Notes under the pieces: generated by a model
The model's input: only the letters and a program-made list of their open reading frames with translations
The model's database searches: none
What the model was told of the DNA's origin: nothing
Program-made: the position numbers and the translations under genes
NCBI GenBank assembly: GCA_018220985.1
Contig: JAAOXS010000005.1
Location: forward strand, 1-54,657
DNA length: 54,657 bases
Direction: 5' to 3'
From: Nanobdellota archaeon
GTDB lineage: Archaea; Nanobdellota; Nanobdellia; PEZQ01
Shown: one piece after another, positions 1-54,657 of the stretch
How the letters are laid out: each line of letters starts with the position of its first letter
Position numbering within the stretch: position 1 is the first letter of the stretch

Positions 1-356
1 CTTAAGTGAGTTGTTTTCCCACCTGGCGCGGCGCACATGTCTAAAACTTTATCTTTTTCTTCTGGTTTCAACCATTGAGGTGGGATTAGTGATGTTAATT
101 CTTGAACGTAAAAATAGCCCAGTAAATATTCAAGAGTTCCTCCTAACATTTTTCGTTCCCGTTCAATTACGTAACTGTTTTGAGGGAATCCTTTTTTTAG
201 GACGAATCTTTGTTTTCTTAATCGTATCGCAAGTTGTCCTGGAGTAATTTTTAGTGTGTTAACTCTAATGCTTCGTTTAATTGGTTTGAAACATGTGTTA
301 AAAAATTTTTTTCCGAAAGCGTTTTCGTAACGTTCAATTATTTCTTGCCGGAACAT
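1..356 (-). CDS. RsmB/NOP2/NSUN-family RNA m5C methyltransferase (5' part; runs off the window)
   Basis: Manual translation from ATG at 356 is open to the edge: MFRQEIIERY...SIRVNTLK...GYFYVQELTSLIPP...VLDMCAAPGGKTTHL, containing the family SAM-binding motif. Not in the ORF track. Confidence 0.92.
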   Translation of the reverse strand, partial: MFRQEIIERYENAFGKKFFNTCFKPIKRSIRVNTLKITPGQLAIRLRKQRFVLKKGFPQNSYVIERERKMLGGTLEYLLGYFYVQELTSLIPPQWLKPEEKDKVLDMCAAPGGKTTHL

Positions 357-366
357 AAATTATTTT

Positions 367-1572
367 TCACGTCACATAATTAAAAGGATAGTGTTTTCCA
401 CCGCCATTAATCATTAAATCATTCAAGTAATCATTATATCCTTTTATCACTTTATTACAAGTTTCATTTGCAATTTCTTTGTTCACTTCCTGTTTTGATG
501 ATACGCCAATATAACAGTCTTGTATTGGTTTTCCAATTTCGCTAACTATCACTACTTGCGAGCCTACGCCTGTTCTTTCCCAAATTTTTTTAGAAATTTG
601 CTGAGCCCATATGTTATAAAATCCTCCAACGTGTCTTGTTAAATTCTTACCTGCGATGGCTTCAATTGTTTGCGGTCGAAAAGGAGTTATCATACCAGTA
701 ACCCTATTACCTCTACCAACTTGTCCATGATCAGCGTTCTCAACTGATGACCCTGTAACTAATAAATAATAATTTTCTTCATTCGTCCCTTTTTTCGGAG
801 TGTCATTTTGGTTTATGCTCAACCTTGAAGGTTCAGGTAGTTTGTTTAATATTTTTTCTTGAATGTAACTCAAGTGGTTAAAATAATCTTTCTCTGAATT
901 AACACTTTCATCTTTTATTCCAGCTGCAAGTGTGAAAACGTATTCGTCATTTATTCGTCTGCCCATGATTTTAACATCTGTTCCCAAAAATTTTTTGTTC
1001 TGCATTATTTTTTCTAATTCAATGTTAACATCATACATTGTTTGTTCTAGTTTAGTTAGTGGATAATGTCCTGTCCCAAACGACGTGTCATTCGCAAAAA
1101 GTCCTTGAGAGTAAGTATTTGATAACGCTTGACTGCTTGTTGAAACATTAGAAATATCCAAATCCCATTCCACTTTCATTCCAATACTTTTTCTAAAAAG
1201 AGCTGATGCGGAAAGGGAAACTATTTGTTTTAAAGGAATTTCAATATTTCCTTGTTTTATTGTTGCGTTACCTGCAAGAATAGTGTTAAATGGTTTAATA
1301 ACTTCACCACCACCCCATTTAATATTAACTTCCCCTCCTGCAAGTAATATTTTATCAAAATTATGGTGAGGTACTTGTTCTACCCCTACTCCCAACTCAT
1401 TCATCCACCACTTCGCGTAATCTATAGATATACGTGAAGCAAGAGCATCAGATAATGTGTCAGGATGACCTTTTCCTTTTAATTCCGCGATTTCAAATTT
1501 ATTATCGTCAGGTGTTTTAAAAATTTTATCCAAAAATAGTTTATGTGTCATGAAATACAAAGAAAACAACAA
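367..1572 (-). CDS. mat: Archaeal-type S-adenosylmethionine synthetase (likely start ATG at 1551)
   Basis: Motifs ELKGKGHPD, HHNFDK, GTDVKIMG, GQVGRGNRVTG, EAIAGKN..HVG. Confidence 0.9.
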   Translation of the reverse strand: MLFSLYFMTHKLFLDKIFKTPDDNKFEIAELKGKGHPDTLSDALASRISIDYAKWWMNELGVGVEQVPHHNFDKILLAGGEVNIKWGGGEVIKPFNTILAGNATIKQGNIEIPLKQIVSLSASALFRKSIGMKVEWDLDISNVSTSSQALSNTYSQGLFANDTSFGTGHYPLTKLEQTMYDVNIELEKIMQNKKFLGTDVKIMGRRINDEYVFTLAAGIKDESVNSEKDYFNHLSYIQEKILNKLPEPSRLSINQNDTPKKGTNEENYYLLVTGSSVENADHGQVGRGNRVTGMITPFRPQTIEAIAGKNLTRHVGGFYNIWAQQISKKIWERTGVGSQVVIVSEIGKPIQDCYIGVSSKQEVNKEIANETCNKVIKGYNDYLNDLMINGGGKHYPFNYVT

Positions 1573-1608
1573 TTTTTATATAGTTTAAGTTATAGTTTTA
1601 TTAATAAT

Positions 1609-1625
1609 TATAACCAGTAGTTATA
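1609..1625. promoter_or_regulatory. Candidate operator palindrome TATAAC-N5-GTTATA in the divergent promoter
   Basis: Perfect 6-bp inverted repeat abutting the start of the HTH gene; AT-rich, so it could be chance. Confidence 0.4.
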
Positions 1626-2155
1626 TGATTACAGGGTATTTGCTTTTAGATAAGAGAAAACAGTTGTGTTTAAGTCAATTGGAAGTTTCAAAAAAAGTTG
1701 GTATTTCTCAAGCGCACTTGTCTAAAATAGAGTCAAGCAAGGTTGATCCGAGATTATCTTCAGTTAATAAGTTATTAAATTTGTATGATAATTCTACTAA
1801 AAAAACAGTTGCGCTTATTATGGGTTCATCAGTTATTTCCGCACGTTCTTTTGATTCTATCCGTTCTGTTGCTAAAACAATGCGTTTGCATAACATTTCT
1901 CAATTGCCAATAATTGATTCAGGTATTGTTGTTGGTAAAGCATGTGAGGAAGATATAGTACTAAATCTTCGTAATGGTTTAGGTAAAAAAAGTGTTGGCA
2001 AAATAATGGGTCATCCTTTTCCCATTGTGCATGTTGACGAGCCCGTAAAAAAAATTAAGGATTTAGTTATGAATAGTAAAGCAGTGCTTGTCAGTCGTCG
2101 TGGTAGTATTGTTGGAATTGTTACAAAGTATGATTTATTAAAATTAGTAGAATAA
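1625..2155 (+). CDS. XRE-HTH + CBS-pair transcriptional regulator
   Basis: N-terminal LSQLEVSKKVGISQAHLSKIES..DPRLS helix-turn-helix followed by two CBS repeats (ISQLPIID, VGIVTKYDLL). Confidence 0.88.
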   Translation: MITGYLLLDKRKQLCLSQLEVSKKVGISQAHLSKIESSKVDPRLSSVNKLLNLYDNSTKKTVALIMGSSVISARSFDSIRSVAKTMRLHNISQLPIIDSGIVVGKACEEDIVLNLRNGLGKKSVGKIMGHPFPIVHVDEPVKKIKDLVMNSKAVLVSRRGSIVGIVTKYDLLKLVE

Positions 2156-2194
2156 TAACATTTTTAAAACAATTATTAGTAATGTTTTCTTATT

Positions 2195-2310
2195 GGGCCC
2201 ATGGCGCAGTTTGGTAGCGCGCTGGTCTTATAAGACAACCTCTGAAACAGTCAAAAAAGAAAGTGTTCTAGGATAACCAGAGGTCATCGGTTCAAATCCG
2301 ATTGGGCCCA
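2195..2310 (+). tRNA. tRNA-Ile(UAU) with 42-nt intron at 37/38 (2233-2274)
   Basis: Acceptor GGGCCCA/TGGGCCC, anticodon stem CTGGT/ACCAG, anticodon TAT at 2229-2231, T-arm ATCGG-TTCAAAT-CCGAT; bulge-helix-bulge with CTTA pairing to TAGG. Confidence 0.9.
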
Positions 2311-2383
2311 TTTTATTATTTTTTTTGTTTAAAATTAGTAACCGTAAGCTTTTAAAAACAATAATTCCGTTTGAAATTGAATC

Positions 2384-2458
2384 GCCCTTGTAATCTAGTC
2401 CGGTCAAGGATCCCGGCCTCTCAAGCCGGAAACCCGGGTTCAAATCCCGGCGAGGGCA
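2384..2458 (+). tRNA. tRNA-Glu(CUC)
   Basis: Cloverleaf GCCCTTG/CGAGGGC, anticodon arm CCGGC-CTCTCAA-GCCGG. Confidence 0.95.
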
Positions 2459-2501
2459 TTACCCTAAATTTTTTAAAATAAAACATTATGGATATTAGTT
2501 A

Positions 2502-3308
2502 ATGAACATTTTAAGACGTTTAAGAATAAATCATGCATTATACACAACATCTTTCGCATTGATTGGTTGGATTTTTTCGGGGTTTCAGGTAAATAGTGAA
2601 TTCCTTATTTTAATGGTTTCATTATTTTTTTTTAACATTTTTGCTTTTGTTTACAATGATTTTATTGATGCTCCTTTTGACGCTAAAGATAATCATAAAA
2701 GTAAAAGAAACATTTTTTGTGATAAAAAAAATTTAAAATTTGGAAAAACAATTTCAGTTTTTTTAATAATTTTCGTGTTGGTTACAGCACTTTTTGTAAA
2801 CACACAATATTTCTTTTTATTATTAATCATGTTATCACTTATGGTTTTGTATTCAGGTCCCGTGTTTCGTGCAAAATCTAGACCTTTTTTTGATGTATTG
2901 TTTCATGCAACTTGGGCTGTTTTAGTTTTCTTCGCTGGATACTATTATTTCTTTAGTTATAGTATAGGGTTAATATTAGGAAGTATCTTAATTTTCTTAT
3001 TATCTTCCATTCAAGAGATAGGTCAAGAAATCCGTGATTTCACTATAGATAAAGAAACAAATCAAAAAACGAGTGTACAAGTATTAGGGTTAAAAAATTC
3101 AATTATTTTAATCAAAGGAATAATTTATATAATTCACATAATATTAACTCTCGGATTTCTGTTTATGAATCATTCCCTACTTTCAATCATTAGCATAACC
3201 ATACCATTATTGAATATTTTTAAAATAATTGATTTCAAAAAAAGTTTTGGAAAATTATGGTCAACTTTAACACTTAGTTTAATGTTGCTCTTCATAAGTT
3301 TATTTTAA
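2502..3308 (+). CDS. UbiA-family prenyltransferase
   Basis: Polytopic membrane protein with NDFIDAPFD and EIRDFTID aspartate motifs and YS.P.FRAK.RPF.D. Confidence 0.85.
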   Translation: MNILRRLRINHALYTTSFALIGWIFSGFQVNSEFLILMVSLFFFNIFAFVYNDFIDAPFDAKDNHKSKRNIFCDKKNLKFGKTISVFLIIFVLVTALFVNTQYFFLLLIMLSLMVLYSGPVFRAKSRPFFDVLFHATWAVLVFFAGYYYFFSYSIGLILGSILIFLLSSIQEIGQEIRDFTIDKETNQKTSVQVLGLKNSIILIKGIIYIIHIILTLGFLFMNHSLLSIISITIPLLNIFKIIDFKKSFGKLWSTLTLSLMLLFISLF

Positions 3309-3360
3309 AAAACCAATAAACTTTTTAAAAACATTTTTATTCTTTTTAAATAGTTATAAC

Positions 3361-4380
3361 ATGAATAAAAAAAAACGTATTAAAGTATTATTTATATTAG
3401 AAATAAAAAATATTTTAAAGTTATCAAAAATATTAAACGCTGATAAAGATACGGGTTGGTTAAAAACATATTTATTCAGTTTAAAAAATGAATTTAAGAA
3501 AAATGGGGTGGATGTTCATATAGATAATTTAAAAAAACCAGATATCATTGATATTCATATTCCAGGTTATAATTGTCTAAAATATTTGGTTAATAAAAAA
3601 ACGCCCATAATATTACATGGTCATATATCTCCAGAATCATTTCAGTTTAACAATTTATCTTTCATAACTAAAATTTTTTATAAATATTGGTTAAAAATTT
3701 TATGTAAACGCGTTGATTTAATTATTGCTCCGTCAAAGTATGCAAAAAATGAATTTGAGAAGATTTGTGATTGTAAAATACAAGTCATTAGCAATGGTGT
3801 AAATTTAGAAAGATTTTGTTATAGTTCAAAAAAAAGGGATAAGTTTAGAGAAAAGTATAGGATAAAAAAAGACGAATTTGTATTATTATCTGTAGGTCGA
3901 ATTGATAAAAGAAAAGGTTTCGATCAATTGTGTGAAATTATGAAAACCATACCAAATATTCGACTTGTTGTTTGTGGAAGAGAGAAAAAAAAATTTGATT
4001 TTTCAAATAACGCTATTTTTACAGGGTTCATTGATGATATAGAATCAGCTTACTGTGGCGCAGATGCATACATTAGTTTATCCAAACAAGAAACACAGGG
4101 ATTAACAATTCTCGAAGCCGCTGCTTGTAAATTACCTTTAATTTTAAGTGATTTACCCGTGTTTAAAGAGTGGCTTACTCCAGATGTAGATTGCATTATA
4201 AGCAATAATTCTAATGTAATCACAAAATCAATTATGAAACTAAAAAACAAACCAAAAAAAAGAAAGCAGCTTGCGAATAATGCTTATTATAAAGTTAAAA
4301 GTTATCATAATATCAAAGAATGTTCAAAGAAAGTTATTAAAGAGTATTATCACATTTTAAATAAACAAAAAAGTAATTAA
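3361..4380 (+). CDS. GT4-family glycosyltransferase
   Basis: VISNGVN, VGRIDKRKG, ETQGLTILEAAAC (E-x7-E) motifs. Confidence 0.9.
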   Translation: MNKKKRIKVLFILEIKNILKLSKILNADKDTGWLKTYLFSLKNEFKKNGVDVHIDNLKKPDIIDIHIPGYNCLKYLVNKKTPIILHGHISPESFQFNNLSFITKIFYKYWLKILCKRVDLIIAPSKYAKNEFEKICDCKIQVISNGVNLERFCYSSKKRDKFREKYRIKKDEFVLLSVGRIDKRKGFDQLCEIMKTIPNIRLVVCGREKKKFDFSNNAIFTGFIDDIESAYCGADAYISLSKQETQGLTILEAAACKLPLILSDLPVFKEWLTPDVDCIISNNSNVITKSIMKLKNKPKKRKQLANNAYYKVKSYHNIKECSKKVIKEYYHILNKQKSN

Positions 4381-4447
4381 CAAATGGCCAGCACGTATCC
4401 CTAATTAGAAACGTTTAAAAGTGATTCTCTAATTTATTTTTGAAGTA

Positions 4448-4576
4448 ATGAAAAGAAGTTCGCGTAATTGGAAGAAGACTATTGGCAGACGTGGTAAGCA
4501 CAGATGTAGGTGGAAAACCCGTAAGAAACGTATGAAAGAACGTAAAAGAAAAGCAAAAATGCGTAGAGGAAAGTAA
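4448..4576 (+). CDS. rpl41e: Ribosomal protein eL41/eS32-like small basic protein (42 aa)
   Basis: Manual translation MKRSSRNWKKTIGRRGKHRCRWKTRKKRMKERKRKAKMRRGK resembles archaeal L41e (KRSSRxWKK...RWK..KKR); TATA box at ~4414. Confidence 0.75.
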   Translation: MKRSSRNWKKTIGRRGKHRCRWKTRKKRMKERKRKAKMRRGK

Positions 4577-4604
4577 ATTAATATTAAATTCCATCTAACA
4601 CGTT

Positions 4605-5642
4605 ATGCGAATCAAAAAAAAACCCCAACTTGTCAAGGATCTACTTTTTACAAGTAATATTCGTTTCACTTTCTTCAAGAACATAGCTCAATTTTTTGTA
4701 GGTGCACTATTTTATCTACTTACTTTCAAAGAGATTAATTTAATTAATTTATTTTTTGGTGCTTTATCATTCCTAGTAATGTATTCTTCTATTTATTTGT
4801 TTAATGATCTTATGGATTTAGAATCTGATAGAAAAAGAAAAGATAAAAAAAAGTATAAGCCCATAGCGAGAGGAGATTTAAGTATCAATTCAGGAATTAG
4901 TTTGATGTTTATTCTTATAATCATAGGGTTAGTTCTGTCTTTTAAATTAAATAATGTTTTCAAATTATTTCTTGCATTAAGTTTATTAGGTAATTTTTTA
5001 CATAGTTCAGTTTACACTAGGTTTAAGGATAAAAGTTTACCATACATATATTTAGGTAAGGGGCTTGCTGACTTTTCAAAACCAGCAATGGGTTGGTTTT
5101 CTCAAACAATATCATTTGTTAATTTTCCCATATTTATCGCTATGCTTTTAGCATCATTCCAAACATTTGGTTATTATTACCTAACAAAAAAACGTTTAAT
5201 AATTAAAGGTAAAAAAATTCAGGTAAAAGAGTATAAAAGTGCTTTAACAATTTCATTAATAATAATTACATTAATGTTAATAACAGTGGTTTATACTTCT
5301 TTCAAATTTGCTTTAGTTGTAAACCTTGTTATAATAATAATTATCACAATTTTAGCTTCTATTATGAACAAAAAAGCTGATTCTTTTGATATTAATAATA
5401 ATAACAAGTTATATGCAAAAGTTGTTTTACTGTCTCTATTAATAACCCTATTCATTTATATTTTGGGTTTTCCAGAGAATATTGATGCAAATCTTAACAA
5501 ACATACCGAAGAAATTAGGGTTAAAATAAATAATAATTCAATTCAAGAATTTAATAATATTATTAATTGGGTTAAAAATAGTCATATCATGTCAGGTCTA
5601 ACTGAAAGTATTTATAATATCACAATTATAAAAATTGAATGA
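4605..5642 (+). CDS. UbiA-family prenyltransferase-like membrane protein
   Basis: YLFNDLMDLESDR...KPIARG motif and multiple TM helices; second aspartate motif not evident. Confidence 0.75.
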   Translation: MRIKKKPQLVKDLLFTSNIRFTFFKNIAQFFVGALFYLLTFKEINLINLFFGALSFLVMYSSIYLFNDLMDLESDRKRKDKKKYKPIARGDLSINSGISLMFILIIIGLVLSFKLNNVFKLFLALSLLGNFLHSSVYTRFKDKSLPYIYLGKGLADFSKPAMGWFSQTISFVNFPIFIAMLLASFQTFGYYYLTKKRLIIKGKKIQVKEYKSALTISLIIITLMLITVVYTSFKFALVVNLVIIIIITILASIMNKKADSFDINNNNKLYAKVVLLSLLITLFIYILGFPENIDANLNKHTEEIRVKINNNSIQEFNNIINWVKNSHIMSGLTESIYNITIIKIE

Positions 5643-6319
5643 TGAGTAAAATAAAGATCAGTAATGATTATGTAAAAGTTTACATGACTATAATTTCATT
5701 GATATTTGAATTCAGCCTTATACTGTTCTCTTTTTTTATAGGGTACTTGTTATTTTTAGATTTATACATACCACTTCGTATTTTCTTGACACTCTTAATA
5801 ACTAACGTGCTATTTGTTACATTTAATGTTATTTCCAACAAATTTGTAAGAACCATAATAAATTTAACTAATTTTAATTTTTTGCATCATTTTGTAGTGT
5901 TAAGTTATCGTTATAGTATAATGCTCAGCAGGTTAATTTTACTTTCAAAGGATGGAACGGGGATGCCTTCATTCTTTTACAAACTTTTCGGATTGAAAGC
6001 TGGAAAAAATTGTCATATTGGTGGACATATCTTTGAACCGCATTTAATAACACTAGGTAATCATGTTCATATTGGATATGATGCCATATTATCAGGTCAT
6101 ATGTTCAATGATAATACTAAAAAAATGACTGTTGGAAAAATAAATATTAGATCAAATGTTTTAATTGGCGCACGTTCAACAATTTCTCCAAACACGCAGA
6201 TTGGGGATAATGTAATAATTGGAGCTTATTCCTTTGTGAAGATAGGAAGCAATCTTAAAGCAAATAGTGTTTACGCAGGGATTCCAGTAAAAAGAATTAA
6301 AAAAATTCAAAAATCTTAA
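5639..6319 (+). CDS. Membrane-anchored hexapeptide-repeat (LbH) acyltransferase
   Basis: N-terminal TM helices, IG.N..IG repeats, C-terminal YAGIPVKRIK. Confidence 0.85.
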   Translation: MMSKIKISNDYVKVYMTIISLIFEFSLILFSFFIGYLLFLDLYIPLRIFLTLLITNVLFVTFNVISNKFVRTIINLTNFNFLHHFVVLSYRYSIMLSRLILLSKDGTGMPSFFYKLFGLKAGKNCHIGGHIFEPHLITLGNHVHIGYDAILSGHMFNDNTKKMTVGKINIRSNVLIGARSTISPNTQIGDNVIIGAYSFVKIGSNLKANSVYAGIPVKRIKKIQKS

Positions 6320-6361
6320 CTAATAAAAACATTTTAAAGAAGTAATTTATTCTTTCTAATA

Positions 6362-6970
6362 ATGAAGTTTGATATTCAGGTGCATTCACGTTTTTCGCAT
6401 TGTGCTAACATGAATGTTAAGAAACTGTTGGAGAAAATGGATTTATTAGGTTTTGATTACGTGTTCATAACAGACCATAATACTATGCGATTTCATAAAT
6501 ATAACAAGTATAAACAAATACTTCCCGGAATCGAAGTTAAAACAATTGAAGGAGAAATATTAGGTTTATACGTTCAGGAAAAAATCAAAAAAGGTTTAAG
6601 CGTTGAAGAAACAATTGACAAAATTCACGAACAAGGCGGTTTAGCAATTCCATCTCATCCTTTTGACAAATCACGAGAACACTTCAAACACGTTAACTAC
6701 AATTTTGACGCTATTGAAATTTTCAATGGGAGGGTTATATTTCAAAAACATAATCTGCAAGCATTAAACAATGCAAGAGGTTTTGTTAAACTCGCGGGAA
6801 GTGATTCGCATTTCGTAAGCGAGTTCGGCAAGTGTTATAATACTTCACCGTTTGATGACCCGTATAAATCAATTAAAACAGGTAAGGTTAAGTGGCACGG
6901 CTCTTTCAACGGAATTTCAGGACATGTTAAAACAGCTCTTCATAAAAAATTAGGTTTAAGTGTTGAATAG
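6362..6970 (+). CDS. PHP-domain phosphoesterase
   Basis: QVHSRFS, ITDHN, GIEV, SHPF, GSDSH motifs. Confidence 0.9.
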   Translation: MKFDIQVHSRFSHCANMNVKKLLEKMDLLGFDYVFITDHNTMRFHKYNKYKQILPGIEVKTIEGEILGLYVQEKIKKGLSVEETIDKIHEQGGLAIPSHPFDKSREHFKHVNYNFDAIEIFNGRVIFQKHNLQALNNARGFVKLAGSDSHFVSEFGKCYNTSPFDDPYKSIKTGKVKWHGSFNGISGHVKTALHKKLGLSVE

Positions 6971-7011
6971 CAACTTTTAAAAAACCTTTTTTAATATTAT
7001 TTTTTGTAATT

Positions 7012-7095
7012 GCGGGAGTGCCGGAGCGGTCAAACGGGACGGGCTTAGGACCCGTTAGCTTAGTGCTTACGCAGGTTCAAATCCTGTCTCCCGCA
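7012..7095 (+). tRNA. tRNA-Leu(UAG)
   Basis: GCGGGAG/CTCCCGC acceptor, ACGGG-CTTAGGA-CCCGT anticodon arm, long variable arm. Confidence 0.95.
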
Positions 7096-8512
7096 TTAAA
7101 AATTTTTTTGTGAATTCAATTGCCAATTTTGAGAAGTACATTATTTCATATGGTTTTCTTATTTTCCTAATTTGTTGTATCACATATTTTGGTGAGGTGT
7201 AGTATTTTTTTAGGGTTTGGTTTTGTATTCTTATTAGTGTTTGGCTGTTCACGTGTTCTAATTTTTTGTAAGACGGTTGATTGTTGATGAACGTGAATTT
7301 CGACCAGTCTGGTTTTCTTGGTAGTAATTTTTGTTTTTGCATGATTTCGTAAACTGGCGTTCCAGGAAATGGGCACATTATTGTTAAGCATAAAAAATCG
7401 GGCATTAATTCGAAGATTAGTTTTTTTGTTTCTTCAATATCTTTAACTGTTTCTTGCGGATGGTTTCCCAGTATGAATGTTCCTTCAACATATCTTATTT
7501 TTGCCTGTTTAGCCCATTTGAACGCGTTTCTTATTTGCGTTAAGGTTATTCCTTTTCGTATTATTTTCAGTATTTTCTCGCTTCCGGATTCAACTCCGAA
7601 AACCACTTTTTTGCAACCGCATTTCTGCATGTGTTGTAATAATTCTAAATTCACAGTGTTTACGCGTGTATTGCAGTTCCAAGTTATGTTGTTTTGTTTT
7701 AAGTATTTCCCTATTTTTTTGACCAGTTCATGATTTATTGTAAACGTATCATCTTCTATTGTTATATGATTTATTTTGTATTTTTGTTTTAATTCATAAA
7801 TTTCTTGCTTTATGTTTTCAAAGCTTCTGAATCGTATTCTATTTCCATAATTCACGTGCCCTGCGCAAAATATGCATTTTCCAGGACATCCTCTGCTAGT
7901 TATTATTTCCGCTATTCGTAAGTGTTTTCGTGAGAATCCTCTAGACACATGATTTCTTTTGTATTCTCGTTCATTAAAGTAGTGTCTTGCTGGAAAAACT
8001 ATTTTGTTAATATCATGTATTAGTTTTCTTTTCGGGTTAGTTATTATTTTCTTGTTTCTTCTGAAAACTATTCCTTTTATTGTTTTAAGCGGTTTTCGAG
8101 TTTTTATGCAAGTGTACAGTTCTTGTATTGTTTTTTCTCCTTCCCCTTGCACGATTATGTCTATTGCTTTTAATTCTTCAAGTGTTTGTTTAGGCAGTGC
8201 TGTTGCATGCGGTCCGCCTAATATTGTTATTATTTTTTTATCGTGTTTTTTTATGATTTGTGATATTTCGTTAACTAAATGTATTGAAGCTGTTAGGCTT
8301 GTGAAACCTATTATTTTTGGTTTAAGTTGTTCTAGTTGTGTTATTAGTTTTTTTTTGTTAAATTCTTGAACGCAGTAATCAATTACTGTTATGTTAGCAC
8401 GTTTTTGTTCTAAGCTTGCAGCTATGTACGCGAGGTTTATGGGGATTTGTAAAGATACGTAGTTTTCTTGTATTGCTTTGTTTGTTGGTGGTTGTATTAA
8501 GATTACATTCAT
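7067..8512 (-). CDS. B12-binding-domain radical SAM enzyme
   Basis: N-terminal B12 domain (LGGPHAT, GEGE) and TSRGCPGKCIFC CxxxCxxC motif. Confidence 0.92.
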   Translation of the reverse strand: MNVILIQPPTNKAIQENYVSLQIPINLAYIAASLEQKRANITVIDYCVQEFNKKKLITQLEQLKPKIIGFTSLTASIHLVNEISQIIKKHDKKIITILGGPHATALPKQTLEELKAIDIIVQGEGEKTIQELYTCIKTRKPLKTIKGIVFRRNKKIITNPKRKLIHDINKIVFPARHYFNEREYKRNHVSRGFSRKHLRIAEIITSRGCPGKCIFCAGHVNYGNRIRFRSFENIKQEIYELKQKYKINHITIEDDTFTINHELVKKIGKYLKQNNITWNCNTRVNTVNLELLQHMQKCGCKKVVFGVESGSEKILKIIRKGITLTQIRNAFKWAKQAKIRYVEGTFILGNHPQETVKDIEETKKLIFELMPDFLCLTIMCPFPGTPVYEIMQKQKLLPRKPDWSKFTFINNQPSYKKLEHVNSQTLIRIQNQTLKKYYTSPKYVIQQIRKIRKPYEIMYFSKLAIEFTKKFLMRETGFEPA

Positions 8513-8578
8513 TTTAAAGTTTTTTTTAGCTTTTTTGAATATATAATTTTTAAAGGTATTAATTCTTTTTCTATTATT

Positions 8579-9502
8579 ATGTTTAGTTTTTTGAAAAAGA
8601 AAAAGGGTGGGAATGTTCGTGTTAGTGTTCGCAATCTTGTTGTTTCAAGAGGGAATAAGAAAATCATTTGCGGTTTATCTTTTAATGTTAGTAAAGGTCA
8701 AATATATGGTGTTGTTGGTTTAAGTGGTAGTGGTAAATCAACAGTTCTAAAATCTCTTGTAGGACTATTATTAAAACAAGGTTATGTTAAGTTATTCGGA
8801 TGTTATGGTTACTGTCCTCAAGAGGACGCGTTTTTTGAGGATTTGACAGTTAAGGAGAATCTTGTTTTGTTCGGTTCGTTAAGTGGTGTGCAGGAAGAAA
8901 AAGTTCTTAAAAAAGGAGTAGTTTTGTTAAAACAATTATTGATGTTTGATAAATTAGATTCTGTTTCAAGTAGTTTGAGCGGCGGTCAAAAAAAGCGTTT
9001 GAACATTATTCTTTCAATTCTTCATTCTCCTAAAATAATTATTCTCGACGAGCCTTTTGCGGGTTTAGATTATTATAATCGTAAAGTTTTATGGAGTTTT
9101 TTAAGGCATTTGAAGAATACAGGTTATACGATTTTGTTAACAACCCATTTATTAAATGAGGCTGAGGATAATTGTAGTGAAGTTCTAGTTTTAAAGAATG
9201 GTAAGAAATTTGCTGCAGGTAGTGTTAAGCAAATATTGAAGCGCAGAGGCGTTGACGTTGTTATTAGTTTAAGAACGAATTACGTTAATAAAGATAAAGA
9301 AGAGGATATTAAGATTTATTGTAAACGTAATAAGGTTCGCGTGTTAGAATTGAAAAAGAACTCTATAATTCTCGCATTATCATATGTTAATAAAGGTTTA
9401 TTTTATTCTTTTCTTTCTCGTAAAAAAATTGTTTTTGAAGAAGTTTTTTCACGAGTCCCTGAATTGGATGACGTGTTTTTGATGAGTGTTGAAAATGTTT
9501 AA
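8579..9502 (+). CDS. ABC transporter ATP-binding protein
   Basis: GLSGSGKS Walker A, LSGGQ signature, LDEP Walker B. Confidence 0.95.
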   Translation: MFSFLKKKKGGNVRVSVRNLVVSRGNKKIICGLSFNVSKGQIYGVVGLSGSGKSTVLKSLVGLLLKQGYVKLFGCYGYCPQEDAFFEDLTVKENLVLFGSLSGVQEEKVLKKGVVLLKQLLMFDKLDSVSSSLSGGQKKRLNIILSILHSPKIIILDEPFAGLDYYNRKVLWSFLRHLKNTGYTILLTTHLLNEAEDNCSEVLVLKNGKKFAAGSVKQILKRRGVDVVISLRTNYVNKDKEEDIKIYCKRNKVRVLELKKNSIILALSYVNKGLFYSFLSRKKIVFEEVFSRVPELDDVFLMSVENV

Positions 9503-10736
9503 GCCGAGAACTTTTGAAATGGTGAAGAAAGAGGTATTAATACTTATTAGGCGTCGTAAGTTTTTGGTTCTTATCATTTTATTACCTTTTGTTCTTGGTG
9601 GTTTAATGGCGATTCTTCCTTCTTTAACAACTTTTAACGATGTTAAAATTGGTTTGTGCGATTTGGATAATTCGGTTTTATCTTCACGTTTTGTTAATGA
9701 AGTTATGTCTTCTTTTTCAACTGTTATTTTTAATGAGTCTGAAAGTTTTTGCGTTGAAGAATTAAGCCGTGGCGTGAAGAGTGATGCTTACACTATTGGA
9801 ATTATTGTTAGTGATGGTTTTGAAAGTGATTTGTCTAATTTATCAAAAGCGAATTTAGGCGTATTTTATGATAATAGTGATTTTCGTTTTGAAACGTATT
9901 TGGATTGGTTTATTTATTCTGCGCTTAGTGGTTTTAAAACAAGTATTGCTCGTGAAGGTGAAATAAAGTTAAAATCTGAAGTTGAAGGTGTTTACACTCT
10001 TGCTGTTAGTGTTCAATCTATTACAAAGGGTTTTGATAATGTCATTTCTGATAATGTTGATTCTTTTGTTTCAACTTTAGAGTTAGTTAAAAATTTGGAT
10101 GTGAGTTTTTTATCAGATCCAGTGGTTGTGAATAAAAATGGTGTGTACGATATTTCAAGTCCGTCAGCAACTGCTTTTCCATTAGTTGTGGGTGTTCTGT
10201 CAGTTTTTACTTTGCTCATGTTATCATCTACCAGCGTTATTTTTGACAGGAAGTCAAAATATTTGGTTAGGATTAGAACGAGTAAGACTTTTTTGTTAAG
10301 TTATTTGTTCGCTAAGTGCGTTGTATTTTTTTTAGTTAGTCTTGTTCAATTCACAATTTTATTTTTGTTATTTTTAGTTTTAGGCGCGAGTTTTAACATT
10401 AATATCATAGGATTATTTGTTGTTTTAATTCTTGTTTCTTGCGTGAACACGTTAATAGGTATGGTTATTGGTTTTGTTAGTGAGAACGAAACTGTTGCAA
10501 TTCTATTCTCATTACTTTTAACTCTTCCTTTTTTGTTTATTAGTGGTATTTTTTATCCGATTGAAATGTTTCCAGGATTTATACGTTTTTTCGCTGAAGT
10601 TTTCCCTTTAAAACTGGAGATTGAATTAATCAAGTCTTCAAGCGTGTTCGGTGTTCACGCATCAATTATTAATTTAGGAATTTACTGCGCTGTTTTAGGA
10701 GTTGTTAACTGGTTATTTTTAAAATTGAAAAATTAA
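9486..10736 (+). CDS. ABC-2 type permease
   Basis: Adjacent to the ATPase; N-terminal TM, extracellular domain, C-terminal TM bundle with SGIFYPIE. Confidence 0.9.
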   Translation: MLKMFKPRTFEMVKKEVLILIRRRKFLVLIILLPFVLGGLMAILPSLTTFNDVKIGLCDLDNSVLSSRFVNEVMSSFSTVIFNESESFCVEELSRGVKSDAYTIGIIVSDGFESDLSNLSKANLGVFYDNSDFRFETYLDWFIYSALSGFKTSIAREGEIKLKSEVEGVYTLAVSVQSITKGFDNVISDNVDSFVSTLELVKNLDVSFLSDPVVVNKNGVYDISSPSATAFPLVVGVLSVFTLLMLSSTSVIFDRKSKYLVRIRTSKTFLLSYLFAKCVVFFLVSLVQFTILFLLFLVLGASFNINIIGLFVVLILVSCVNTLIGMVIGFVSENETVAILFSLLLTLPFLFISGIFYPIEMFPGFIRFFAEVFPLKLEIELIKSSSVFGVHASIINLGIYCAVLGVVNWLFLKLKN

Positions 10737-10843
10737 GGGCAAGTGCAGTACTTGGCAGCTTCAAAATTAATTAATAAAAAAAGCATTATTAATAAGCAAA
10801 TCATCATAATTAAGTACGTAATTTTTTGTGCACGGTAGCTCAT
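10733..10843 (-). CDS. Putative 36-aa membrane peptide
   Basis: Manual translation MSYRAQKITYLIMMICLLIMLFLLINFEAAKYCTCP fills the intergenic gap. Confidence 0.35.
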   Translation of the reverse strand: MSYRAQKITYLIMMICLLIMLFLLINFEAAKYCTCP

Positions 10844-10897
10844 AAAAAGTTTTGAGTAAGGTGAAGTTATTAAATTATTATTTCCTACATAATATGG

Positions 10898-11659
10898 ATG
10901 AAAAAGAGTTTTGGAAAAAAAGATTATGTTATTATTTTTTCTTACATTCTTGTTTTCTTAGCAGGCTTGTTGTTTCCAAGAAACATTTATTATTCTGAAA
11001 CGCAAGAACTTCCAATTCTACATTTATCAAATCCTTTTGTTTTAAAAAGTTCTTTTAGTGTTGTAGCAGTTAATAATGCAGGTTTTGGAAGTGTTGGAAA
11101 CATTAGTGTGGAAATTTTAGCTGGTAGTGGTAGGGTTTTATTGAATACTAATCCTTTTGTTGAAACAGATACTCAAGTCAGTGTTGAAATTGCAAAGCAA
11201 GTTGCTGAAAGCGTGTGTGGTTATTCATTAAACGATAAAGATATTATTGTAACATTTGATATTGATGGTGTTGTTGTTGGTGGCCATTCAGCTGGCGCAG
11301 CTACTGCTGTAACAATTATTGCAGCGGTTTTAGAAAAAGAATTGAATGATAGTGTTGCTTTAACTGGCACTATTGATTTTAACGGGAACGTAGGAAATAT
11401 TGATGGGTTAATTGGAAAAGCGCAGGCTGTTGGTGAGGCTGGTAAAGAATTGTTTTTAATTCCGAAAGGGCAGAACAATATAACATATTACGAGCGGGAA
11501 GTTGTTGAGGAAGAAATTTTGTCAGGTTTTGTTTTTAGGAGTTTTAAGTACGTGCCTAAATTTTTTGATTTGAATAATTATACTCAAGCAGAGTGGAACT
11601 TAACAGTTGTTGAAGTTAGTAATATTAGTGAAGTGTTATTTTATATTTTAAATTCTTAG
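10898..11659 (+). CDS. Membrane-anchored Lon-type (S16) serine protease domain protein
   Basis: GGHSAG catalytic Ser, ALTGTI...G.VG.I.GL.GK dyad Lys; N-terminal TM; no AAA domain. Confidence 0.85.
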   Translation: MKKSFGKKDYVIIFSYILVFLAGLLFPRNIYYSETQELPILHLSNPFVLKSSFSVVAVNNAGFGSVGNISVEILAGSGRVLLNTNPFVETDTQVSVEIAKQVAESVCGYSLNDKDIIVTFDIDGVVVGGHSAGAATAVTIIAAVLEKELNDSVALTGTIDFNGNVGNIDGLIGKAQAVGEAGKELFLIPKGQNNITYYEREVVEEEILSGFVFRSFKYVPKFFDLNNYTQAEWNLTVVEVSNISEVLFYILNS

Positions 11660-12412
11660 TTCACTGATTATTGGTAAGTGGTCTGATAAATTGCTTTGCA
11701 ATACCTTTGTGGTTAATAATTTTATTTCGGGTGTTGCAAGTACGTGGTCCAGTCTATGTTGCGGATCCCAAGAAGGGTACGTGTTTTGAGTTTTTATTTC
11801 TTGGAAGTCTGTTTTTTTTCTTAGTGTTTTGTATTCTTTCCATTTGTCTGAACAGTTTAAGTCACCGCAAAGTATTAGTGGTTTTTTTCTATTGTTTACC
11901 ATGTTTATTATTTTTTTTATTTGCCAAGGTCTGCTTAAAGTAATTTTATTAGATAAGTTAACATTAACTGCTGTTGATAAGTGCGTGTTTATTAAGTCAA
12001 TTTCTTTATTGTTTATTTTAAAAGTTATAAGGTTTGAGTATCTGCTGAATATTATAACTGGTAGTTTGAGTTTTTCAGTTTTAACAACTTTCTGATTTGT
12101 AAACACTAAGTTTGAGAGTTTTAAGTAAAATGGAAATAGTGTGTTGCTAGTTGAGTGAACTTTTTTTAATCCAGTGATGTTTTCTATTATCTTATCCTGT
12201 TTTACACCACCATTTTTTTTTGAACCTAAGTTAACTTCTTGTAAGCAAACAATATCGGGTTTTTGTTTTTTTATTAATTCCCCTATTTTAGTTATTACTT
12301 CTCCATTTTTAGGGTTCGGGAACAACCATCCTTTTGTGGTTTTAAAATAATTACCAGTATTCCTTCCGCTCCCAAATGCAATATTATAAGTTAATAATTT
12401 TATTTTTGTCAT
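11648..12412 (-). CDS. Endonuclease/exonuclease/phosphatase (EEP) family protein
   Basis: TYNI, LQEV, NTHL, GDLN, RLDHV, SDHLP motifs. Confidence 0.92.
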   Translation of the reverse strand: MTKIKLLTYNIAFGSGRNTGNYFKTTKGWLFPNPKNGEVITKIGELIKKQKPDIVCLQEVNLGSKKNGGVKQDKIIENITGLKKVHSTSNTLFPFYLKLSNLVFTNQKVVKTEKLKLPVIIFSRYSNLITFKINNKEIDLINTHLSTAVNVNLSNKITLSRPWQIKKIINMVNNRKKPLILCGDLNCSDKWKEYKTLRKKTDFQEIKTQNTYPSWDPQHRLDHVLATPEIKLLTTKVLQSNLSDHLPIISELRI

Positions 12413-12630
12413 CTAAATATCTTTAATATTATTCTTTAATTAGTTTTGCGTTCCGCAATTAGTTTTAAGTATTTGACTTGAGAAAAAAACTGTTCAGTAA
12501 CCTTTATAAATGTTTTAACGTTTTGTTATTCTTGCCGTAAGAACGTATCGGGTTCGACCCTGAAACATAAACCAGTTTCATCTTGGTTGTTAGTGAGGGT
12601 GTTCGATTTCCACTTGCGGATTCAGAATCT

Positions 12631-14294
<1,664 letters not shown>

Positions 14295-14326
14295 AACCTT
14301 TTTTTTTTAAAAGAAATGTTAGTGTA

Positions 14327-14935
14327 GTGTTAGCTATGAAATCATTGGATAAGTTAATGTTAGAATTGTACGTGATTAAGTCAGATAGAGTGCTTCATTA
14401 CAAAACTGTACCTAAACTTGTTAAATTCGTAGTTGGAATGATTTCTGAAGAATTAGATGTTAGTAAATTATTTTTTGCTGCTAAATATCATGATATTGGA
14501 AGGTTATGGTATTCTAAGGGGAGGAATGCTTTTTTTCATCAGTACGCTACTTTCTTAATTCTTAAGAAGCATGGTTTTGAAAAAGAGGGTGATATTGCTA
14601 TGCGTCATGATTGTTTTGGTTGGACTCCTGAAGAAACTCGTAGAGTTGGTTTTAATAAAGAATTCAAAACGAGTAATCCAATTGATTTAATCCCAAATAG
14701 TGTTGAATCAAAGATTTTAGCTTTAGTTGATTCTCTTAGGGGATGGGATAATAAACATGAGGATTTGTGGAATCCGAAAAAGTTACATCCTACTACGAAA
14801 AAATTTTATGCTAGTATTGGGTCGCCTGATTTTTTTCTCAGTCGTAAAAAACGGATGGTTACAGAATTAGAAAAATTAGGGTTGAATACGCAAAAAGTTA
14901 TTGAAAAAGCTAAGAAATTGTATTCTGTTTCATAA
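14327..14935 (+). CDS. HD-domain phosphohydrolase
   Basis: H...YHDIGR...H...RH...LVD metal-ligand pattern. Confidence 0.8.
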   Translation: MLAMKSLDKLMLELYVIKSDRVLHYKTVPKLVKFVVGMISEELDVSKLFFAAKYHDIGRLWYSKGRNAFFHQYATFLILKKHGFEKEGDIAMRHDCFGWTPEETRRVGFNKEFKTSNPIDLIPNSVESKILALVDSLRGWDNKHEDLWNPKKLHPTTKKFYASIGSPDFFLSRKKRMVTELEKLGLNTQKVIEKAKKLYSVS

Positions 14936-14962
14936 ATTTTTAATAATTATATTCTTAATAAT

Positions 14963-15358
14963 ATGTTTATGATAAAGAAAATTCCCACAATTACTGTTCC
15001 TAATATTTTTGAGTTTTCTAGTTCGTATTTTCGTTTTGTTAGTGATTACTTAACGCAAGTTAAGAATAAGGGTATAATTGTTGATTTGGTTGGTAAAGAT
15101 GAGTATGATCTTTTAATTGAAAATAGTTTATCAAGTATTATTAGATCTAAAATTACAAATTTTGAGGAGCGTATTTTTGGAATAGTGTACAATAAGGGTC
15201 GTATTGATTTTTATCCCCATATCATTTCTTTTTCAGATAGTTTTGTTGAAGGAAGTGAGGAAAAAAAGGTTTTTAAAAAATTAAAGGAATTGCTTAAAGG
15301 TTTAAGTAAATCAGAAAATCTTTCTGATTCAATTTTTCTTGATGAGTTAAGTGAATAA
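14963..15358 (+). CDS. Hypothetical protein
   Basis: ORF with upstream TATA-like element; no motif recognised. Confidence 0.6.
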   Translation: MFMIKKIPTITVPNIFEFSSSYFRFVSDYLTQVKNKGIIVDLVGKDEYDLLIENSLSSIIRSKITNFEERIFGIVYNKGRIDFYPHIISFSDSFVEGSEEKKVFKKLKELLKGLSKSENLSDSIFLDELSE

Positions 15359-15392
15359 ACATTTATAAATTTTAAAAGTGTAATATTTTTTA

Positions 15393-16145
15393 ATGGCTGT
15401 TTTTGGGGATATAAGTGCCATGATTAATGTTGGCGCAGTTTTAGTACTCATAATTAGTTTAATCATGGTTGGCGCAACACTAAATGTTGCAGCACCCTTA
15501 GCGCTTGGTGGCGTGTTTGGATCAGCATTACCTTATATTATTTCAGTTATGCGAATGTTCCAACCATTATTTGATTTGTTAGGTAATATAATTCCTTTTC
15601 TAGGTATTTTCATAAAAGATTTACCTGATATTTTAGCTCTTATTGTAAATCAAATTGGCTTTGAGGCACGTTCGCTAGGAATAATTGCATTTTGGTTTGG
15701 TAGATTCATGTGGGGTGTTTTATTCGGTGTTCCTTTTACAATTACTAAAAGGTTTTTGGATAGATATGAAAACGGTCTTCAGAGAGGTATTATAACACTT
15801 TTTGGAGTGTTTTTATCCATTTGTGTTTTCATGTTAATGCTTGTTCAATTATCCAATATTGGTTGTGGTTATGTGGATAGTCTTTGTTCATTACAACAAG
15901 GAATGTACGCTGCTTCAATCCCTCTTTTTTTGATTGGAACATTTATTGCAAATATTGGTTTATTTTCTATTACGCTCAAATCAGCTTATGATAGGGGCGG
16001 ATTGTCTGGTGAGAATTTAAAAGAGAATGCTATTGATATTTTTTCAACTATGTTCATAATTGGAGTTTTCAGTTTCCGCGTTTGGATCCCAGCCATAGCA
16101 GGTTGGGGAATGAGTAGTGGGATAGTAACTAGTCTTCCTTGGTAA
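15393..16145 (+). CDS. Hypothetical polytopic membrane protein
   Basis: Multiple hydrophobic segments; TTTATAAA about 31 nt upstream. Confidence 0.7.
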   Translation: MAVFGDISAMINVGAVLVLIISLIMVGATLNVAAPLALGGVFGSALPYIISVMRMFQPLFDLLGNIIPFLGIFIKDLPDILALIVNQIGFEARSLGIIAFWFGRFMWGVLFGVPFTITKRFLDRYENGLQRGIITLFGVFLSICVFMLMLVQLSNIGCGYVDSLCSLQQGMYAASIPLFLIGTFIANIGLFSITLKSAYDRGGLSGENLKENAIDIFSTMFIIGVFSFRVWIPAIAGWGMSSGIVTSLPW

Positions 16146-16180
16146 AGTTTATAAAGCGTTCTTCCGTGTTTTTTTTGGTT

Positions 16181-16253
16181 GGGCTCGTAGCTCACTCGGT
16201 AGAGCGCCGCCCTTGCAAGGCGGAGGCAGTGGGTTCGATACCCACCGAGTCCA
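16181..16253 (+). tRNA. tRNA-Ala(UGC)
   Basis: G3:U70 in GGGCTCG/CGAGTCC, CCGCC-CTTGCAA-GGCGG anticodon arm. Confidence 0.95.
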
Positions 16254-16318
16254 CTTCCGTTAATTTTTCCAGATTAGTTCCGAAATACTTTTGATAATAG
16301 GATTGCGTGTAGTATAAT

Positions 16319-16840
16319 ATGAAATTGGTTTTCTTGTATGGTTCTCCTGCAGTAGGTAAATTAACTGTTGCTAAAGAACTTGAGAAAATCACAGATTATA
16401 AAATCTTTCACAATCATGTTACCTTAAATTTGGTTAAAGAATATGTGAAAAAATTAAGTAGAGTATTTAGAACTTCTGAAAAAGTTAGGTTAGTAATGTT
16501 TGATTCAATGGCAAAAGAGGCAGAAGGATTAATTTTCACGTATTGCTATTCAAAACCTGAAGATGATTGGTTTGTGAAAGAAGTGATTAATGTACTAAAA
16601 AAGAACAAGAGTGAGGTTTGTTTTGTTCATTTAAAAACCAGTAAGGAAGAATTAATGAAAAGGGTTAATAATAATTCAAGAAAAAAGTATAACAAAATAA
16701 GAACAAGAAAGAAGTTAGACGAGAATTTAAAAAAACACAAGTTTGTAGAAATCGGGTTTGTGAATAATTTAGTAATTGATAATACTTCTGTAAAAGCTAA
16801 AGATACTGCATTAAAGATTAAAAAACATTTCAAACTATGA
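16319..16840 (+). CDS. P-loop nucleotide-kinase-like protein
   Basis: VFLYGSPAVGKLT Walker A and lid-like EELMKRV..SR motif. Confidence 0.8.
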   Translation: MKLVFLYGSPAVGKLTVAKELEKITDYKIFHNHVTLNLVKEYVKKLSRVFRTSEKVRLVMFDSMAKEAEGLIFTYCYSKPEDDWFVKEVINVLKKNKSEVCFVHLKTSKEELMKRVNNNSRKKYNKIRTRKKLDENLKKHKFVEIGFVNNLVIDNTSVKAKDTALKIKKHFKL

Positions 16841-17292
16841 AAGCTGCTTTGAATCCAAAACACTTGTGGCACGGTTCAATTAGTAAAAACAAAGTGCTAA
16901 AACCAAAAATGGCAGTTGACCTAACAGGTCATCCCGACAGTAATTTAAAAGGTGTTTACGCAACAGACATAAAAGAATTAGCAATAGAATTTGGACTGGC
17001 TGATAAAAAATTGCATAAATACGCAGATTACACAAAAAATCCAGTGCAGTTAGTGCTGATAGAAGGAAACATTAGAATTGGGAAAAAATTTTATTTACAC
17101 AGAATCAAAAGCGAAAATTTTAAAGAAATGCCAAAAAATTCTCATCAATGGTTCTCTCATAAAGAAATTAAACCAGCAGAGATAATAGAATTAAAAGTAG
17201 ATGATTACAAACACTTAGTTAGAAAAGCAAGCAAAAAAGACAAGGAATATTATTATAGTATGATAGGAAAATTTCTTAAAGAAAATGACTGA
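16837..17292 (+). CDS. Hypothetical protein, possible ADP-ribosyltransferase-like (H-Y) fold
   Basis: LWHGS...L.P...GVYAT...A..F pattern resembles the N-terminus of Arr/ART-like proteins. Confidence 0.45.
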   Translation: MKAALNPKHLWHGSISKNKVLKPKMAVDLTGHPDSNLKGVYATDIKELAIEFGLADKKLHKYADYTKNPVQLVLIEGNIRIGKKFYLHRIKSENFKEMPKNSHQWFSHKEIKPAEIIELKVDDYKHLVRKASKKDKEYYYSMIGKFLKEND

Positions 17293-17394
17293 GTGATAAA
17301 CCATGAAAGCTGCTTTGAACCCTAAACCACTCCGAAACCACCCAAGAACCAATCCGGAAAATAAAAGTAGCGTCACGGAAAACGCAAGTGAGAC

Positions 17395-17413
17395 ACCCAC
17401 CGAGTCCACTTCC
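17395..17413 (+). repeat. att-like direct repeat of the tRNA-Ala 3' end
   Basis: ACCCACCGAGTCCACTTCC is identical to 16240-16258. Confidence 0.9.
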
Positions 17414-17458
17414 AATTCATTTTTAAGAAATTATTAAGTTATAATATACTAATATACT

Positions 17459-17703
17459 ATGACATTAAATCAATTAAAATTGCTGATTTTGAAAAAAAAG
17501 CGGGTTTTGATAAAACACGTGCTGAAATATTAATACAAATGTTGAAGAAAGAAATTAAAATACTTGAAAAAAGCCCTAACAACAAAAATAAGATAATGGA
17601 TGTTATTGTTTTAGCACTTCAACTCGCGAACAGATTTAACATTGATTTGGACAAAGAATGGGTAGAACAACTCAAAAGAAAACAAAAATACTTACGGAAA
17701 TGA
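17459..17703 (+). pseudogene. Frameshifted, degenerate MazG-like all-alpha NTP pyrophosphohydrolase
   Basis: ATG at 17459 (MTLNQLK) is out of frame with IADFEKK...IMDVIVLALQLANRFNIDLDKEW...; the LANR.NIDL tail is MazG-like. Confidence 0.45.
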
Positions 17704-17824
17704 AAAATAACACTCTGTAAAACAATTATACAATTTTTAATAGTGTCCATTTCAACATTTTTTTTTCTTTTATTAAAAGGCAAGTTCATAAATTCTTTTA
17801 TATTATAAATAGTGTTATCATTGT

Positions 17825-18424
17825 ATGAAGTTTTATGTTGCTTCTCGTTTTTCCAATAAAGAAGAAGTACGTGATTTATTCAAAAAATTAAAAGAATTAG
17901 GTCATGAAATAACTGCTGATTGGACTCTTCATAAACCACTCAAACCATATGAAGAAAATCCAAAAATATCAAGAGAATACGCTGTAGAAGATATCAATGG
18001 TGTTCGTGAAGCTGATGTTTTTGTAATATTAAACGCGAATGGCGGAACAGGAGTGCATACAGAGCTTGGTGTTGCCATCCAATCACGTCTAGAAAAAGGA
18101 AAACCCGAAATTTACGTTATAGGAAAACACAACACGAACAGCTTAATGTATTTTCATCCAACAGTAGTGCTTTTAAACAATGTGGATGAATTATTAGAAA
18201 AAATTCAAAATAGAATAAGAAAAGGAGTTTACAAGCATTATAAAGGAAAATTGTACGAAGTTTTAGGTGTTGGCCATCATAGCGAAACACTTGAAGAACT
18301 AGTATTTTACCATGCAGTAGGTGAAAATCGTTTATGGGTCAGACTTAAAAAAATGTTTTTTGAAATGATTGAAGTTAATGGGAAAAAAGTTTCTCGTTTC
18401 AATTTTATTGCAAATAAATTGTAA
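17825..18424 (+). CDS. Nucleoside 2-deoxyribosyltransferase-like domain fused to DUF1653
   Basis: FYVAS...EDINGVREADVF...GTGVHTELGVA, then GVYKHYKGKLYEVLGVGHHSETLEELVFY. Confidence 0.8.
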   Translation: MKFYVASRFSNKEEVRDLFKKLKELGHEITADWTLHKPLKPYEENPKISREYAVEDINGVREADVFVILNANGGTGVHTELGVAIQSRLEKGKPEIYVIGKHNTNSLMYFHPTVVLLNNVDELLEKIQNRIRKGVYKHYKGKLYEVLGVGHHSETLEELVFYHAVGENRLWVRLKKMFFEMIEVNGKKVSRFNFIANKL

Positions 18425-18428
18425 AATA

Positions 18429-19022
18429 TTAATACCAGGGGTGGTATTTCATTAATCGTTCAAGTATTAGTTCATGATTTCCTTCTGGCACGCCTAATAA
18501 AATTATTTTTTTAAATAAAGTTTTAAATAATTCTTGAACTGTTAAAAAAAATAAGTTTAAATCATTAACTTGAGCGGGCGCGCCTGAGAAAGAGATTTTG
18601 AAACCTTCACCGTAAACGTACTTAAAATCGTTATAAGCGCGCTTCACGTGATAATTATTAGTAACAACTAATAGGTTAGTCCAATTATTTTCGAGAATAA
18701 TTCGTTTTGTGTAAACAGCATTTCCAACGGTGTCCAATGAATCGTTTTCAATAATTACTGGCACGTTAACATATTTTAAAGCAAGATTTGAATAACCACC
18801 ACTCAAAATTAGTTTTTCACTTTCATTCATAAATTCTAATGCTAATAATATTCTTTCACGCCATTCTAATGAAATATCAGTGTCATTGTTTATTGTTTCA
18901 TGACCGAGAACGATTATCACATCGTAAGATAAAGCTGGTGTGATAAATAAAAACAATAAAAACAAGCTAATCTTTCGCGTTTTCATTTCCAAGTTCTTTA
19001 ATTGCTTTTTCGTATCTTTCAA
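18429..19022 (-). CDS. YdcF/DUF218-family protein
   Basis: IIVLG, LILSGG, SLDTVGNA, VVTNNYHVKRA motifs. Confidence 0.85.
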   Translation of the reverse strand: MKDTKKQLKNLEMKTRKISLFLLFLFITPALSYDVIIVLGHETINNDTDISLEWRERILLALEFMNESEKLILSGGYSNLALKYVNVPVIIENDSLDTVGNAVYTKRIILENNWTNLLVVTNNYHVKRAYNDFKYVYGEGFKISFSGAPAQVNDLNLFFLTVQELFKTLFKKIILLGVPEGNHELILERLMKYHPWY

Positions 19023-19806
19023 AAGTTCCTAAATCATACCATCTACCTTCAAAAGGGTATCCTGCAAGTTTGCCTTGTTCAGCTAGTTTTGGAAATAAAT
19101 CTGTTTCAACCATTGCATATCCTTCAGGGATTAAGTCAATAATTTCAGGTTCTAAAATGTATATTCCTGCACTGAAAAGGTTTGAAACAAATGTTTTTGG
19201 TTTTTCAACAAAACGCATTATCCTACTGCCCTGCATCACTGCAATTCCATAATTTTCAGGTGTATCAGTTGTTTTCAAACCAATTGTTCCAAGTCCGCCT
19301 CTTTTTTTGTGAAAAGAAAACATGTCATGTAAATCCACTTCTTTAAATTCGTCGCCATTCATCATTACAAAGCTTGATTTCAAAAAGGATTTAGCAAGTT
19401 TCAAACAGCCAGCAGTTCCTAAGGGTTTTTCTTCTTCAATGTATCGAATTTTCACTCCGAATTTACTGCCATTACCAAAGTATTCTTTTATTTGTTCTTT
19501 CAAGTAACCAACAGAAAGAAGTATGTCAGTAATGTCATGTTTTTTCAGCATTTCAATTAAGTGTTGTAAGAAAGGTCTTCCTTGAAGAGGAATCATCACT
19601 TTAGGAATTTCATAAGTAAGAGGTCTAAGCCTTGTTCCTTTTCCTCCTGCGAGTATTAACGCATGTTCAATCTTTTTCGTATTTAATGCTTTAGATAATA
19701 ATAATTCTATTGCATGACTTCTGCTACGCATTTTTGTTGAATCAATTAGCATATCTACCTGTTCAAGAATTGATTTGTTAAGTGTTAAAGATATTCTCTC
19801 TTTCAT
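18967..19806 (-). CDS. Ribbon-helix-helix + sugar-phosphate nucleotidyltransferase fusion
   Basis: N-terminal RISLTL...VD...RSRSHAIELLL (RHH); ILAGGKGTRLRPLT..PK, PLGTAG, FVEKP. Confidence 0.88.
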   Translation of the reverse strand: MKERISLTLNKSILEQVDMLIDSTKMRSRSHAIELLLSKALNTKKIEHALILAGGKGTRLRPLTYEIPKVMIPLQGRPFLQHLIEMLKKHDITDILLSVGYLKEQIKEYFGNGSKFGVKIRYIEEEKPLGTAGCLKLAKSFLKSSFVMMNGDEFKEVDLHDMFSFHKKRGGLGTIGLKTTDTPENYGIAVMQGSRIMRFVEKPKTFVSNLFSAGIYILEPEIIDLIPEGYAMVETDLFPKLAEQGKLAGYPFEGRWYDLGTFERYEKAIKELGNENAKD

Positions 19807-19841
19807 AAAAATTTATCATATAAAATATTATTTAAACATTG

Positions 19842-20339
19842 TTATATTTCTTTAATCATGAATTGCCCTGATTTTTTGAATCTGAATTTTTTTTGAAAAA
19901 CTTCCAAATTATTTTTGGTATAAGGCACTGCTTTTATGGTTTTAACTCCTTTTTCTTTCATTTCTTGAATTATTCTTGGCATTAATTTTGTTAATATTCC
20001 GCGTTGCAATAAAAAAGATGTTATGAAATCCAAGTAAGCTATGTTGCTATCATGAATAACGTAAGTGTAATGTCCGACAGGTAATGTTCCTTTTTCTGTT
20101 TCAACAAACATGATTCCTTTCACTATGTTTTCAATTACTGTTTCTCTAACATAATTTTGATCAAAGTCAATTTTTTGTTCGTCAAGTATCCAAGCGTATT
20201 CAGTTCTTTTTCCATATATTTTTTTGTAATTATCCATATCAGGATTATCATAGTACTTTTTAGAAATGTCATATAGTTCTTGAACGTTCATAGGTTCTTT
20301 CTTTTTACCATATAGGGGTAAGCATATTACGTCATCCAT
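19842..20339 (-). CDS. GNAT-like protein
   Basis: C-terminal QRGIL..L...FQKKFRF acetyl-CoA-binding-like pattern. Confidence 0.55.
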   Translation of the reverse strand: MDDVICLPLYGKKKEPMNVQELYDISKKYYDNPDMDNYKKIYGKRTEYAWILDEQKIDFDQNYVRETVIENIVKGIMFVETEKGTLPVGHYTYVIHDSNIAYLDFITSFLLQRGILTKLMPRIIQEMKEKGVKTIKAVPYTKNNLEVFQKKFRFKKSGQFMIKEI

Positions 20340-20419
20340 AAATTAACTCCATACAACAATAACCTTATATAATTACTCTTTTGTTTGAGTAAAATTTAAA
20401 TAATGTTTTGTTAATTTTT

Positions 20420-22555
20420 TCATAATTTCTTGTATCGTAACAATAATGAATTTGTCACTACACTAACAGAGCTTAGAGCCATTGCACCTCCAGCAATTAT
20501 AGGAGATAAAAGAACTCCAGTAAATGGGTAAATAATTCCAGCGGCTAAAGGTATTCCTAGTACATTGTACAATAATGCCCAGAACATGTTTTGTTTTATT
20601 TTTGCCATGGTTTGTTTGCTTAGTTTTATTGCTTTAACCACGTCTAATAAATCGTTTTTCATTATTACAATGTTACCTGTTTCCATTGCAACATCTGTTC
20701 CAGAACCCATTGCAATACCTATATCAGCTTGAGCTAGTGCTGGCGCGTCATTGATTCCATCACCCACCATCATAACAATTCCTTTTTCTTGTAATTTTTT
20801 GACGTGGTCTGATTTTCCTTTAGGCATTACTTTTGCAAAGAAATGCTTTATTCCAACTTGTTTTGTTATTGTTTTCGCTGTTTGCTCATTATCTCCCGTC
20901 ATCATGTACACAGTTATCCCAAGTTTTTGCATTTCTTGAACTGCTTGTTTCGAAGTGTCTTTTACACTGTCCGCCACAGAGATTATTCCTAAAACCTTCT
21001 TGTTTTGTAGTAAGGATATTACTGTTTTACCTTGTTTTTCTAAATTCTGGATTTGTTCATTATCATCATTGATATTACCCAAAAAGTATTGCTTTCCATT
21101 AATAATTGCTTTTACCCCTTTTCCTTGAATTGCTTGGAATTTTTTTGGTTTGAATAATTTTAATTTTTTCTTTTTAGCTTTTTTAACTATTGTTCTAGCA
21201 ATAGGGTGTTCGGATAATTGTTCAATACTCGCCGCTAATTGTAATACATCATTTTTCGAAAGTTTTTGAAACGGGATTAAATCAGTTACTTCAGGCTGTC
21301 CTTTTGTTATTGTTCCAGTTTTATCCAGCACGACAAACTTTGTTTTATGAGCTGTTTCTAACGCGTCGCCCCCTTTTATTAAAATCCCATTCCTAGCACC
21401 TTTGCCCGTGCCCACCATTATAGCTGTTGGCGTTGCAAGGCCTAATGCGCAAGGGCATGCAATTACTAAAACGGAAATTGAAGTCATAAGCGCGAAAGAA
21501 AAATTTTCACCAAAAATGTTCCAAGTTAAAAAAGTTAGAAATGATATTAATAAAATCACTGGAACAAAGTATGCTGACACTTTATCAGCGAATCTTTGTA
21601 TAGGTGCTTTTCGCGTTTGAGCTTCTTCCACAATTCTAATTATTTGTGCTAATGTTGTGTTCTCTCCAATTCTTGTTACTTTAAAAGTGAAACTGCCTGT
21701 TTCATTTATTGTTCCACCAATTATTTTATCATTTCTTTTTTTTTCAATAGGCATGCTTTCCCCTGTTATCATGCTCTCATCAACAAATGATTGTCCTTGA
21801 ATTATTTTTCCGTCAACTGGAATTCTTTCACCAGGTCGAACGAGTATTATATCATTTATTTTTACATTGTCTATTTTTATTTTAATTTCCTTTTCGCCAC
21901 GCAATACTGTTGCAGTCTTTGGGGATAAATTCATTAGTTTTTTTATTGCATTTGAAGTGTTTCCTTTCGCAATTGATTCTAAAAGTTTTCCCATTACTAC
22001 AAGCGTTATTAGAATTGTTGAAGTTTCAAAATACTGTCCTATTGTTGGATTAAACATTGTTGTGTAAATGCTAAACGTGTAAGCAGCGCTCGTACCCATA
22101 ACTATCAACGTGTCCATGTTTGCAGTTTTGTTTTTTAAAGCAGACCACGCACCTTTGTAAAACCGCCAGCCAACTATGAATTGAACAGGTGTTGCTAACA
22201 CCCATAAAATGTAATCTGAGTAGGGTACTGTTATTTTTAACCACATGAAAATCATTCCAATAATGAGTGAAGGTATTGCAAAAACCAAGCTGATAAAAAA
22301 TAGTTTTTTCAGGTTTTGAATTTCTTTTTTTTCATGGTTGAAAGATATTTCTGTTTCAACACCGTAGCCTGAATTCTTAATTATGTTTATTAGTTCGTTC
22401 TCAGTTACTAATTTTTCATGAGTTATTGTTGCTTTTGCTGTTGATAAATTAACATTTGCTTCAACAACACCTTCTTTTTTTGTTAACGCTTTGTTCACAA
22501 GTGTAACGCAACTAGCACAGTGCATTCCAGTTATTTGCAAAGTCGTTTTTTTCAT
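20420..22555 (-). CDS. copA: Cu(I)-translocating P1B ATPase
   Basis: [29 protein letters not shown]...MALSS motifs. Confidence 0.96.
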
Positions 22556-22680
22556 ATTTTTTGTTTAGTTTTTTGTAAGCAAGAGTAACAGCATACGTTT
22601 ATCACGATTTCTTTATCATTACAATAATCACATTCGCAAGATATATTACTCATATCTCCACTGCAAATTTTGCATTCCAT
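22552..22680 (-). CDS. Cys-rich 42-aa peptide (8 Cys)
   Basis: [42 protein letters not shown]; stop codon overlaps the copA ATG (ATGA). Confidence 0.65.
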
Positions 22681-22701
22681 TTTTCATCATCTCATTTTTT
22701 T

Positions 22702-23610
22702 TTATTTTGCGAGTTCTTCATCAATTACGTTTTTGAAAACTTCAAAAGGTTGTGCACCTGTAACTAGTATTCCATTAATAAAAAACGCAGGTGTTCCACT
22801 AACACCGTAACTTTGCCCGTCACTAAGGTCGTTCTGAACTTCAGATTCATATTTACCAGTGTCTAAACAATCATTGAACGTGTCAGTGTTTAATCCCAAA
22901 TCTGAAGCGTACTGTTTGAAGGATGTTACGCCACCACTAACACCTTCTTCAAATAATTTGTCATGCATTTCCCAGAAATTACCTTGTTCGTTAGCGCACT
23001 CTGCGGCTTCAGATGCTTTCTGAGCGTTAGCATGAAATCCTAAGGGGAAGTCTCTAAACACTAGTTTTACTTTTCCAGTATCAACGTATTCTCTTTGTAT
23101 GTCAGGCAAGGTTTGAGCGTAAAATCTCGCGCAGAAAGGGCATTCAAAATCGCTGAATTCTATTATTGTTACAGGTGCATTCTCATCTCCTTTAACAGCG
23201 TCATCATCAGCGCTGACACTTATTCGCGTAGTTTCAGGTTGCTCTACTTGTTGAGGTTGTGTTTGTGTTTGAGGAGGGTTATCTAAATCAACAGCGTTAA
23301 TGAAAAGTAGTTTTCCATCATTAGAAACATAACTGTCCATTTCTTGATTATTTATTTCAATTTTTATTTTATACAAATTACTTTCCTCAGTTTTATCTAT
23401 TAATTCTGCAGTAGTTCCTTGTTCTAATAAATTATTATTTATTATGTTTAATGCTTTTATTGATGCTTCATCTATTGAAATCATGCTTCCAGTCAAGCCG
23501 TTTAAGTTAGTATTCATTAAATTGTTATATAATGAAAAGATTAGCAATATTCCAAGAGTTCCTGATAATATTTTCCAGTAGTCTTCTTTTTTTATTTTTT
23601 TTAATTTCAT
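22702..23610 (-). CDS. DsbA-family thiol:disulfide oxidoreductase, membrane-anchored
   Basis: FSDFECPFC, RDFPL, GVSGTP motifs; start at MKLKK overlaps the upstream stop. Confidence 0.9.
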   Translation of the reverse strand: MKLKKIKKEDYWKILSGTLGILLIFSLYNNLMNTNLNGLTGSMISIDEASIKALNIINNNLLEQGTTAELIDKTEESNLYKIKIEINNQEMDSYVSNDGKLLFINAVDLDNPPQTQTQPQQVEQPETTRISVSADDDAVKGDENAPVTIIEFSDFECPFCARFYAQTLPDIQREYVDTGKVKLVFRDFPLGFHANAQKASEAAECANEQGNFWEMHDKLFEEGVSGGVTSFKQYASDLGLNTDTFNDCLDTGKYESEVQNDLSDGQSYGVSGTPAFFINGILVTGAQPFEVFKNVIDEELAK

Positions 23611-25052
23611 ATTCCACATCCGCAACTTCCACCGGTAGCAGCACCGCAAGTTGAGCTTCCACAACTTCCTCCGCAAGAGCTACTAGTTTGAACAGGTATT
23701 TTTGATAATTCTTGTTGCATTTCTTGTTCGTTTCCAATTTCTTCTTTTACTAAAAAAGTTCCAGGTATCATTCCCATCCAACAACTCCAAGGAATAACTC
23801 CTTCATTTTCTGGTGTGAACTCTATTATTTGTTCACCTTTATTAATGTCAAAATTTAATCCTAATTTAGGCACTTGGATTGCATTATTACATCCATTAAT
23901 ACTTATGCCGTTAATAATCCACTTAACAGGAATTCCTTTTTTTAATACGAAACTATCAGGTTCCCACCCGTAACGGGTTACGTTCATTCTTATTTCCTGA
24001 TAATCTTCATTAAAAGTTGCTAAACCTGTTAAAGTATTTGAATTCATTGAAGCTGTGATACTATTCAAATCTAGTCCCACACCTGTTAATGCAAGTCCGC
24101 GATTTATCATTATCACGCCTAACACGAGAACCACTACTCCTGAAGCTTTTAGAATCCTGTGCGTTGAATTTTTTGAAATGTATGATGTAAAATAACCGAA
24201 TCCGAGTAATACTGGAAGAGTTCCTATTCCAAATGCGAAAAGAGATAATGCTCCTTGAATTACGCTTCCAGTTCCAGCCGCAAACACGTACATTGCTTGA
24301 AGAGGTCCGCACGCTATCATCAAGCCGTTCAAGAGCCCTATTACAAAGGGGCTTCTTGTTTTAACGGCTTGTGAATTAATTTTTTTGAGGACTTTGGGGA
24401 GGGGTATTCTTATTCTTCGGAGTGATGGGAAAATGTTTAGAGTGTTTAGTCCGAAAATTATTAAGAATCCTCCTGCAAGAATTGCAGCCATTCCACGAAG
24501 AGCTGGTGTGAAGACTATTATTGAGCCGATTAGTCCGAATAATGCGCCAATTATTGTATAGCTTATTGTTTTTCCTATACCATACTTCAAGTGGTTTTTC
24601 TTATCCGCATTATTATAACTCATTATAAACCCACCACACATACCTATGCAGTGGAATCCTGTTAGCAGTCCTGTTAAAAAAAGAAGCATTATTGATGTAC
24701 TTTGAGTTAATTCAGGTAGTTGGAAAAAATTGTTTGCTAAGGTGTATCCTCCAAATAGTATGAATAATAGTCCAAGAAGTAGTGTTGATGTTTTTAGTGT
24801 TTTAGTGTTTATTCTAAAACCTTGTTTTTCTTCATTGTTTTGTTCGCACGCAGTGTACCCTGCTTGTTCTATTTTAGTTATTATTTTTTTAAAACTCGTT
24901 TTTTGCTCGTCGTATTTTACTGTTCCTTTTTGTGTTACGTAATCAATATTAATATTTTGTATTCCATCAAGTTCGTTCACTGCTTGTTCTATTATTTTTT
25001 TACAACTATTACAGTGCATGCCTTCAACTTGAATTTTTTTTGATAGTGTCAT
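23607..25052 (-). CDS. HMA + DsbD_2/TauE-like TM + cupredoxin-like fusion with Cys/Gly tail
   Basis: GMHCNSC, HCIGMCGG, ACGPLQ, WSCWMGM, C-terminal SCGGSCGSSTCGAATGGSCGCG. Confidence 0.88.
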   Translation of the reverse strand: MTLSKKIQVEGMHCNSCKKIIEQAVNELDGIQNINIDYVTQKGTVKYDEQKTSFKKIITKIEQAGYTACEQNNEEKQGFRINTKTLKTSTLLLGLLFILFGGYTLANNFFQLPELTQSTSIMLLFLTGLLTGFHCIGMCGGFIMSYNNADKKNHLKYGIGKTISYTIIGALFGLIGSIIVFTPALRGMAAILAGGFLIIFGLNTLNIFPSLRRIRIPLPKVLKKINSQAVKTRSPFVIGLLNGLMIACGPLQAMYVFAAGTGSVIQGALSLFAFGIGTLPVLLGFGYFTSYISKNSTHRILKASGVVVLVLGVIMINRGLALTGVGLDLNSITASMNSNTLTGLATFNEDYQEIRMNVTRYGWEPDSFVLKKGIPVKWIINGISINGCNNAIQVPKLGLNFDINKGEQIIEFTPENEGVIPWSCWMGMIPGTFLVKEEIGNEQEMQQELSKIPVQTSSSCGGSCGSSTCGAATGGSCGCGI

Positions 25053-25249
25053 TTTAGTTTATAACCTTCACGTTCCATTATTTGTTTTATTTTGTTTAAA
25101 CTAATTTTTGTATTATCATATTCAATACTCACTCGTCCATTTTTATAGGATATATTATTCACAAGTATTTCTTCATCTTCTAATACTAAAGTTATTAGTT
25201 TTTCACAAGCATTACAGTGCATTCCTTCAACAGTTATTGTTTGTTTCAT
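25049..25249 (-). CDS. CopZ-like copper chaperone (HMA)
   Basis: GMHCNAC motif in a 66-aa protein. Confidence 0.88.
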   Translation of the reverse strand: MKQTITVEGMHCNACEKLITLVLEDEEILVNNISYKNGRVSIEYDNTKISLNKIKQIMEREGYKLK

Positions 25250-25705
25250 TTAGAACACACCTTTCATCGTGTATAAATTGCTTTCTTTAATTATTATGTT
25301 TTCACTGTCAATTTCGTGCTCTAAATATGTTGGCCAGCATCCGCCACCTGCAAGATTTTTTGTTCCTAAACTATTTATTGAAAAGTGTCTTCCGCAGTTG
25401 TTGCAAACCATGTCTGTTCCTTCCTGCCTGTATCCTTTGTAGCCACCACAAACATCGCACGCGTCAAAAGCTGTTCTAATAATTCCATCAGAACCTTTAA
25501 CTGCGAAAAATTTTACTGTTTTGCCATTCGCGTTATATTCATAAAATTTTGCTTGAGTGGTTATTTCACTAAGGGGTATTTTCATTTCTGAAAAAGAGTT
25601 TGCAAGGTTTACAATATTCCCACTTACTTGTGTTTTATCAGTAACGTTTGTACATCCTGAAAGCAATAATATCAGAGGGAATATTAGTAGTGTTTTGGTT
25701 TTCAT
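25250..25705 (-). CDS. DUF2318-like Fe-S/metal-binding lipoprotein
   Basis: LLSGC lipobox, DACDVC, VCNNCG, GGCWP. Confidence 0.8.
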   Translation of the reverse strand: MKTKTLLIFPLILLLSGCTNVTDKTQVSGNIVNLANSFSEMKIPLSEITTQAKFYEYNANGKTVKFFAVKGSDGIIRTAFDACDVCGGYKGYRQEGTDMVCNNCGRHFSINSLGTKNLAGGGCWPTYLEHEIDSENIIIKESNLYTMKGVF

Positions 25706-25756
25706 GTAAATTTTTTGGTTCTGAAACTGTTTATAATATTAATTATGAAACTAGTT

Positions 25757-26233
25757 TCATTTAAGAACTACAAGGTTTGTCATTCCTCTTCTTTTGCGTT
25801 CAATTATTTTTTTGTTTTCTAATTTGTCAAGGATTCGTGTAATTTTTACTTTTGAGTGTTCTGTTTTATTCACTAAATCTGATTGATAAATTGTGCCTTC
25901 GCTTTCTTTAATTAATTTATATATTTCTTGTTCTTCTTCTGTTAGTTCTTTTGGTTCTTTGAATTTTTTAGTTTTTAATTTTGGTTTATTATACTCGTAT
26001 AACACGTAAGCTCCTGTTGCAATAATTATTAGTCCTATTATTATTCCAAAATAGTATGTTGAGTAATCCTTATCAGTGTGTAGACAATAATTGTTTTCAA
26101 GTATGCATGAATTATTATTAGCTTTGATTAATTCATTTGTCAAGAAGTCTTCACTTGTTTTAAAGTTTAAAGTGGTAAAAAGTGATGCTAATCCTAGTAA
26201 GATTATTGATATTGCTAAAACTTTTTGATTCAT
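25757..26233 (-). CDS. Membrane-anchored winged-HTH regulator
   Basis: Two TM helices with C..C.H loop, then IYQSDLV...SKVKITRILDKLE.K.IIERKRRGMTN. Confidence 0.8.
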   Translation of the reverse strand: MNQKVLAISIILLGLASLFTTLNFKTSEDFLTNELIKANNNSCILENNYCLHTDKDYSTYYFGIIIGLIIIATGAYVLYEYNKPKLKTKKFKEPKELTEEEQEIYKLIKESEGTIYQSDLVNKTEHSKVKITRILDKLENKKIIERKRRGMTNLVVLK

Positions 26234-26438
26234 TATTTACTATGTGTTATTGCATGATTTAATAACTTTTTTAATATGGCAGTAAACCTTATAAATGATT
26301 ATTATTTGAATTTTGTTTGATGAATGAGTAGTTGAATCATTCGTTCTCTTTTTTGCGAGCGGATGGTTCTCATCGGAATCCATGCGCTTTCTGAGCCAAG
26401 CTTAGAGAGTAAGGACTCGCGCATTCATTTAATGATCT

Positions 26439-29400
26439 CGAGTCGTGCATACGAGTTGGATTTACCAGGTAGAATATAATATAATAAATATAACTTTGCT
26501 GTTAATTTTTAGTGGTAAAACGCCGTTTAGTGAATGGCTTGGCTTGAGAGCTGATGAAGGGCGTGGCAAGCTGCGATAAGCCCGGTGTAGCTGCATGCAA
26601 GCGTTGATACCGGGATTCCTTAATGCGACTTCGTGAACCTTAGGGTTCGCACCATTCAATTGGTGCAGGAACGCGGTGAATTGAAACATCTTAGTAACCG
26701 CAGGAAGAGAAAACAATTGTGATTCCGTAAATAAGGGTGACTGAAAGCGGACCAGGGCAAAATGAATCTGCAATAGTAATATTGTGGAAATGTGTGGTTT
26801 GGGCCGTGCTAAACATCCAAAAATCTAAGCTTAACTTCTCTGGAAAGAGAGACCTTAGAGGGTGATAGTCCCGTAAGCGCTCGATAATTGGTTGTGGCAT
26901 GGTTCCTGAGTAGCCAGGGTTGAAACTCCTTGGTGAACATGGGAGGCAACAACTCCCAACCCTAAACACTCCTCAAGACCGATAGCGTATTAGTACCGTG
27001 AGGGAAAGTTGAAAAGAACCCGTACAAGGGTGTGAAAAGAGCCTGAAACTAAGCGGCCACAGTAAGACGCGGCATTAAAGCGAAAATTTTACAGGATACT
27101 GTTTAGTTTTCTTGCGGTGTTGCGTCATCCGTTCCGGATAACGGAGCAGGGAGTTTGTGTAAGTGGCAAGACGAACCATCTTTACGTTGGTGTGTCGAAG
27201 CGAAAGCGAAATTGCCCGCAGCATGCGAGGGGCTGGGTGCGAATAGTGCCCGTAGTCACTTGTGCAAGACCCGAAGCGAGTTGATCTACGCCTGGCCAAG
27301 ATGAAGTCCCCTGTCAAGGGGGTGGAGGTCTGAAGAGGTACTGTGTACAAGCGTTCTTCTGAGCTGGGTGTAGGGGTGAAAAGCCAATCGTAACTCGCAA
27401 TAGCTGGTTCCTCGTGAAATAGGCCTTAGTCTAGTCTACGGTGAGATGGCTTGAGGGGTAGAGCGACTGATTTTATGCGACAGGGGTCATGAGACCTCGG
27501 TATGAAGTCAAACTCCGAATACTCAAGTATTTTAGACCCGTGGAAACGGTGCAGGGGGGTAAGCTCCTAGCACGAGAGGGGAACAACCCATACTATGGTT
27601 AAGGTCCCTAATTACTGGTCAAGTGTAAAAGGTAGAAGCGTATCCGACTCCTAAAACAGCCGGGAGGTAGGCTTAGAAGCAGCCATCCTCTAAGGAAAGC
27701 GTAATAGCTCACCGGTCTAGGGCTCGGGTCGTGAAAATGGACGGGACTAAGCCAGTAACCGATACCATAGAACACTCCGAAAGAGTGATTTAGTAACGAG
27801 GCGTCCCGCGCGAGCAGAAGCATGGTCGCAAGGTCATGTGGATCGCCCGGGAATGAGAATCCTGCTAACAGTAGCAGCAAAGCAAGGTGAGAATCCTTGT
27901 CGCCGAATGGGCCAGGGTTCCTCAGCACTGTTCGTCAGCTGAGGGTTAGTCGGTCCTAACGCCACCCTTAACTGGGCGTGGTGGAAGGGGAAACGCGTTG
28001 ATATTCGCGTACCACTATTGTACATGCGGTAACGCAAGCAGTACTGGGTGACACTTCCGGATAAGCCGAACACAGTCATCGCTGTGTCTAACAAGAATAA
28101 GCGTGTAGAGTCTCGTAATGAGGAGAAGCACGTTAAGCTTGGAATAGCCCGTGTATACGGGTTCGGTTGAGTCCTGGAGTCATTGAAAAACCCGTACTGA
28201 AGGATCAGTAGTGTCCGTACCCAGAACCGACACAGGTGCCCTAGCTGAGTAGGCTTAGGCGTGTAAGGGATAACTCGAGGTAAGGGAAATCGGCAAGTTA
28301 GCCCTGTATCTTTGGTATAAGGGGTCCCTGCGGTGGTGTTCGTATGAGCGCGATTGCAGGGGACACTAACAAGGCCGGCTGGACTGTTTAACAAAAACAT
28401 AACTGACTGCTAGCCATAAATGGTGTGTATAGTCAGCGAGTCGTGGCCACTGCCAGTATCTGAAAGCTTGTTTCAACGGGCCAAAGGACTGGTGTAGGCC
28501 GGAGGTATCCGTAACCTTCTTAAGGTAGCGTAATTCCTTGTCATTTAATTGGTGACGTGCATGATGGATTAACTAGGTCGGCGCTGTCCCTACCCGAGAC
28601 CTTGTGAATATTCTTTCCTGGTGTAGAGGCCAGGGACTTCCAGTGGGTTGCGAAGACCCCAGGAGCTTTACTGTAGTCTGTTGTTGCTGTACGCGTAGTG
28701 TTGTGTAGAGTAGGTGGGAGACGTCGATGGAGGGCAGAAATGTTTTCCGGAGTCATTGATGAAACACCACCCTTCACTGTTTGTACAGCTAACCTTTAGA
28801 GGGACAGCGATTGATGGGCAGTTTGGCTGGGGTGGTACGCCCGCGAAAAAATATCACGGGCGCCTAATGGTTACCTCATCCGGTTTAGAACTCCGGAGTT
28901 GAGTGCAATGGCAAAAGGTAGCCTTACCGGAAACCGAAAAATAAGGTTTGCGGTCTCGAAAGAGAGGCATAGCGATCCTCACTGCTCTTTTGTTGAGAGC
29001 GTGAGACGGCAGAAAAGTTACCCTGGGGATAACAGGCTTGTCGCGCTCGAGCGTTCATAGCGACGGCGCGGCTTGGTACCTCGATGTCGGCTCTTCCTAT
29101 CCTGGCGGTGCATAAGCTGCCAAGGGTGCAGGTGTCCACTGATTAAAAGGGATCGTGAGCTGGGTTCAGAACGTCGTGAGCCAGTTCTGTTGTTAACTAC
29201 TGGAAGCGTTTGGCGCTTGAGTGGAAGCAAGCATTAGTACGAGAGGAACATGCTTGCGTGGCCTCTGGTTTACCAGTCATCCGACAGGGTGCCGCTGGGC
29301 AGCTACGCCATAATTGGGATAAGAGCTGAAAGCATCTAAGCTCGAAGCCTTCCGCAAGACGAAGCGCCATTATTAGGTTCCCCGTAGAACACGGGTTTGA

Positions 29401-29530
29401 TAGAGTTGGGGTGTAAGCACCAAGGTAACGAGGTGTTCAGCCCGCGACCACTAAGAGACCGAACCGCTAAAATTTTATGGAAGCAAAGAATATCTCACTT
29501 GTAAATTTCCAACTCGTATTGCACGATTCG
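26439..29530 (+). repeat. 23S processing stem (flanking inverted repeats)
   Basis: CGAGTCGTGCATACGAGTTGGA (26439-26460) pairs with TCCAACTCGTATTGCACGATTCG (29508-29530). Confidence 0.85.
26508..29470 (+). rRNA. rrl: Archaeal 23S rRNA
   Basis: GAAACATCTTAGTA, GGGATAACAGGC, CTCGATGTCGGCTC and sarcin-ricin loop AGTACGAGAGGAAC; ends approximate. Confidence 0.97.
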
Positions 29531-29580
29531 TTATTATTTTTTTTTAAAAAAAATTGTTTAGTGAAAACGCTTTTTAAGTG

Positions 29581-29750
29581 TTATGAATTTTTAGAATAGA
29601 TTTTTTGTTAACCTTGTTTATATACTAAAATTGTGCGTGTATTAATTACCTACCTTGCTTCTTTTTTCTTTTTATTTTTTTAACACATTTTTTTTTAAAG
29701 TTTATGAATTTTTAAGTTGGATTTTTAGTTAAACTTGTTTAAATACGAAA
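29581..29750 (+). repeat. Imperfect 49-bp direct repeat (29581-29629 and 29702-29750)
   Basis: TTATGAATTTTTA...GATTTTT.GTTAA.CTTGTTTA.ATAC.AAA occurs twice, 121 bp apart. Confidence 0.75.
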
Positions 29751-29769
29751 GGTATTATTTAATATTATT

Positions 29770-30099
29770 ATGAGTGTTGGTTACGTTTCAGAGTCGGATT
29801 TTAGGTCGAAGCTGGTTAAGCTATTAGTTAAAAGTATTTGTGAAAATTCAATTTTTTCCAGTAATTCTTTTTCAATTAATTCAGGTTCTGATTTTGTTTC
29901 TGCCTGTTTAACAGGTAAGTATTATTTAGGAATTAAAGCTGGTAAAATTTTAAGATATCAAGTTAATGGTACTGAATTTTCTTCAAGTTTTCCTGAAAAT
30001 AAATTAAATAGTTTTGTAAAAGAGCATTCTGGTGTTATCACTGATGAATTAGAAAAATATTTTCATGAGAATCCTTTAATTGAAAGAGTTACGCATTAG
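29770..30099 (+). CDS. Hypothetical protein
   Basis: ORF about 32 nt downstream of a TATA-like TTTAAATA. Confidence 0.55.
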   Translation: MSVGYVSESDFRSKLVKLLVKSICENSIFSSNSFSINSGSDFVSACLTGKYYLGIKAGKILRYQVNGTEFSSSFPENKLNSFVKEHSGVITDELEKYFHENPLIERVTH

Positions 30100-30133
30100 G
30101 ATTTATATATAAAAAAATTATAGTAGTATATTT

Positions 30134-30610
30134 GTGAAACAATCATTAAAAACAGGTTTTAGTTTTGGATTAACATCAGGTATTATTACCACTCTGGGTT
30201 TAATGGTTGGGTTGTATTCCAGCACTGGTTCAAAACTTGTCGTGCTTAGTGGAATAATTACTATTGCTTTTGCTGACTCGTTATCTGACGCTCTTGGAAT
30301 TCACGTAAGTGAAGAGTCAAGGAAAAAGGTTAGTGGGAAACACGTTTGGACAGCTACGGTTTCAACTTTTGTTTCAAAGTTTGTTTTCGCAATATCATTC
30401 ATTCTTCCAGTAATTTTATTTGATTTATCACTCGCAATTGTTTTAAGTGTGGTGTATGGTTTAAGCTTGTTAAGCTTGTTAAGTTATTATATTGCAAGAA
30501 CTCAAAAAAAGAAACCTTGGAAAGTTATAATTGAGCACTTAGTGATTGGTGTTTGCGTTATGTTTTTGACGAATTTTGTTGGTTTGTTTGTTAAAACAAT
30601 TTTTGGTTAA
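30134..30610 (+). CDS. VIT1/CCC1-family membrane protein
   Basis: FGLTSGIITTLGLMVG...ADSLSDALGIHVSEE. Confidence 0.8.
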   Translation: MKQSLKTGFSFGLTSGIITTLGLMVGLYSSTGSKLVVLSGIITIAFADSLSDALGIHVSEESRKKVSGKHVWTATVSTFVSKFVFAISFILPVILFDLSLAIVLSVVYGLSLLSLLSYYIARTQKKKPWKVIIEHLVIGVCVMFLTNFVGLFVKTIFG

Positions 30611-30933
30611 GGTTTTTTTTCTGTTCCTTGTCCTGAACCCGCGATTTTACCTTCCTCTTCTTCTTTTCCTATTTTCAAAATTTTTTCAATGAATTCTTTA
30701 AGTTTTATTTCGTATTTTTCGTAAATGAATTGTGCCAAGTATAGTAAAATTATTGTTATAATAGCCCAAAATAGTGATAAAATCATTGAAATAATAATTG
30801 TGCTAAACGGTGCTAAGAATAAATTCGCGTCGTACAATACATTCATGAAAAAAGCTGCCATAGCTCCTGAGAGAACACTAACGGATATTAGAAATATTTC
30901 TCTTAGAAAGAATTTTCTGTCTGGTAAGAACAT
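30607..30933 (-). CDS. Hypothetical membrane protein
   Basis: Two TM segments with a charged tail. Confidence 0.6.
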   Translation of the reverse strand: MFLPDRKFFLREIFLISVSVLSGAMAAFFMNVLYDANLFLAPFSTIIISMILSLFWAIITIILLYLAQFIYEKYEIKLKEFIEKILKIGKEEEEGKIAGSGQGTEKKP

Positions 30934-31014
30934 TTCAAAATTTAGACGGTTTTTCTAACTTAAAAAAGTATCATCCAAAAAGTATATTACGCATTGTAGG
31001 TTAAATAATTATTA

Positions 31015-31524
31015 ATGAAAAAGGGAGGGTTTGCTAAAGTTAAGACTGTTAAAGTACCTGAAAAAAAAATTGTTTCAAACGAAGTTCGTACGGACGTTGA
31101 CCGTGTTGTTGACTTAGTTGGTGCAAGCCATAATAATAAATTATCTTTGAGAAAGATTAAGAATAAGTTGAATTTGCCTTTTGAAGTTGTTGAGAAGTGG
31201 GCGAAAATTCTTGATGAAAATAATGTTTTAGAATTGGTTTATCCTAAGAATCCTTTTATTGGAGCTTTTTTGAAAGTTAAAAAAGTGAAGTATGTTGAAA
31301 CAGGAAAAGAGGTTGGTAAAGTTTTGAAGAAAAAATTGGAGGGAAATAGTATTGGTAAAGAAAAAGAAGGTGAGTTTGAAAAAGGAAGTGGCGGAGATAA
31401 AAAAGAAAGCGGAGAACGAATTATTAGAAAAAGCAGAATTGAACGCGGAGAAAAACGTAGCGCAAAAAATCGTGTCGCCATTATTAAAAAAGGAAAAACT
31501 CGCAAAGTTAGAAAAACAAAATAA
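31015..31524 (+). CDS. Hypothetical protein with wHTH-like segment, overlapping the ATPase gene
   Basis: TDVDRVVDLV...LSLRKIKNKLNLPFEVVEKWAKILDE. Confidence 0.6.
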   Translation: MKKGGFAKVKTVKVPEKKIVSNEVRTDVDRVVDLVGASHNNKLSLRKIKNKLNLPFEVVEKWAKILDENNVLELVYPKNPFIGAFLKVKKVKYVETGKEVGKVLKKKLEGNSIGKEKEGEFEKGSGGDKKESGERIIRKSRIERGEKRSAKNRVAIIKKGKTRKVRKTK

Positions 31525-33010
31525 GTATTCATGGGAATGTGATGGCGTACCAGTTAGTGTAGTTATAGCAAAGCATGATAAGGAATTCGTACCAATTTAC
31601 GAGTTACGAACACCAAAAATTGGTGTTGGAACTCGCGCGCTTCTTAAAAACATTAAGGAAAACGTGATTGCCAGTTACGAGTTCGGTGACGCTGACATGC
31701 TTGACATTAGTAAGATGCGTAAGTTAAAAATTATTTTTTCAAAAAAAATTTTTGAAATAATTTCAACTGAAATTCCCACGATTAAGGATGAGAATAAAAA
31801 AATTTTATCAGGTATTCTCGTGCAAGAAATGCTCGGTCTTGGAATTATCGAGTTCTTAATTGATGATGCACAATTAGAGGAGATAGTTGTTAATAATGCT
31901 ACTGAAAACATTTGGGTTTACCATAAGTCTTTTGGTTGGTTGAAAACCAATGTTAAATTAACTGATGAGAATGAAATTTATAATTTCGCCCAAAAAATTG
32001 GTCGTGTTGTTGGTAAGGAAATAACCACTCTTAATCCTTTGATGGACGCGCATTTAGTTACTGGTGACCGTGTTAATGCTTCTTTATTTCCAATTTCCAC
32101 AAAGGGCGGGACGCTCACTATTAGAAAGTTTAGAAGACAGCCGTGGACTATTACTGATTTAATTGAGAAGGGCAGTCTTAGTTATGAGGTTGCAGCTTTT
32201 ATTTGGATTTGCATGGAGTACGAAATTTCTTTAATTGTTTCTGGTGGAACTGCAAGTGGTAAGACTTCTTTTCTCGGTTCAATTCTTCCTTTTATTCCTC
32301 CAACTCAAAGAGTTATATCAATTGAGGATACTCGTGAGATCCAATTACCCAAGTTTCTGCATTGGGTACCTTTAACAACTAGAACGCCTAACCCTGAAGG
32401 TAAGGGTGGTGTGACAATGCTGGACTTGCTTGTTAATTCTTTACGTATGCGTCCAGATAGAATTGTTGTTGGCGAGATTAGGCGTCAAAAGGAAGCGCAA
32501 GTCCTTTTTGAAGCAATGCATACAGGCCATAGTGTTTACGCTACTGTTCACGCTGATACGGCTGAGCAAACAACACGCAGGTTAACTTCGCCGCCAATTG
32601 ATTTGCCTGTTGAAGAAATTGAAACGCTTCCATTAATTATTGTTATGTATCGTCATAGGCGTAAGAAAGTAAGAAGGTTGTTTCAAGTTGCTGAGCTTGT
32701 TGGTTCCAGACAAGGTGAGGATGAAGTAAGTATTAATGAAATTTTTAAGTGGGATCCTATTGATGATATTATCAAATCTGAGAATAATAGTATTAGAATT
32801 GTTAATGAATTAAGATTGCATAGTGGCATGGATGAATCAGATTTGAAGCAGGAGATTAAGCGTCGTGTTGAAATTTTGCAATGGATTGTTTCAAATGATT
32901 TACGAACAGTTGATGAGGTTGGTAGAATTGTAAGCGAGTTCTATTATGATAAGGAGAAAGTTTACTCTCTTATAAAGAAGAAAGTTAAGCCTAGTGAATT
33001 ATTAAAATGA
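31352..33010 (+). CDS. Type IV pilus/secretion ATPase (CpaF/VirB11/FlaI family)
   Basis: GGTASGKT, SIEDTRE, LRMRPDRIVVGEIR, AMHTGH; GGAGG upstream of TTG. Confidence 0.95.
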   Translation: MVKKKKVSLKKEVAEIKKKAENELLEKAELNAEKNVAQKIVSPLLKKEKLAKLEKQNKYSWECDGVPVSVVIAKHDKEFVPIYELRTPKIGVGTRALLKNIKENVIASYEFGDADMLDISKMRKLKIIFSKKIFEIISTEIPTIKDENKKILSGILVQEMLGLGIIEFLIDDAQLEEIVVNNATENIWVYHKSFGWLKTNVKLTDENEIYNFAQKIGRVVGKEITTLNPLMDAHLVTGDRVNASLFPISTKGGTLTIRKFRRQPWTITDLIEKGSLSYEVAAFIWICMEYEISLIVSGGTASGKTSFLGSILPFIPPTQRVISIEDTREIQLPKFLHWVPLTTRTPNPEGKGGVTMLDLLVNSLRMRPDRIVVGEIRRQKEAQVLFEAMHTGHSVYATVHADTAEQTTRRLTSPPIDLPVEEIETLPLIIVMYRHRRKKVRRLFQVAELVGSRQGEDEVSINEIFKWDPIDDIIKSENNSIRIVNELRLHSGMDESDLKQEIKRRVEILQWIVSNDLRTVDEVGRIVSEFYYDKEKVYSLIKKKVKPSELLK

Positions 33011-33888
33011 AAACAGTGCCGTTATCATTAGCACCACCTCCCCTGCTTAAATTTTTAGCTCCTCAGTTTAAAGGTTTGGCGAGGATTTTATTGTCTTTTT
33101 TTCCGGGTTTGGAGCTTGAATTAAAGCAGGCGGGTATGCGTTTTTCAGCAGAGGAGTATATGAGTTATTTGTTTGTAGCTTTTATTTTTAATTTGTTCAC
33201 TTTCACGTTTTTATTTTATTTTATTTTTGTTGGTTTAATGCAGCCGCCTAACATTAATTTGTGGTTGGTTAGTAGTTTAGGAATTTTAATGTTCACGTTA
33301 TTCATGCAAGTTAATTATCCTAAGTACACTATTATGAAGCGCGCTAAAGAAATTGACAAGACTTTATTGTTCGCTTTGAGGAATTTGCAGATTCGTCTTA
33401 AGTCAGGTATTCCTTTATACAAAGCTATGAAAGGTGTTGGTAAGCAGGATTTTGGAATTGTTAGTCAGGAGTTTAAGAAAACAGTTAATGAAATTGAAGG
33501 TGGCGTGCCTCAAGTAACTGCAATTGAGAGAATGGCTTTTCGTAATCCGTCAAAATATTTTCAGAGGGTTGCTTGGCAGATAGCTAATGGTTTGAAAGCT
33601 GGCGCGTCTATTGAGAAGAGTATTGATTCCATTACCAAAAACTTGGCTAAAGATCAGTTAATAACAATTAAGAATTATGGTGCTAAATTGAATCCTCTTG
33701 CTATGATGTACATGATGGTTGCTGTTATTATTCCAACTCTTGGCGTGACTTTTCTAATCATTCTCGGCTCGTTTTTTGGTATGGGTATTGATGAAAACGT
33801 GTTTTATTTGATTGCTGGTTTTTTAGCTGTTTTCCAGTTCATGTTTATGGGCATTATTAAAACTAATCGTCCGGTGATAGAGTTATGA
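33007..33888 (+). CDS. TadC/TadB-like (T2SSF domain) pilus platform protein
   Basis: Follows the ATPase; LKSGIPLY.A...FG.VS.EF pattern and TM helices. Confidence 0.88.
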   Translation: MKTVPLSLAPPPLLKFLAPQFKGLARILLSFFPGLELELKQAGMRFSAEEYMSYLFVAFIFNLFTFTFLFYFIFVGLMQPPNINLWLVSSLGILMFTLFMQVNYPKYTIMKRAKEIDKTLLFALRNLQIRLKSGIPLYKAMKGVGKQDFGIVSQEFKKTVNEIEGGVPQVTAIERMAFRNPSKYFQRVAWQIANGLKAGASIEKSIDSITKNLAKDQLITIKNYGAKLNPLAMMYMMVAVIIPTLGVTFLIILGSFFGMGIDENVFYLIAGFLAVFQFMFMGIIKTNRPVIEL

Positions 33889-34868
33889 AAAATCGTTATA
33901 GTTTTTACGAAAAGGTAGGTAGAACTTTTCCGAGGGGCGTTAAAAAAAGTATTTGTTCTATGATGGTTTATGCTGATATTAAAGTTGATGAAGAAGCGTG
34001 GCTTGGTTTCACAACCGTTTTTACGAGTTTGCTTTTTCTCGCTGTTTCATTGCTTTCTTTTGTAATAACTCGTGATTTTTTAGTTTCTTTTTTGTCAGGT
34101 GTTGTTTTAAGTGGTTTTTTTGTTTTAGTTCCTCATTTACTTATTAGTTTAAAAAGTGATAAGAGGGTTGATTTTGTGGAGAAAGTTTTGCCCGATGCTT
34201 TGTTATTAATCGTTTCTAACATTAGGTCGGGTATTACTCCTGAGAAAGCTTTGGTTCTTAGTGCGAGGGACGAGTTTGGTATTCTTTCTGTTGAGATTAG
34301 GAGTGCGATGAAGCGCACTCTTGCTGGTGAGAATTTTGTTGAAGCTTTAAAACTTATCAGTAAGAATGTTAATTCTAAGGTTTTAAGGCGTGTTGTTAGT
34401 TTGTTAGTGGAGGGTGTGCGTTCTGGTGGTGAGATTGCTAAGTTGTTAGAGGAGTCTGCGTACAATATTCGTTCTAATCAGTTGATGAAGCGTGAGATTC
34501 GTTCAAGTGTTTTGATGTACATTATTTTTTTGTTTGCGGCTATTGGTTTTGCAGCGCCTATTCTTTATGGGATTAGTTCTTATTTAACAACTATTATGAG
34601 TGATTTGTTAGCGGGGATTGATATTCCTGAGGAAGTTTTGCGAACGAGTTTTATTAAATTGTCAAGTTCTTCGATTAGCCCTGAGTTCGTGAATTTTTTC
34701 GCTATTTTCAATTTATCTGTTAGTTGTTTGTTTGGTAGTATGATTATTGGCATGATTGAATCTGGCAGTGCTAAGAAAGGTTTGAAATTCATACTGCCAT
34801 TGTTAGTGTGCAGTCTTGGTTTGTATTTCTTACTACGAAGCGTTTTAAGCACTGCAATAGTTATATAA
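33885..34868 (+). CDS. TadC/TadB-like (T2SSF domain) pilus platform protein
   Basis: LPDALLLIVSNIRSG.TPE.AL...EFG.LS, GVRSGGE. Confidence 0.88.
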   Translation: MKNRYSFYEKVGRTFPRGVKKSICSMMVYADIKVDEEAWLGFTTVFTSLLFLAVSLLSFVITRDFLVSFLSGVVLSGFFVLVPHLLISLKSDKRVDFVEKVLPDALLLIVSNIRSGITPEKALVLSARDEFGILSVEIRSAMKRTLAGENFVEALKLISKNVNSKVLRRVVSLLVEGVRSGGEIAKLLEESAYNIRSNQLMKREIRSSVLMYIIFLFAAIGFAAPILYGISSYLTTIMSDLLAGIDIPEEVLRTSFIKLSSSSISPEFVNFFAIFNLSVSCLFGSMIIGMIESGSAKKGLKFILPLLVCSLGLYFLLRSVLSTAIVI

Positions 34869-36440
34869 TCATTTAAAGAACCTACCACCAATTTCCACCA
34901 GTCTTGTATAATCTTCTAAAGTGAGTAATCTTTCCATTTTAGGTTGTCCAACAAGTGATCCGCTAGTGTTTTGTTTTTTTTCTTTTTGAAAGTTCCAAAA
35001 AGTATTTTCAGGAACAAAATTTATTTCAAGGTTTTCTAATCTAACATTATCCCTAAATCCACGAGATTTTTTGTACAATTCATTACCCTCACAAATATTT
35101 TTATCTAGTTTTTCAGATAATTCCTGAAGATTTCCCGGAATTTCACTTGCTTCAGCTATAACAAAATATTTTTTATTATTTTCATCAGGATAATAACCAA
35201 AATTGCTAATATTACTAATTTTTTCTGATTCTATTAATTGTTCAAGAGCTATTTTAACATGTGCAGGGTATAAACGCTCAATATCAATGTTTCCTATTTT
35301 ACCATCCCATCTTCCAATAATCTCAAAACGAATAGGGTCTTTTCCAACAATTTTAATGATGTCGCCATTCAAATAATTATACAAACCTGCAACAGTAGTG
35401 CAAGCGAGACCATAGTTATCACCAATTTTCGCTTCAGTAATATGTTTAAGGTTATCTTGAAGAACATTAACATGGCTACCTTCTTTATGAACTTTTAATA
35501 ACAAGTCTTCATCTATAATTCCATAAATCAAGTTTTTCAAAAAACCAACATGTCCTTTTTTCTCACCTTGTTCACAACCAGGCATACCATTTAATTCACT
35601 GCTACCATATGCATTAGTAACAGGATATTCTCCTCCAAGATATTCAAATATTGTTGAAGCAAGAGGTCCAAAATCTTCACCACTAGAAATTACAGCTTCT
35701 AAATTATCAGTTATCAAATTCATTTTTCCTTTTTCTTGTATGAAATCAAGTAAATCCGCCATGAAAATTGGCACTCCTGCAAGCCCTGTTATCTTCTTGC
35801 CTTCAATATCTTTTAACAAAGCAGTATACCTTTTCTCATCATTTGCAATTTTTAAAGTACTTTCAGATGGTAAAAGAAGGCTTCCAATTCCTGGTTTTTT
35901 AATTGTGTGAGAAAGAGCAATTGATGAAATATAATCAATAGGCAATCCTCCTTTAAGTTCTGTTTCATTAATGGTAACTACAGTAAGTAATTTTCCAGAT
36001 AATAATTTTGGTTTCTTCATTGATAATTGAAGTTGAGTAGTTGCTAGTGTTAAATTGTTCAAATACCAATTATTAATTGGAAACATTTTTGGAACGTTTG
36101 TTGTACCTGATGTTCTAACCCAGCCAATAGGTTGTTGTGAAGAAAGAACATTAGGTGGTTCGCTCCAATTAGAGTTATTCAATCTTTTTTCAATTTCTTC
36201 AAAAAAAGGTACGTAATCCTCATAAGTTGTTAATGGGACTTTTTTAAAAAATTTATCAATTGTTTTAATATTGAAAAAATCATATTTTTTACCATAATCT
36301 GTTGAAGCATTGGCTTTCATTAGTTTTTGCAAAAATTTTTCCTGCGTTTCAAGAGGTTTGTCCCACCCATCGTTACCATATTTAAAAAGTTTTAGACATT
36401 TTAATGCACCATAAAATAAATAACTCTTAACAAAACCCAT
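34869..36440 (-). CDS. GH3-family acyl-acid amido synthetase
   Basis: TQEKFL..L...NASTDYGKKY.F, VPLTTYEDY, TSGTT..PKMFP, YGSSE, GLYNY..GDII, GR. Confidence 0.85.
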   Translation of the reverse strand: MGFVKSYLFYGALKCLKLFKYGNDGWDKPLETQEKFLQKLMKANASTDYGKKYDFFNIKTIDKFFKKVPLTTYEDYVPFFEEIEKRLNNSNWSEPPNVLSSQQPIGWVRTSGTTNVPKMFPINNWYLNNLTLATTQLQLSMKKPKLLSGKLLTVVTINETELKGGLPIDYISSIALSHTIKKPGIGSLLLPSESTLKIANDEKRYTALLKDIEGKKITGLAGVPIFMADLLDFIQEKGKMNLITDNLEAVISSGEDFGPLASTIFEYLGGEYPVTNAYGSSELNGMPGCEQGEKKGHVGFLKNLIYGIIDEDLLLKVHKEGSHVNVLQDNLKHITEAKIGDNYGLACTTVAGLYNYLNGDIIKIVGKDPIRFEIIGRWDGKIGNIDIERLYPAHVKIALEQLIESEKISNISNFGYYPDENNKKYFVIAEASEIPGNLQELSEKLDKNICEGNELYKKSRGFRDNVRLENLEINFVPENTFWNFQKEKKQNTSGSLVGQPKMERLLTLEDYTRLVEIGGRFFK

Positions 36441-36484
36441 ATATATTCTATAATATATACTTTACACAATATATATGTTTTGTA

Positions 36485-37171
36485 TTAATATACAAAAGCT
36501 AAAAACATGAATAGCAAGTTTATCAAAAATGGAATTAACGCTAAGGTTAATGGAACTTCAGGTTTTATCATAAATATAATAATAACAAAAATAAAGGAAA
36601 CAATCATTAAAATTATCGATACGTAAAGAAATTGAATTTTACGAATGTATTTCTTATCAGATAATTTTATAAAAATTTTTCTAAAATTATACATTGCTAA
36701 TAAAGTATAAGAAAAAAGAATACCTATATATGATATTTTAAATAATGGACTTAAATCCACAGCCCATCCAACACCATGTCTTTCCAACATAAGACTATTT
36801 GGTAGTATTAATAAAATAATTATTAACAAAGTTGGTATTGCCATGTAAATAAATTTTATATAATCTTTCTTATACATACCTTTCAAAGAATAAGCTGTAA
36901 AAAAAAGAAACATACTTGAACTAGTTGTAAATATATAACTAATCTTAGATAAATAAGTAGCTATTTCTAAATCTAAGATTGAAGACCTTAAACCTAAAAG
37001 AATTGCATAAACTAAAAAAGAGAGCAGAAAAAGTATGAAAAATTTTGAAGATGTATTTAGTTTTTTCTTTTTTCTTACGAAAACAAAAATAAATGTCAAT
37101 GTTAATAAAATACTCAAGGTGGGTAAAGTGAAATTAATTAATTGAATTAAATCTACAGTCATAACATTCAT
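36485..37171 (-). CDS. Stand-alone 7TM sensor-like membrane protein (HisKA_7TM-like)
   Basis: About 7 hydrophobic segments with a loop (ERHGVGWAVDLSP) and no cytoplasmic output domain. Confidence 0.55.
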   Translation of the reverse strand: MNVMTVDLIQLINFTLPTLSILLTLTFIFVFVRKKKKLNTSSKFFILFLLSFLVYAILLGLRSSILDLEIATYLSKISYIFTTSSSMFLFFTAYSLKGMYKKDYIKFIYMAIPTLLIIILLILPNSLMLERHGVGWAVDLSPLFKISYIGILFSYTLLAMYNFRKIFIKLSDKKYIRKIQFLYVSIILMIVSFIFVIIIFMIKPEVPLTLALIPFLINLLFMFLAFVY

Positions 37172-37253
37172 ATTACTTATTTTTTAATATATATCTTTTG
37201 TTATATAAAAATAAAAACTAATTTAATCATGTGTTGTTAATAATAGTTTTGTT

Positions 37254-37892
37254 ATGAATGTTGAAACAGGAATTCGTTGGTTAGATGACCTTCTTGGTGG
37301 CGGAGTTAAACAAAATTCAAGCGTTCTAGTTCGCGGAATTTACGGAACTGGAAAAACAACAATTTGTTCAAAATTTATTAACGAAGGATTAAAAAAAAAA
37401 GAGGATTGCCTGTTCATAAACACTGAAACAAAACATTCGCAACTAAAATTAAAAAACAATGCTAAATTAACAATAATCACCACAAAAAAAGACGTGAAAG
37501 AAAATAATGTGATAACTACAACTAACAAAAATTTATTAAAAAAAATAAAAAAAACAATTTACGAACACGAGAATATAACAAGAATAGTTTTTGACACTGT
37601 AAACCCCATATTAAGATTTAACAATATAAAAAGCATGACTAATAAACTTGAAGATGCGATTGCATCATTAGGAAAAGAAAATACTAAAATAATAACATTA
37701 GATACAACTAAATTAACTCGTGAAAAAAGCAATATTTGCAATGATCCATTCCAAACAGTAGTTGAACTATCTAAAGAAAAAAACAAGCACTTATGCAATA
37801 TTCTTCAATCAGAGAAAACAGAAATGGTAGGTAAAGTTGTAAACATAGATGAAGATAGTGTTACGCGCGAAGTAAGAAGTTTCTTTGAATGA
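37254..37892 (+). CDS. KaiC-like/RAD55 RecA-superfamily ATPase (divergent)
   Basis: TGIRWLDDLLGGG, GIYGTGKT, RIVFDT. Confidence 0.85.
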   Translation: MNVETGIRWLDDLLGGGVKQNSSVLVRGIYGTGKTTICSKFINEGLKKKEDCLFINTETKHSQLKLKNNAKLTIITTKKDVKENNVITTTNKNLLKKIKKTIYEHENITRIVFDTVNPILRFNNIKSMTNKLEDAIASLGKENTKIITLDTTKLTREKSNICNDPFQTVVELSKEKNKHLCNILQSEKTEMVGKVVNIDEDSVTREVRSFFE

Positions 37893-37895
37893 ATT

Positions 37896-38642
37896 TCAAA
37901 ACCATTTCTCGTCTGGAAATATTTTAATCCCTTTTTTAGTGATAGTGTAAGGGTGTATCATTTTAGTGTGGTCTGATTGTCTCATCTTAACTATTTCAAT
38001 TCCTCGTGTGAATTCAGCTCCTTTTTTTTGTTTTCGGTGAAGTGCGATAACAGTGTCAGCTAAGAATTCTATTCCCGCCACGCTAAGAGTGCTAGTGTCA
38101 CCATGCAATCCCATTTCTGAAACAATAATTGATGAGCCTGGAGAGTTACGGAGAACGCTGAACAATTTGTAAAACACGTTTTTAACTTTAAAAATGTCTT
38201 TAATATAGTATTCTATTATTGTTGCTGAATCAATAACAAGTCTTGAAAACCTTTTTTTGCGAAGTAATGGTTCAACTATTTTTAACAAAATTTGCGGATA
38301 GTTAGGATTAATTGATTCAATAATTAGTAAGTTCTTTTTCTCTAAGGATTCTATGTCTAATCCAATTGTTTTAGCGTATTTTCGAATGTCTTCAGCGTTG
38401 TTTTGAGTTGTTATATACAAGCCAGGTTCGCCGTATTTTATCGCACCTTCGTAAAGAAATTGGAGTGCGAATATTGTTTTTCCAGCTCCCGTGTTTCCTG
38501 AAAGCATTACAACACTTCCTGGAACAAATCCCCCATGAGTTACTTCATCCATTCCTGGAACGCCCGTTTTAATTCTTTCACTATTCGTTTTTTTTTCAGG
38601 TTTTGCAATTTTGTTTTCAATTTTTTCTTCAACACTGTTCAT
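37896..38642 (-). CDS. KaiC-like ATPase
   Basis: TGVPGMDE..GG, GNTGAGKT, RLVIDS, EFLADTVI, IVKMR. Confidence 0.9.
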   Translation of the reverse strand: MNSVEEKIENKIAKPEKKTNSERIKTGVPGMDEVTHGGFVPGSVVMLSGNTGAGKTIFALQFLYEGAIKYGEPGLYITTQNNAEDIRKYAKTIGLDIESLEKKNLLIIESINPNYPQILLKIVEPLLRKKRFSRLVIDSATIIEYYIKDIFKVKNVFYKLFSVLRNSPGSSIIVSEMGLHGDTSTLSVAGIEFLADTVIALHRKQKKGAEFTRGIEIVKMRQSDHTKMIHPYTITKKGIKIFPDEKWF

Positions 38643-39331
38643 TTTAGTTCAACTCCTTTTCGAGTTATCTTATACGGTACGAATTCTAATAATTTTTCTG
38701 ATTCGGTTTCAAAACCCCTAATTTTAAGGAATTTTCCATCACTTTTTTTTTCAAGTTCGATTGTTGAATCAGTGAGTGATTCAAGAAGTACGTAAATTTT
38801 TTCGTCGTGCATTCCTTGTTCTACAACAAGTAATAATACATCGTTTTTTTCTCTGAATTTGCTTATCACATCTTCTAAAAAGTTTGCTACATCATCAATA
38901 GAGTTGTGAATTATAAGATTTGAAACAGAGTCAATAACGCACCTTAAAGGCTTGTTCAAGTATGCTTTGAATATTTCTGAAAGTGCTACGCTAATATCTG
39001 ATAAATTGCTTTTACCAACTCTAATAATTCCGGATTCTTTCTTTTTTGATGTTGAAGTATATGCGTCAACTATTTTTAAGCCAGTGAATTTTTTTCGAAA
39101 AGTTAATAATTTTTTTTTAATGTTCTCCCCTAAATTGTTAGTCGTAACGTAAACTCCTATTTCATTCTCGTCAGTTGCAATGAAATGTGATGAGAACAAG
39201 CTTTTACCCATTCGAGGCGAGCCTATTAAGAGAACTGATGAGCCTCTTAAAAAGCCACCACTTAGCAATTTATTAAACGCGGGAATTCCAGTGCTAGCTC
39301 GCGTTCTTTTTTTAACAATTTTTTTTTTCAT
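38639..39331 (-). CDS. KaiC-like ATPase (degenerate Walker A)
   Basis: STGIPAFNKLLSGG, GSPRMGKS, VIDSVS. Confidence 0.85.
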   Translation of the reverse strand: MKKKIVKKRTRASTGIPAFNKLLSGGFLRGSSVLLIGSPRMGKSLFSSHFIATDENEIGVYVTTNNLGENIKKKLLTFRKKFTGLKIVDAYTSTSKKKESGIIRVGKSNLSDISVALSEIFKAYLNKPLRCVIDSVSNLIIHNSIDDVANFLEDVISKFREKNDVLLLVVEQGMHDEKIYVLLESLTDSTIELEKKSDGKFLKIRGFETESEKLLEFVPYKITRKGVELK

Positions 39332-40152
39332 ATTTTTCTAACAATGATTCCTTTATTTGTTATTTCAAAAGGGTATATTTTATTACTATGGTCTGTTCTC
39401 CGCATTTTTCTAACCATCAGTGCTCTTTTGAATTTAGCGGCGATTCCAATAAATTGAAGTGAGATTATTCCATCAACCATGAATTCTATAACTCCAAAAC
39501 GGCTTAATCCTTTACTTTCTTCAAGTATTTCAGCTGTAAAAAGAGTTACGATATCCATGTCTTTAAGGATTTTGTAAACTGAAAAAAGTTTTCTTCGCGT
39601 TTCAAAAACGTCATCAAAAAAGAGTGAGAACATGCTTGTTGAATCAATAACAACGCGTTTAGCATTTATTTCTTCAATTTTTTGTTTTACGAGATAAGGT
39701 AGTTGGCGAACGTTTCCAGGGTCTATTTCTATTATTGATAATTTTTTTTCATCCATTAGTTTATGAAAATCCCATCCGAAACTCGTAAGCATATCATCCG
39801 CAATGTCGTCAGCTCTCTGCTCTGTTGTTATGTAAACCCCGTTCTCACCATGGTCAATAATTCCTTTGTAAAGGAATTGGGCGGAAACTATTGTTTTTGA
39901 ACTGCCTGTTTTTCCAGTTACGAGAACAACAGAGTGAGGTAAGAATCCACCACCCATTAATTCATCTAATCCTGGAATTCCAGATTTAATTCTACGAGAT
40001 AATTCCACTCTACGATTTTTCACGTTTTGTTTAATTGGTTTTTTTTGTTTTTTCTCAATTTTTTTAGGTTTAACTTTTTTTGAGTTAACAAGTTTAACAA
40101 CTTCTTCAACTTCTTTTTTCTTATTCTCTTTGCTTAAAAAATTTAAACGCAT
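39328..40152 (-). CDS. KaiC-like ATPase
   Basis: SGIPGLDELMGGG, GKTGSSKT, RVVIDS, EFMVDGII, VRKMRRT. Confidence 0.9.
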   Translation of the reverse strand: MRLNFLSKENKKKEVEEVVKLVNSKKVKPKKIEKKQKKPIKQNVKNRRVELSRRIKSGIPGLDELMGGGFLPHSVVLVTGKTGSSKTIVSAQFLYKGIIDHGENGVYITTEQRADDIADDMLTSFGWDFHKLMDEKKLSIIEIDPGNVRQLPYLVKQKIEEINAKRVVIDSTSMFSLFFDDVFETRRKLFSVYKILKDMDIVTLFTAEILEESKGLSRFGVIEFMVDGIISLQFIGIAAKFKRALMVRKMRRTDHSNKIYPFEITNKGIIVRKI

Positions 40153-40161
40153 AAATTTAAT

Positions 40162-43100
40162 TCACTCCACTCTTCTTATTTGTCTTCTTTCTTTTTTACT
40201 CTTTCCTTTTTTTGTTCCTAATTTTTCTTTTAAATCTTTAATTCTTGATTGTATTCCAACAAGGTTTCCTTCATATTTTCTCATTAAATTCATGTAAGTT
40301 TCTTCATCAATTTTTCTTTCAAAGTATTTTTTTTGAGTTGCGTTAAGCATTTCATTCAAGTGCGATTCTTTTGAATTCCAATGCTTTAATAATGATTTGT
40401 TAATGAGTTTTGAACCAATAACTTTGTAAAAAACGAATAAGGTTCCTCCAAATAAAATCATGATTATCAGTATTTGCAATGGTGACAGCGTAAAACCGGC
40501 TTTTTCAATGAATAATGTTGTGAGAACTGTTCCAGTATTCCCATCAGGATCTATTATTGTAATAAGCGCACCCCAAGTCCCCGAGTTGTTAAATAATATC
40601 GTGTACGCCCCTTCATAAGTTCCCTCTTCTGTTTCGTAAAGATATATTAAATCATTATTTGGGGATTTTATAGTGGCGTTCGCAAAATTAACATTTGAAC
40701 CGTCAGGATAGTTTGCAGCTATTACGAAAAGAATTGTTTCACCTTGAATAAAAGTTGTTTGAACTGGTTTTAATAATTTTGGCGTAATCGTTAAAGGCAG
40801 TACTCCAAGAGTTGTGAATTCACCGCCACCCTTAAGAGCTCCGAATAATTCTTTTCTCACTTCCACCATTAAATTAAAATCCCCTAAACTTGCGTCACTT
40901 GGAACTTCATAAATTCCTTCATATATTCCTGTTTGCTTTTCTAAAAGTTGTATTTTTACGCCTTCAGAAGTTATCGCTGTAACATTTGCACCACTAACTA
41001 TTTCATCCTCTTTTAAAACTTCAATGCTAATCATTATTTCCTGTCCCCTGGTAAAAATTGAACCACGAATAGGGCTGTTAAATTTAATGTCAAAGTAAGA
41101 GAATTTTGAGGGCAGGGATATTTCTCTTTCAATAGTTTGTGAAATATTGTTTCCAGCTAAGTCCTGAGCATTGACTTGAATATTCCATTTCCCAAACGGG
41201 TCTGCGAAAGTTGTTTCGTAAACAAAAACGAAACTTCCTTCAGCGTTTGTTTTGTTCGTATTTGAAACTTGCCAGTTTGAAGTTTCACTATTTAAAATAA
41301 AATTTACAACATAGTTAGCACGCGGGATTCCTTGCAGTGTTGTAAGCGTTCCAAAAATTATTATGTTATCTCCAATTTCGTAAGATATTTCATCAGTTAA
41401 TAATTCAATATTAAGTTTTTTTGAAATGTTAAAAACCAAGTTTTTTCTTCCAATACTTCCATTCTGTTCAGCTGAAATTAGTAATGAGTATTCTCCTAAA
41501 AATCCTGTAGGTGTTAAAATACTTCCATAATAGTATCCTGTTGAAGTATTCTCAGTTAAAGAGTATTCTGTTGATGAGAATCCTGGAAGAAATTTCACGT
41601 CAGCATCGCTGACGGGTTCATTATCTTTATTCACAAGTATTTTAAAAGTTAAATTATCATTAACTGAGCAAATAGTGTTATTATCCGGTTCGTAAACAAT
41701 TATTTGTAATCCTAAACAATCATCAGGGCAGGATGTTGAATTCTCACCTGGAGCTTCGCAAATATTATTAGGGCAACAGTTCGCCGTTATTGCACAAGAG
41801 CAAGAGTAATCAATGCATTGGAATGAAAGGCATGTGCCGCAATTACTTTCACACACTCCACAATCAGCAGGGCAAATGCATTGGTTTTCGCTTGACTCGC
41901 ATACATCATTCCCACAAACAGCTGTACAGTCAGCAGGGCAAATATAAGAATTCTCACCTGGAGCTTCACACACACCATTACCACAACTTGCTGTACAGTC
42001 ATTATCTAAATTAAAGTTGCAAAGAGAGCAGCATAGAGCATCATCATCAACGCAGTAATTTGTTTGTGTGAAAGTGCAATTAGCAGTATCATTTCCAGGA
42101 TTAGTGCAAGTGTCAGTTGTGCAATAATCACTATCATCACAATCATTGTTTGAAAAGCATTCTATTTTAGACTCTGGCGTGGTTTGATATACAATCAAAG
42201 GATTTGATAAGGATTGTCCGATTGCAGTTACGTCTGTTGCACCATTTATTATCATAAAATAATAACTTATAAAATTTGGAGTGTTAGTGGTTACGTTCCA
42301 ACCGTAACGATCGCTTCCATCGAAAATGCTCCAAGACCCACTAACATCATTTTGGTTTAGTACAATCCCATAACCATTATTGTTAGCGTCATCGTGAACT
42401 CCGCGGTAATCATAACCATTTGAACTGCCTGTTGTTGTTGAATCGTCAGTTTCGCTTGAAGCATCGCCTCCTGGCGTTCCTAATCCCAGTATTCTATAAT
42501 TTGCAGCGTTTGGGGAGGAGTATTGTATTTTAATAAAACCACTTAAGTAGTATATGCTAATGTTTTCGTAAACAGTGTATGTTGCGTCAGTTCCCGTTAC
42601 GCGCATTATTTTTCTTACAGCGCCATTCTTTACTAGTTCACTGCTCCAAGCAAGGCTTGCGTGAGTATTATCATCATTCACGTATAATCCTTCTATTCTC
42701 GAGTTTGATACAATATTATTTTTTGATTGGTCTTGGTTTTCTTCAGATTTTATTACGAAATCAATTATTCCTGTGTAAGCATCAGCATTTCCAAGTGCTA
42801 TTTTTAGTTTTGAGTTCTCTATAATGTTATTTCCAGGAGTTATTGAACCCCATGTTAAACTGTAAGAAGGTGATATTTTAGTGTTAGCTTCTGTGTCAAA
42901 ATAAATGTTGTATGTTCTGTTAGTATTAACATCTGTTGTTCCATTAATAACCCAAATTAATTCACCGTACCCATCACCAACAATTCCAACATCATCAAAT
43001 TGGGAGGGTATTTCAACTCTATTTTCTATTATCCTTATTGAATTTTCATCAAAATTTTGGGAGTCGTTTAGTTGGTCTAATAAATTTGTAAAATTTATTA

Positions 43101-43254
43101 ATAGTTCTACTGGCATGTTCTCTCTTACATAATTTCCTGAACTGATGTTAATAGGTAAACGGTATTGCCAAGTGTCATTCCACCAGTCATTTGCTGCTAA
43201 AACACTAGCTGGTAATACAAATAAAATAAGTAGTAAGCTATTTTTTTTTCCCAC
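40162..43254 (-). CDS. Large surface protein with Cys-rich repeats, Ig-like domains, TM and SHOCT-like tail
   Basis: Signal peptide, WWNDTWQYR.PI N-terminus, CGNGVCE..EN...CP.DC repeats, C-terminal TM followed by KKYFERKIDEETY. Confidence 0.8.
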   Translation of the reverse strand: MGKKNSLLLILFVLPASVLAANDWWNDTWQYRLPINISSGNYVRENMPVELLINFTNLLDQLNDSQNFDENSIRIIENRVEIPSQFDDVGIVGDGYGELIWVINGTTDVNTNRTYNIYFDTEANTKISPSYSLTWGSITPGNNIIENSKLKIALGNADAYTGIIDFVIKSEENQDQSKNNIVSNSRIEGLYVNDDNTHASLAWSSELVKNGAVRKIMRVTGTDATYTVYENISIYYLSGFIKIQYSSPNAANYRILGLGTPGGDASSETDDSTTTGSSNGYDYRGVHDDANNNGYGIVLNQNDVSGSWSIFDGSDRYGWNVTTNTPNFISYYFMIINGATDVTAIGQSLSNPLIVYQTTPESKIECFSNNDCDDSDYCTTDTCTNPGNDTANCTFTQTNYCVDDDALCCSLCNFNLDNDCTASCGNGVCEAPGENSYICPADCTAVCGNDVCESSENQCICPADCGVCESNCGTCLSFQCIDYSCSCAITANCCPNNICEAPGENSTSCPDDCLGLQIIVYEPDNNTICSVNDNLTFKILVNKDNEPVSDADVKFLPGFSSTEYSLTENTSTGYYYGSILTPTGFLGEYSLLISAEQNGSIGRKNLVFNISKKLNIELLTDEISYEIGDNIIIFGTLTTLQGIPRANYVVNFILNSETSNWQVSNTNKTNAEGSFVFVYETTFADPFGKWNIQVNAQDLAGNNISQTIEREISLPSKFSYFDIKFNSPIRGSIFTRGQEIMISIEVLKEDEIVSGANVTAITSEGVKIQLLEKQTGIYEGIYEVPSDASLGDFNLMVEVRKELFGALKGGGEFTTLGVLPLTITPKLLKPVQTTFIQGETILFVIAANYPDGSNVNFANATIKSPNNDLIYLYETEEGTYEGAYTILFNNSGTWGALITIIDPDGNTGTVLTTLFIEKAGFTLSPLQILIIMILFGGTLFVFYKVIGSKLINKSLLKHWNSKESHLNEMLNATQKKYFERKIDEETYMNLMRKYEGNLVGIQSRIKDLKEKLGTKKGKSKKERRQIRRVE

Positions 43255-44488
43255 CTTTTTTCCCCCCCTTATTCTTTTTTATTCCTAACTTTTTTTTGAG
43301 TTCTTTGACACTGGTTTGAACGCTTACGAGTTTCGCTTCGTGTTTTCTCATTAATTCCATGTATGTTTCTTCATCGATTACTCTGTCAAAGTATTTTTTT
43401 TGAGTTATGTCTTGCATTCTTTTCAAGTCTTTTTGTTTTGCAGTGTAATGTTTAAGAAGTGTTATTCGCAAAAATTTTGTTCCACCAAAAAAGAAGAAGA
43501 ATACTGAAATGATTATGAAAACAATGGTTGCTAGTATTACTAATGGATGTGTGATAATTGATTGTGTTAGTATTAAAATGTTTTTTTGGATTTCGCCTTT
43601 GTTTCCGTATTCGTCAACAACTGTGAAATGAGCATTCCAAGTGCCTAAAAAATTGTTTGGAATTTTGTAAGAAATGTTGAAATAATCATTAACAGTGTTC
43701 ATTGCTAATTTCCCTTCTGGTGTGTTAATTGTCACGTTCACGTTTAATGCAAGTGTTTTGTCAGGGTAGTGTGATTTTATTTTAAATAAAATTGTTGCGC
43801 CGGGTTTGAAAACGTTTTTTTCAGGTTCAATAATTGTTACATTAATTTTTGCGGGGTTAACATTCAATTTTAGGAATGCTCCTCCTTTTCTAATGCCTTG
43901 AGCTAAGTTTTTTTCAGCGGTGATTCTGATGAGTTTATAATTGTCCTGCGAGTCATATTTTAAATCATAGTTTACAGTGTAAACGCCATTATTTACTTCT
44001 ATAAGGTTTAATTCTTCTTCGTCAATTAACGCGGTTACTTTTGCTCCTGCAATTTTTTCAACACTTCTGAAAACTTCAACGCTAATAGTTATTGTTTCAC
44101 CGCGAGTGTATGTTAGCGTTTGAACTGGTGAATTAAAGTTAACTCCGAAGTATGCGTTCTCACTTGTTAATATTGCAGTTATGTTTTTTTGAGTGGTTAT
44201 GTTTTGTGTTTTAAAATTAATAATCCAATTTCCTGACTGGTCGCTTACTGTGGATTTAAAAATGTATGAATTGTTTTTTTCAAAAAATAGTTGTTTTACG
44301 TAATGCCAATCATCATCAGTTGTTATGATTTCAATTTCCGCGCTTCCTAAAAAATTTGTTTCAGGTGTTATTGTAAAATAATCTCCTAAAATGAATTGTG
44401 TTCCCCCTGTTGAATTCGTAATTGTGAATTCTACAGCGTTAACCGCGCTTATCATGAAGAGCATTGCTAAAAAAACTGTTTTTCGCAT
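43238..44488 (-). CDS. Surface protein paralogous to the C-terminal half of the neighbouring gene
   Basis: Shared F.SP...TRG..I.ISVEV domain and TM + KKYFDRVIDEETY tail. Confidence 0.8.
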   Translation of the reverse strand: MRKTVFLAMLFMISAVNAVEFTITNSTGGTQFILGDYFTITPETNFLGSAEIEIITTDDDWHYVKQLFFEKNNSYIFKSTVSDQSGNWIINFKTQNITTQKNITAILTSENAYFGVNFNSPVQTLTYTRGETITISVEVFRSVEKIAGAKVTALIDEEELNLIEVNNGVYTVNYDLKYDSQDNYKLIRITAEKNLAQGIRKGGAFLKLNVNPAKINVTIIEPEKNVFKPGATILFKIKSHYPDKTLALNVNVTINTPEGKLAMNTVNDYFNISYKIPNNFLGTWNAHFTVVDEYGNKGEIQKNILILTQSIITHPLVILATIVFIIISVFFFFFGGTKFLRITLLKHYTAKQKDLKRMQDITQKKYFDRVIDEETYMELMRKHEAKLVSVQTSVKELKKKLGIKKNKGGKKGGKKK

Positions 44489-44573
44489 ATTACATTATTG
44501 GAATTCCTTGATTTTTAGAGTTTTCTAAAAAAAGAAAAAAGGTTTAACAATAATAAAAAACAATTATTCATGT

Positions 44574-46208
44574 ATGGTGCGGGGGCAAGTATCTATTGAG
44601 TATTTTTTTCTTGTGAGCATTATCATGTTAGTCGGTATTGGCGTGGTTTTATCTTATATGAGAATAACTGAAAGCACTATTTCTTCATTTCAAAGTGAGG
44701 CTTCAGTGCAAAAATTGAATGAGGAGATTACACGAGTATTTTACATGAGATATCCTGCTACGCGAACTGTGCGTTTAGAAATTCCTAATAACGTGATTAG
44801 TAATAGAACTTTTATTGCTAATAATACTATTCAAATTAGTTATTATGATAATGGAATTGTTGACGTTTTTGAAAGTCTTGATTTTAATGTTTCAGGATAC
44901 ATCCCTAACAAACCTGGAGTTTATTGGCTTAAATTGTTCTCAGATATTAATAACACGCTTCAAGTTATGGTCATAGATTTTGATGTTTATCCTGATAATA
45001 TTGCGCTTTACTTACCTAAGTTCGGTGAAAAAGAGTATAATATTACTTTAACCAATACGGGTAATCAAACAATTAGTGTTAGTGCGTTAACTGAGAATCT
45101 TGATTACTTAGTTGATCTTGACGCGTCCACAAGGTATATTGATACTTCACTTAATTTAGGAAGCATTGTTAAAGGTGGTCATAAAACTTTTGAAATTCGT
45201 GTTAGTGCAAATAAAGGCGTTGGAAATTATTATGGAACTATTTTTCTCAAAAGCGATAATGTTGAAATCAATATTCCTATTGCAGTTGGTATTCGTAATC
45301 GAATTTTTCCAGTGAATACAACAATTATTCCTCTGGACAGTAATCAAGTTGATGTTTTGAAAGCTTATGGTTTTGCTTATGATTTATTAAGTCAAGAAAT
45401 TCCTGTTGGTTGGGTTATGAACAATATTACGATTAACACAACTGAGTTAGGAAGTTATGATTATGAGGGTAGTGTTTTCGTAATTGATAGTTTGGATGTT
45501 GATTGGATCATTTCAGAAGCTGCTTCTTGGGGTGTTACAATTCATCATTTAAACCAATCTCTTAATGGTGATTTCGTAACTTGGCTTGCTTTCGCTCCGA
45601 GAGTTGCTGTTCATTCAAGTGGGAAGTATTGGGTTGTCACTAGTACGCTTAACATGTCTGGAATACCCTATGATTGGGTTGATGGTAATACCATTCTAAA
45701 CAGTGGTTTAGCAGGTTATGATGTTTTACTAGTAGGGCATTATGATTTTGAGTTTAATTCTCCGAATCCTGAAGGTGAAACTAGTAAAATAGAAGAGTTC
45801 GTTGTTAATGGAGGTTATTTGCATGCGGAGTGCGTTTCAATAACGAGCTATGAGAAATATCAGAATTCTACTGGTGTTACTTCTTCAAGAAGCATTTTTG
45901 GAGGGGATTATTTGGAAATGTTCGAGTCTGAGAATCCTTTAACTCAAACATGGGGTGTACCTAAGGATATTGGCGGTACTGTTTCTGGTTTGAACGTGTC
46001 TAATGCTAATGTTACTGTGTTAAGTGATGATAATTATGGTTTCCATAAGTTCGTGTATTCCTCACATGGTGAGGGCTATATTTCTTATTTTGCAGGTCAC
46101 TTAGGTGATAGTGTTGACATAAATGTTTCACGTATGCGATTGCTTAATAACGTGGTTTTGTTCACTTCCGCTGAAAAAGGTAAAACCGGCCCGTTACCAC
46201 AAATTTAA
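44574..46208 (+). CDS. Class III signal peptide (pilin-like) adhesin/minor pilin
   Basis: MVRG/QVSIEY followed by a hydrophobic helix and a large beta-rich extracellular part. Confidence 0.8.
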   Translation: MVRGQVSIEYFFLVSIIMLVGIGVVLSYMRITESTISSFQSEASVQKLNEEITRVFYMRYPATRTVRLEIPNNVISNRTFIANNTIQISYYDNGIVDVFESLDFNVSGYIPNKPGVYWLKLFSDINNTLQVMVIDFDVYPDNIALYLPKFGEKEYNITLTNTGNQTISVSALTENLDYLVDLDASTRYIDTSLNLGSIVKGGHKTFEIRVSANKGVGNYYGTIFLKSDNVEINIPIAVGIRNRIFPVNTTIIPLDSNQVDVLKAYGFAYDLLSQEIPVGWVMNNITINTTELGSYDYEGSVFVIDSLDVDWIISEAASWGVTIHHLNQSLNGDFVTWLAFAPRVAVHSSGKYWVVTSTLNMSGIPYDWVDGNTILNSGLAGYDVLLVGHYDFEFNSPNPEGETSKIEEFVVNGGYLHAECVSITSYEKYQNSTGVTSSRSIFGGDYLEMFESENPLTQTWGVPKDIGGTVSGLNVSNANVTVLSDDNYGFHKFVYSSHGEGYISYFAGHLGDSVDINVSRMRLLNNVVLFTSAEKGKTGPLPQI

Positions 46209-46235
46209 AATTGTTCAATAACCTTTTTTGTAGTT

Positions 46236-46370
46236 ATGAGTTATTCACGTGAAGATTTTGATGATGTTCTTAATCTTGTAAGGCCTATTCCTCTTACTGA
46301 TGAGGAGTTAATTTTAAGGGAGTTTTCTGATATTAAGGAAGTGCTTATTTCTTTGAAAGATGAGGTTTAG
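46236..46370 (+). CDS. Putative 44-aa acidic protein
   Basis: MSYSREDFDDVLNLVRPIPLTDEELILREFSDIKEVLISLKDEV; TTTAAAA about 32 nt upstream. Confidence 0.4.
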   Translation: MSYSREDFDDVLNLVRPIPLTDEELILREFSDIKEVLISLKDEV

Positions 46371-46406
46371 TAAGGTTTAAATAGGGTTTTTTTGTTATTT
46401 TTTATT

Positions 46407-46747
46407 GGTTGTGGGTGGGAGCGCAGTTATCGCTTCTTTTAATTTGAAGTGAGGAAGGTCCACACTCCAGTTCGTGACAACCTAAGTGATTAGGAACTTT
46501 GAGAAAGGTTGGTTTAACAGAGCAGAAACGATTAACCATTTGAACCTGATATTGATGATGGTTTGTTATTGTGGGTGAAACGGCTGTTACCTTGTTTGGT
46601 GCAAGTCCGCTCAAGAATTCAGTTTATGATTAGTGAATTCGGAGAGCTTTAATGAGACGCTTAGACGAATACTGCGAACACTGTCGAAGACCCCGTTTTC
46701 GCGGGTGAGGGTGGTAACAAAAAGTGGACTACTCCCCAACCACAACT
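46407..46747 (+). ncRNA. rnpB: RNase P RNA
   Basis: P1 GGTTGTGG/CCACAACT; CR-I GAGGAAGGTCCAC pairs with CR-V AACAAAAAGTGGACTA (P4); GCAGAAAC and GTGAAACG CR-II/III motifs. Confidence 0.88.
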
Positions 46748-46778
46748 TTTTAAAATTAATAAGTATTATTTTTTGATT

Positions 46779-46946
46779 ATGGCTAGTAATAAAGTGTCTT
46801 TACCAATGAGTCAGGGTGGTTTAAGAACTTTTCATGAGAAAAGTTTTAGCAAGTTTAGTTTTGACCCGGATAAGTTTGTTTTCGTTGCTGTTGTGTTCAT
46901 ATTAATGTTAATCTTTATTTTGAAGATTAATCCTTTAAGTTTTTGA
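46779..46946 (+). CDS. secG: Sec61beta/SecG translocase subunit
   Basis: MASNKVSLPMSQGGLRTFHEKSFSKFSFDPDKFVFVAVVF...: LP.S.GGL motif plus a single TM. Confidence 0.8.
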   Translation: MASNKVSLPMSQGGLRTFHEKSFSKFSFDPDKFVFVAVVFILMLIFILKINPLSF

Positions 46947-47774
46947 CCAGTATTCTTCTAGTATTGGTCTAAAACGGTTTTGTATGTCAGCGTGTTTGAA
47001 TAAGTCGTTTAATGTTTTTATCTCAATTTTTTGAGGTTCCCAATTAACATATTCTTTAACTATTTCACCGAAACTTTTTTGGTTAACAATTTCTAATTCA
47101 AGCGGTTCTTGTCTGCCAATAATTAGTAAACTGCCTTTTCCAGAAGAGTTTGGTTTGGATTTTAGGGCGGGGTAAATTTTTGATTTTAAGTTATCAAAAA
47201 CTTGTATTAAATCATTTCTACCATTAATTCTAAATCTATAATTTGCTTTCAATTTGTCAGATATTTCATTTCCATTTGCGTGTGCTTTTCTAAGAAATTC
47301 TATAACACCTGTTTGATCTTTTTTTTCATAACGGTCTTTTTTATCTCTATTTCTTTCACTTGATAATACTTGGTCTGGTAAGTCTATAAGAGCTGCAATA
47401 TCAGGGTCTGGGAAGAAAACATCTATTCCTAAAATATCATTGAATGGCAGTCCTAAAAATACTTGACCGTACGCAGCGTTTGACCATTTGCTTCTTTTAC
47501 AAATAACGATTTTCCCGTTTTGTTTTGCTTGTTTTATGTATTTTGCTTGATATGCCCTGTCCAGTGCGTAAAAGATTGTTGCTACTTCTCTAGGAATTTC
47601 TTTTTCTCCTCTTAAGTGTTGGTCAACTAATAGTCCTCCTATTGTGGAATAATCTGGAAAAGTATAGTACTCAACGTCATATCCTTTTAGGAAAGCATCG
47701 TAAGCAAGTATTGATAATTGAGTTCCTTTACCTGCTTTATCAGGGCCATGGCCAAAAATTATGTCACCACTCAT
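46935..47774 (-). CDS. tmk: Thymidylate kinase-like protein
   Basis: GPDKAGKGTQ, FPDYST..G, FYALDR, PDPD, DRYE motifs. Confidence 0.8.
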   Translation of the reverse strand: MSGDIIFGHGPDKAGKGTQLSILAYDAFLKGYDVEYYTFPDYSTIGGLLVDQHLRGEKEIPREVATIFYALDRAYQAKYIKQAKQNGKIVICKRSKWSNAAYGQVFLGLPFNDILGIDVFFPDPDIAALIDLPDQVLSSERNRDKKDRYEKKDQTGVIEFLRKAHANGNEISDKLKANYRFRINGRNDLIQVFDNLKSKIYPALKSKPNSSGKGSLLIIGRQEPLELEIVNQKSFGEIVKEYVNWEPQKIEIKTLNDLFKHADIQNRFRPILEEYWSKT

Positions 47775-47871
47775 TAGAATTGTGTTATAATTAGTTTATT
47801 AAAATACTTTTCTTAACGCTACTACTCATAATAAGAATTAGTTTGAGTGTTAAAAATAAAGAAAGTTTATT

Positions 47872-49836
47872 TTAAAGTTTAAGCTTTTTTAGTTCGCTTT
47901 TCAGGACTGCTACGCTTTCAGGGTTTCTTAGTGTTGAAATGTCTCCTGCAGGTTCGTTGTTTAGGAGTCTTTTTAGTATTCGTCTCATTATTTTTCCACT
48001 GCGCGTTTTAGGCAAGTCTTTCACGTAAAAAACTTTTTCGGGTTTGGCTGTTGGCCCAATTATTTTACGTGTTAAACTGATGATTTCTCGTGTTAGTTCA
48101 TCTGAGGGTTTAGCTTTTGGTTCGAGAATCACAAATGCTAATGGTACTTCACCTTTAATTTTGTGAGGTATTGGTACAACTCCTGATTCTGAAACGTCTT
48201 TATGCAAGTTTATAGCGTTCTCCAATTCCGCTGTTGCTAATCTGTGTCCTGCAACTTTCATCACGTCATCTGTTCTTCCAGTCATTCGAATGTATTTGCC
48301 TTTAATGATTTTAGCGCCGTCGCTTGTATCGTAGTATTCGCCGTTATGTTTACTCCAGTACGTTTTCTTGTAGCGTTTAGAGTTTTTCCACACGCCGTGC
48401 AGTAATCCTGGCGCGAATGGTTTGTCTTGAAATAAGTATCCTTCTTTTCCTTTAACTTCTTTACCTTCAGCGTCTAATACTTTGTGCCGTATTCCCGGAA
48501 AGCTTCTTCCAGCCACCATTGGAATGAATGGTCCAACTCCAGGTAAAACGTTTATTAGTGTTCCTCCAGTTTCTGTTTGCCACCACGTATCTATTATTGG
48601 GCATCTGCTTCCTCCAACAATTTTGAAATACCATAGCCATGCATCCAAGTCTATTGGTTCGCCTACAGTTCCAAGAATTCTTAATGATGTTAAATCATAT
48701 TTTTTCGGCCATTCTTCTCCGAATCTTGCGAACATTCGTATTACTGTTGGAGCTGTGTAAAAAACGTTCACGCCGTATTTTTCTATGATTGACCAGAATC
48801 TTCCAGGGTCTGGGAAGTCAGGGGCGCCTTCGAAAGTAACTATTGTCGCGCCAACAGAGAGTGGTCCGTAACAACTGTATGTATGGCCTGTAATCCACCC
48901 TACGTCCGCTGTGCACCAGAAAACGTCGTCGTCATGTAAGTCAAAGTCAAGTTTTGTCGTCCAGTATGCTTGAGTTAAGTATCCTCCTGTGTCGTGGATT
49001 ACTCCTTTTGGAGTTCCTGTTGTTCCGCTCGTGTATAATATGAATAATGGGTCTTCGCTGTTCATTACTGTAACGGGGCATTCTGAATTAACTGTTTTCA
49101 TCAAGTCATTCCAGTAGTAATCTCTTCCTTTGGTCATTTTTATTTTAGCGCCAGTTCTGTTAACCACAATTACTTTTTTGACTTTCGTGCCTTTCGCTCC
49201 AAAGTCTGCTTGTGATTTAAGGTTTAATGGTTTTCCCCGCCGGTAGTACCCGTCAGCAGTGATTAAAATTTTTGCTTCACCATCTATAAGTCGTTTTTTT
49301 AGGCTTTCACCTGAAAAAGCTGAGAATACAACGCTGTGTATTGCCCCTATTCGAGCGCAAGCGAGCATTGCTATTTGCGCTTCTGGAATCATAGGTAAAT
49401 AAATTCCAACTCTATCCCCTTTTTTTACTCCAAGTTTTTTTAGGACATTAGCGAATTTGCTTACTTCTTTGTGTAATTGGTAGTAAGTAATGTATTGTGT
49501 AGGTTCGTTTATTGGTTCGGGTTCCCATATTATTGCAACTTTGTTTTTACGGTGCGTTTCTAAATGTCTGTCAACAGCGTTGTGGCAAGCGTTTAATTTC
49601 CCGCCTAAAAACCATTTAGAATATGGTTTTTTCCATTCGTAAGTTTTATTCCAATGTTTAAACCAGGTTATTCCTTCTTTAGCAAGTCTTCCCCAAAATT
49701 GTGTTGGGTTTTTATCAGCTTCAGCGTACACTTTTTCACTACTAATCCACGCGCGTGCCTTCATCTCTTTTGAAGGCCAGTAAACGTGTTTTTGTTTTTT
49801 GTCGGATACAACCCATTTAGTTGCTTTCATAATCAA
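47872..49836 (-). CDS. acs: AMP-forming acetyl-CoA synthetase
   Basis: [41 protein letters not shown]. Confidence 0.96.
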
Positions 49837-49935
49837 ATTCCCTCAAAAGGTATTACTATTTCGTTTCTTAAATAAGTAACGTCTACAGTGCATATTTTCA
49901 CGAAAACAGTTAATAACTAGTATTGTTTTTAGTTA

Positions 49936-50478
49936 GTGTTCATGATAGAGATCGCTATTCATGGTAGGGGAGGTCAAGGTGCTGTTACTGCTTCGCAAAT
50001 TCTTGCCATGGCTTTTGAAGAGCAAGGAATTCGAGCTCAGGCTTTTCCACAGTTTGGCACTGAAAGAACAGGCAGTCCTGTTAAAAGTTTTGTGCGCGCT
50101 TCGCGTAGGGAAATAAAAATTAAAGCACCGGTAACTCTTGCTGATTACTCTATTGTAATTGATCCCACTTTAATTAATACTGTTAACATTGTTGATGCGA
50201 CCAAGCCTCGTGGAACAATTGTTGTTAATACAAAAAATGCTTTAAGTAATATTTCAAAAAAGCATAGGGTTATTTGCATTGACGTTAATGAAATTGCTAA
50301 AAGCATTTTTGCGCGTGGCGCTAATGTTGGTTTGTTAGGCGCTTTTGTCGCTTCCACTCGCGTGTTGCAGATTAAGAGTTTAACTGCTGCGATTAGCACG
50401 CGTTTTCCAAGGTTTGTTAAAGAAAACCAGCAAGTTGCTGAGAGGGTTTACGAAATTGTTCGTAAAGAATTAGTATGA
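49936..50478 (+). CDS. porC: Pyruvate/2-oxoacid:ferredoxin oxidoreductase gamma subunit
   Basis: HGRGGQGAVTA, FPQFGTERTGSP. Confidence 0.93.
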   Translation: MFMIEIAIHGRGGQGAVTASQILAMAFEEQGIRAQAFPQFGTERTGSPVKSFVRASRREIKIKAPVTLADYSIVIDPTLINTVNIVDATKPRGTIVVNTKNALSNISKKHRVICIDVNEIAKSIFARGANVGLLGAFVASTRVLQIKSLTAAISTRFPRFVKENQQVAERVYEIVRKELV

Positions 50479-50750
50479 AAAAGGGTTTGAAATTTAATAT
50501 TGGCGGAATAATTGATGAACCCGGCAATTCGGTTGAAACTAAGAAAGATGGTTGGCGTGTTCACAAGCCTGAAGTCGATTATGATAAGTGTACTAAGTGC
50601 GGGGTTTGCGCTATGTTCTGCCCTGATGGCGCTATTTTCAAGGATAAGAATGGAAATTATAAGTGGGATTTGGATTATTGTAAGGGTTGCGGAATTTGCG
50701 CGCAAGTGTGCCCTGTGAAAGCGATTATTATGAAGGAGGAGGAAAAATAA
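50475..50750 (+). CDS. porD: Pyruvate/2-oxoacid:ferredoxin oxidoreductase delta subunit
   Basis: Two 4Fe-4S motifs, CTKCGVC..FCP and CKGCGICAQVCP. Confidence 0.93.
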   Translation: MKKGLKFNIGGIIDEPGNSVETKKDGWRVHKPEVDYDKCTKCGVCAMFCPDGAIFKDKNGNYKWDLDYCKGCGICAQVCPVKAIIMKEEEK

Positions 50751-51910
50751 TGCCTTTGTTCGGTAAATTCAAGTACGGTGGAAAAAATGTTATTAGTGGT
50801 AGTGATGCTGGAGCTATTGCTGCTAAGCTTTGCAGACCCAGCGTGATTTCAGCGTATCCGATTACTCCTCAAACAATTATTGTTGAGCGTCTTGCTGAAA
50901 TGGTGAATAATGGTGAGATGAAAGCTGAAATGGTTAAGGTTGAGAGTGAGCATAGCGCTGCGTCTGTGCAAATGGGTGCTCAAGCTACTGGTGTTAGAAC
51001 TATTGGCGCGTCTTGTTCGCAGGGTTTGGCTTTGATGAATGAGATTTTACACGTGATTTCGGGTTTAAGATTGCCTTGTGTTATGATGGTTGCTAATCGT
51101 GCGCTTAGTGCTCCAATAAGCATTTGGAATGACCATTCTGATACAATGGCTTCTCGTGATACGGGTTGGATTCAGTTACATTGTGAGAATAATCAGGAAA
51201 TTTTTGACACAGTTATTCAAGCGTACAAAATCGCTGAGGATAAGAATGTCATGTTGCCTATCATGCCTTGTTTTGATGGTTACATTTTATCCCATTTATA
51301 CGAGTCCGTTAATGTTGCAACTCAAAGTCAAGTTGATAATTTTTTACCTGCTTACAAAGCAGTTCATCATTATTTAGATCCTAAAAGGCCAATAACGATT
51401 GGTTCGGTCGCGCCTCCAAATTGTTATACTGAGTTCAAGTTCCAACAACAGAAAGCTATGGATAAGGCTCTTAAAGTTATCAAAAAAGTTAATTCGGAAT
51501 TCTCTAAAGAGTTCGGACGTTCTTATGGTAATGGTTTAGTTGAGGAGTATAAATTAAAAAATGCTGATACTGTTTTAATTGGTATGGGTAGTGTTTGTGG
51601 AACTATTAAAAGTGTTGTTGATAAGCATAAGGGTGTTGGTTTGTTAAGGATTAAAAGTTTCAGACCTTTCCCAACAGAGGATATTGTTCGCGCTTTATCA
51701 AATGCTAAGCGGGTTGCTGTTGTTGATAAAGCTTTCTCGTTTGGTAATGCAGGTCCTTTGTTTACAGAGGTTAAAGCAGTTTCCCCTGTTAAAAAAATTA
51801 ATGGTTTCATAATGGGTTTGGGTGGTCGTTCAATAACTGAGAAAGATATTGAGTTCGTCATTAAGAATGCAGGTGTTGAAAAAAATTTTTGGGTGAATGT
51901 TAATGAATAA
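50750..51910 (+). CDS. porA: Pyruvate/2-oxoacid:ferredoxin oxidoreductase alpha subunit
   Basis: AYPITPQT, VESEHSA, NRALSAP; ATG at 50750 follows GGAGG. Confidence 0.94.
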   Translation: MPLFGKFKYGGKNVISGSDAGAIAAKLCRPSVISAYPITPQTIIVERLAEMVNNGEMKAEMVKVESEHSAASVQMGAQATGVRTIGASCSQGLALMNEILHVISGLRLPCVMMVANRALSAPISIWNDHSDTMASRDTGWIQLHCENNQEIFDTVIQAYKIAEDKNVMLPIMPCFDGYILSHLYESVNVATQSQVDNFLPAYKAVHHYLDPKRPITIGSVAPPNCYTEFKFQQQKAMDKALKVIKKVNSEFSKEFGRSYGNGLVEEYKLKNADTVLIGMGSVCGTIKSVVDKHKGVGLLRIKSFRPFPTEDIVRALSNAKRVAVVDKAFSFGNAGPLFTEVKAVSPVKKINGFIMGLGGRSITEKDIEFVIKNAGVEKNFWVNVNE

Positions 51911-52802
51911 TTTACCTGAAAAAGAATATTTTGCGAGCGGGCATAACGCGTGCCGTGGTTGCGGTCCCGCTATTGCTATGCGCTGGATTGCGAAAGCAGC
52001 TGGCGATAATACTGTTATCGCTCATGCCACGGGTTGTATGGAAGTTATTTCAACGCTTTACCCTTACACTTCTTGGAAAACACCTTGGATTCATTCAGCT
52101 TTTGAGAATGCAGGGGCAGTTGGTAGTGGTGTTGAAGCAGCTCTTAAAACACTTTACTCAAAGAACAGGCCTAATGTGTTAATGATTGGTGGTGATGGTA
52201 GTACTTTTGACATTGGTTTTCAGGCTTTGAGCGGTGCTATTCAAAGAAAGCATAATTTTTGTTATGTGTGTTATGATAATGAAGCTTACCAGAACACAGG
52301 TTATCAGCGTTCAGGTGCTACTCCCAAGTATGCTCGTACAACTACAACGCCTTATGGTAAGGTTGTGCATGGCAATGATACGTGGCAGAAGCCTATGCCT
52401 TTAATTATTGCTGCTCATGGTGCGAAGTATATTGCTACTGCGAGTGTGAGTAATGTTGTTGATTTGTATAATAAGGTTAAGAAAGGTTTGGAAATTCCAG
52501 GTCCTGCGTACGTTCAAGTTCAGACACCTTGCGTTCCGGGTTGGGGTATTAATCAGGCTAGCACTATTCAAGTTGCTAAGTTAGGTGTTGAAACAGGTGC
52601 TTATCCATTGTACGAGATTGAAGGTGGGAAAGTTAAGATGACTCGTAAGCTTGAAAAATTGGTTCCTGTTAAGAAGTATTTGGAGTTGCAAGCTCGTTTT
52701 AGAAATTTATCAGAAGATGAGGTTAAAGAATTCCAGTCACGTGTACGCTATTGGTATAAGTATATTGAATCATTGGAAAGTAAAGGTAAAGTGTTCCCAT
52801 AA
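51897..52802 (+). CDS. porB: Pyruvate/2-oxoacid:ferredoxin oxidoreductase beta subunit
   Basis: GHNACRGCG, GGDG, YDNEAYQNTG.QRS (TPP-binding). Confidence 0.94.
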   Translation: MLMNNLPEKEYFASGHNACRGCGPAIAMRWIAKAAGDNTVIAHATGCMEVISTLYPYTSWKTPWIHSAFENAGAVGSGVEAALKTLYSKNRPNVLMIGGDGSTFDIGFQALSGAIQRKHNFCYVCYDNEAYQNTGYQRSGATPKYARTTTTPYGKVVHGNDTWQKPMPLIIAAHGAKYIATASVSNVVDLYNKVKKGLEIPGPAYVQVQTPCVPGWGINQASTIQVAKLGVETGAYPLYEIEGGKVKMTRKLEKLVPVKKYLELQARFRNLSEDEVKEFQSRVRYWYKYIESLESKGKVFP

Positions 52803-52838
52803 CCTTTAAAAACAGGTTTCTTTATTCTATTTTGTAAT

Positions 52839-52979
52839 GGGCGTGTAGCATAGTCCGGATAATGCGACTGCCTCCTAAGCAGTGAAGATAGATGGGCAAA
52901 CCGAATCATAATATGTGGTTACTGACCTATGCTGAGCTGAGAAAGCAGTAGACCGGGGGTTCAAATCCTCCCACGCCCG
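52839..52979 (+). tRNA. tRNA-Arg(CCU) with 66-nt intron (52878-52943)
   Basis: GGGCGTG/CACGCCC acceptor, D-loop AGTCCGGATA shared with the other tRNA-Arg, ACTGC-CTCCTA|A-GCAGT anticodon arm, relaxed BHB. Confidence 0.9.
52878..52943 (+). ncRNA. Intron-encoded box C/D guide RNA predicted to target 16S rRNA
   Basis: C box GTGAAGA 52882-88, 12-nt guide, D' CCGA 52901-04, degenerate C', 12-nt guide, D CTGA 52932-35; guides complementary to 14100-14107 and 13894-13904. Confidence 0.75.
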
Positions 52980-53752
52980 CTACATTAACATACCAAACAG
53001 CAGACGATTCCGAACCTCTTAAGAACAATTCTAAAAGCACGAAAGCAACCCTAAACAAGCAAATTTCAGAACTATCAAAACACGAACTTGAAAAATTACT
53101 AAAAAAAGTAAAAAACACACTTCAAAAAAAATATCCGAGCAAATACAAGTCAAGATATGATGTTCCTATTGAAGAAAGAGTATTCACTCCACAACAATTG
53201 AAAAAGTTCTTGAACGCGGTAAGGTTACCTGTTTACAAAATGTTATTTCTCACTATGTCAAGCACGGGTGTGCGAGTGGGTGAGTGTGTGGTGTTGAAAC
53301 CTGAAAACATTGATTTTAAGGAACGCTGTTTGTGGGTGTGGGTTGAGAAAAAGGAAAGACCTGTGAGAGTTCCAAAGTATTTTCCTAAATTTTATGGTAA
53401 GAAATTGAAGTCTTATCTTGACGTGTTCTCAAATCGTATGAGGTTGTGCGGTCACTTGTTCCCTGACCGTCATAATGTTTCACACGTTAGTTTAAAACAA
53501 GCAGGTCACATTTTTAGACAAACACTTGACCGCGTGGGGTTAAGCGAGTATTATGCGTTGAGTGGTAATCGTAAACTTCGTTATTTCACAACTAACAGTT
53601 TGCGTAAGACTTTCGCCAGTTATCAAAGCAGTTTAGAGCAAGCGCGTATGGTGTTACATCACGCGAATAGTAAGATTACTAAACGCCATTATTACGCCAC
53701 GCTAAAAGAACGCAAGAAAGAAATGATAGAAGCTGCTTTTGAAGAGTTTTGA
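52952..53752 (+). mobile_element. Tyrosine integrase C-terminal fragment whose frame begins inside the tRNA T-arm (split-integrase type)
   Basis: TGVRVGE, NSLRKTFAS, LHH, ITKRHY catalytic motifs; frame is open with no ATG from 52952 (TGGSNPPTPA...) to the track's TTG at 53198. Confidence 0.75.
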
Positions 53753-53855
53753 ACATTTATTTTTTGTTGAAAGCGCTATCTCACAATTCTAAAGGAATTT
53801 TACATATTGTTTACTATACTAAAGACAATATTAACAATTTAATTAAAAGTGGTTT

Positions 53856-54065
53856 CTAGTGTTTATGTTTACCCCATCTGATACGTTCCCATAATCTCTC
53901 ATGACCATAGTATGCAATGCCTTTCAAAATGTTTAATCCAAGCCCCGAACTAATTGAAAGCGCGAAATCTCCTGTTATTAAATAAAAACCAACCATAGTC
54001 ATGAATGTAGCTATTACTCTCCAACTCATGGTTTTTGCAAGTGAACGTCTTATCCTATCCCCCAT
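53856..54065 (-). CDS. DUF2061-family small membrane protein
   Basis: RSLAKTMSWRVIAT...YYGHERLWERIRWG. Confidence 0.85.
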   Translation of the reverse strand: MGDRIRRSLAKTMSWRVIATFMTMVGFYLITGDFALSISSGLGLNILKGIAYYGHERLWERIRWGKHKH

Positions 54066-54075
54066 TTAAATTCAC

Positions 54076-54288
54076 CTACAGTTTCTCAGAATTAACTTTA
54101 GTTAATAATAACTTATCATCCTCAAAAAGGATCCATCTAAGTTTCTCACCGTTCTCTAATTTGAAATTGTCAACAACACGCTTAGGTACAGTTGTACGTC
54201 TACGCGTTCCACGAATCGTTAACGTAGTTTCAGTTATGAATTTCACATCATTTATGTTAATTTCCATATTCTTGCCCATGCACAACAC
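54076..54288 (-). CDS. AbrB/SpoVT-like small DNA-binding protein
   Basis: RRTTVPK.VVD.FKLENGEKLRW pattern; likely start at MEININ. Confidence 0.65.
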   Translation of the reverse strand: MLCMGKNMEININDVKFITETTLTIRGTRRRTTVPKRVVDNFKLENGEKLRWILFEDDKLLLTKVNSEKL

Positions 54289-54388
54289 ACATTTATAAGT
54301 TTGGTTTCAAACCAATACATATTGGAGTCAAATTAGTTCGTAGTCATTTTAGAAAAACTTTAAAAAACAACTAAAACTCTAATCAATT

Positions 54389-54463
54389 GGGCCTTTAGCG
54401 TAGTCCGGATAACGCGTTCGGCTTCGGACCGAAAGATCGGGGGTTCAAATCCCTCAGGGCCCA
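54389..54463 (+). tRNA. tRNA-Arg(UCG)
   Basis: GGGCCTT/AGGGCCC acceptor, TTCGG-CTTCGGA-CCGAA anticodon arm. Confidence 0.95.
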
Positions 54464-54477
54464 TCACCATAATTCAT

Positions 54478-54657
54478 TTATTTTTTTTTGAGACCTTTTG
54501 ATGTGTAAACATGATTAGAAGGAATTCGCTTATTTCTACCAACAACTGTATTAGCACCAATTGTAGAGTTATTTCCAACTTTAACCCCACAACCAATAAG
54601 TGACCTAGCCCCAATTAAGCAATTTTTTCCAATAATAATAGAATCATAAACTGTTTC
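54478..54657 (-). CDS. Hexapeptide-repeat acyltransferase, 3' end (partial)
   Basis: ...IIIGKNCLIGARSLIGCGVKVGNNSTIGANTVVG... Confidence 0.8.
   Translation of the reverse strand, partial: ETVYDSIIIGKNCLIGARSLIGCGVKVGNNSTIGANTVVGRNKRIPSNHVYTSKGLKKK

Follow-up and report, generated by a model that had tools for sequence, protein, structure and literature searches.

The analysed stretch, hereafter the window, is a 54,657-nucleotide contig (JAAOXS010000005.1) of a Nanobdellota archaeon, whose assembly amounts to 661 kb with a completeness of 83.6%. A first-pass annotation had placed in it a pilus ATPase, two TadC proteins, a GH3 enzyme, a 7TM protein and four KaiC-like ATPases: all of these genes were found, in the positions claimed, within the following set of features.

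31015..31524, plus strand: small conserved gene, 169 aa, no Pfam family, overlapping the called TTG start of the ATPase
31352..33010, plus strand: type IV pilus/archaellum-type secretion ATPase, T2SSE, VirB11-like (PF00437, 1.2e-34)
33007..33888, plus strand: TadC-like platform protein 1, T2SSF, about 4 TM helices (PF00482, 2e-16)
33885..34868, plus strand: TadC-like platform protein 2 (TadC2), T2SSF, about 5 TM helices (PF00482, 3.8e-14)
34869..36440, minus strand: divergent GH3/OlsH-type acyl-acid amido synthetase, 523 aa, ANL adenylating superfamily (PF03321, 2.7e-27)
36427..36488, minus strand: AT-rich imperfect inverted repeat in the 7TM-GH3 spacer, 27-nt arms, 78% complementary
36485..37171, minus strand: stand-alone 7TM protein with a HisKA_7TM-like fold, 228 aa (PF16927, 3.4e-5, 24.2 bits, below the 28.6 cut-off)
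37254..37892, plus strand: KaiC-A, orphan, C-terminally divergent KaiC-like ATPase, 212 aa (PF06745, 3.6e-17)
37896..38642, minus strand: KaiC-B, single-domain KaiC-like ATPase (5.8e-53)
38639..39331, minus strand: KaiC-C, DUF835/DUF7504-like (iKaiC-like) paralogue (KaiC 2.2e-22, DUF7504 5.6e-10, DUF835 2.3e-5)
39328..40152, minus strand: KaiC-D, best-conserved KaiC-like ATPase (4.9e-60), N-terminal 50 residues basic
40162..43254, minus strand: giant surface protein, 1030 aa, with signal peptide, Cys-rich stretch, Ig/MG2-like repeats, C-terminal TM helix and basic tail
43238..44488, minus strand: secreted surface protein of 416 aa, opening the minus-strand row, N-terminal signal-like sequence
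44574..46208, plus strand: large pilin-like protein of 544 aa, whose N-terminus is a class III, type IV pilin signal (MVRGQ/VSIEYFFLV...)

The pilus genes are conserved. Orthologues of the secretion ATPase, which scores 317 bits against the FlaI model, below the 550-bit equivalog cut-off, were detected in related loci with E values of 1e-138 to 1e-217; TadC-like protein 1 has orthologues at every related locus, TadC2 finds matches in 30 of 40 relatives (E<=1e-10), and at 11 of the 21 related loci the ATPase is immediately preceded by a homologue of the 169-aa protein (phmmer E<=1e-3). The 544-aa protein bears the only class III pilin-type N-terminus between 29.4 and 47 kb, and pilin-like homologues of 719-746 aa adjoin KaiC and small one-TM proteins in four loci (L051, L052, L057 and L049). 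For the 416-aa surface protein, only a weak Ig-like match was obtained (Big_3_2, 2.4e-4, below cut-off).

All four KaiC-family matches above the Pfam cut-off in the assembly, each of them a protein with one domain, fall at the pilus locus. The tie of KaiC-like ATPases to type IV pili, put forward in the first-pass annotation, holds: such genes recur at 6 of the 21 orthologous ATPase-TadC loci, immediately beside TadC2 in L051, L052 and L062, and one gene off in L048. The other 15, within the stretches fetched, contain no KaiC, which counts against a conserved pilus-KaiC core. The linkage is conserved and already in print: KaiC-family ATPases are described beside archaeal type IV pilus loci by Makarova, Koonin and Albers (2016, PMC4858521), and within DPANN, clusters of Nanohaloarchaeota that contain two kaiC copies are an example (PMC9563170).

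KaiC-D matches KaiC structures at 4e-63 and has relatives in 29 of the 40 related genomes, the best, with 51% identity, being found in a genome of another family (G012). There, at locus L038, the B, C and D paralogue types are adjacent and adjoin a homologue (2e-37) of the 1030-aa surface protein; orthologue types of KaiC-B are present in both L038 and L051. KaiC-C, the sole DUF835-like stretch of the genome, overlaps each of its neighbours, KaiC-B and KaiC-D, by 4 bp. KaiC-A stands apart: it aligns to model positions 1-169 of 231 only (PF06745), its closest relatives share 35% identity across 56%, no similarity to DUF835 was detected, and no orthologue was found at the 21 related loci examined. 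The KaiC-B/C/D row with its 4-bp overlaps lies immediately downstream of the two surface-protein genes; the gene of the 1030-aa protein shares its strand with KaiC-D, which it immediately precedes.

Two of the KaiC-like ATPases had been reported to carry degenerate Walker A motifs, and this part of the earlier description has to be corrected. By the criterion GxxxxGK[ST], KaiC-A (GIYGTGKT), KaiC-B (GNTGAGKT) and KaiC-C (GSPRMGKS) conform, and the sole departure is KaiC-D (GKTGSSKT), where the second Gly is replaced; in the alignment, none of the four proteins deviates at the Walker A Lys or at the Walker B Asp. What has degenerated instead is the catalytic Glu of KaiC-B and KaiC-C: at the position aligned to the KaiC '..FEE..', these read TQN and TNN, respectively, KaiC-A reads TET, and KaiC-D, with TEQ, keeps a Glu.

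The arrangement resembles known archaeal type IV pilus-KaiC loci, in which a VirB11-type ATPase and TadC are found by KaiC-like ATPases, pilin-like and surface proteins. It differs from them in bringing together four KaiC paralogues, two of which lack the catalytic Glu, and in the insertion of GH3, 7TM and KaiC-A, none of which was seen in related loci. We regard it as probably a locus for a type IV (adhesion) pilus, in an archaeon of DPANN type with a small genome; as such it is of known kind, with lineage-specific additions. The conserved core would consist of the secretion ATPase and the split TadC platform, together with the pilin-like protein, the large surface proteins and the entire KaiC-like ATPase set of the genome, while GH3, the 7TM protein and KaiC-A, at the junction, would be additions of this lineage, outside the conserved system.

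In the archaellum, too, the gene for a single-domain KaiC-like ATPase, ArlH, accompanies those for a T2SSE-type ATPase, ArlI, and for a polytopic platform protein; ArlH regulates this motor ATPase, binds it and, as stated in bioRxiv 10.1101/2021.03.19.436134, requires its own catalytic Glu. The present locus differs in lacking archaellins, ArlF, ArlG, ArlC, ArlD and ArlE, and in containing a paralogue set rather than one ArlH; the four proteins score 29-57 bits against the ArlH model, whose cut-off is 215, and are thus not ArlH orthologues. What was directly observed is gene content, conservation pattern, domain fusions and motif status; the protein contacts and the chemistry are inferred. By analogy with ArlH on ArlI, the KaiC proteins would, as an oligomer, attach to the pilus ATPase and gate pilus assembly via ATP binding and autophosphorylation. 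KaiC-D, and perhaps KaiC-A, would be the active subunits, and the Glu-less KaiC-B and KaiC-C would be non-hydrolysing.

The 7TM protein, called kinase-less at first pass, ends just after the last membrane helix, without an output domain. Its ESM Atlas model, a predicted structure, compares with HisKA_7TM domains at TM 0.78-0.85. The predicted topology is N-out/C-in, with three basic cytoplasmic loops; the cytoplasmic loops are conserved. Only 5 relatives of the protein were found among 1.84 billion representatives. HisKA_7TM itself (PF16927) occurs in one of the 40 relatives, where it belongs to histidine kinases encoded on other contigs. Of 10 multi-domain HisKA_7TM proteins in the sample of the same phylum, 7 are fusions to DUF835, a domain termed 'iKaiC' by Galperin et al. 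(2018, PMC5847659), which directly follows TM7, and the ESM Atlas contains a HisKA_7TM+DUF835 cluster from archaea of another phylum. DUF835 is an inactivated KaiC domain resembling KaiC-C: hhalign relates the KaiC-C family to the fused DUF835 domains with 85.9% and E 5e-6, the P-loop being retained in KaiC-C and lost from the domains fused to HisKA_7TM.

These fusions raise the possibility, which we consider plausible and the likeliest for this protein, if on balance somewhat doubtful, that the 7TM protein is a membrane input module acting on the KaiC proteins, the HisKA_7TM-iKaiC fusion of the phylum being split here into separate genes. The 7TM-KaiC link of the first-pass annotation finds indirect support in the fusions and in the DUF835-like nature of KaiC-C. 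The 7TM protein is lacking at all 21 orthologous loci. Against the link stand the Pfam score below cut-off and the lack of DUF835 similarity in KaiC-A, whose gene has a promoter region in common with the 7TM gene. At four other loci of the phylum with wide flanks, HisKA_7TM-like proteins that stand alone have no KaiC neighbour (the one RecA-like neighbour is RadB), and no KaiC was found within 1.5 kb of any of 26 other PF16927 loci. In four of the five cases checked, orthologues of KaiC-C occur in genomes devoid of HisKA_7TM, indicating that KaiC-C needs no 7TM partner. The HisKA_7TM-DUF835-TrkA_N-TrkA_C proteins of the phylum likewise combine a 7TM sensor-type fold with a KaiC-superfamily domain of the kind that KaiC-C resembles; at the locus, in contrast, the parts are separate genes, without RCK domains or an adjacent K+ channel, and pilus genes do not lie beside the fusions in the fetched stretches.

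The N, M and C domains of the GH3 protein all exceed the Pfam cut-offs, and its catalytic motifs (TSGTTNVPK, YGSSE, YxxxGD and GQPK) are intact in the family alignment. It shares the three domains and the ANL motifs with the plant GH3 acyl-acid amido synthetases (PDB 4epm, 6avh, 5kod, 5ech), whose structures it matches at 1e-10, and the three-domain architecture and ANL nucleotide motifs with OlsH of Singulisphaera acidiphila, a lyso-ornithine-lipid synthetase (PMC12493201). The alignment to the OlsH model is near full-length, but the score, 66 bits, is far below the equivalog cut-off of 620; there is no OlsI partner, and the neighbouring gene encodes the 7TM protein. Judging from its sequence, the enzyme is most likely an active, OlsH-like ATP-dependent ligase, with an amino acid or amine as the acceptor of a carboxylic acid, which is probably a fatty acid.

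Its closest relative found is only 28% identical. The GH3 family occurs in 18 of the 401 genomes of the phylum sample, this one counted, and in none of the 40 relatives. In the tree, the protein is a long-branch orphan (end branch 2.04), placed apart from the clade that 14 other GH3 proteins of the phylum form, and the neighbours of those genes therefore say little about it. The neighbourhoods of 15 other archaeal GH3 loci are varied: in the phylum, a patatin gene adjoins GH3 in L089 and L090, an alpha/beta hydrolase in L091, where a weak match to a FeeM-like N-acyl amino acid synthase was also seen, and a GDSL lipase lies two genes away in L102. A search of these neighbourhoods for recurrent 7TM and KaiC partners, suggested at first pass, returned a KaiC gene within 1.5 kb at one locus (L091), a pilus operon within 3 kb at another (L100) and HisKA_7TM at none. 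The Flavobacteriaceae GH3 genes, to which the best-scoring matches belong, have a divergent 264-285 aa gene directly upstream in all 16 inspected loci, encoding DUF2797 in the three tested.

GH3 and TadC2 are convergent, and their stop codons abut, as seen in the junction sequence; convergent genes at the locus are separated by 0-3 bp, so that adjacency is cheap. The tie between GH3 and the 7TM gene is one of gene order only, a common strand and a 44-bp gap. As RNA, the inverted repeat found there would form a hairpin pairing the GH3 start codon (-18.6 kcal/mol, z -2.8, 3 of 200 shuffles as stable), which could mark the end of the 7TM transcript. The KaiC-A and 7TM genes diverge from an 82-bp spacer.

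From these genes the first-pass annotation had proposed a possible chemical-signalling circuit that controls attachment to a host. Spelled out, GH3 would make or inactivate a small acyl-amino-acid signal, to be sensed by the 7TM protein and relayed by the KaiC proteins, with the pilus ATPase responding. Contiguity, the short 7TM-GH3 gap, the divergent spacer common to 7TM and KaiC-A, the existence of 7TM-iKaiC fusions, the intact GH3 motifs and the archaeal GH3 operons in L091 and L100 all agree with it. The circuit is nevertheless very unlikely, and a role of GH3 as synthase of a sensed signal is unsupported and highly improbable: GH3 is found at none of the 21 orthologous loci and in none of the 40 relatives, HisKA_7TM beside none of the 15 other GH3 loci, and the partner of the Flavobacteriaceae genes is DUF2797 rather than a membrane sensor. 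As a rough estimate, meeting KaiC once and a pilus operon once among 15 loci is close to chance for genomes of about 1000 genes, and the one characterised prokaryotic GH3, OlsH, yields, according to PMC12493201, a membrane lipid, not a signal. The pattern named beforehand as evidence against the circuit, with GH3 and 7TM lacking at orthologous loci and never accompanying KaiC elsewhere, is largely what was observed. With the genes between pilus and KaiC absent from related genomes, the circuit as a whole is left unsupported.

That OlsH precedent, with the near-full-length match to its model, lends itself to another reading, in which 7TM and GH3 together constitute a membrane-lipid module that has nothing to do with the pilus and merely adjoins the KaiC genes: GH3 would join scavenged fatty acids to an amino acid, giving an OlsH-like N-acyl amino acid or aminolipid, and the 7TM protein would be its partner in the membrane, delivering the substrate, handling the product or providing an anchor. 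The strand and spacing of the two genes, and the lipid-type enzymes adjoining other GH3 genes of the phylum, the L091 hydrolase being comparable to OlsI by OlsH, are compatible with such a module. We consider it unlikely, given the position of this GH3 outside the clade of the phylum, the low OlsH score, the lack of an adjacent OlsI-like hydrolase (Pfam) and a modelled 7TM fold resembling a sensor-domain family, rather than a known lipid enzyme or transporter; moreover, the abstract of PMC12493201 presents such aminolipids as absent from archaea. Plain juxtaposition in a compact genome, with GH3, 7TM and KaiC-A unrelated, sporadically acquired or fast-evolving, KaiC-A possibly a decaying duplicate, and the pilus-KaiC core the only system, would account for three orphans or near-orphans missing from related loci, for the abutting convergent genes and for a hairpin that could terminate the 7TM transcript. 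It too seems improbable: by our estimate, a stand-alone HisKA_7TM would fall by chance beside the only KaiC cluster of the genome with a likelihood far below 1% per gene (about 700 genes), HisKA_7TM and KaiC-type (DUF835) domains are also fused in the phylum, and conservation of the GH3 motifs and of the 7TM cytoplasmic loops argues against decay.

No insertion-marking repeats were found flanking the added genes. Their low GC3 (GH3 0.170, 7TM 0.179, KaiC-A 0.207, versus a window mean of 0.250, sd 0.048) speaks for additions of this lineage, but the values differ from the mean by less than 2 sd, and GH3 shows typical codon usage (KL 0.09).

The locus joins a conserved pilus ATPase/TadC operon to a recurrent module of KaiC-like and surface/pilin genes, with three lineage-specific genes, encoding GH3, the 7TM protein and KaiC-A, at the junction; lineage-specific is a term to which no date can be attached, since the order to which the genome belongs is represented in the collection by two genomes only, the present one and one other. 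The genes are arranged as follows.

31015-31524, +: small conserved gene
31352-33010, +: T2SSE-type secretion ATPase
33007-33888, +: TadC1, T2SSF platform protein
33885-34868, +: TadC2, T2SSF platform protein
34869-36440, -: GH3, convergent on TadC2 with zero spacer
36485-37171, -: 7TM protein, 228 aa, co-directional with GH3 and preceding it by a 44-bp gap
37254-37892, +: KaiC-A, divergent from the 7TM gene (82-bp spacer) and convergent on KaiC-B (3-bp gap)
37896-38642, -: KaiC-B, last of the minus-strand row
38639-39331, -: KaiC-C, between KaiC-D and KaiC-B
39328-40152, -: KaiC-D, after the gene of the 1030-aa surface protein
40162-43254, -: 1030-aa surface protein, second in the minus-strand row
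43238-44488, -: 416-aa secreted protein, first in the minus-strand row
44574-46208, +: 544-aa pilin-like protein with a class III (type IV pilin) signal

The domain calls of the first-pass annotation are borne out by Pfam, with the caveat that the 7TM protein scores 24.2 bits (23.3 in the genome scan) against a HisKA_7TM (PF16927) cut-off of 28.6, and thus does not reach it. The components of an archaeal type IV pilus are all present: a secretion ATPase, a TadC platform, a pilin with a class III signal and, elsewhere in the genome, a prepilin peptidase. The pilin-like protein, whose N-terminus reads MVRGQVSIEYFFLV..., carries the only such signal found between 29.4 and 47 kb; the peptidase (Peptidase_A24, 45.8 bits) is encoded on contig 23, and two more T2SSE-family matches also lie on other contigs. 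The reading frames of KaiC-D, KaiC-C and KaiC-B follow one another with 4-bp overlaps, which suggests that the three proteins are made together. A defence system was considered and rejected, the PADLOC matches being weak and at the level of the P-loop only (E of at least 2e-4).

The pilus core is widespread: among 40 relatives, TadC2 finds matches at E<=1e-10 in 30 and KaiC-D in 29. From 19 relatives, 21 distinct loci of the ATPase-TadC1-TadC2 type were fetched and mapped with the window proteins (phmmer, E<=1e-3); six contain KaiC-like genes, none being found in the fetched stretch of the other 15. The KaiC gene directly follows TadC2 in two loci of one genus (L051, L052) and is convergent on it in L062; in L048 a single gene intervenes, and in L057 and L044/L056 the KaiC gene lies some 6 kb upstream. 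In KaiC-bearing pilus loci these genes are accompanied by homologues of the 544-aa pilin-like protein and by runs of small proteins with one transmembrane segment, and in G012, a genome of another family, paralogues of types B, C and D are contiguous and adjoin a homologue of the 1030-aa surface protein. An association of KaiC with pili has been reported for archaea (PMC4858521), as have pilus clusters with two kaiC copies in a DPANN group (PMC9563170).

Two further neighbours were noted in these loci. An 8-TM protein beside the KaiC pair of L048, considered as a sensor, was rejected, being a UbiA prenyltransferase. In one family, a CBS-pair protein of 280-311 aa is encoded near surface/pilin genes downstream of TadC2 (L058:8555-9397, L059:2707-3555, L060:6307-7242), at about the place occupied in other relatives by a KaiC-like gene, for which it may substitute as a regulator.

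The three genes at the junction have a different distribution. The first-pass annotation had proposed a circuit in which GH3 and the 7TM protein belong with the pilus and KaiC genes, but no relative of either was found in any of the 21 orthologous ATPase-TadC loci, and no KaiC-A orthologue in related loci, absence meaning here and elsewhere not found in the assemblies searched, which are incomplete. Searched through the whole genomes of the 40 relatives, GH3 gave no match and the 7TM protein only four stretches at E~2-4e-3, with internal stop codons. The HisKA_7TM family occurs in one of the 40, with two matches, one of which is, by Pfam, a histidine kinase on another contig.

GH3, 7TM and KaiC-A have long been resident or came in slowly; they do not form a fresh island. 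Their GC3 values are low (0.170, the window minimum, 0.179 and 0.207, respectively, for a mean of 0.250 and a standard deviation of 0.048), and the codon usage of GH3 is typical. Among signs of mobile elements, convincing flanking direct repeats were not found around 33.5-39 kb. A scan for promoters and terminators returned fewer sites than in shuffled sequences, its model being bacterial and not applicable to archaea.

The four KaiC-like proteins score 63-203 bits with the KaiC domain (PF06745, cut-off 26.6), and are the only matches of the family over cut-off in the whole assembly. The first-pass annotation had described two of their Walker A motifs as degenerate. This is wrong: three of the four fit GxxxxGK[ST], only KaiC-D (GKTGSSKT) deviates, and in the alignment the Walker A lysine and Walker B aspartate are invariant in all four. 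As judged from the aligned sequences, the degeneracy would lie instead at the catalytic glutamate, which follows strand 2: at the position aligned to '..FEE..' of KaiC, the residue is kept in KaiC-D (TEQ) and KaiC-A (TET), and lost in KaiC-B (TQN) and KaiC-C (TNN). The equivalent glutamate of ArlH is reported to be required for autophosphorylation and motility (bioRxiv 10.1101/2021.03.19.436134). KaiC-A matches only positions 1-169 of the 231-position model, and has no close relative, the nearest showing 35% identity over 56%.

Neither the cyanobacterial clock nor the archaellum provides a direct equivalent. Clock KaiC has two tandem domains (about 500 aa) and works with KaiA and KaiB, whereas the window proteins are single-domain, of 212-274 aa, and obtain 17-138 bits from the circ_KaiC models, for a cut-off of 546. 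Similarly, the NCBIfam model of ArlH (FlaH) assigns them 29-57 bits, below its cut-off of 215, and no archaellin genes were found in the locus. With a single pilus motor and, next to it, the entire KaiC repertoire of a 0.66-Mb genome, two proteins with the glutamate and two without, the locus offers a compact case in which to test KaiC control of a pilus other than the archaellum.

The 7TM protein is assigned to HisKA_7TM on the basis of a structure match, its sequence score being under cut-off: with the Atlas model (pTM 0.77), eight clusters, with many multi-domain proteins among them and PF16927 as the aligned part, match at TM 0.78-0.85 over 210-220 residues, and the modelled protein is accordingly taken as a probable member of this fold family. 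It ends after TM7, with no cytoplasmic output domain (kinase, GGDEF/EAL, DUF835 or others), the next gene beginning 44 bp on; stand-alone forms of HisKA_7TM exist elsewhere. A word-indexed search found no relatives, while an exhaustive one found five, at 61-30% identity and 137-363 aa, all too short to hold an output domain as large as those of the fusions. All five are singleton clusters, four of them on short contigs (1.5-7 kb), and scans with single relatives, P0054 in the metagenome and genome collections and P0056 in the metagenome collection, located no locus. Basic cytoplasmic loops, in a topology read from the sequence, are kept across the family, whose profile has no match in any of the fetched loci, even at E 10.

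HisKA_7TM itself is matched in 26 of the 401 genomes of the phylum sample, 13 of them over cut-off. Ten multi-domain proteins of this type were scanned: three are histidine kinases, and seven, of 629-772 aa and from seven genomes, share the architecture HisKA_7TM-DUF835-TrkA_N-TrkA_C (L140:5715-7787, L141:5978-7867, L142:5613-7931, L143:6475-8463, L144:6697-8682, L156:5634-7547, L157:3531-5612). The gene adjoining the fusion encodes an RCK-type K+ channel (Ion_trans_2, TrkA_N and TrkA_C) in all four cases tested, and the fusion looks like a 7TM-gated regulator of potassium channels; no description of this architecture was found in the literature searched.

DUF835 has been described as 'iKaiC', an inactivated KaiC-like domain (PMC5847659), and the DUF835 parts of five fusions align by hhalign with the KaiC-C orthologue set (probability 85.9%, E 5e-6, 132 columns). 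The sole DUF835-like stretch of the present genome is KaiC-C itself (25.6 bits, under cut-off), which is over the cut-off of DUF7504; KaiC-A shows no similarity to DUF835. Since HisKA_7TM and an inactivated KaiC are fused within the phylum, an input from 7TM to KaiC becomes testable here in split form. By analogy with the fused proteins, the 7TM protein might feed a membrane-level cue into the KaiC set, a reading we put forward tentatively and hold to be somewhat doubtful. Neighbourhoods elsewhere do not repeat the arrangement: no separate KaiC gene was found within 1.5 kb in 26 other PF16927 loci, the neighbours of four stand-alone 7TM genes, studied over wide flanks, are unrelated (DHH, AI-2E, NUDIX, CYTH, RadB), and HisKA_7TM is absent from four of the five genomes carrying KaiC-C orthologues. 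In genome G306 (L134), the gene beside a stand-alone 7TM gene resembled KaiC-A but proved to be Rad51/RadB, and was rejected as a parallel. The 7TM-to-KaiC path is the useful new lead, narrower than the circuit originally proposed.

GH3 enzymes are marked by the ATP-dependent formation of an amide bond that joins an acyl acid to an amino acid, and GH3/ANL proteins share the nucleotide-binding motifs (S/T)SG(T/S)..PK, xxSE and YxxxGD and a C-terminal GQxK lysine. In the window protein, the N-terminal, middle and C-terminal domains (96.2, 29.9 and 36.6 bits) all pass the Pfam gathering score of 23.6, and the motifs TSGTTNVPK, YGSSE, YNYLNGD and GQPK are intact in an alignment with 10 archaeal and 8 other members. 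We infer from these sequences an active acid-amine ligase, with fatty acids as its probable substrate. It is a single-copy gene of a family found in 18 of the 401 phylum-sample genomes, its own included. Its closest relative among 5.8 billion proteins shows 28% identity, every hit with a name is a 'GH3 auxin-responsive promoter family' protein from Bacteroidota, and a pattern scan of the genome-contig collection found no near relatives. A tree was built from 35 rows, comprising the window protein, 20 of 50 database hits and all but one of the 15 further archaeal sequences (a 321-aa fragment in L090 was excluded). The remaining 14 come out as a single group (SH-aLRT 95), outside which the window protein falls, on a branch of 2.04 beside the Bacteroidota-type set, a placement of the kind that the tree program flags as unsure.

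The enzyme is of interest by itself: it is archaeal and very divergent, and its family counts a single characterised prokaryotic enzyme. This is OlsH, an ATP-dependent N-acyl-ornithine synthase that works with an alpha/beta hydrolase, OlsI. The authors describe OlsH as the first bacterial GH3 to be characterised, attest the existence of conserved nucleotide-binding motifs, and expect other N-acyl amino acids from other homologues (PMC12493201). The OlsH model (NF052613) aligns with residues 28-504 of the window protein at 66.3 bits, well below its cut-off of 620. In planctomycetes, olsH is reported in one operon with olsI, an alpha/beta-hydrolase O-acyltransferase (PMC12493201), whereas the gene in the window lies between TadC2 and the 7TM gene, with no hydrolase beside it.

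Neighbours vary across the 15 other archaeal GH3 loci. They include patatin and an enolase-superfamily protein (two loci), amidase-like DUF2817 (two loci), an alpha/beta hydrolase in an OlsH/OlsI-like pair, ZIP and AI-2E transporters, RelA/SpoT, SET, radical SAM and others. Of the partners envisaged by the first-pass annotation, a KaiC gene lies 1.5 kb off in L091 and a pilus operon 3 kb off in L100; HisKA_7TM is a neighbour in none of the 15. A weak 'KaiA' match beside the gene in L101 was rejected, being SRP54. Near some loci of the main archaeal clade (L089, L090, L091, L093, L098, L102) a GDSL lipase and a weak match to a FeeM-like N-acyl amino acid synthase were seen; the neighbours in these six loci hint at acyl-amino-acid or lipid chemistry in archaea without lipid synthesis. 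No relevant description of GH3 in DPANN or other archaea was found in the literature searched.

In Flavobacteriaceae, a divergent gene of 264-285 aa precedes GH3 in all 16 loci inspected out of 80 fetched (L158-L237), and encodes DUF2797, an uncharacterised family, in the three tested. GH3 and this gene form a conserved pair, which might define the pathway of the bacterial enzyme. DUF2797 was not found in the window's genome.

Pili with KaiC-like ATPases are the leading candidates for the means by which DPANN-type symbionts decide when to attach to a host. Here the KaiC set would act on the pilus ATPase as ArlH acts on ArlI, with KaiC-D, and perhaps KaiC-A, as active subunits, and KaiC-B and KaiC-C, which lack the glutamate, as ATP-binding partners. 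A connection between GH3 and the 7TM protein would be founded on the 44-bp gap between their genes. The complete circuit would require a stand-alone HisKA_7TM receptor, co-transcribed with a divergent GH3, to sense the acyl-amino-acid that GH3 makes or inactivates, and a mixed oligomer of active and glutamate-less KaiC proteins to relay the signal and gate the pilus ATPase; we consider this very improbable. For the signal synthase or modifier seen in GH3 by the first-pass annotation, nothing was found that connects the enzyme to signalling, nor was the GH3-7TM-KaiC combination found described in the literature searched. If true, the circuit would be a self-contained chemical signalling path for host attachment in a DPANN-type symbiont, and no prokaryotic GH3 enzyme would have had a signalling role before it.

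The 44-bp spacer, examined as RNA, is predicted to form a hairpin (36427-36488, minus strand) of -18.6 kcal/mol (z -2.8; 3 of 200 shuffles as stable), which begins at the stop codon of the 7TM gene, extends into the first codons of GH3 and base-pairs the GH3 AUG; the region is very AT-rich, and caution is needed. The hairpin could serve to terminate transcription or to control translation, and could equally separate or couple the expression of the two genes.

The assembly amounts to 661 kb in 24 contigs, is 83.6% complete, and includes the window as one entire 54.7-kb contig; genomes of class relatives range from 0.5 to 1.8 Mb. The window encodes archaeal RNase P RNA and archaeal 16S and 23S rRNA, which are unlinked, a 12-kb gap filled with protein genes separating the former (12737-14228) from the latter (26506-29473). 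Two Rfam tRNA matches not called by ARAGORN, at 2195-2310 (116 nt) and 52839-52979 (141 nt), are probably intron-containing tRNA genes.

Base composition singles out two other regions of the window, whose GC is about 0.32. The genes of an acetyl-CoA synthetase and three pyruvate:ferredoxin oxidoreductase subunits, at 47872-53752, have a GC of 0.38-0.41, a range shared by a 184-aa integrase-family fragment adjoining tRNA-Arg (54388-54465), and this block may be of foreign origin. The segment at 2502-6319 is a cluster for membrane or cell-surface biosynthesis, with genes for two UbiA-type prenyltransferases, one GT4 glycosyltransferase and one hexapeptide transferase; it is very AT-rich (GC 0.25-0.28), as extreme in composition as the 7TM gene.

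Follow-up and report, generated by a model that had tools for sequence, protein, structure and literature searches.

The intron of the tRNA-Arg(CCU) gene in the analyzed window, a stretch of 54,657 nucleotides from a Nanobdellota archaeon (contig JAAOXS010000005.1), is likely to be a functional box C/D guide RNA of the archaeal type that would act in trans on the 16S rRNA, as judged from sequence comparison. The original prediction that the intron serves the 16S rRNA rather than its host tRNA is backed by the conservation of the RNA among relatives, by the covariation of guide and target, and by the lack of a match to the host tRNA.

Host gene and layout of the intron

The source genome has a size of 661 kb and a GC content of 33% (the assembly is 84% complete), and a single tRNA-Arg(CCU) gene, at 52839-52979, was detected in the assembly. 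Apart from the intron at position 37/38, this tRNA is intact. The Rfam tRNA alignment of the gene shows an insertion of 67 nucleotides after position 37, and the intron reported by aragorn -i measures 66 nucleotides. The features of the region are listed below, where L127 denotes the closest intron relative found and the boxes C and C' are compared with RUGAUGA, the box C consensus used as a criterion for archaeal box C/D sRNAs.

52805-52812 (+), candidate archaeal TATA-like box TTTAAAAA, some 27-34 nt before the 5' end of the tRNA, proposed from reading the sequence
52839-52979 (+), tRNA-Arg(CCU) gene with intron (Rfam tRNA, 51.8 bits; aragorn -i, tRNA-Arg(cct) i(40,66))
52878-52943 (+), intron of 66 nt at the canonical position 37/38, probable box C/D sRNA; boundary uncertain by one A
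52878-52880 (+), AGC, 5' strand of a possible 3-bp terminal stem with GCU at 52936-52938, as read from the sequence
52882-52888 (+), box C GTGAAGA, 6/7 to the consensus and identical in L127
52889-52900 (+), D' guide TAGATGGGCAAA, 12 nt, of the GATGGGC guide family; N3-N10 pair with 16S 14100-14107
52901-52904 (+), box D' CCGA, a CUGA variant that retains GA
52905-52912 (+), D'-C' linker ATCATAAT, 8 nt, variable, different in L127
52913-52919 (+), box C' ATGTGGT, degenerate (4/7, without either GA step), same heptamer in L127
52920-52931 (+), D guide TACTGACCTATG, 12 nt, of which N2-N12 are complementary to 16S 13894-13904
52932-52935 (+), box D CTGA, exact; its C, G and A are invariant in an alignment of nine sequences
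52936-52943 (+), intron 3' tail GCTGAGAA, in which GCU would supply the 3' strand of the terminal stem

All the box and guide strings originally reported were found in the sequence at their coordinates. The C-D' and C'-D spacers measure exactly 12 nt and 12 nt, the T, G, A and G of box C are invariant in the nine-sequence alignment, and a second CTGA lies at 52937-52940, just 3' of box D. By reading, the AGC/GCU stem together with a bulge of A81, G82 and U83 forms a possible K-turn layout; the minimum free energy fold of the intron gives a shifted 4-bp terminal stem, in a slightly different register. Box C' was already recognized as weak in the original prediction, and it lacks both of the GA steps that should be necessary for a K-loop. 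Degenerate D' and C' boxes are likewise found in the other strict-layout sRNA of the source genome (contig C13, minus strand, 64224), which matches the 23S rRNA over 11 and 10 bp. The CCGA variant recurs as D' in L127 and as box D in G012, G017 and G056, and it is also present in L156. In L127, GTGAAGA, CCGA and ATGTGGT are all unchanged and the linker is altered; in a contig of 90-95% similarity (run X2), two of the differences fall in the same linker, at 52907 and 52909. The contigs compared from three sequencing runs behave like DNA and contain neither a joint across the intron nor a circular junction, an outcome with no bearing on expression.

A canonical bulge-helix-bulge consists of two 3-nt bulges around a 4-bp helix. 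In this pre-tRNA, pairing between GAG at 52939-52941 and the anticodon-loop bases C32, U33 and C34 (C32:G41, U33:A40, C34:G39) would give a central helix of 3 bp plus a C-U mismatch and hence a relaxed form of the motif. AA and A38 make up the 3' bulge; the computed fold also has a 3-nt AAA bulge, but in another inner register. Homologues with GGAG at this place have the full 4-bp central helix.

Upstream of the gene, TTTAAAAA resembles the TTTAAA box A that is described 26 nucleotides upstream of tRNA transcription starts in Nanoarchaeum equitans (PMC3491384).

Relatives of the intron RNA and the D guide

A covariance model (R1) found matches in 23 of 151 genomes of the class, and a search with the model at the phylum level made one weak addition (G410), every genome listed belonging to the same class. 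Introns of tRNA-Arg(CCU) with the guide ACTGACCT occur in families f1, f2, f6, f12, f15 and f20, which places the helix 34 guide in this tRNA in five or more of the class's other families; a variant guide was found in f4. In the alignment of nine homologues the boxes and ACTGACCT, which lies within the D guide, are invariant (9/9), while linkers and D' spacers vary. The RNA also occurs outside tRNA genes. In G001, the one other member of the source family included in the search, tRNA-Arg(CCU) lacks an intron, and a separate gene encodes an sRNA whose D' side carries the C1402 guide and whose D side carries the helix 34 guide. The free-standing sRNA of G038 contains both guides in swapped order; each of these two sRNAs is closed by a terminal stem of 5 bp. 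Many relatives retain just one of the two guides.

Pattern searches were also performed. The helix 34 guide pattern ACTGACCTRYNCNGA was matched in 22 of 401 genomes, 16 of these matches being the sRNA; the six new places were all fetched, showed neither boxes nor a tRNA, and were judged to be chance. Because a reversed control gave about 18 matches, the pattern is not specific by itself. A contig scan with the pattern of the source genome (G000) gave 34 matches, of which 33 were in bacterial records by record title and were taken as chance on those titles; the remaining match, in an Iainarchaeum MAG, is a locus that resembles a free-standing sRNA. Two further tRNA introns were observed to contain C/D sRNAs: that of tRNA-Arg(UCU) in f17, with a 10-bp match to the 790 loop of 16S rRNA, and that of tRNA-Thr(CGU) in G039, with a related guide.

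The 16S rRNA gene with both predicted targets lies in the same window:

12737-14228 (+), 16S rRNA gene, containing both guide targets (Rfam SSU_rRNA_archaea, 1451.7 bits)
13894-13904 (+), 16S helix 34 target ATAGGTCAGTA, predicted 2'-O-methylation site G13897 (E. coli position 1197)
14100-14107 (+), 16S target at the base of helix 44 TGCCCGTC, predicted site C14102 (E. coli C1402); T14100 stands where C1400 is usual

Positions 52920-52930 are the exact reverse complement of 16S 13894-13904, which gives 11 Watson-Crick base pairs, and N5 of the guide (C52927, the fifth base upstream of box D) is opposite G13897, just as had been proposed. A MAFFT alignment with the E. coli 16S rRNA equates G13897 with position 1197, T14100 with C1400, and C14102 with C1402, the last identity confirming the numbering given originally. 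G13897 may be the equivalent of yeast Gm1428 and human Gm1490; the equivalent could also be the neighboring G, one nucleotide off. The yeast and human nucleotides are placed in helix 34 (PMC2794176, PMC8817022).

Chance was assessed by shuffling the guides against the 16S, 23S and 28 pre-tRNAs of the same genome (7035 nt in all). The 11-bp Watson-Crick run that includes N5 was equaled by 10 of 3000 D-guide shuffles; with a G-U-weighted score, used in an earlier test, 4/300 shuffles did as well for the D guide and 240/300 for the D' guide. Among the 12 genomes for which both the guide and the 16S rRNA were available, 10 show 10-11 contiguous Watson-Crick pairs, and three target haplotypes are each met by the corresponding guide (GGUAGG/CCUAC, GAUAGG/CCUAU and GACAGG/CCUGU). 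The N5 position falls on the same G throughout the compared genomes, and the two exceptions to full pairing, G006 and G023, have one mismatch each, at N9 of the duplex. The covariation between guide and target that had been suggested as a check is thus seen in related genomes, and the assignment of the D guide to helix 34 is strongly supported by these comparisons.

It might be argued that the boxes and the 16S complementarity arose by chance in an ordinary intron that is spliced out and degraded. An Rfam search with E up to 10 returned no C/D family at threshold for the intron; its sub-threshold matches, sR2 (13.9 bits, gathering cut-off 42, E = 1) and sR23 (11.3 bits, gathering cut-off 45, E = 2.3), are both mis-registered. 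Moreover, the folds were not more stable than those of shuffled sequences (z = -0.77 and -0.95). The missing family match weighs little because archaeal sRNA families are lineage-specific, and a lack of excess fold stability is expected for guide RNAs. A chance origin is hardly credible: boxes and guide do not change from family to family in an otherwise variable intron, compensatory changes follow the target, few shuffles equal the D-guide run, and this RNA is also encoded by a separate gene that has a terminal stem of its own.

A guide that acts on a tRNA, in cis or in trans, with an incidental 16S match, would have a precedent in the pre-tRNA-Trp intron of Euryarchaeota (Haloferax volcanii; Pyrococcus sR50), which PMC7994747 describes as methylating its own tRNA (Cm34 and Um39) and which is, on that account, the sole experimentally studied intron-borne case in Archaea. 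The scan of the genome's own rRNAs and tRNAs, proposed originally as a check, found no better target in tRNAs: the best tRNA match is poor, with 7 Watson-Crick and 4 G-U pairs to pre-tRNA-Leu(UAA), none was found in tRNA-Arg, and complementarity to the host around positions 34 and 39, of the kind used by the tRNA-Trp guides, was absent among the best targets. Since the guide also co-varies with the 16S rRNA and has free-standing orthologues where the tRNA has no intron, we regard a tRNA target as very improbable and retain the 16S rRNA as the predicted substrate.

The D' guide and 16S C1402

The D' guide (52891-52898) pairs with 16S 14100-14107 over 8 positions, including one G-U pair, and its N5 (G52896) is opposite C14102. 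This duplex is as short as the original prediction had cautioned. Taken alone, the match is not significant, because 1780 of 3000 shuffles reach its best run on the same 7035-nt target set. The perfect sites for its core (GCCCATC/GCCCAUC) number 22 in the genome, none of them in sense rRNA or mature tRNA.

The guide family gives more information than the single genome. A pattern that sets GATRGGC two bases behind a C or C' box had 52 matches, spread over 50 of the 401 genomes, against about 5 for a reversed-pattern control. Twenty of these places were fetched: seven are complete C/D sRNAs, and the other 13 have no D box at the right distance, G056 and G007 among them being ambiguous. In all seven genomes of the GATGGGC family with a 16S sequence (7/7), C1402 is the partner of N5 in an uninterrupted run of 8-9 pairs; a point against the reading is the U opposite G1405 in almost all of these guides, a puzzling conserved wobble. 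No other C1402-type guide was found in the source genome by the GATRGGC pattern, which has a single match there. What makes C1402 a plausible target of the D' guide is that the family to which this guide belongs is widespread in the class and keeps the same register, and that the guide accompanies the helix 34 guide in free-standing sRNAs. Hence the original assignment stands as regards pairing, numbering and family register, but not by the strength of the match in its own genome: the D' guide is most likely directed at C1402, weakly when considered alone and with the support of homology.

The original prediction also pointed out that the pairing includes the organism's own C1400U change. T14100 does correspond to C1400 and is paired, but the A:U1400 pair is not demonstrably compensatory, because G026 carries the same guide GATGGGCAAA as the source genome together with a normal C1400. 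The pair in the source genome may be luck rather than compensation.

A different explanation is that only the D half functions, as a one-sided helix 34 guide, with the D'/C' half in decay and its match to C1402 now without function. The degenerate C' box, the CCGA at D' and the chance-level match in the source genome are in keeping with such decay, and the D' half has been replaced or lost in several relatives: G035 and G058 have a TCTCCAT/ATGGAG hairpin where D'/C' would be, G015 and G012 have eroded versions, and the f2 genomes have a different D' spacer, AAGAAGGTCAA, for which the only candidate in a scan of the source genome's 23S rRNA was an 8-bp match near position 2010. A remnant, however, would not be expected to preserve the 12-nt spacer and to hold the GATGGGC core in the register of its family, nor to keep CCGA and ATGTGGT exactly beside a changed linker, as L127 does. 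Given also that the source genome has no other guide of this type by the pattern above and that G001 and G038 retain both guides, we consider the loss of D' function unlikely.

With its two targets separated by 205 nt of the same rRNA, the RNA might instead serve mainly as a folding chaperone, bridging helix 34 and the base of helix 44 during assembly, with methylation secondary or absent; PMC7994747 considers a function of this kind for double guides whose targets are far apart. Mere pairing would not demand the N5 register that is strictly kept in all homologues, fibrillarin has been kept despite the much reduced genome, and many relatives have one guide only. A primary chaperone role is accordingly judged improbable, and guided methylation at both sites remains our preferred interpretation.

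Proposed action and relation to known guide RNAs

The proteins that the original prediction called for, fibrillarin and Nop5, are encoded next to each other at 1580-2874 of contig C7, with scores of 270 and 156 bits respectively, and L7Ae (98.7 bits) was found at 17977-18258 of C21; all three score above the Pfam cut-offs. RtcB (524 bits) is encoded on C22. The splicing endonuclease (EndA, PF01974) was not found in the source assembly, which is 84% complete; PF01974 is present in 11 of 12 relatives, including G001 of the same family.

We propose that the pre-tRNA is transcribed from the tRNA promoter, and that L7Ae would bind the K-turn in which boxes C and D meet the short AGC/GCU stem, with Nop5 and fibrillarin joining it. 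The splicing endonuclease would cleave the relaxed bulge-helix-bulge at 37/38, after which RtcB would ligate the exons and, by analogy with known archaeal introns, probably circularize the intron. Pairing of the D guide with helix 34, which the covariation demonstrates, would set fibrillarin on the first G of AGGUC (G13897) for methylation; the D' guide, judging from its family, most likely pairs with 14100-14107 and would direct methylation of C14102. The host tRNA would thus provide transcription and processing. It is not required for guide function, because relatives have the two-guide RNA as a free-standing gene. For the same reason, the coupling between tRNA splicing and small-subunit maturation that was originally suggested does not hold as an obligatory link, G001 having an intronless tRNA and a separate sRNA gene. 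One ancestral two-guide sRNA, aimed at the helix 34 G and C1402, may have moved between intron and free-standing loci at least two times (G001 and G038).

The intron RNA shares with the tRNA-Trp intron guide its box C/D nature, its position at 37/38 and the use of splicing endonuclease, L7Ae, Nop5 and fibrillarin, as these are described in PMC7994747; it differs in that both guides point to the 16S rRNA, in that the host is tRNA-Arg(CCU), and in that no complementarity to the host was found. For the elongator tRNA-Met of N. equitans, a 66-nt intron is described as a stable and abundant C/D-like RNA (PMC3491384). That intron likewise has C and D boxes, is 66 nt long and belongs to an archaeon with a small genome, but its host tRNA is another one, a G+C-rich hairpin is described for it, and the description drawn on here names no target (PMC3491384). 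In eukaryotes, snR56/U25 is assigned to yeast Gm1428 and human Gm1490 in helix 34, and snR70/U43 to yeast Cm1639 and human Cm1703, the equivalents of E. coli Cm1402 (PMC2794176, PMC8817022, PMC2656528). These too are guides for helix 34 and C1402-equivalent sites that are released from introns of other genes, as far as these sources describe them. The eukaryotic pair consists of two separate snoRNAs, spliceosomal or independent, whereas here one RNA in a tRNA intron would carry both guides. Free-standing archaeal C/D sRNAs have the same compact layout with 12-nt spacers, and the G001 and G038 orthologues are ordinary sRNAs of this kind. In N. equitans, tRNA processing is known to free an sRNA (PMC3491384). 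Free-standing sRNAs and dicistronic tRNA-sRNA units depend on a promoter of their own or on RNase Z; here, release would occur by splicing.

To our knowledge, the archaeal tRNA-intron guides known until now comprise those acting on their own tRNA (tRNA-Trp) and one uncharacterized case, the tRNA-Met of N. equitans. An intron guide aimed at rRNA and kept across families with compensatory changes would be a closer prokaryotic parallel to the eukaryotic intronic snoRNAs than either of these. C1402 carries a modification in bacteria and eukaryotes, and in eukaryotic helix 34 the modified nucleotide is this G or one next to it; both predicted positions lie in the decoding region, and the finding bears on which modifications a minimal ribosome keeps. 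The occurrence of the same sRNA as an intron and as a free-standing gene within one family offers a natural experiment on guide-gene mobility and on the gain and loss of tRNA introns. We tentatively suggest, as a reading that is possible rather than probable, that tRNA introns of the class are a regular and exchangeable home for rRNA-modification guides. If so, the tRNA gene would lend its promoter and its splicing to the guide, as the hosts of eukaryotic intronic snoRNAs do, and the production of a decoding tRNA would be transcriptionally linked to the modification of the decoding center.

Layout of the tRNA-Arg(CCU) intron and its matches in 16S rRNA

The archaeal host assembly, G000, comprises 661,534 bp in 24 contigs (33% GC, completeness 83.6%), and the window is its contig C15. 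When introns were allowed, aragorn called the gene at 52839-52979 as tRNA-Arg(cct) with a 66-nt intron, the sole tRNA-Arg(CCU) among the 29 tRNA calls of the assembly. The original prediction had described this intron as a double-guide box C/D RNA directed at two 16S sites, and all its strings and coordinates were found to be correct on re-reading the sequence. The features are as follows (window positions unless another contig is named).

12737-14228: archaeal 16S rRNA (Rfam)
26506-29473: 23S rRNA (Rfam)
52805-52812: candidate tRNA promoter element TTTAAAAA, putative, compared with box A in the accessible text of PMC3491384
52839-52979: tRNA interrupted after position 37 (Rfam, 51.8 bits)
52878-52943: intron; 5' to 3', AGCA, box C GTGAAGA, 12-nt D' spacer TAGATGGGCAAA, D' CCGA, linker ATCATAAT, C' ATGTGGT, 12-nt D spacer TACTGACCTATG, box D CTGA, tail GCTGAGAA
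2194-2311; contigs C5:19779-19907, C5:23288-23429, C8:9804-9998 and C20:22206-22385: the other intron-bearing tRNAs

A possible 3-bp stem of AGC (52878-52880) with GCU (52936-52938) adjoins boxes C and D, as in a K-turn layout. In addition, GAG (52939-52941) is complementary to C32, U33 and C34 in the anticodon loop, and pairing there would form a relaxed bulge-helix-bulge whose central helix has 3 bp. The ViennaRNA structure of the intron region is related in a shifted register, and is no more stable than shuffled sequences (z = -0.77 and -0.95).

Counted upstream from box D or D', spacer base N5 faces the predicted 2'-O-methylation site. N2-N12 of the D spacer (the h34 guide) are the exact complement of 16S 13894-13904, with N5 (C52927) opposite G13897, and N3-N10 of the D' spacer (the C1402 guide) pair with 14100-14107, including one G-U, with N5 (G52896) opposite C14102. 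A MAFFT alignment with E. coli 16S (locus L080), gap-free in both target regions, equates G13897 with position 1197, T14100 with C1400 and, as originally proposed, C14102 with C1402. Against 7035 nt of G000 (16S, 23S and 28 pre-tRNAs), the 11-bp Watson-Crick run of the D guide, which includes N5, was equalled by 10 of 3000 shuffles, and the best run of the D' guide by 1780 of 3000; with G-U pairs at half weight, the counts were 4/300 and 240/300, respectively. On its own, the D match is unlikely to be due to chance, whereas a random sequence could equally well give the D' match. Guide-target scoring found no tRNA of G000, the host tRNA included, with a competing target.

The 16S gene has T at 14100, where E. 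coli has C1400 (ACACACTGCCCGTC) and all 12 relatives read there have C; this T is either genuine or the result of misassembly. About 12 kb separate the 16S gene from the 23S gene, which thus do not form a compact rRNA operon; a tRNA-Ala is located 2 kb past the 16S gene (16181-16254), and a search of the assembly for 5S rRNA found none. An aragorn call of a tRNA-Lys with a 1133-nt intron (45399-46620, introns allowed) overlaps RNase P RNA at 46411-46743 (Rfam, 119 bits) and is most likely false.

Conservation and covariation of the h34 guide

When the tRNA-Arg(CCU) gene was compared with 60 relatives by BLAST, six genomes, all from other families, gave matches that span the intron. Among 11 loci analyzed with aragorn, seven were tRNA-Arg(cct) with introns of 60-74 nt, the locus of the same-family genome G001 was an intronless tRNA-Arg(cct), and three were mis-called; by eye, two of these (L008 and L013) have the same arrangement and L028 is tRNA-Arg(TCT)-like. 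In an alignment of nine sequences, the anticodon loop, the box C core, the TG of C', the D-guide sequence ACTGACCT and C.GA of box D are invariant, while linkers and D' spacers vary. A sequence-only covariance model built from this alignment was run on a sample of 151 genomes of the class and found 24 places in 23 of them; all 24 were read individually. The h34 guide is kept in tRNA-Arg(CCU) introns of families f1, f2, f6, f12, f15 and f20, and family f4 has a variant guide, ACAGACCTAC, with weakened boxes. The exact pattern of guide plus box D occurred in 22 of 401 genomes (about 18 matches for the reversed control), 16 of them with this sRNA; the six new places, once fetched, showed neither boxes nor a tRNA and were attributed to chance. 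Among the genomes searched, those of the large families f16, f18 and f22 did not yield the sRNA, and a phylum-level sample, whose listed genomes are all of the same class, added one weak match.

Both the guide and a 16S sequence were available for 12 genomes, in 10 of which 10-11 contiguous Watson-Crick pairs form in the same register.

Table. 16S target and h34 guide variants
Target; guide; genomes
GGUAGGUCAGU; ACUGACCUAC; G021, G002, G048, G083, G036, G035
GAUAGGUCAGU; ACUGACCUAU; G000, G001, G012
GACAGGUCAGU; ACUGACCUGU; G015

Guide and target have thus changed together at least twice, at N2 and at N3, in compensatory double changes, the number of independent events depending on the tree. 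G006 and G023 each have one mismatch at N9 (target C, guide U or A); the G006 16S may come from another organism, as that assembly is 6% contaminated. The 16S gene of G058 (locus L046, contig C15 of that genome) is split by long insertions, leaving five or more pieces. An insertion about 826 nt long (approximately 34617-35442) lies exactly between the two Gs of AGGUC, directly after the nucleotide targeted by that genome's own tRNA-Arg intron guide, which could therefore pair with spliced 16S alone.

The D' guide and the C1402-directed family

The backing for the D' guide comes from relatives. In G001, where tRNA-Arg(CCU) is intronless, a free-standing sRNA has GCGATGGGCGGA as its D' spacer and AACTGACCTATT as its D spacer and is closed by a 5-bp terminal stem (CGTGT/ACACG). 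G038 (family f4) has a free-standing sRNA in which the guides have changed places, TACTGACCTATA preceding D' and TAGATGGGCGGC preceding D. The pair of guides is therefore found in three different box contexts. A search for a C or C' box followed by two bases and GATRGGC gave matches at 52 places in 50 of 401 genomes (reversed control, about 5). Seven of 20 fetched places are complete C/D sRNAs (G032, G024, G134, G026, G092, G146 and G010, the last with a 13-nt spacer), and 13 have no D box at the right distance. The pattern is present in 17 of 19 f22 genomes, of which 11 have 15-mers identical to that of G026, the f22 places having been only partly fetched.

In all seven genomes with a family guide and a 16S sequence, N5 lies opposite C1402 within 8-9 contiguous pairs, and the 8 pairs of G000 are typical. 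The assignment of the D' guide to C14102 is supported by this shared register and not by its own match. The original prediction had also noted that the pairing covers the C1400U change; the A:U1400 pair does exist, but it cannot be called compensatory, since GATGGGCAAA is also found in G026, whose C1400 is unchanged. Nearly all family guides have U opposite G1405, a conserved wobble; the exception is G134, whose 16S (L109, GCCCATCAT) has A at E. coli 1405 and so forms a Watson-Crick U:A pair. A perfect GCCCAUC was found in no sense rRNA or tRNA site of G000.

A real rival is that the G000 intron is a one-sided guide with only its D half working, because the D' half is clearly lost in other lineages: G035 and G058 have a hairpin instead, and G015 and G012 have eroded copies. 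Against this stands L127, the closest relative of the G000 intron among 10 intron-bearing tRNA-Arg(CCU) loci found in a metagenome scan anchored on the exon edges alone. L127 has the same box C GTGAAGA, D' CCGA, C' ATGTGGT and h34 guide, whereas its linker differs, as does its D' spacer (GTGATGGGCGAA, where N3 is G and N11 is U), and with GGGG in place of UGAG the central helix reaches its full 4 bp. That the degenerate D' and C' boxes stay the same while the linker next to them changes argues for their maintenance by selection. In agreement with this, CCGA also serves as box D in G012, G017 and G056, and occurs in an sRNA-like locus of an Iainarchaeum MAG; the degenerate internal boxes of a second G000 sRNA, on contig C13, point the same way.

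Across these comparisons the D guide covaries with h34 and the D' guide belongs to the predicted C1402-directed family. Judged from sequence, the intron is a true box C/D guide RNA with 16S rRNA as its target, the h34 guide being strongly supported and the C1402 guide moderately supported.

Machinery, mechanism and guide turnover

Fibrillarin and Nop5 are encoded next to each other on contig C7, L7Ae on C21 and RtcB on C22, all above Pfam cut-offs. A search of the incomplete (83.6%) assembly for the splicing endonuclease domain PF01974 gave no match, whereas 11 of 12 relatives have it, G001 among them; an endonuclease is expected in G000 given its five further intron-bearing tRNAs. The sole other strict-layout C/D sRNA candidate found in the genome (C13, minus strand, from 64224) is likewise degenerate in its internal boxes, with ATGA as D' and ATGATTT as C'; its guides match 23S over 10 bp (two G-U) and 11 bp, near gene positions 2325 and 2514. 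G000 seems to hold very few C/D sRNAs.

The pre-tRNA would be transcribed from the tRNA promoter, L7Ae would recognise the K-turn, the intron would be excised at the bulge-helix-bulge, and RtcB would ligate the exons and circularise the intron, which would act in trans on 16S for 2'-O-methylation at positions 1197 and 1402. We take G13897 to be the position of yeast Gm1428, possibly off by one, as the accessible text of the papers on this site gives no sequence around it. Yeast Gm1428 (snR56) corresponds to human Gm1490/U25 and is placed in helix 34, and yeast Cm1639 (snR70) to human Cm1703/U43, equated with E. coli Cm1402 (PMC2794176, PMC8817022, PMC2656528, accessible text). The pre-tRNA-Trp intron carries C/D guides that act on that tRNA itself (PMC7994747, PMC3218864, accessible text), unlike the present guide, which is aimed at 16S. 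N. equitans has a stable C/D-like RNA in a tRNA-Met intron, likewise of 66 nt, for which the accessible text names no target (PMC3491384). No report of a tRNA-Arg intron sRNA or an rRNA-directed tRNA-intron guide was found in the full-text literature, a scope that most subscription journals lie outside.

The other intron-bearing tRNAs of G000 (Ile-UAU, Tyr, Leu-UAA, Trp and Leu-CAA) have introns without the C/D layout, which open with a common motif, (G)ACAAC then CT, with a T run in four of five; the 121-nt tRNA-Trp intron does hold GTGATGA. From their sequences they look like a second, related intron family.

Elsewhere in the class, tRNA-Arg(UCU) introns of family f17 (TCT loci L066 of G017 and L067 of G056) contain a different C/D sRNA (ATGAGGA, TCGA, GATGAGA, CCGA), whose D' guide forms 10 Watson-Crick bp with UUAGAUACCC in the 790-loop region of 16S (G000 and G032). 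In G039 (L065), the 59-nt intron of a tRNA-Thr(CGT) gene bears C/D boxes together with a guide that contains CTGACC but differs in its 3' part (CTGACCAGCA); the G039 assembly yielded no 16S. In f2 introns (L049-L054, L062) the D' spacer is mostly AAGAAGGTCAA, with shifted variants in G002 and G083; within it, AGGUCA repeats the 16S target, so that the spacer could base-pair with UGACCU in the D guide of the same RNA, the only rRNA candidate being an 8-bp match in the G000 23S. Five metagenome tRNA-Arg(CCU) loci (L124, L126, L130, L132, L128) have 70-80-nt introns with other C/D-like contents (for example CGATGATTA ... GGCTGAGA), and the introns of L129 and L131 are without such boxes. The 37/38 intron of tRNA-Arg(CCU) seems, from these contents, to be a site of content turnover.

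The original reading, in which a tRNA intron carries a box C/D guide directed at 16S, is therefore largely right, except that the proposed coupling of tRNA splicing to small-subunit maturation is not obligatory: in G001 the tRNA-Arg(CCU) is intronless and the sRNA free-standing, and such free-standing orthologues make the guide independent of the host tRNA. The wider pattern merits attention, with one sRNA intronic or free-standing within a single family and other tRNA introns of the class carrying other C/D guides.
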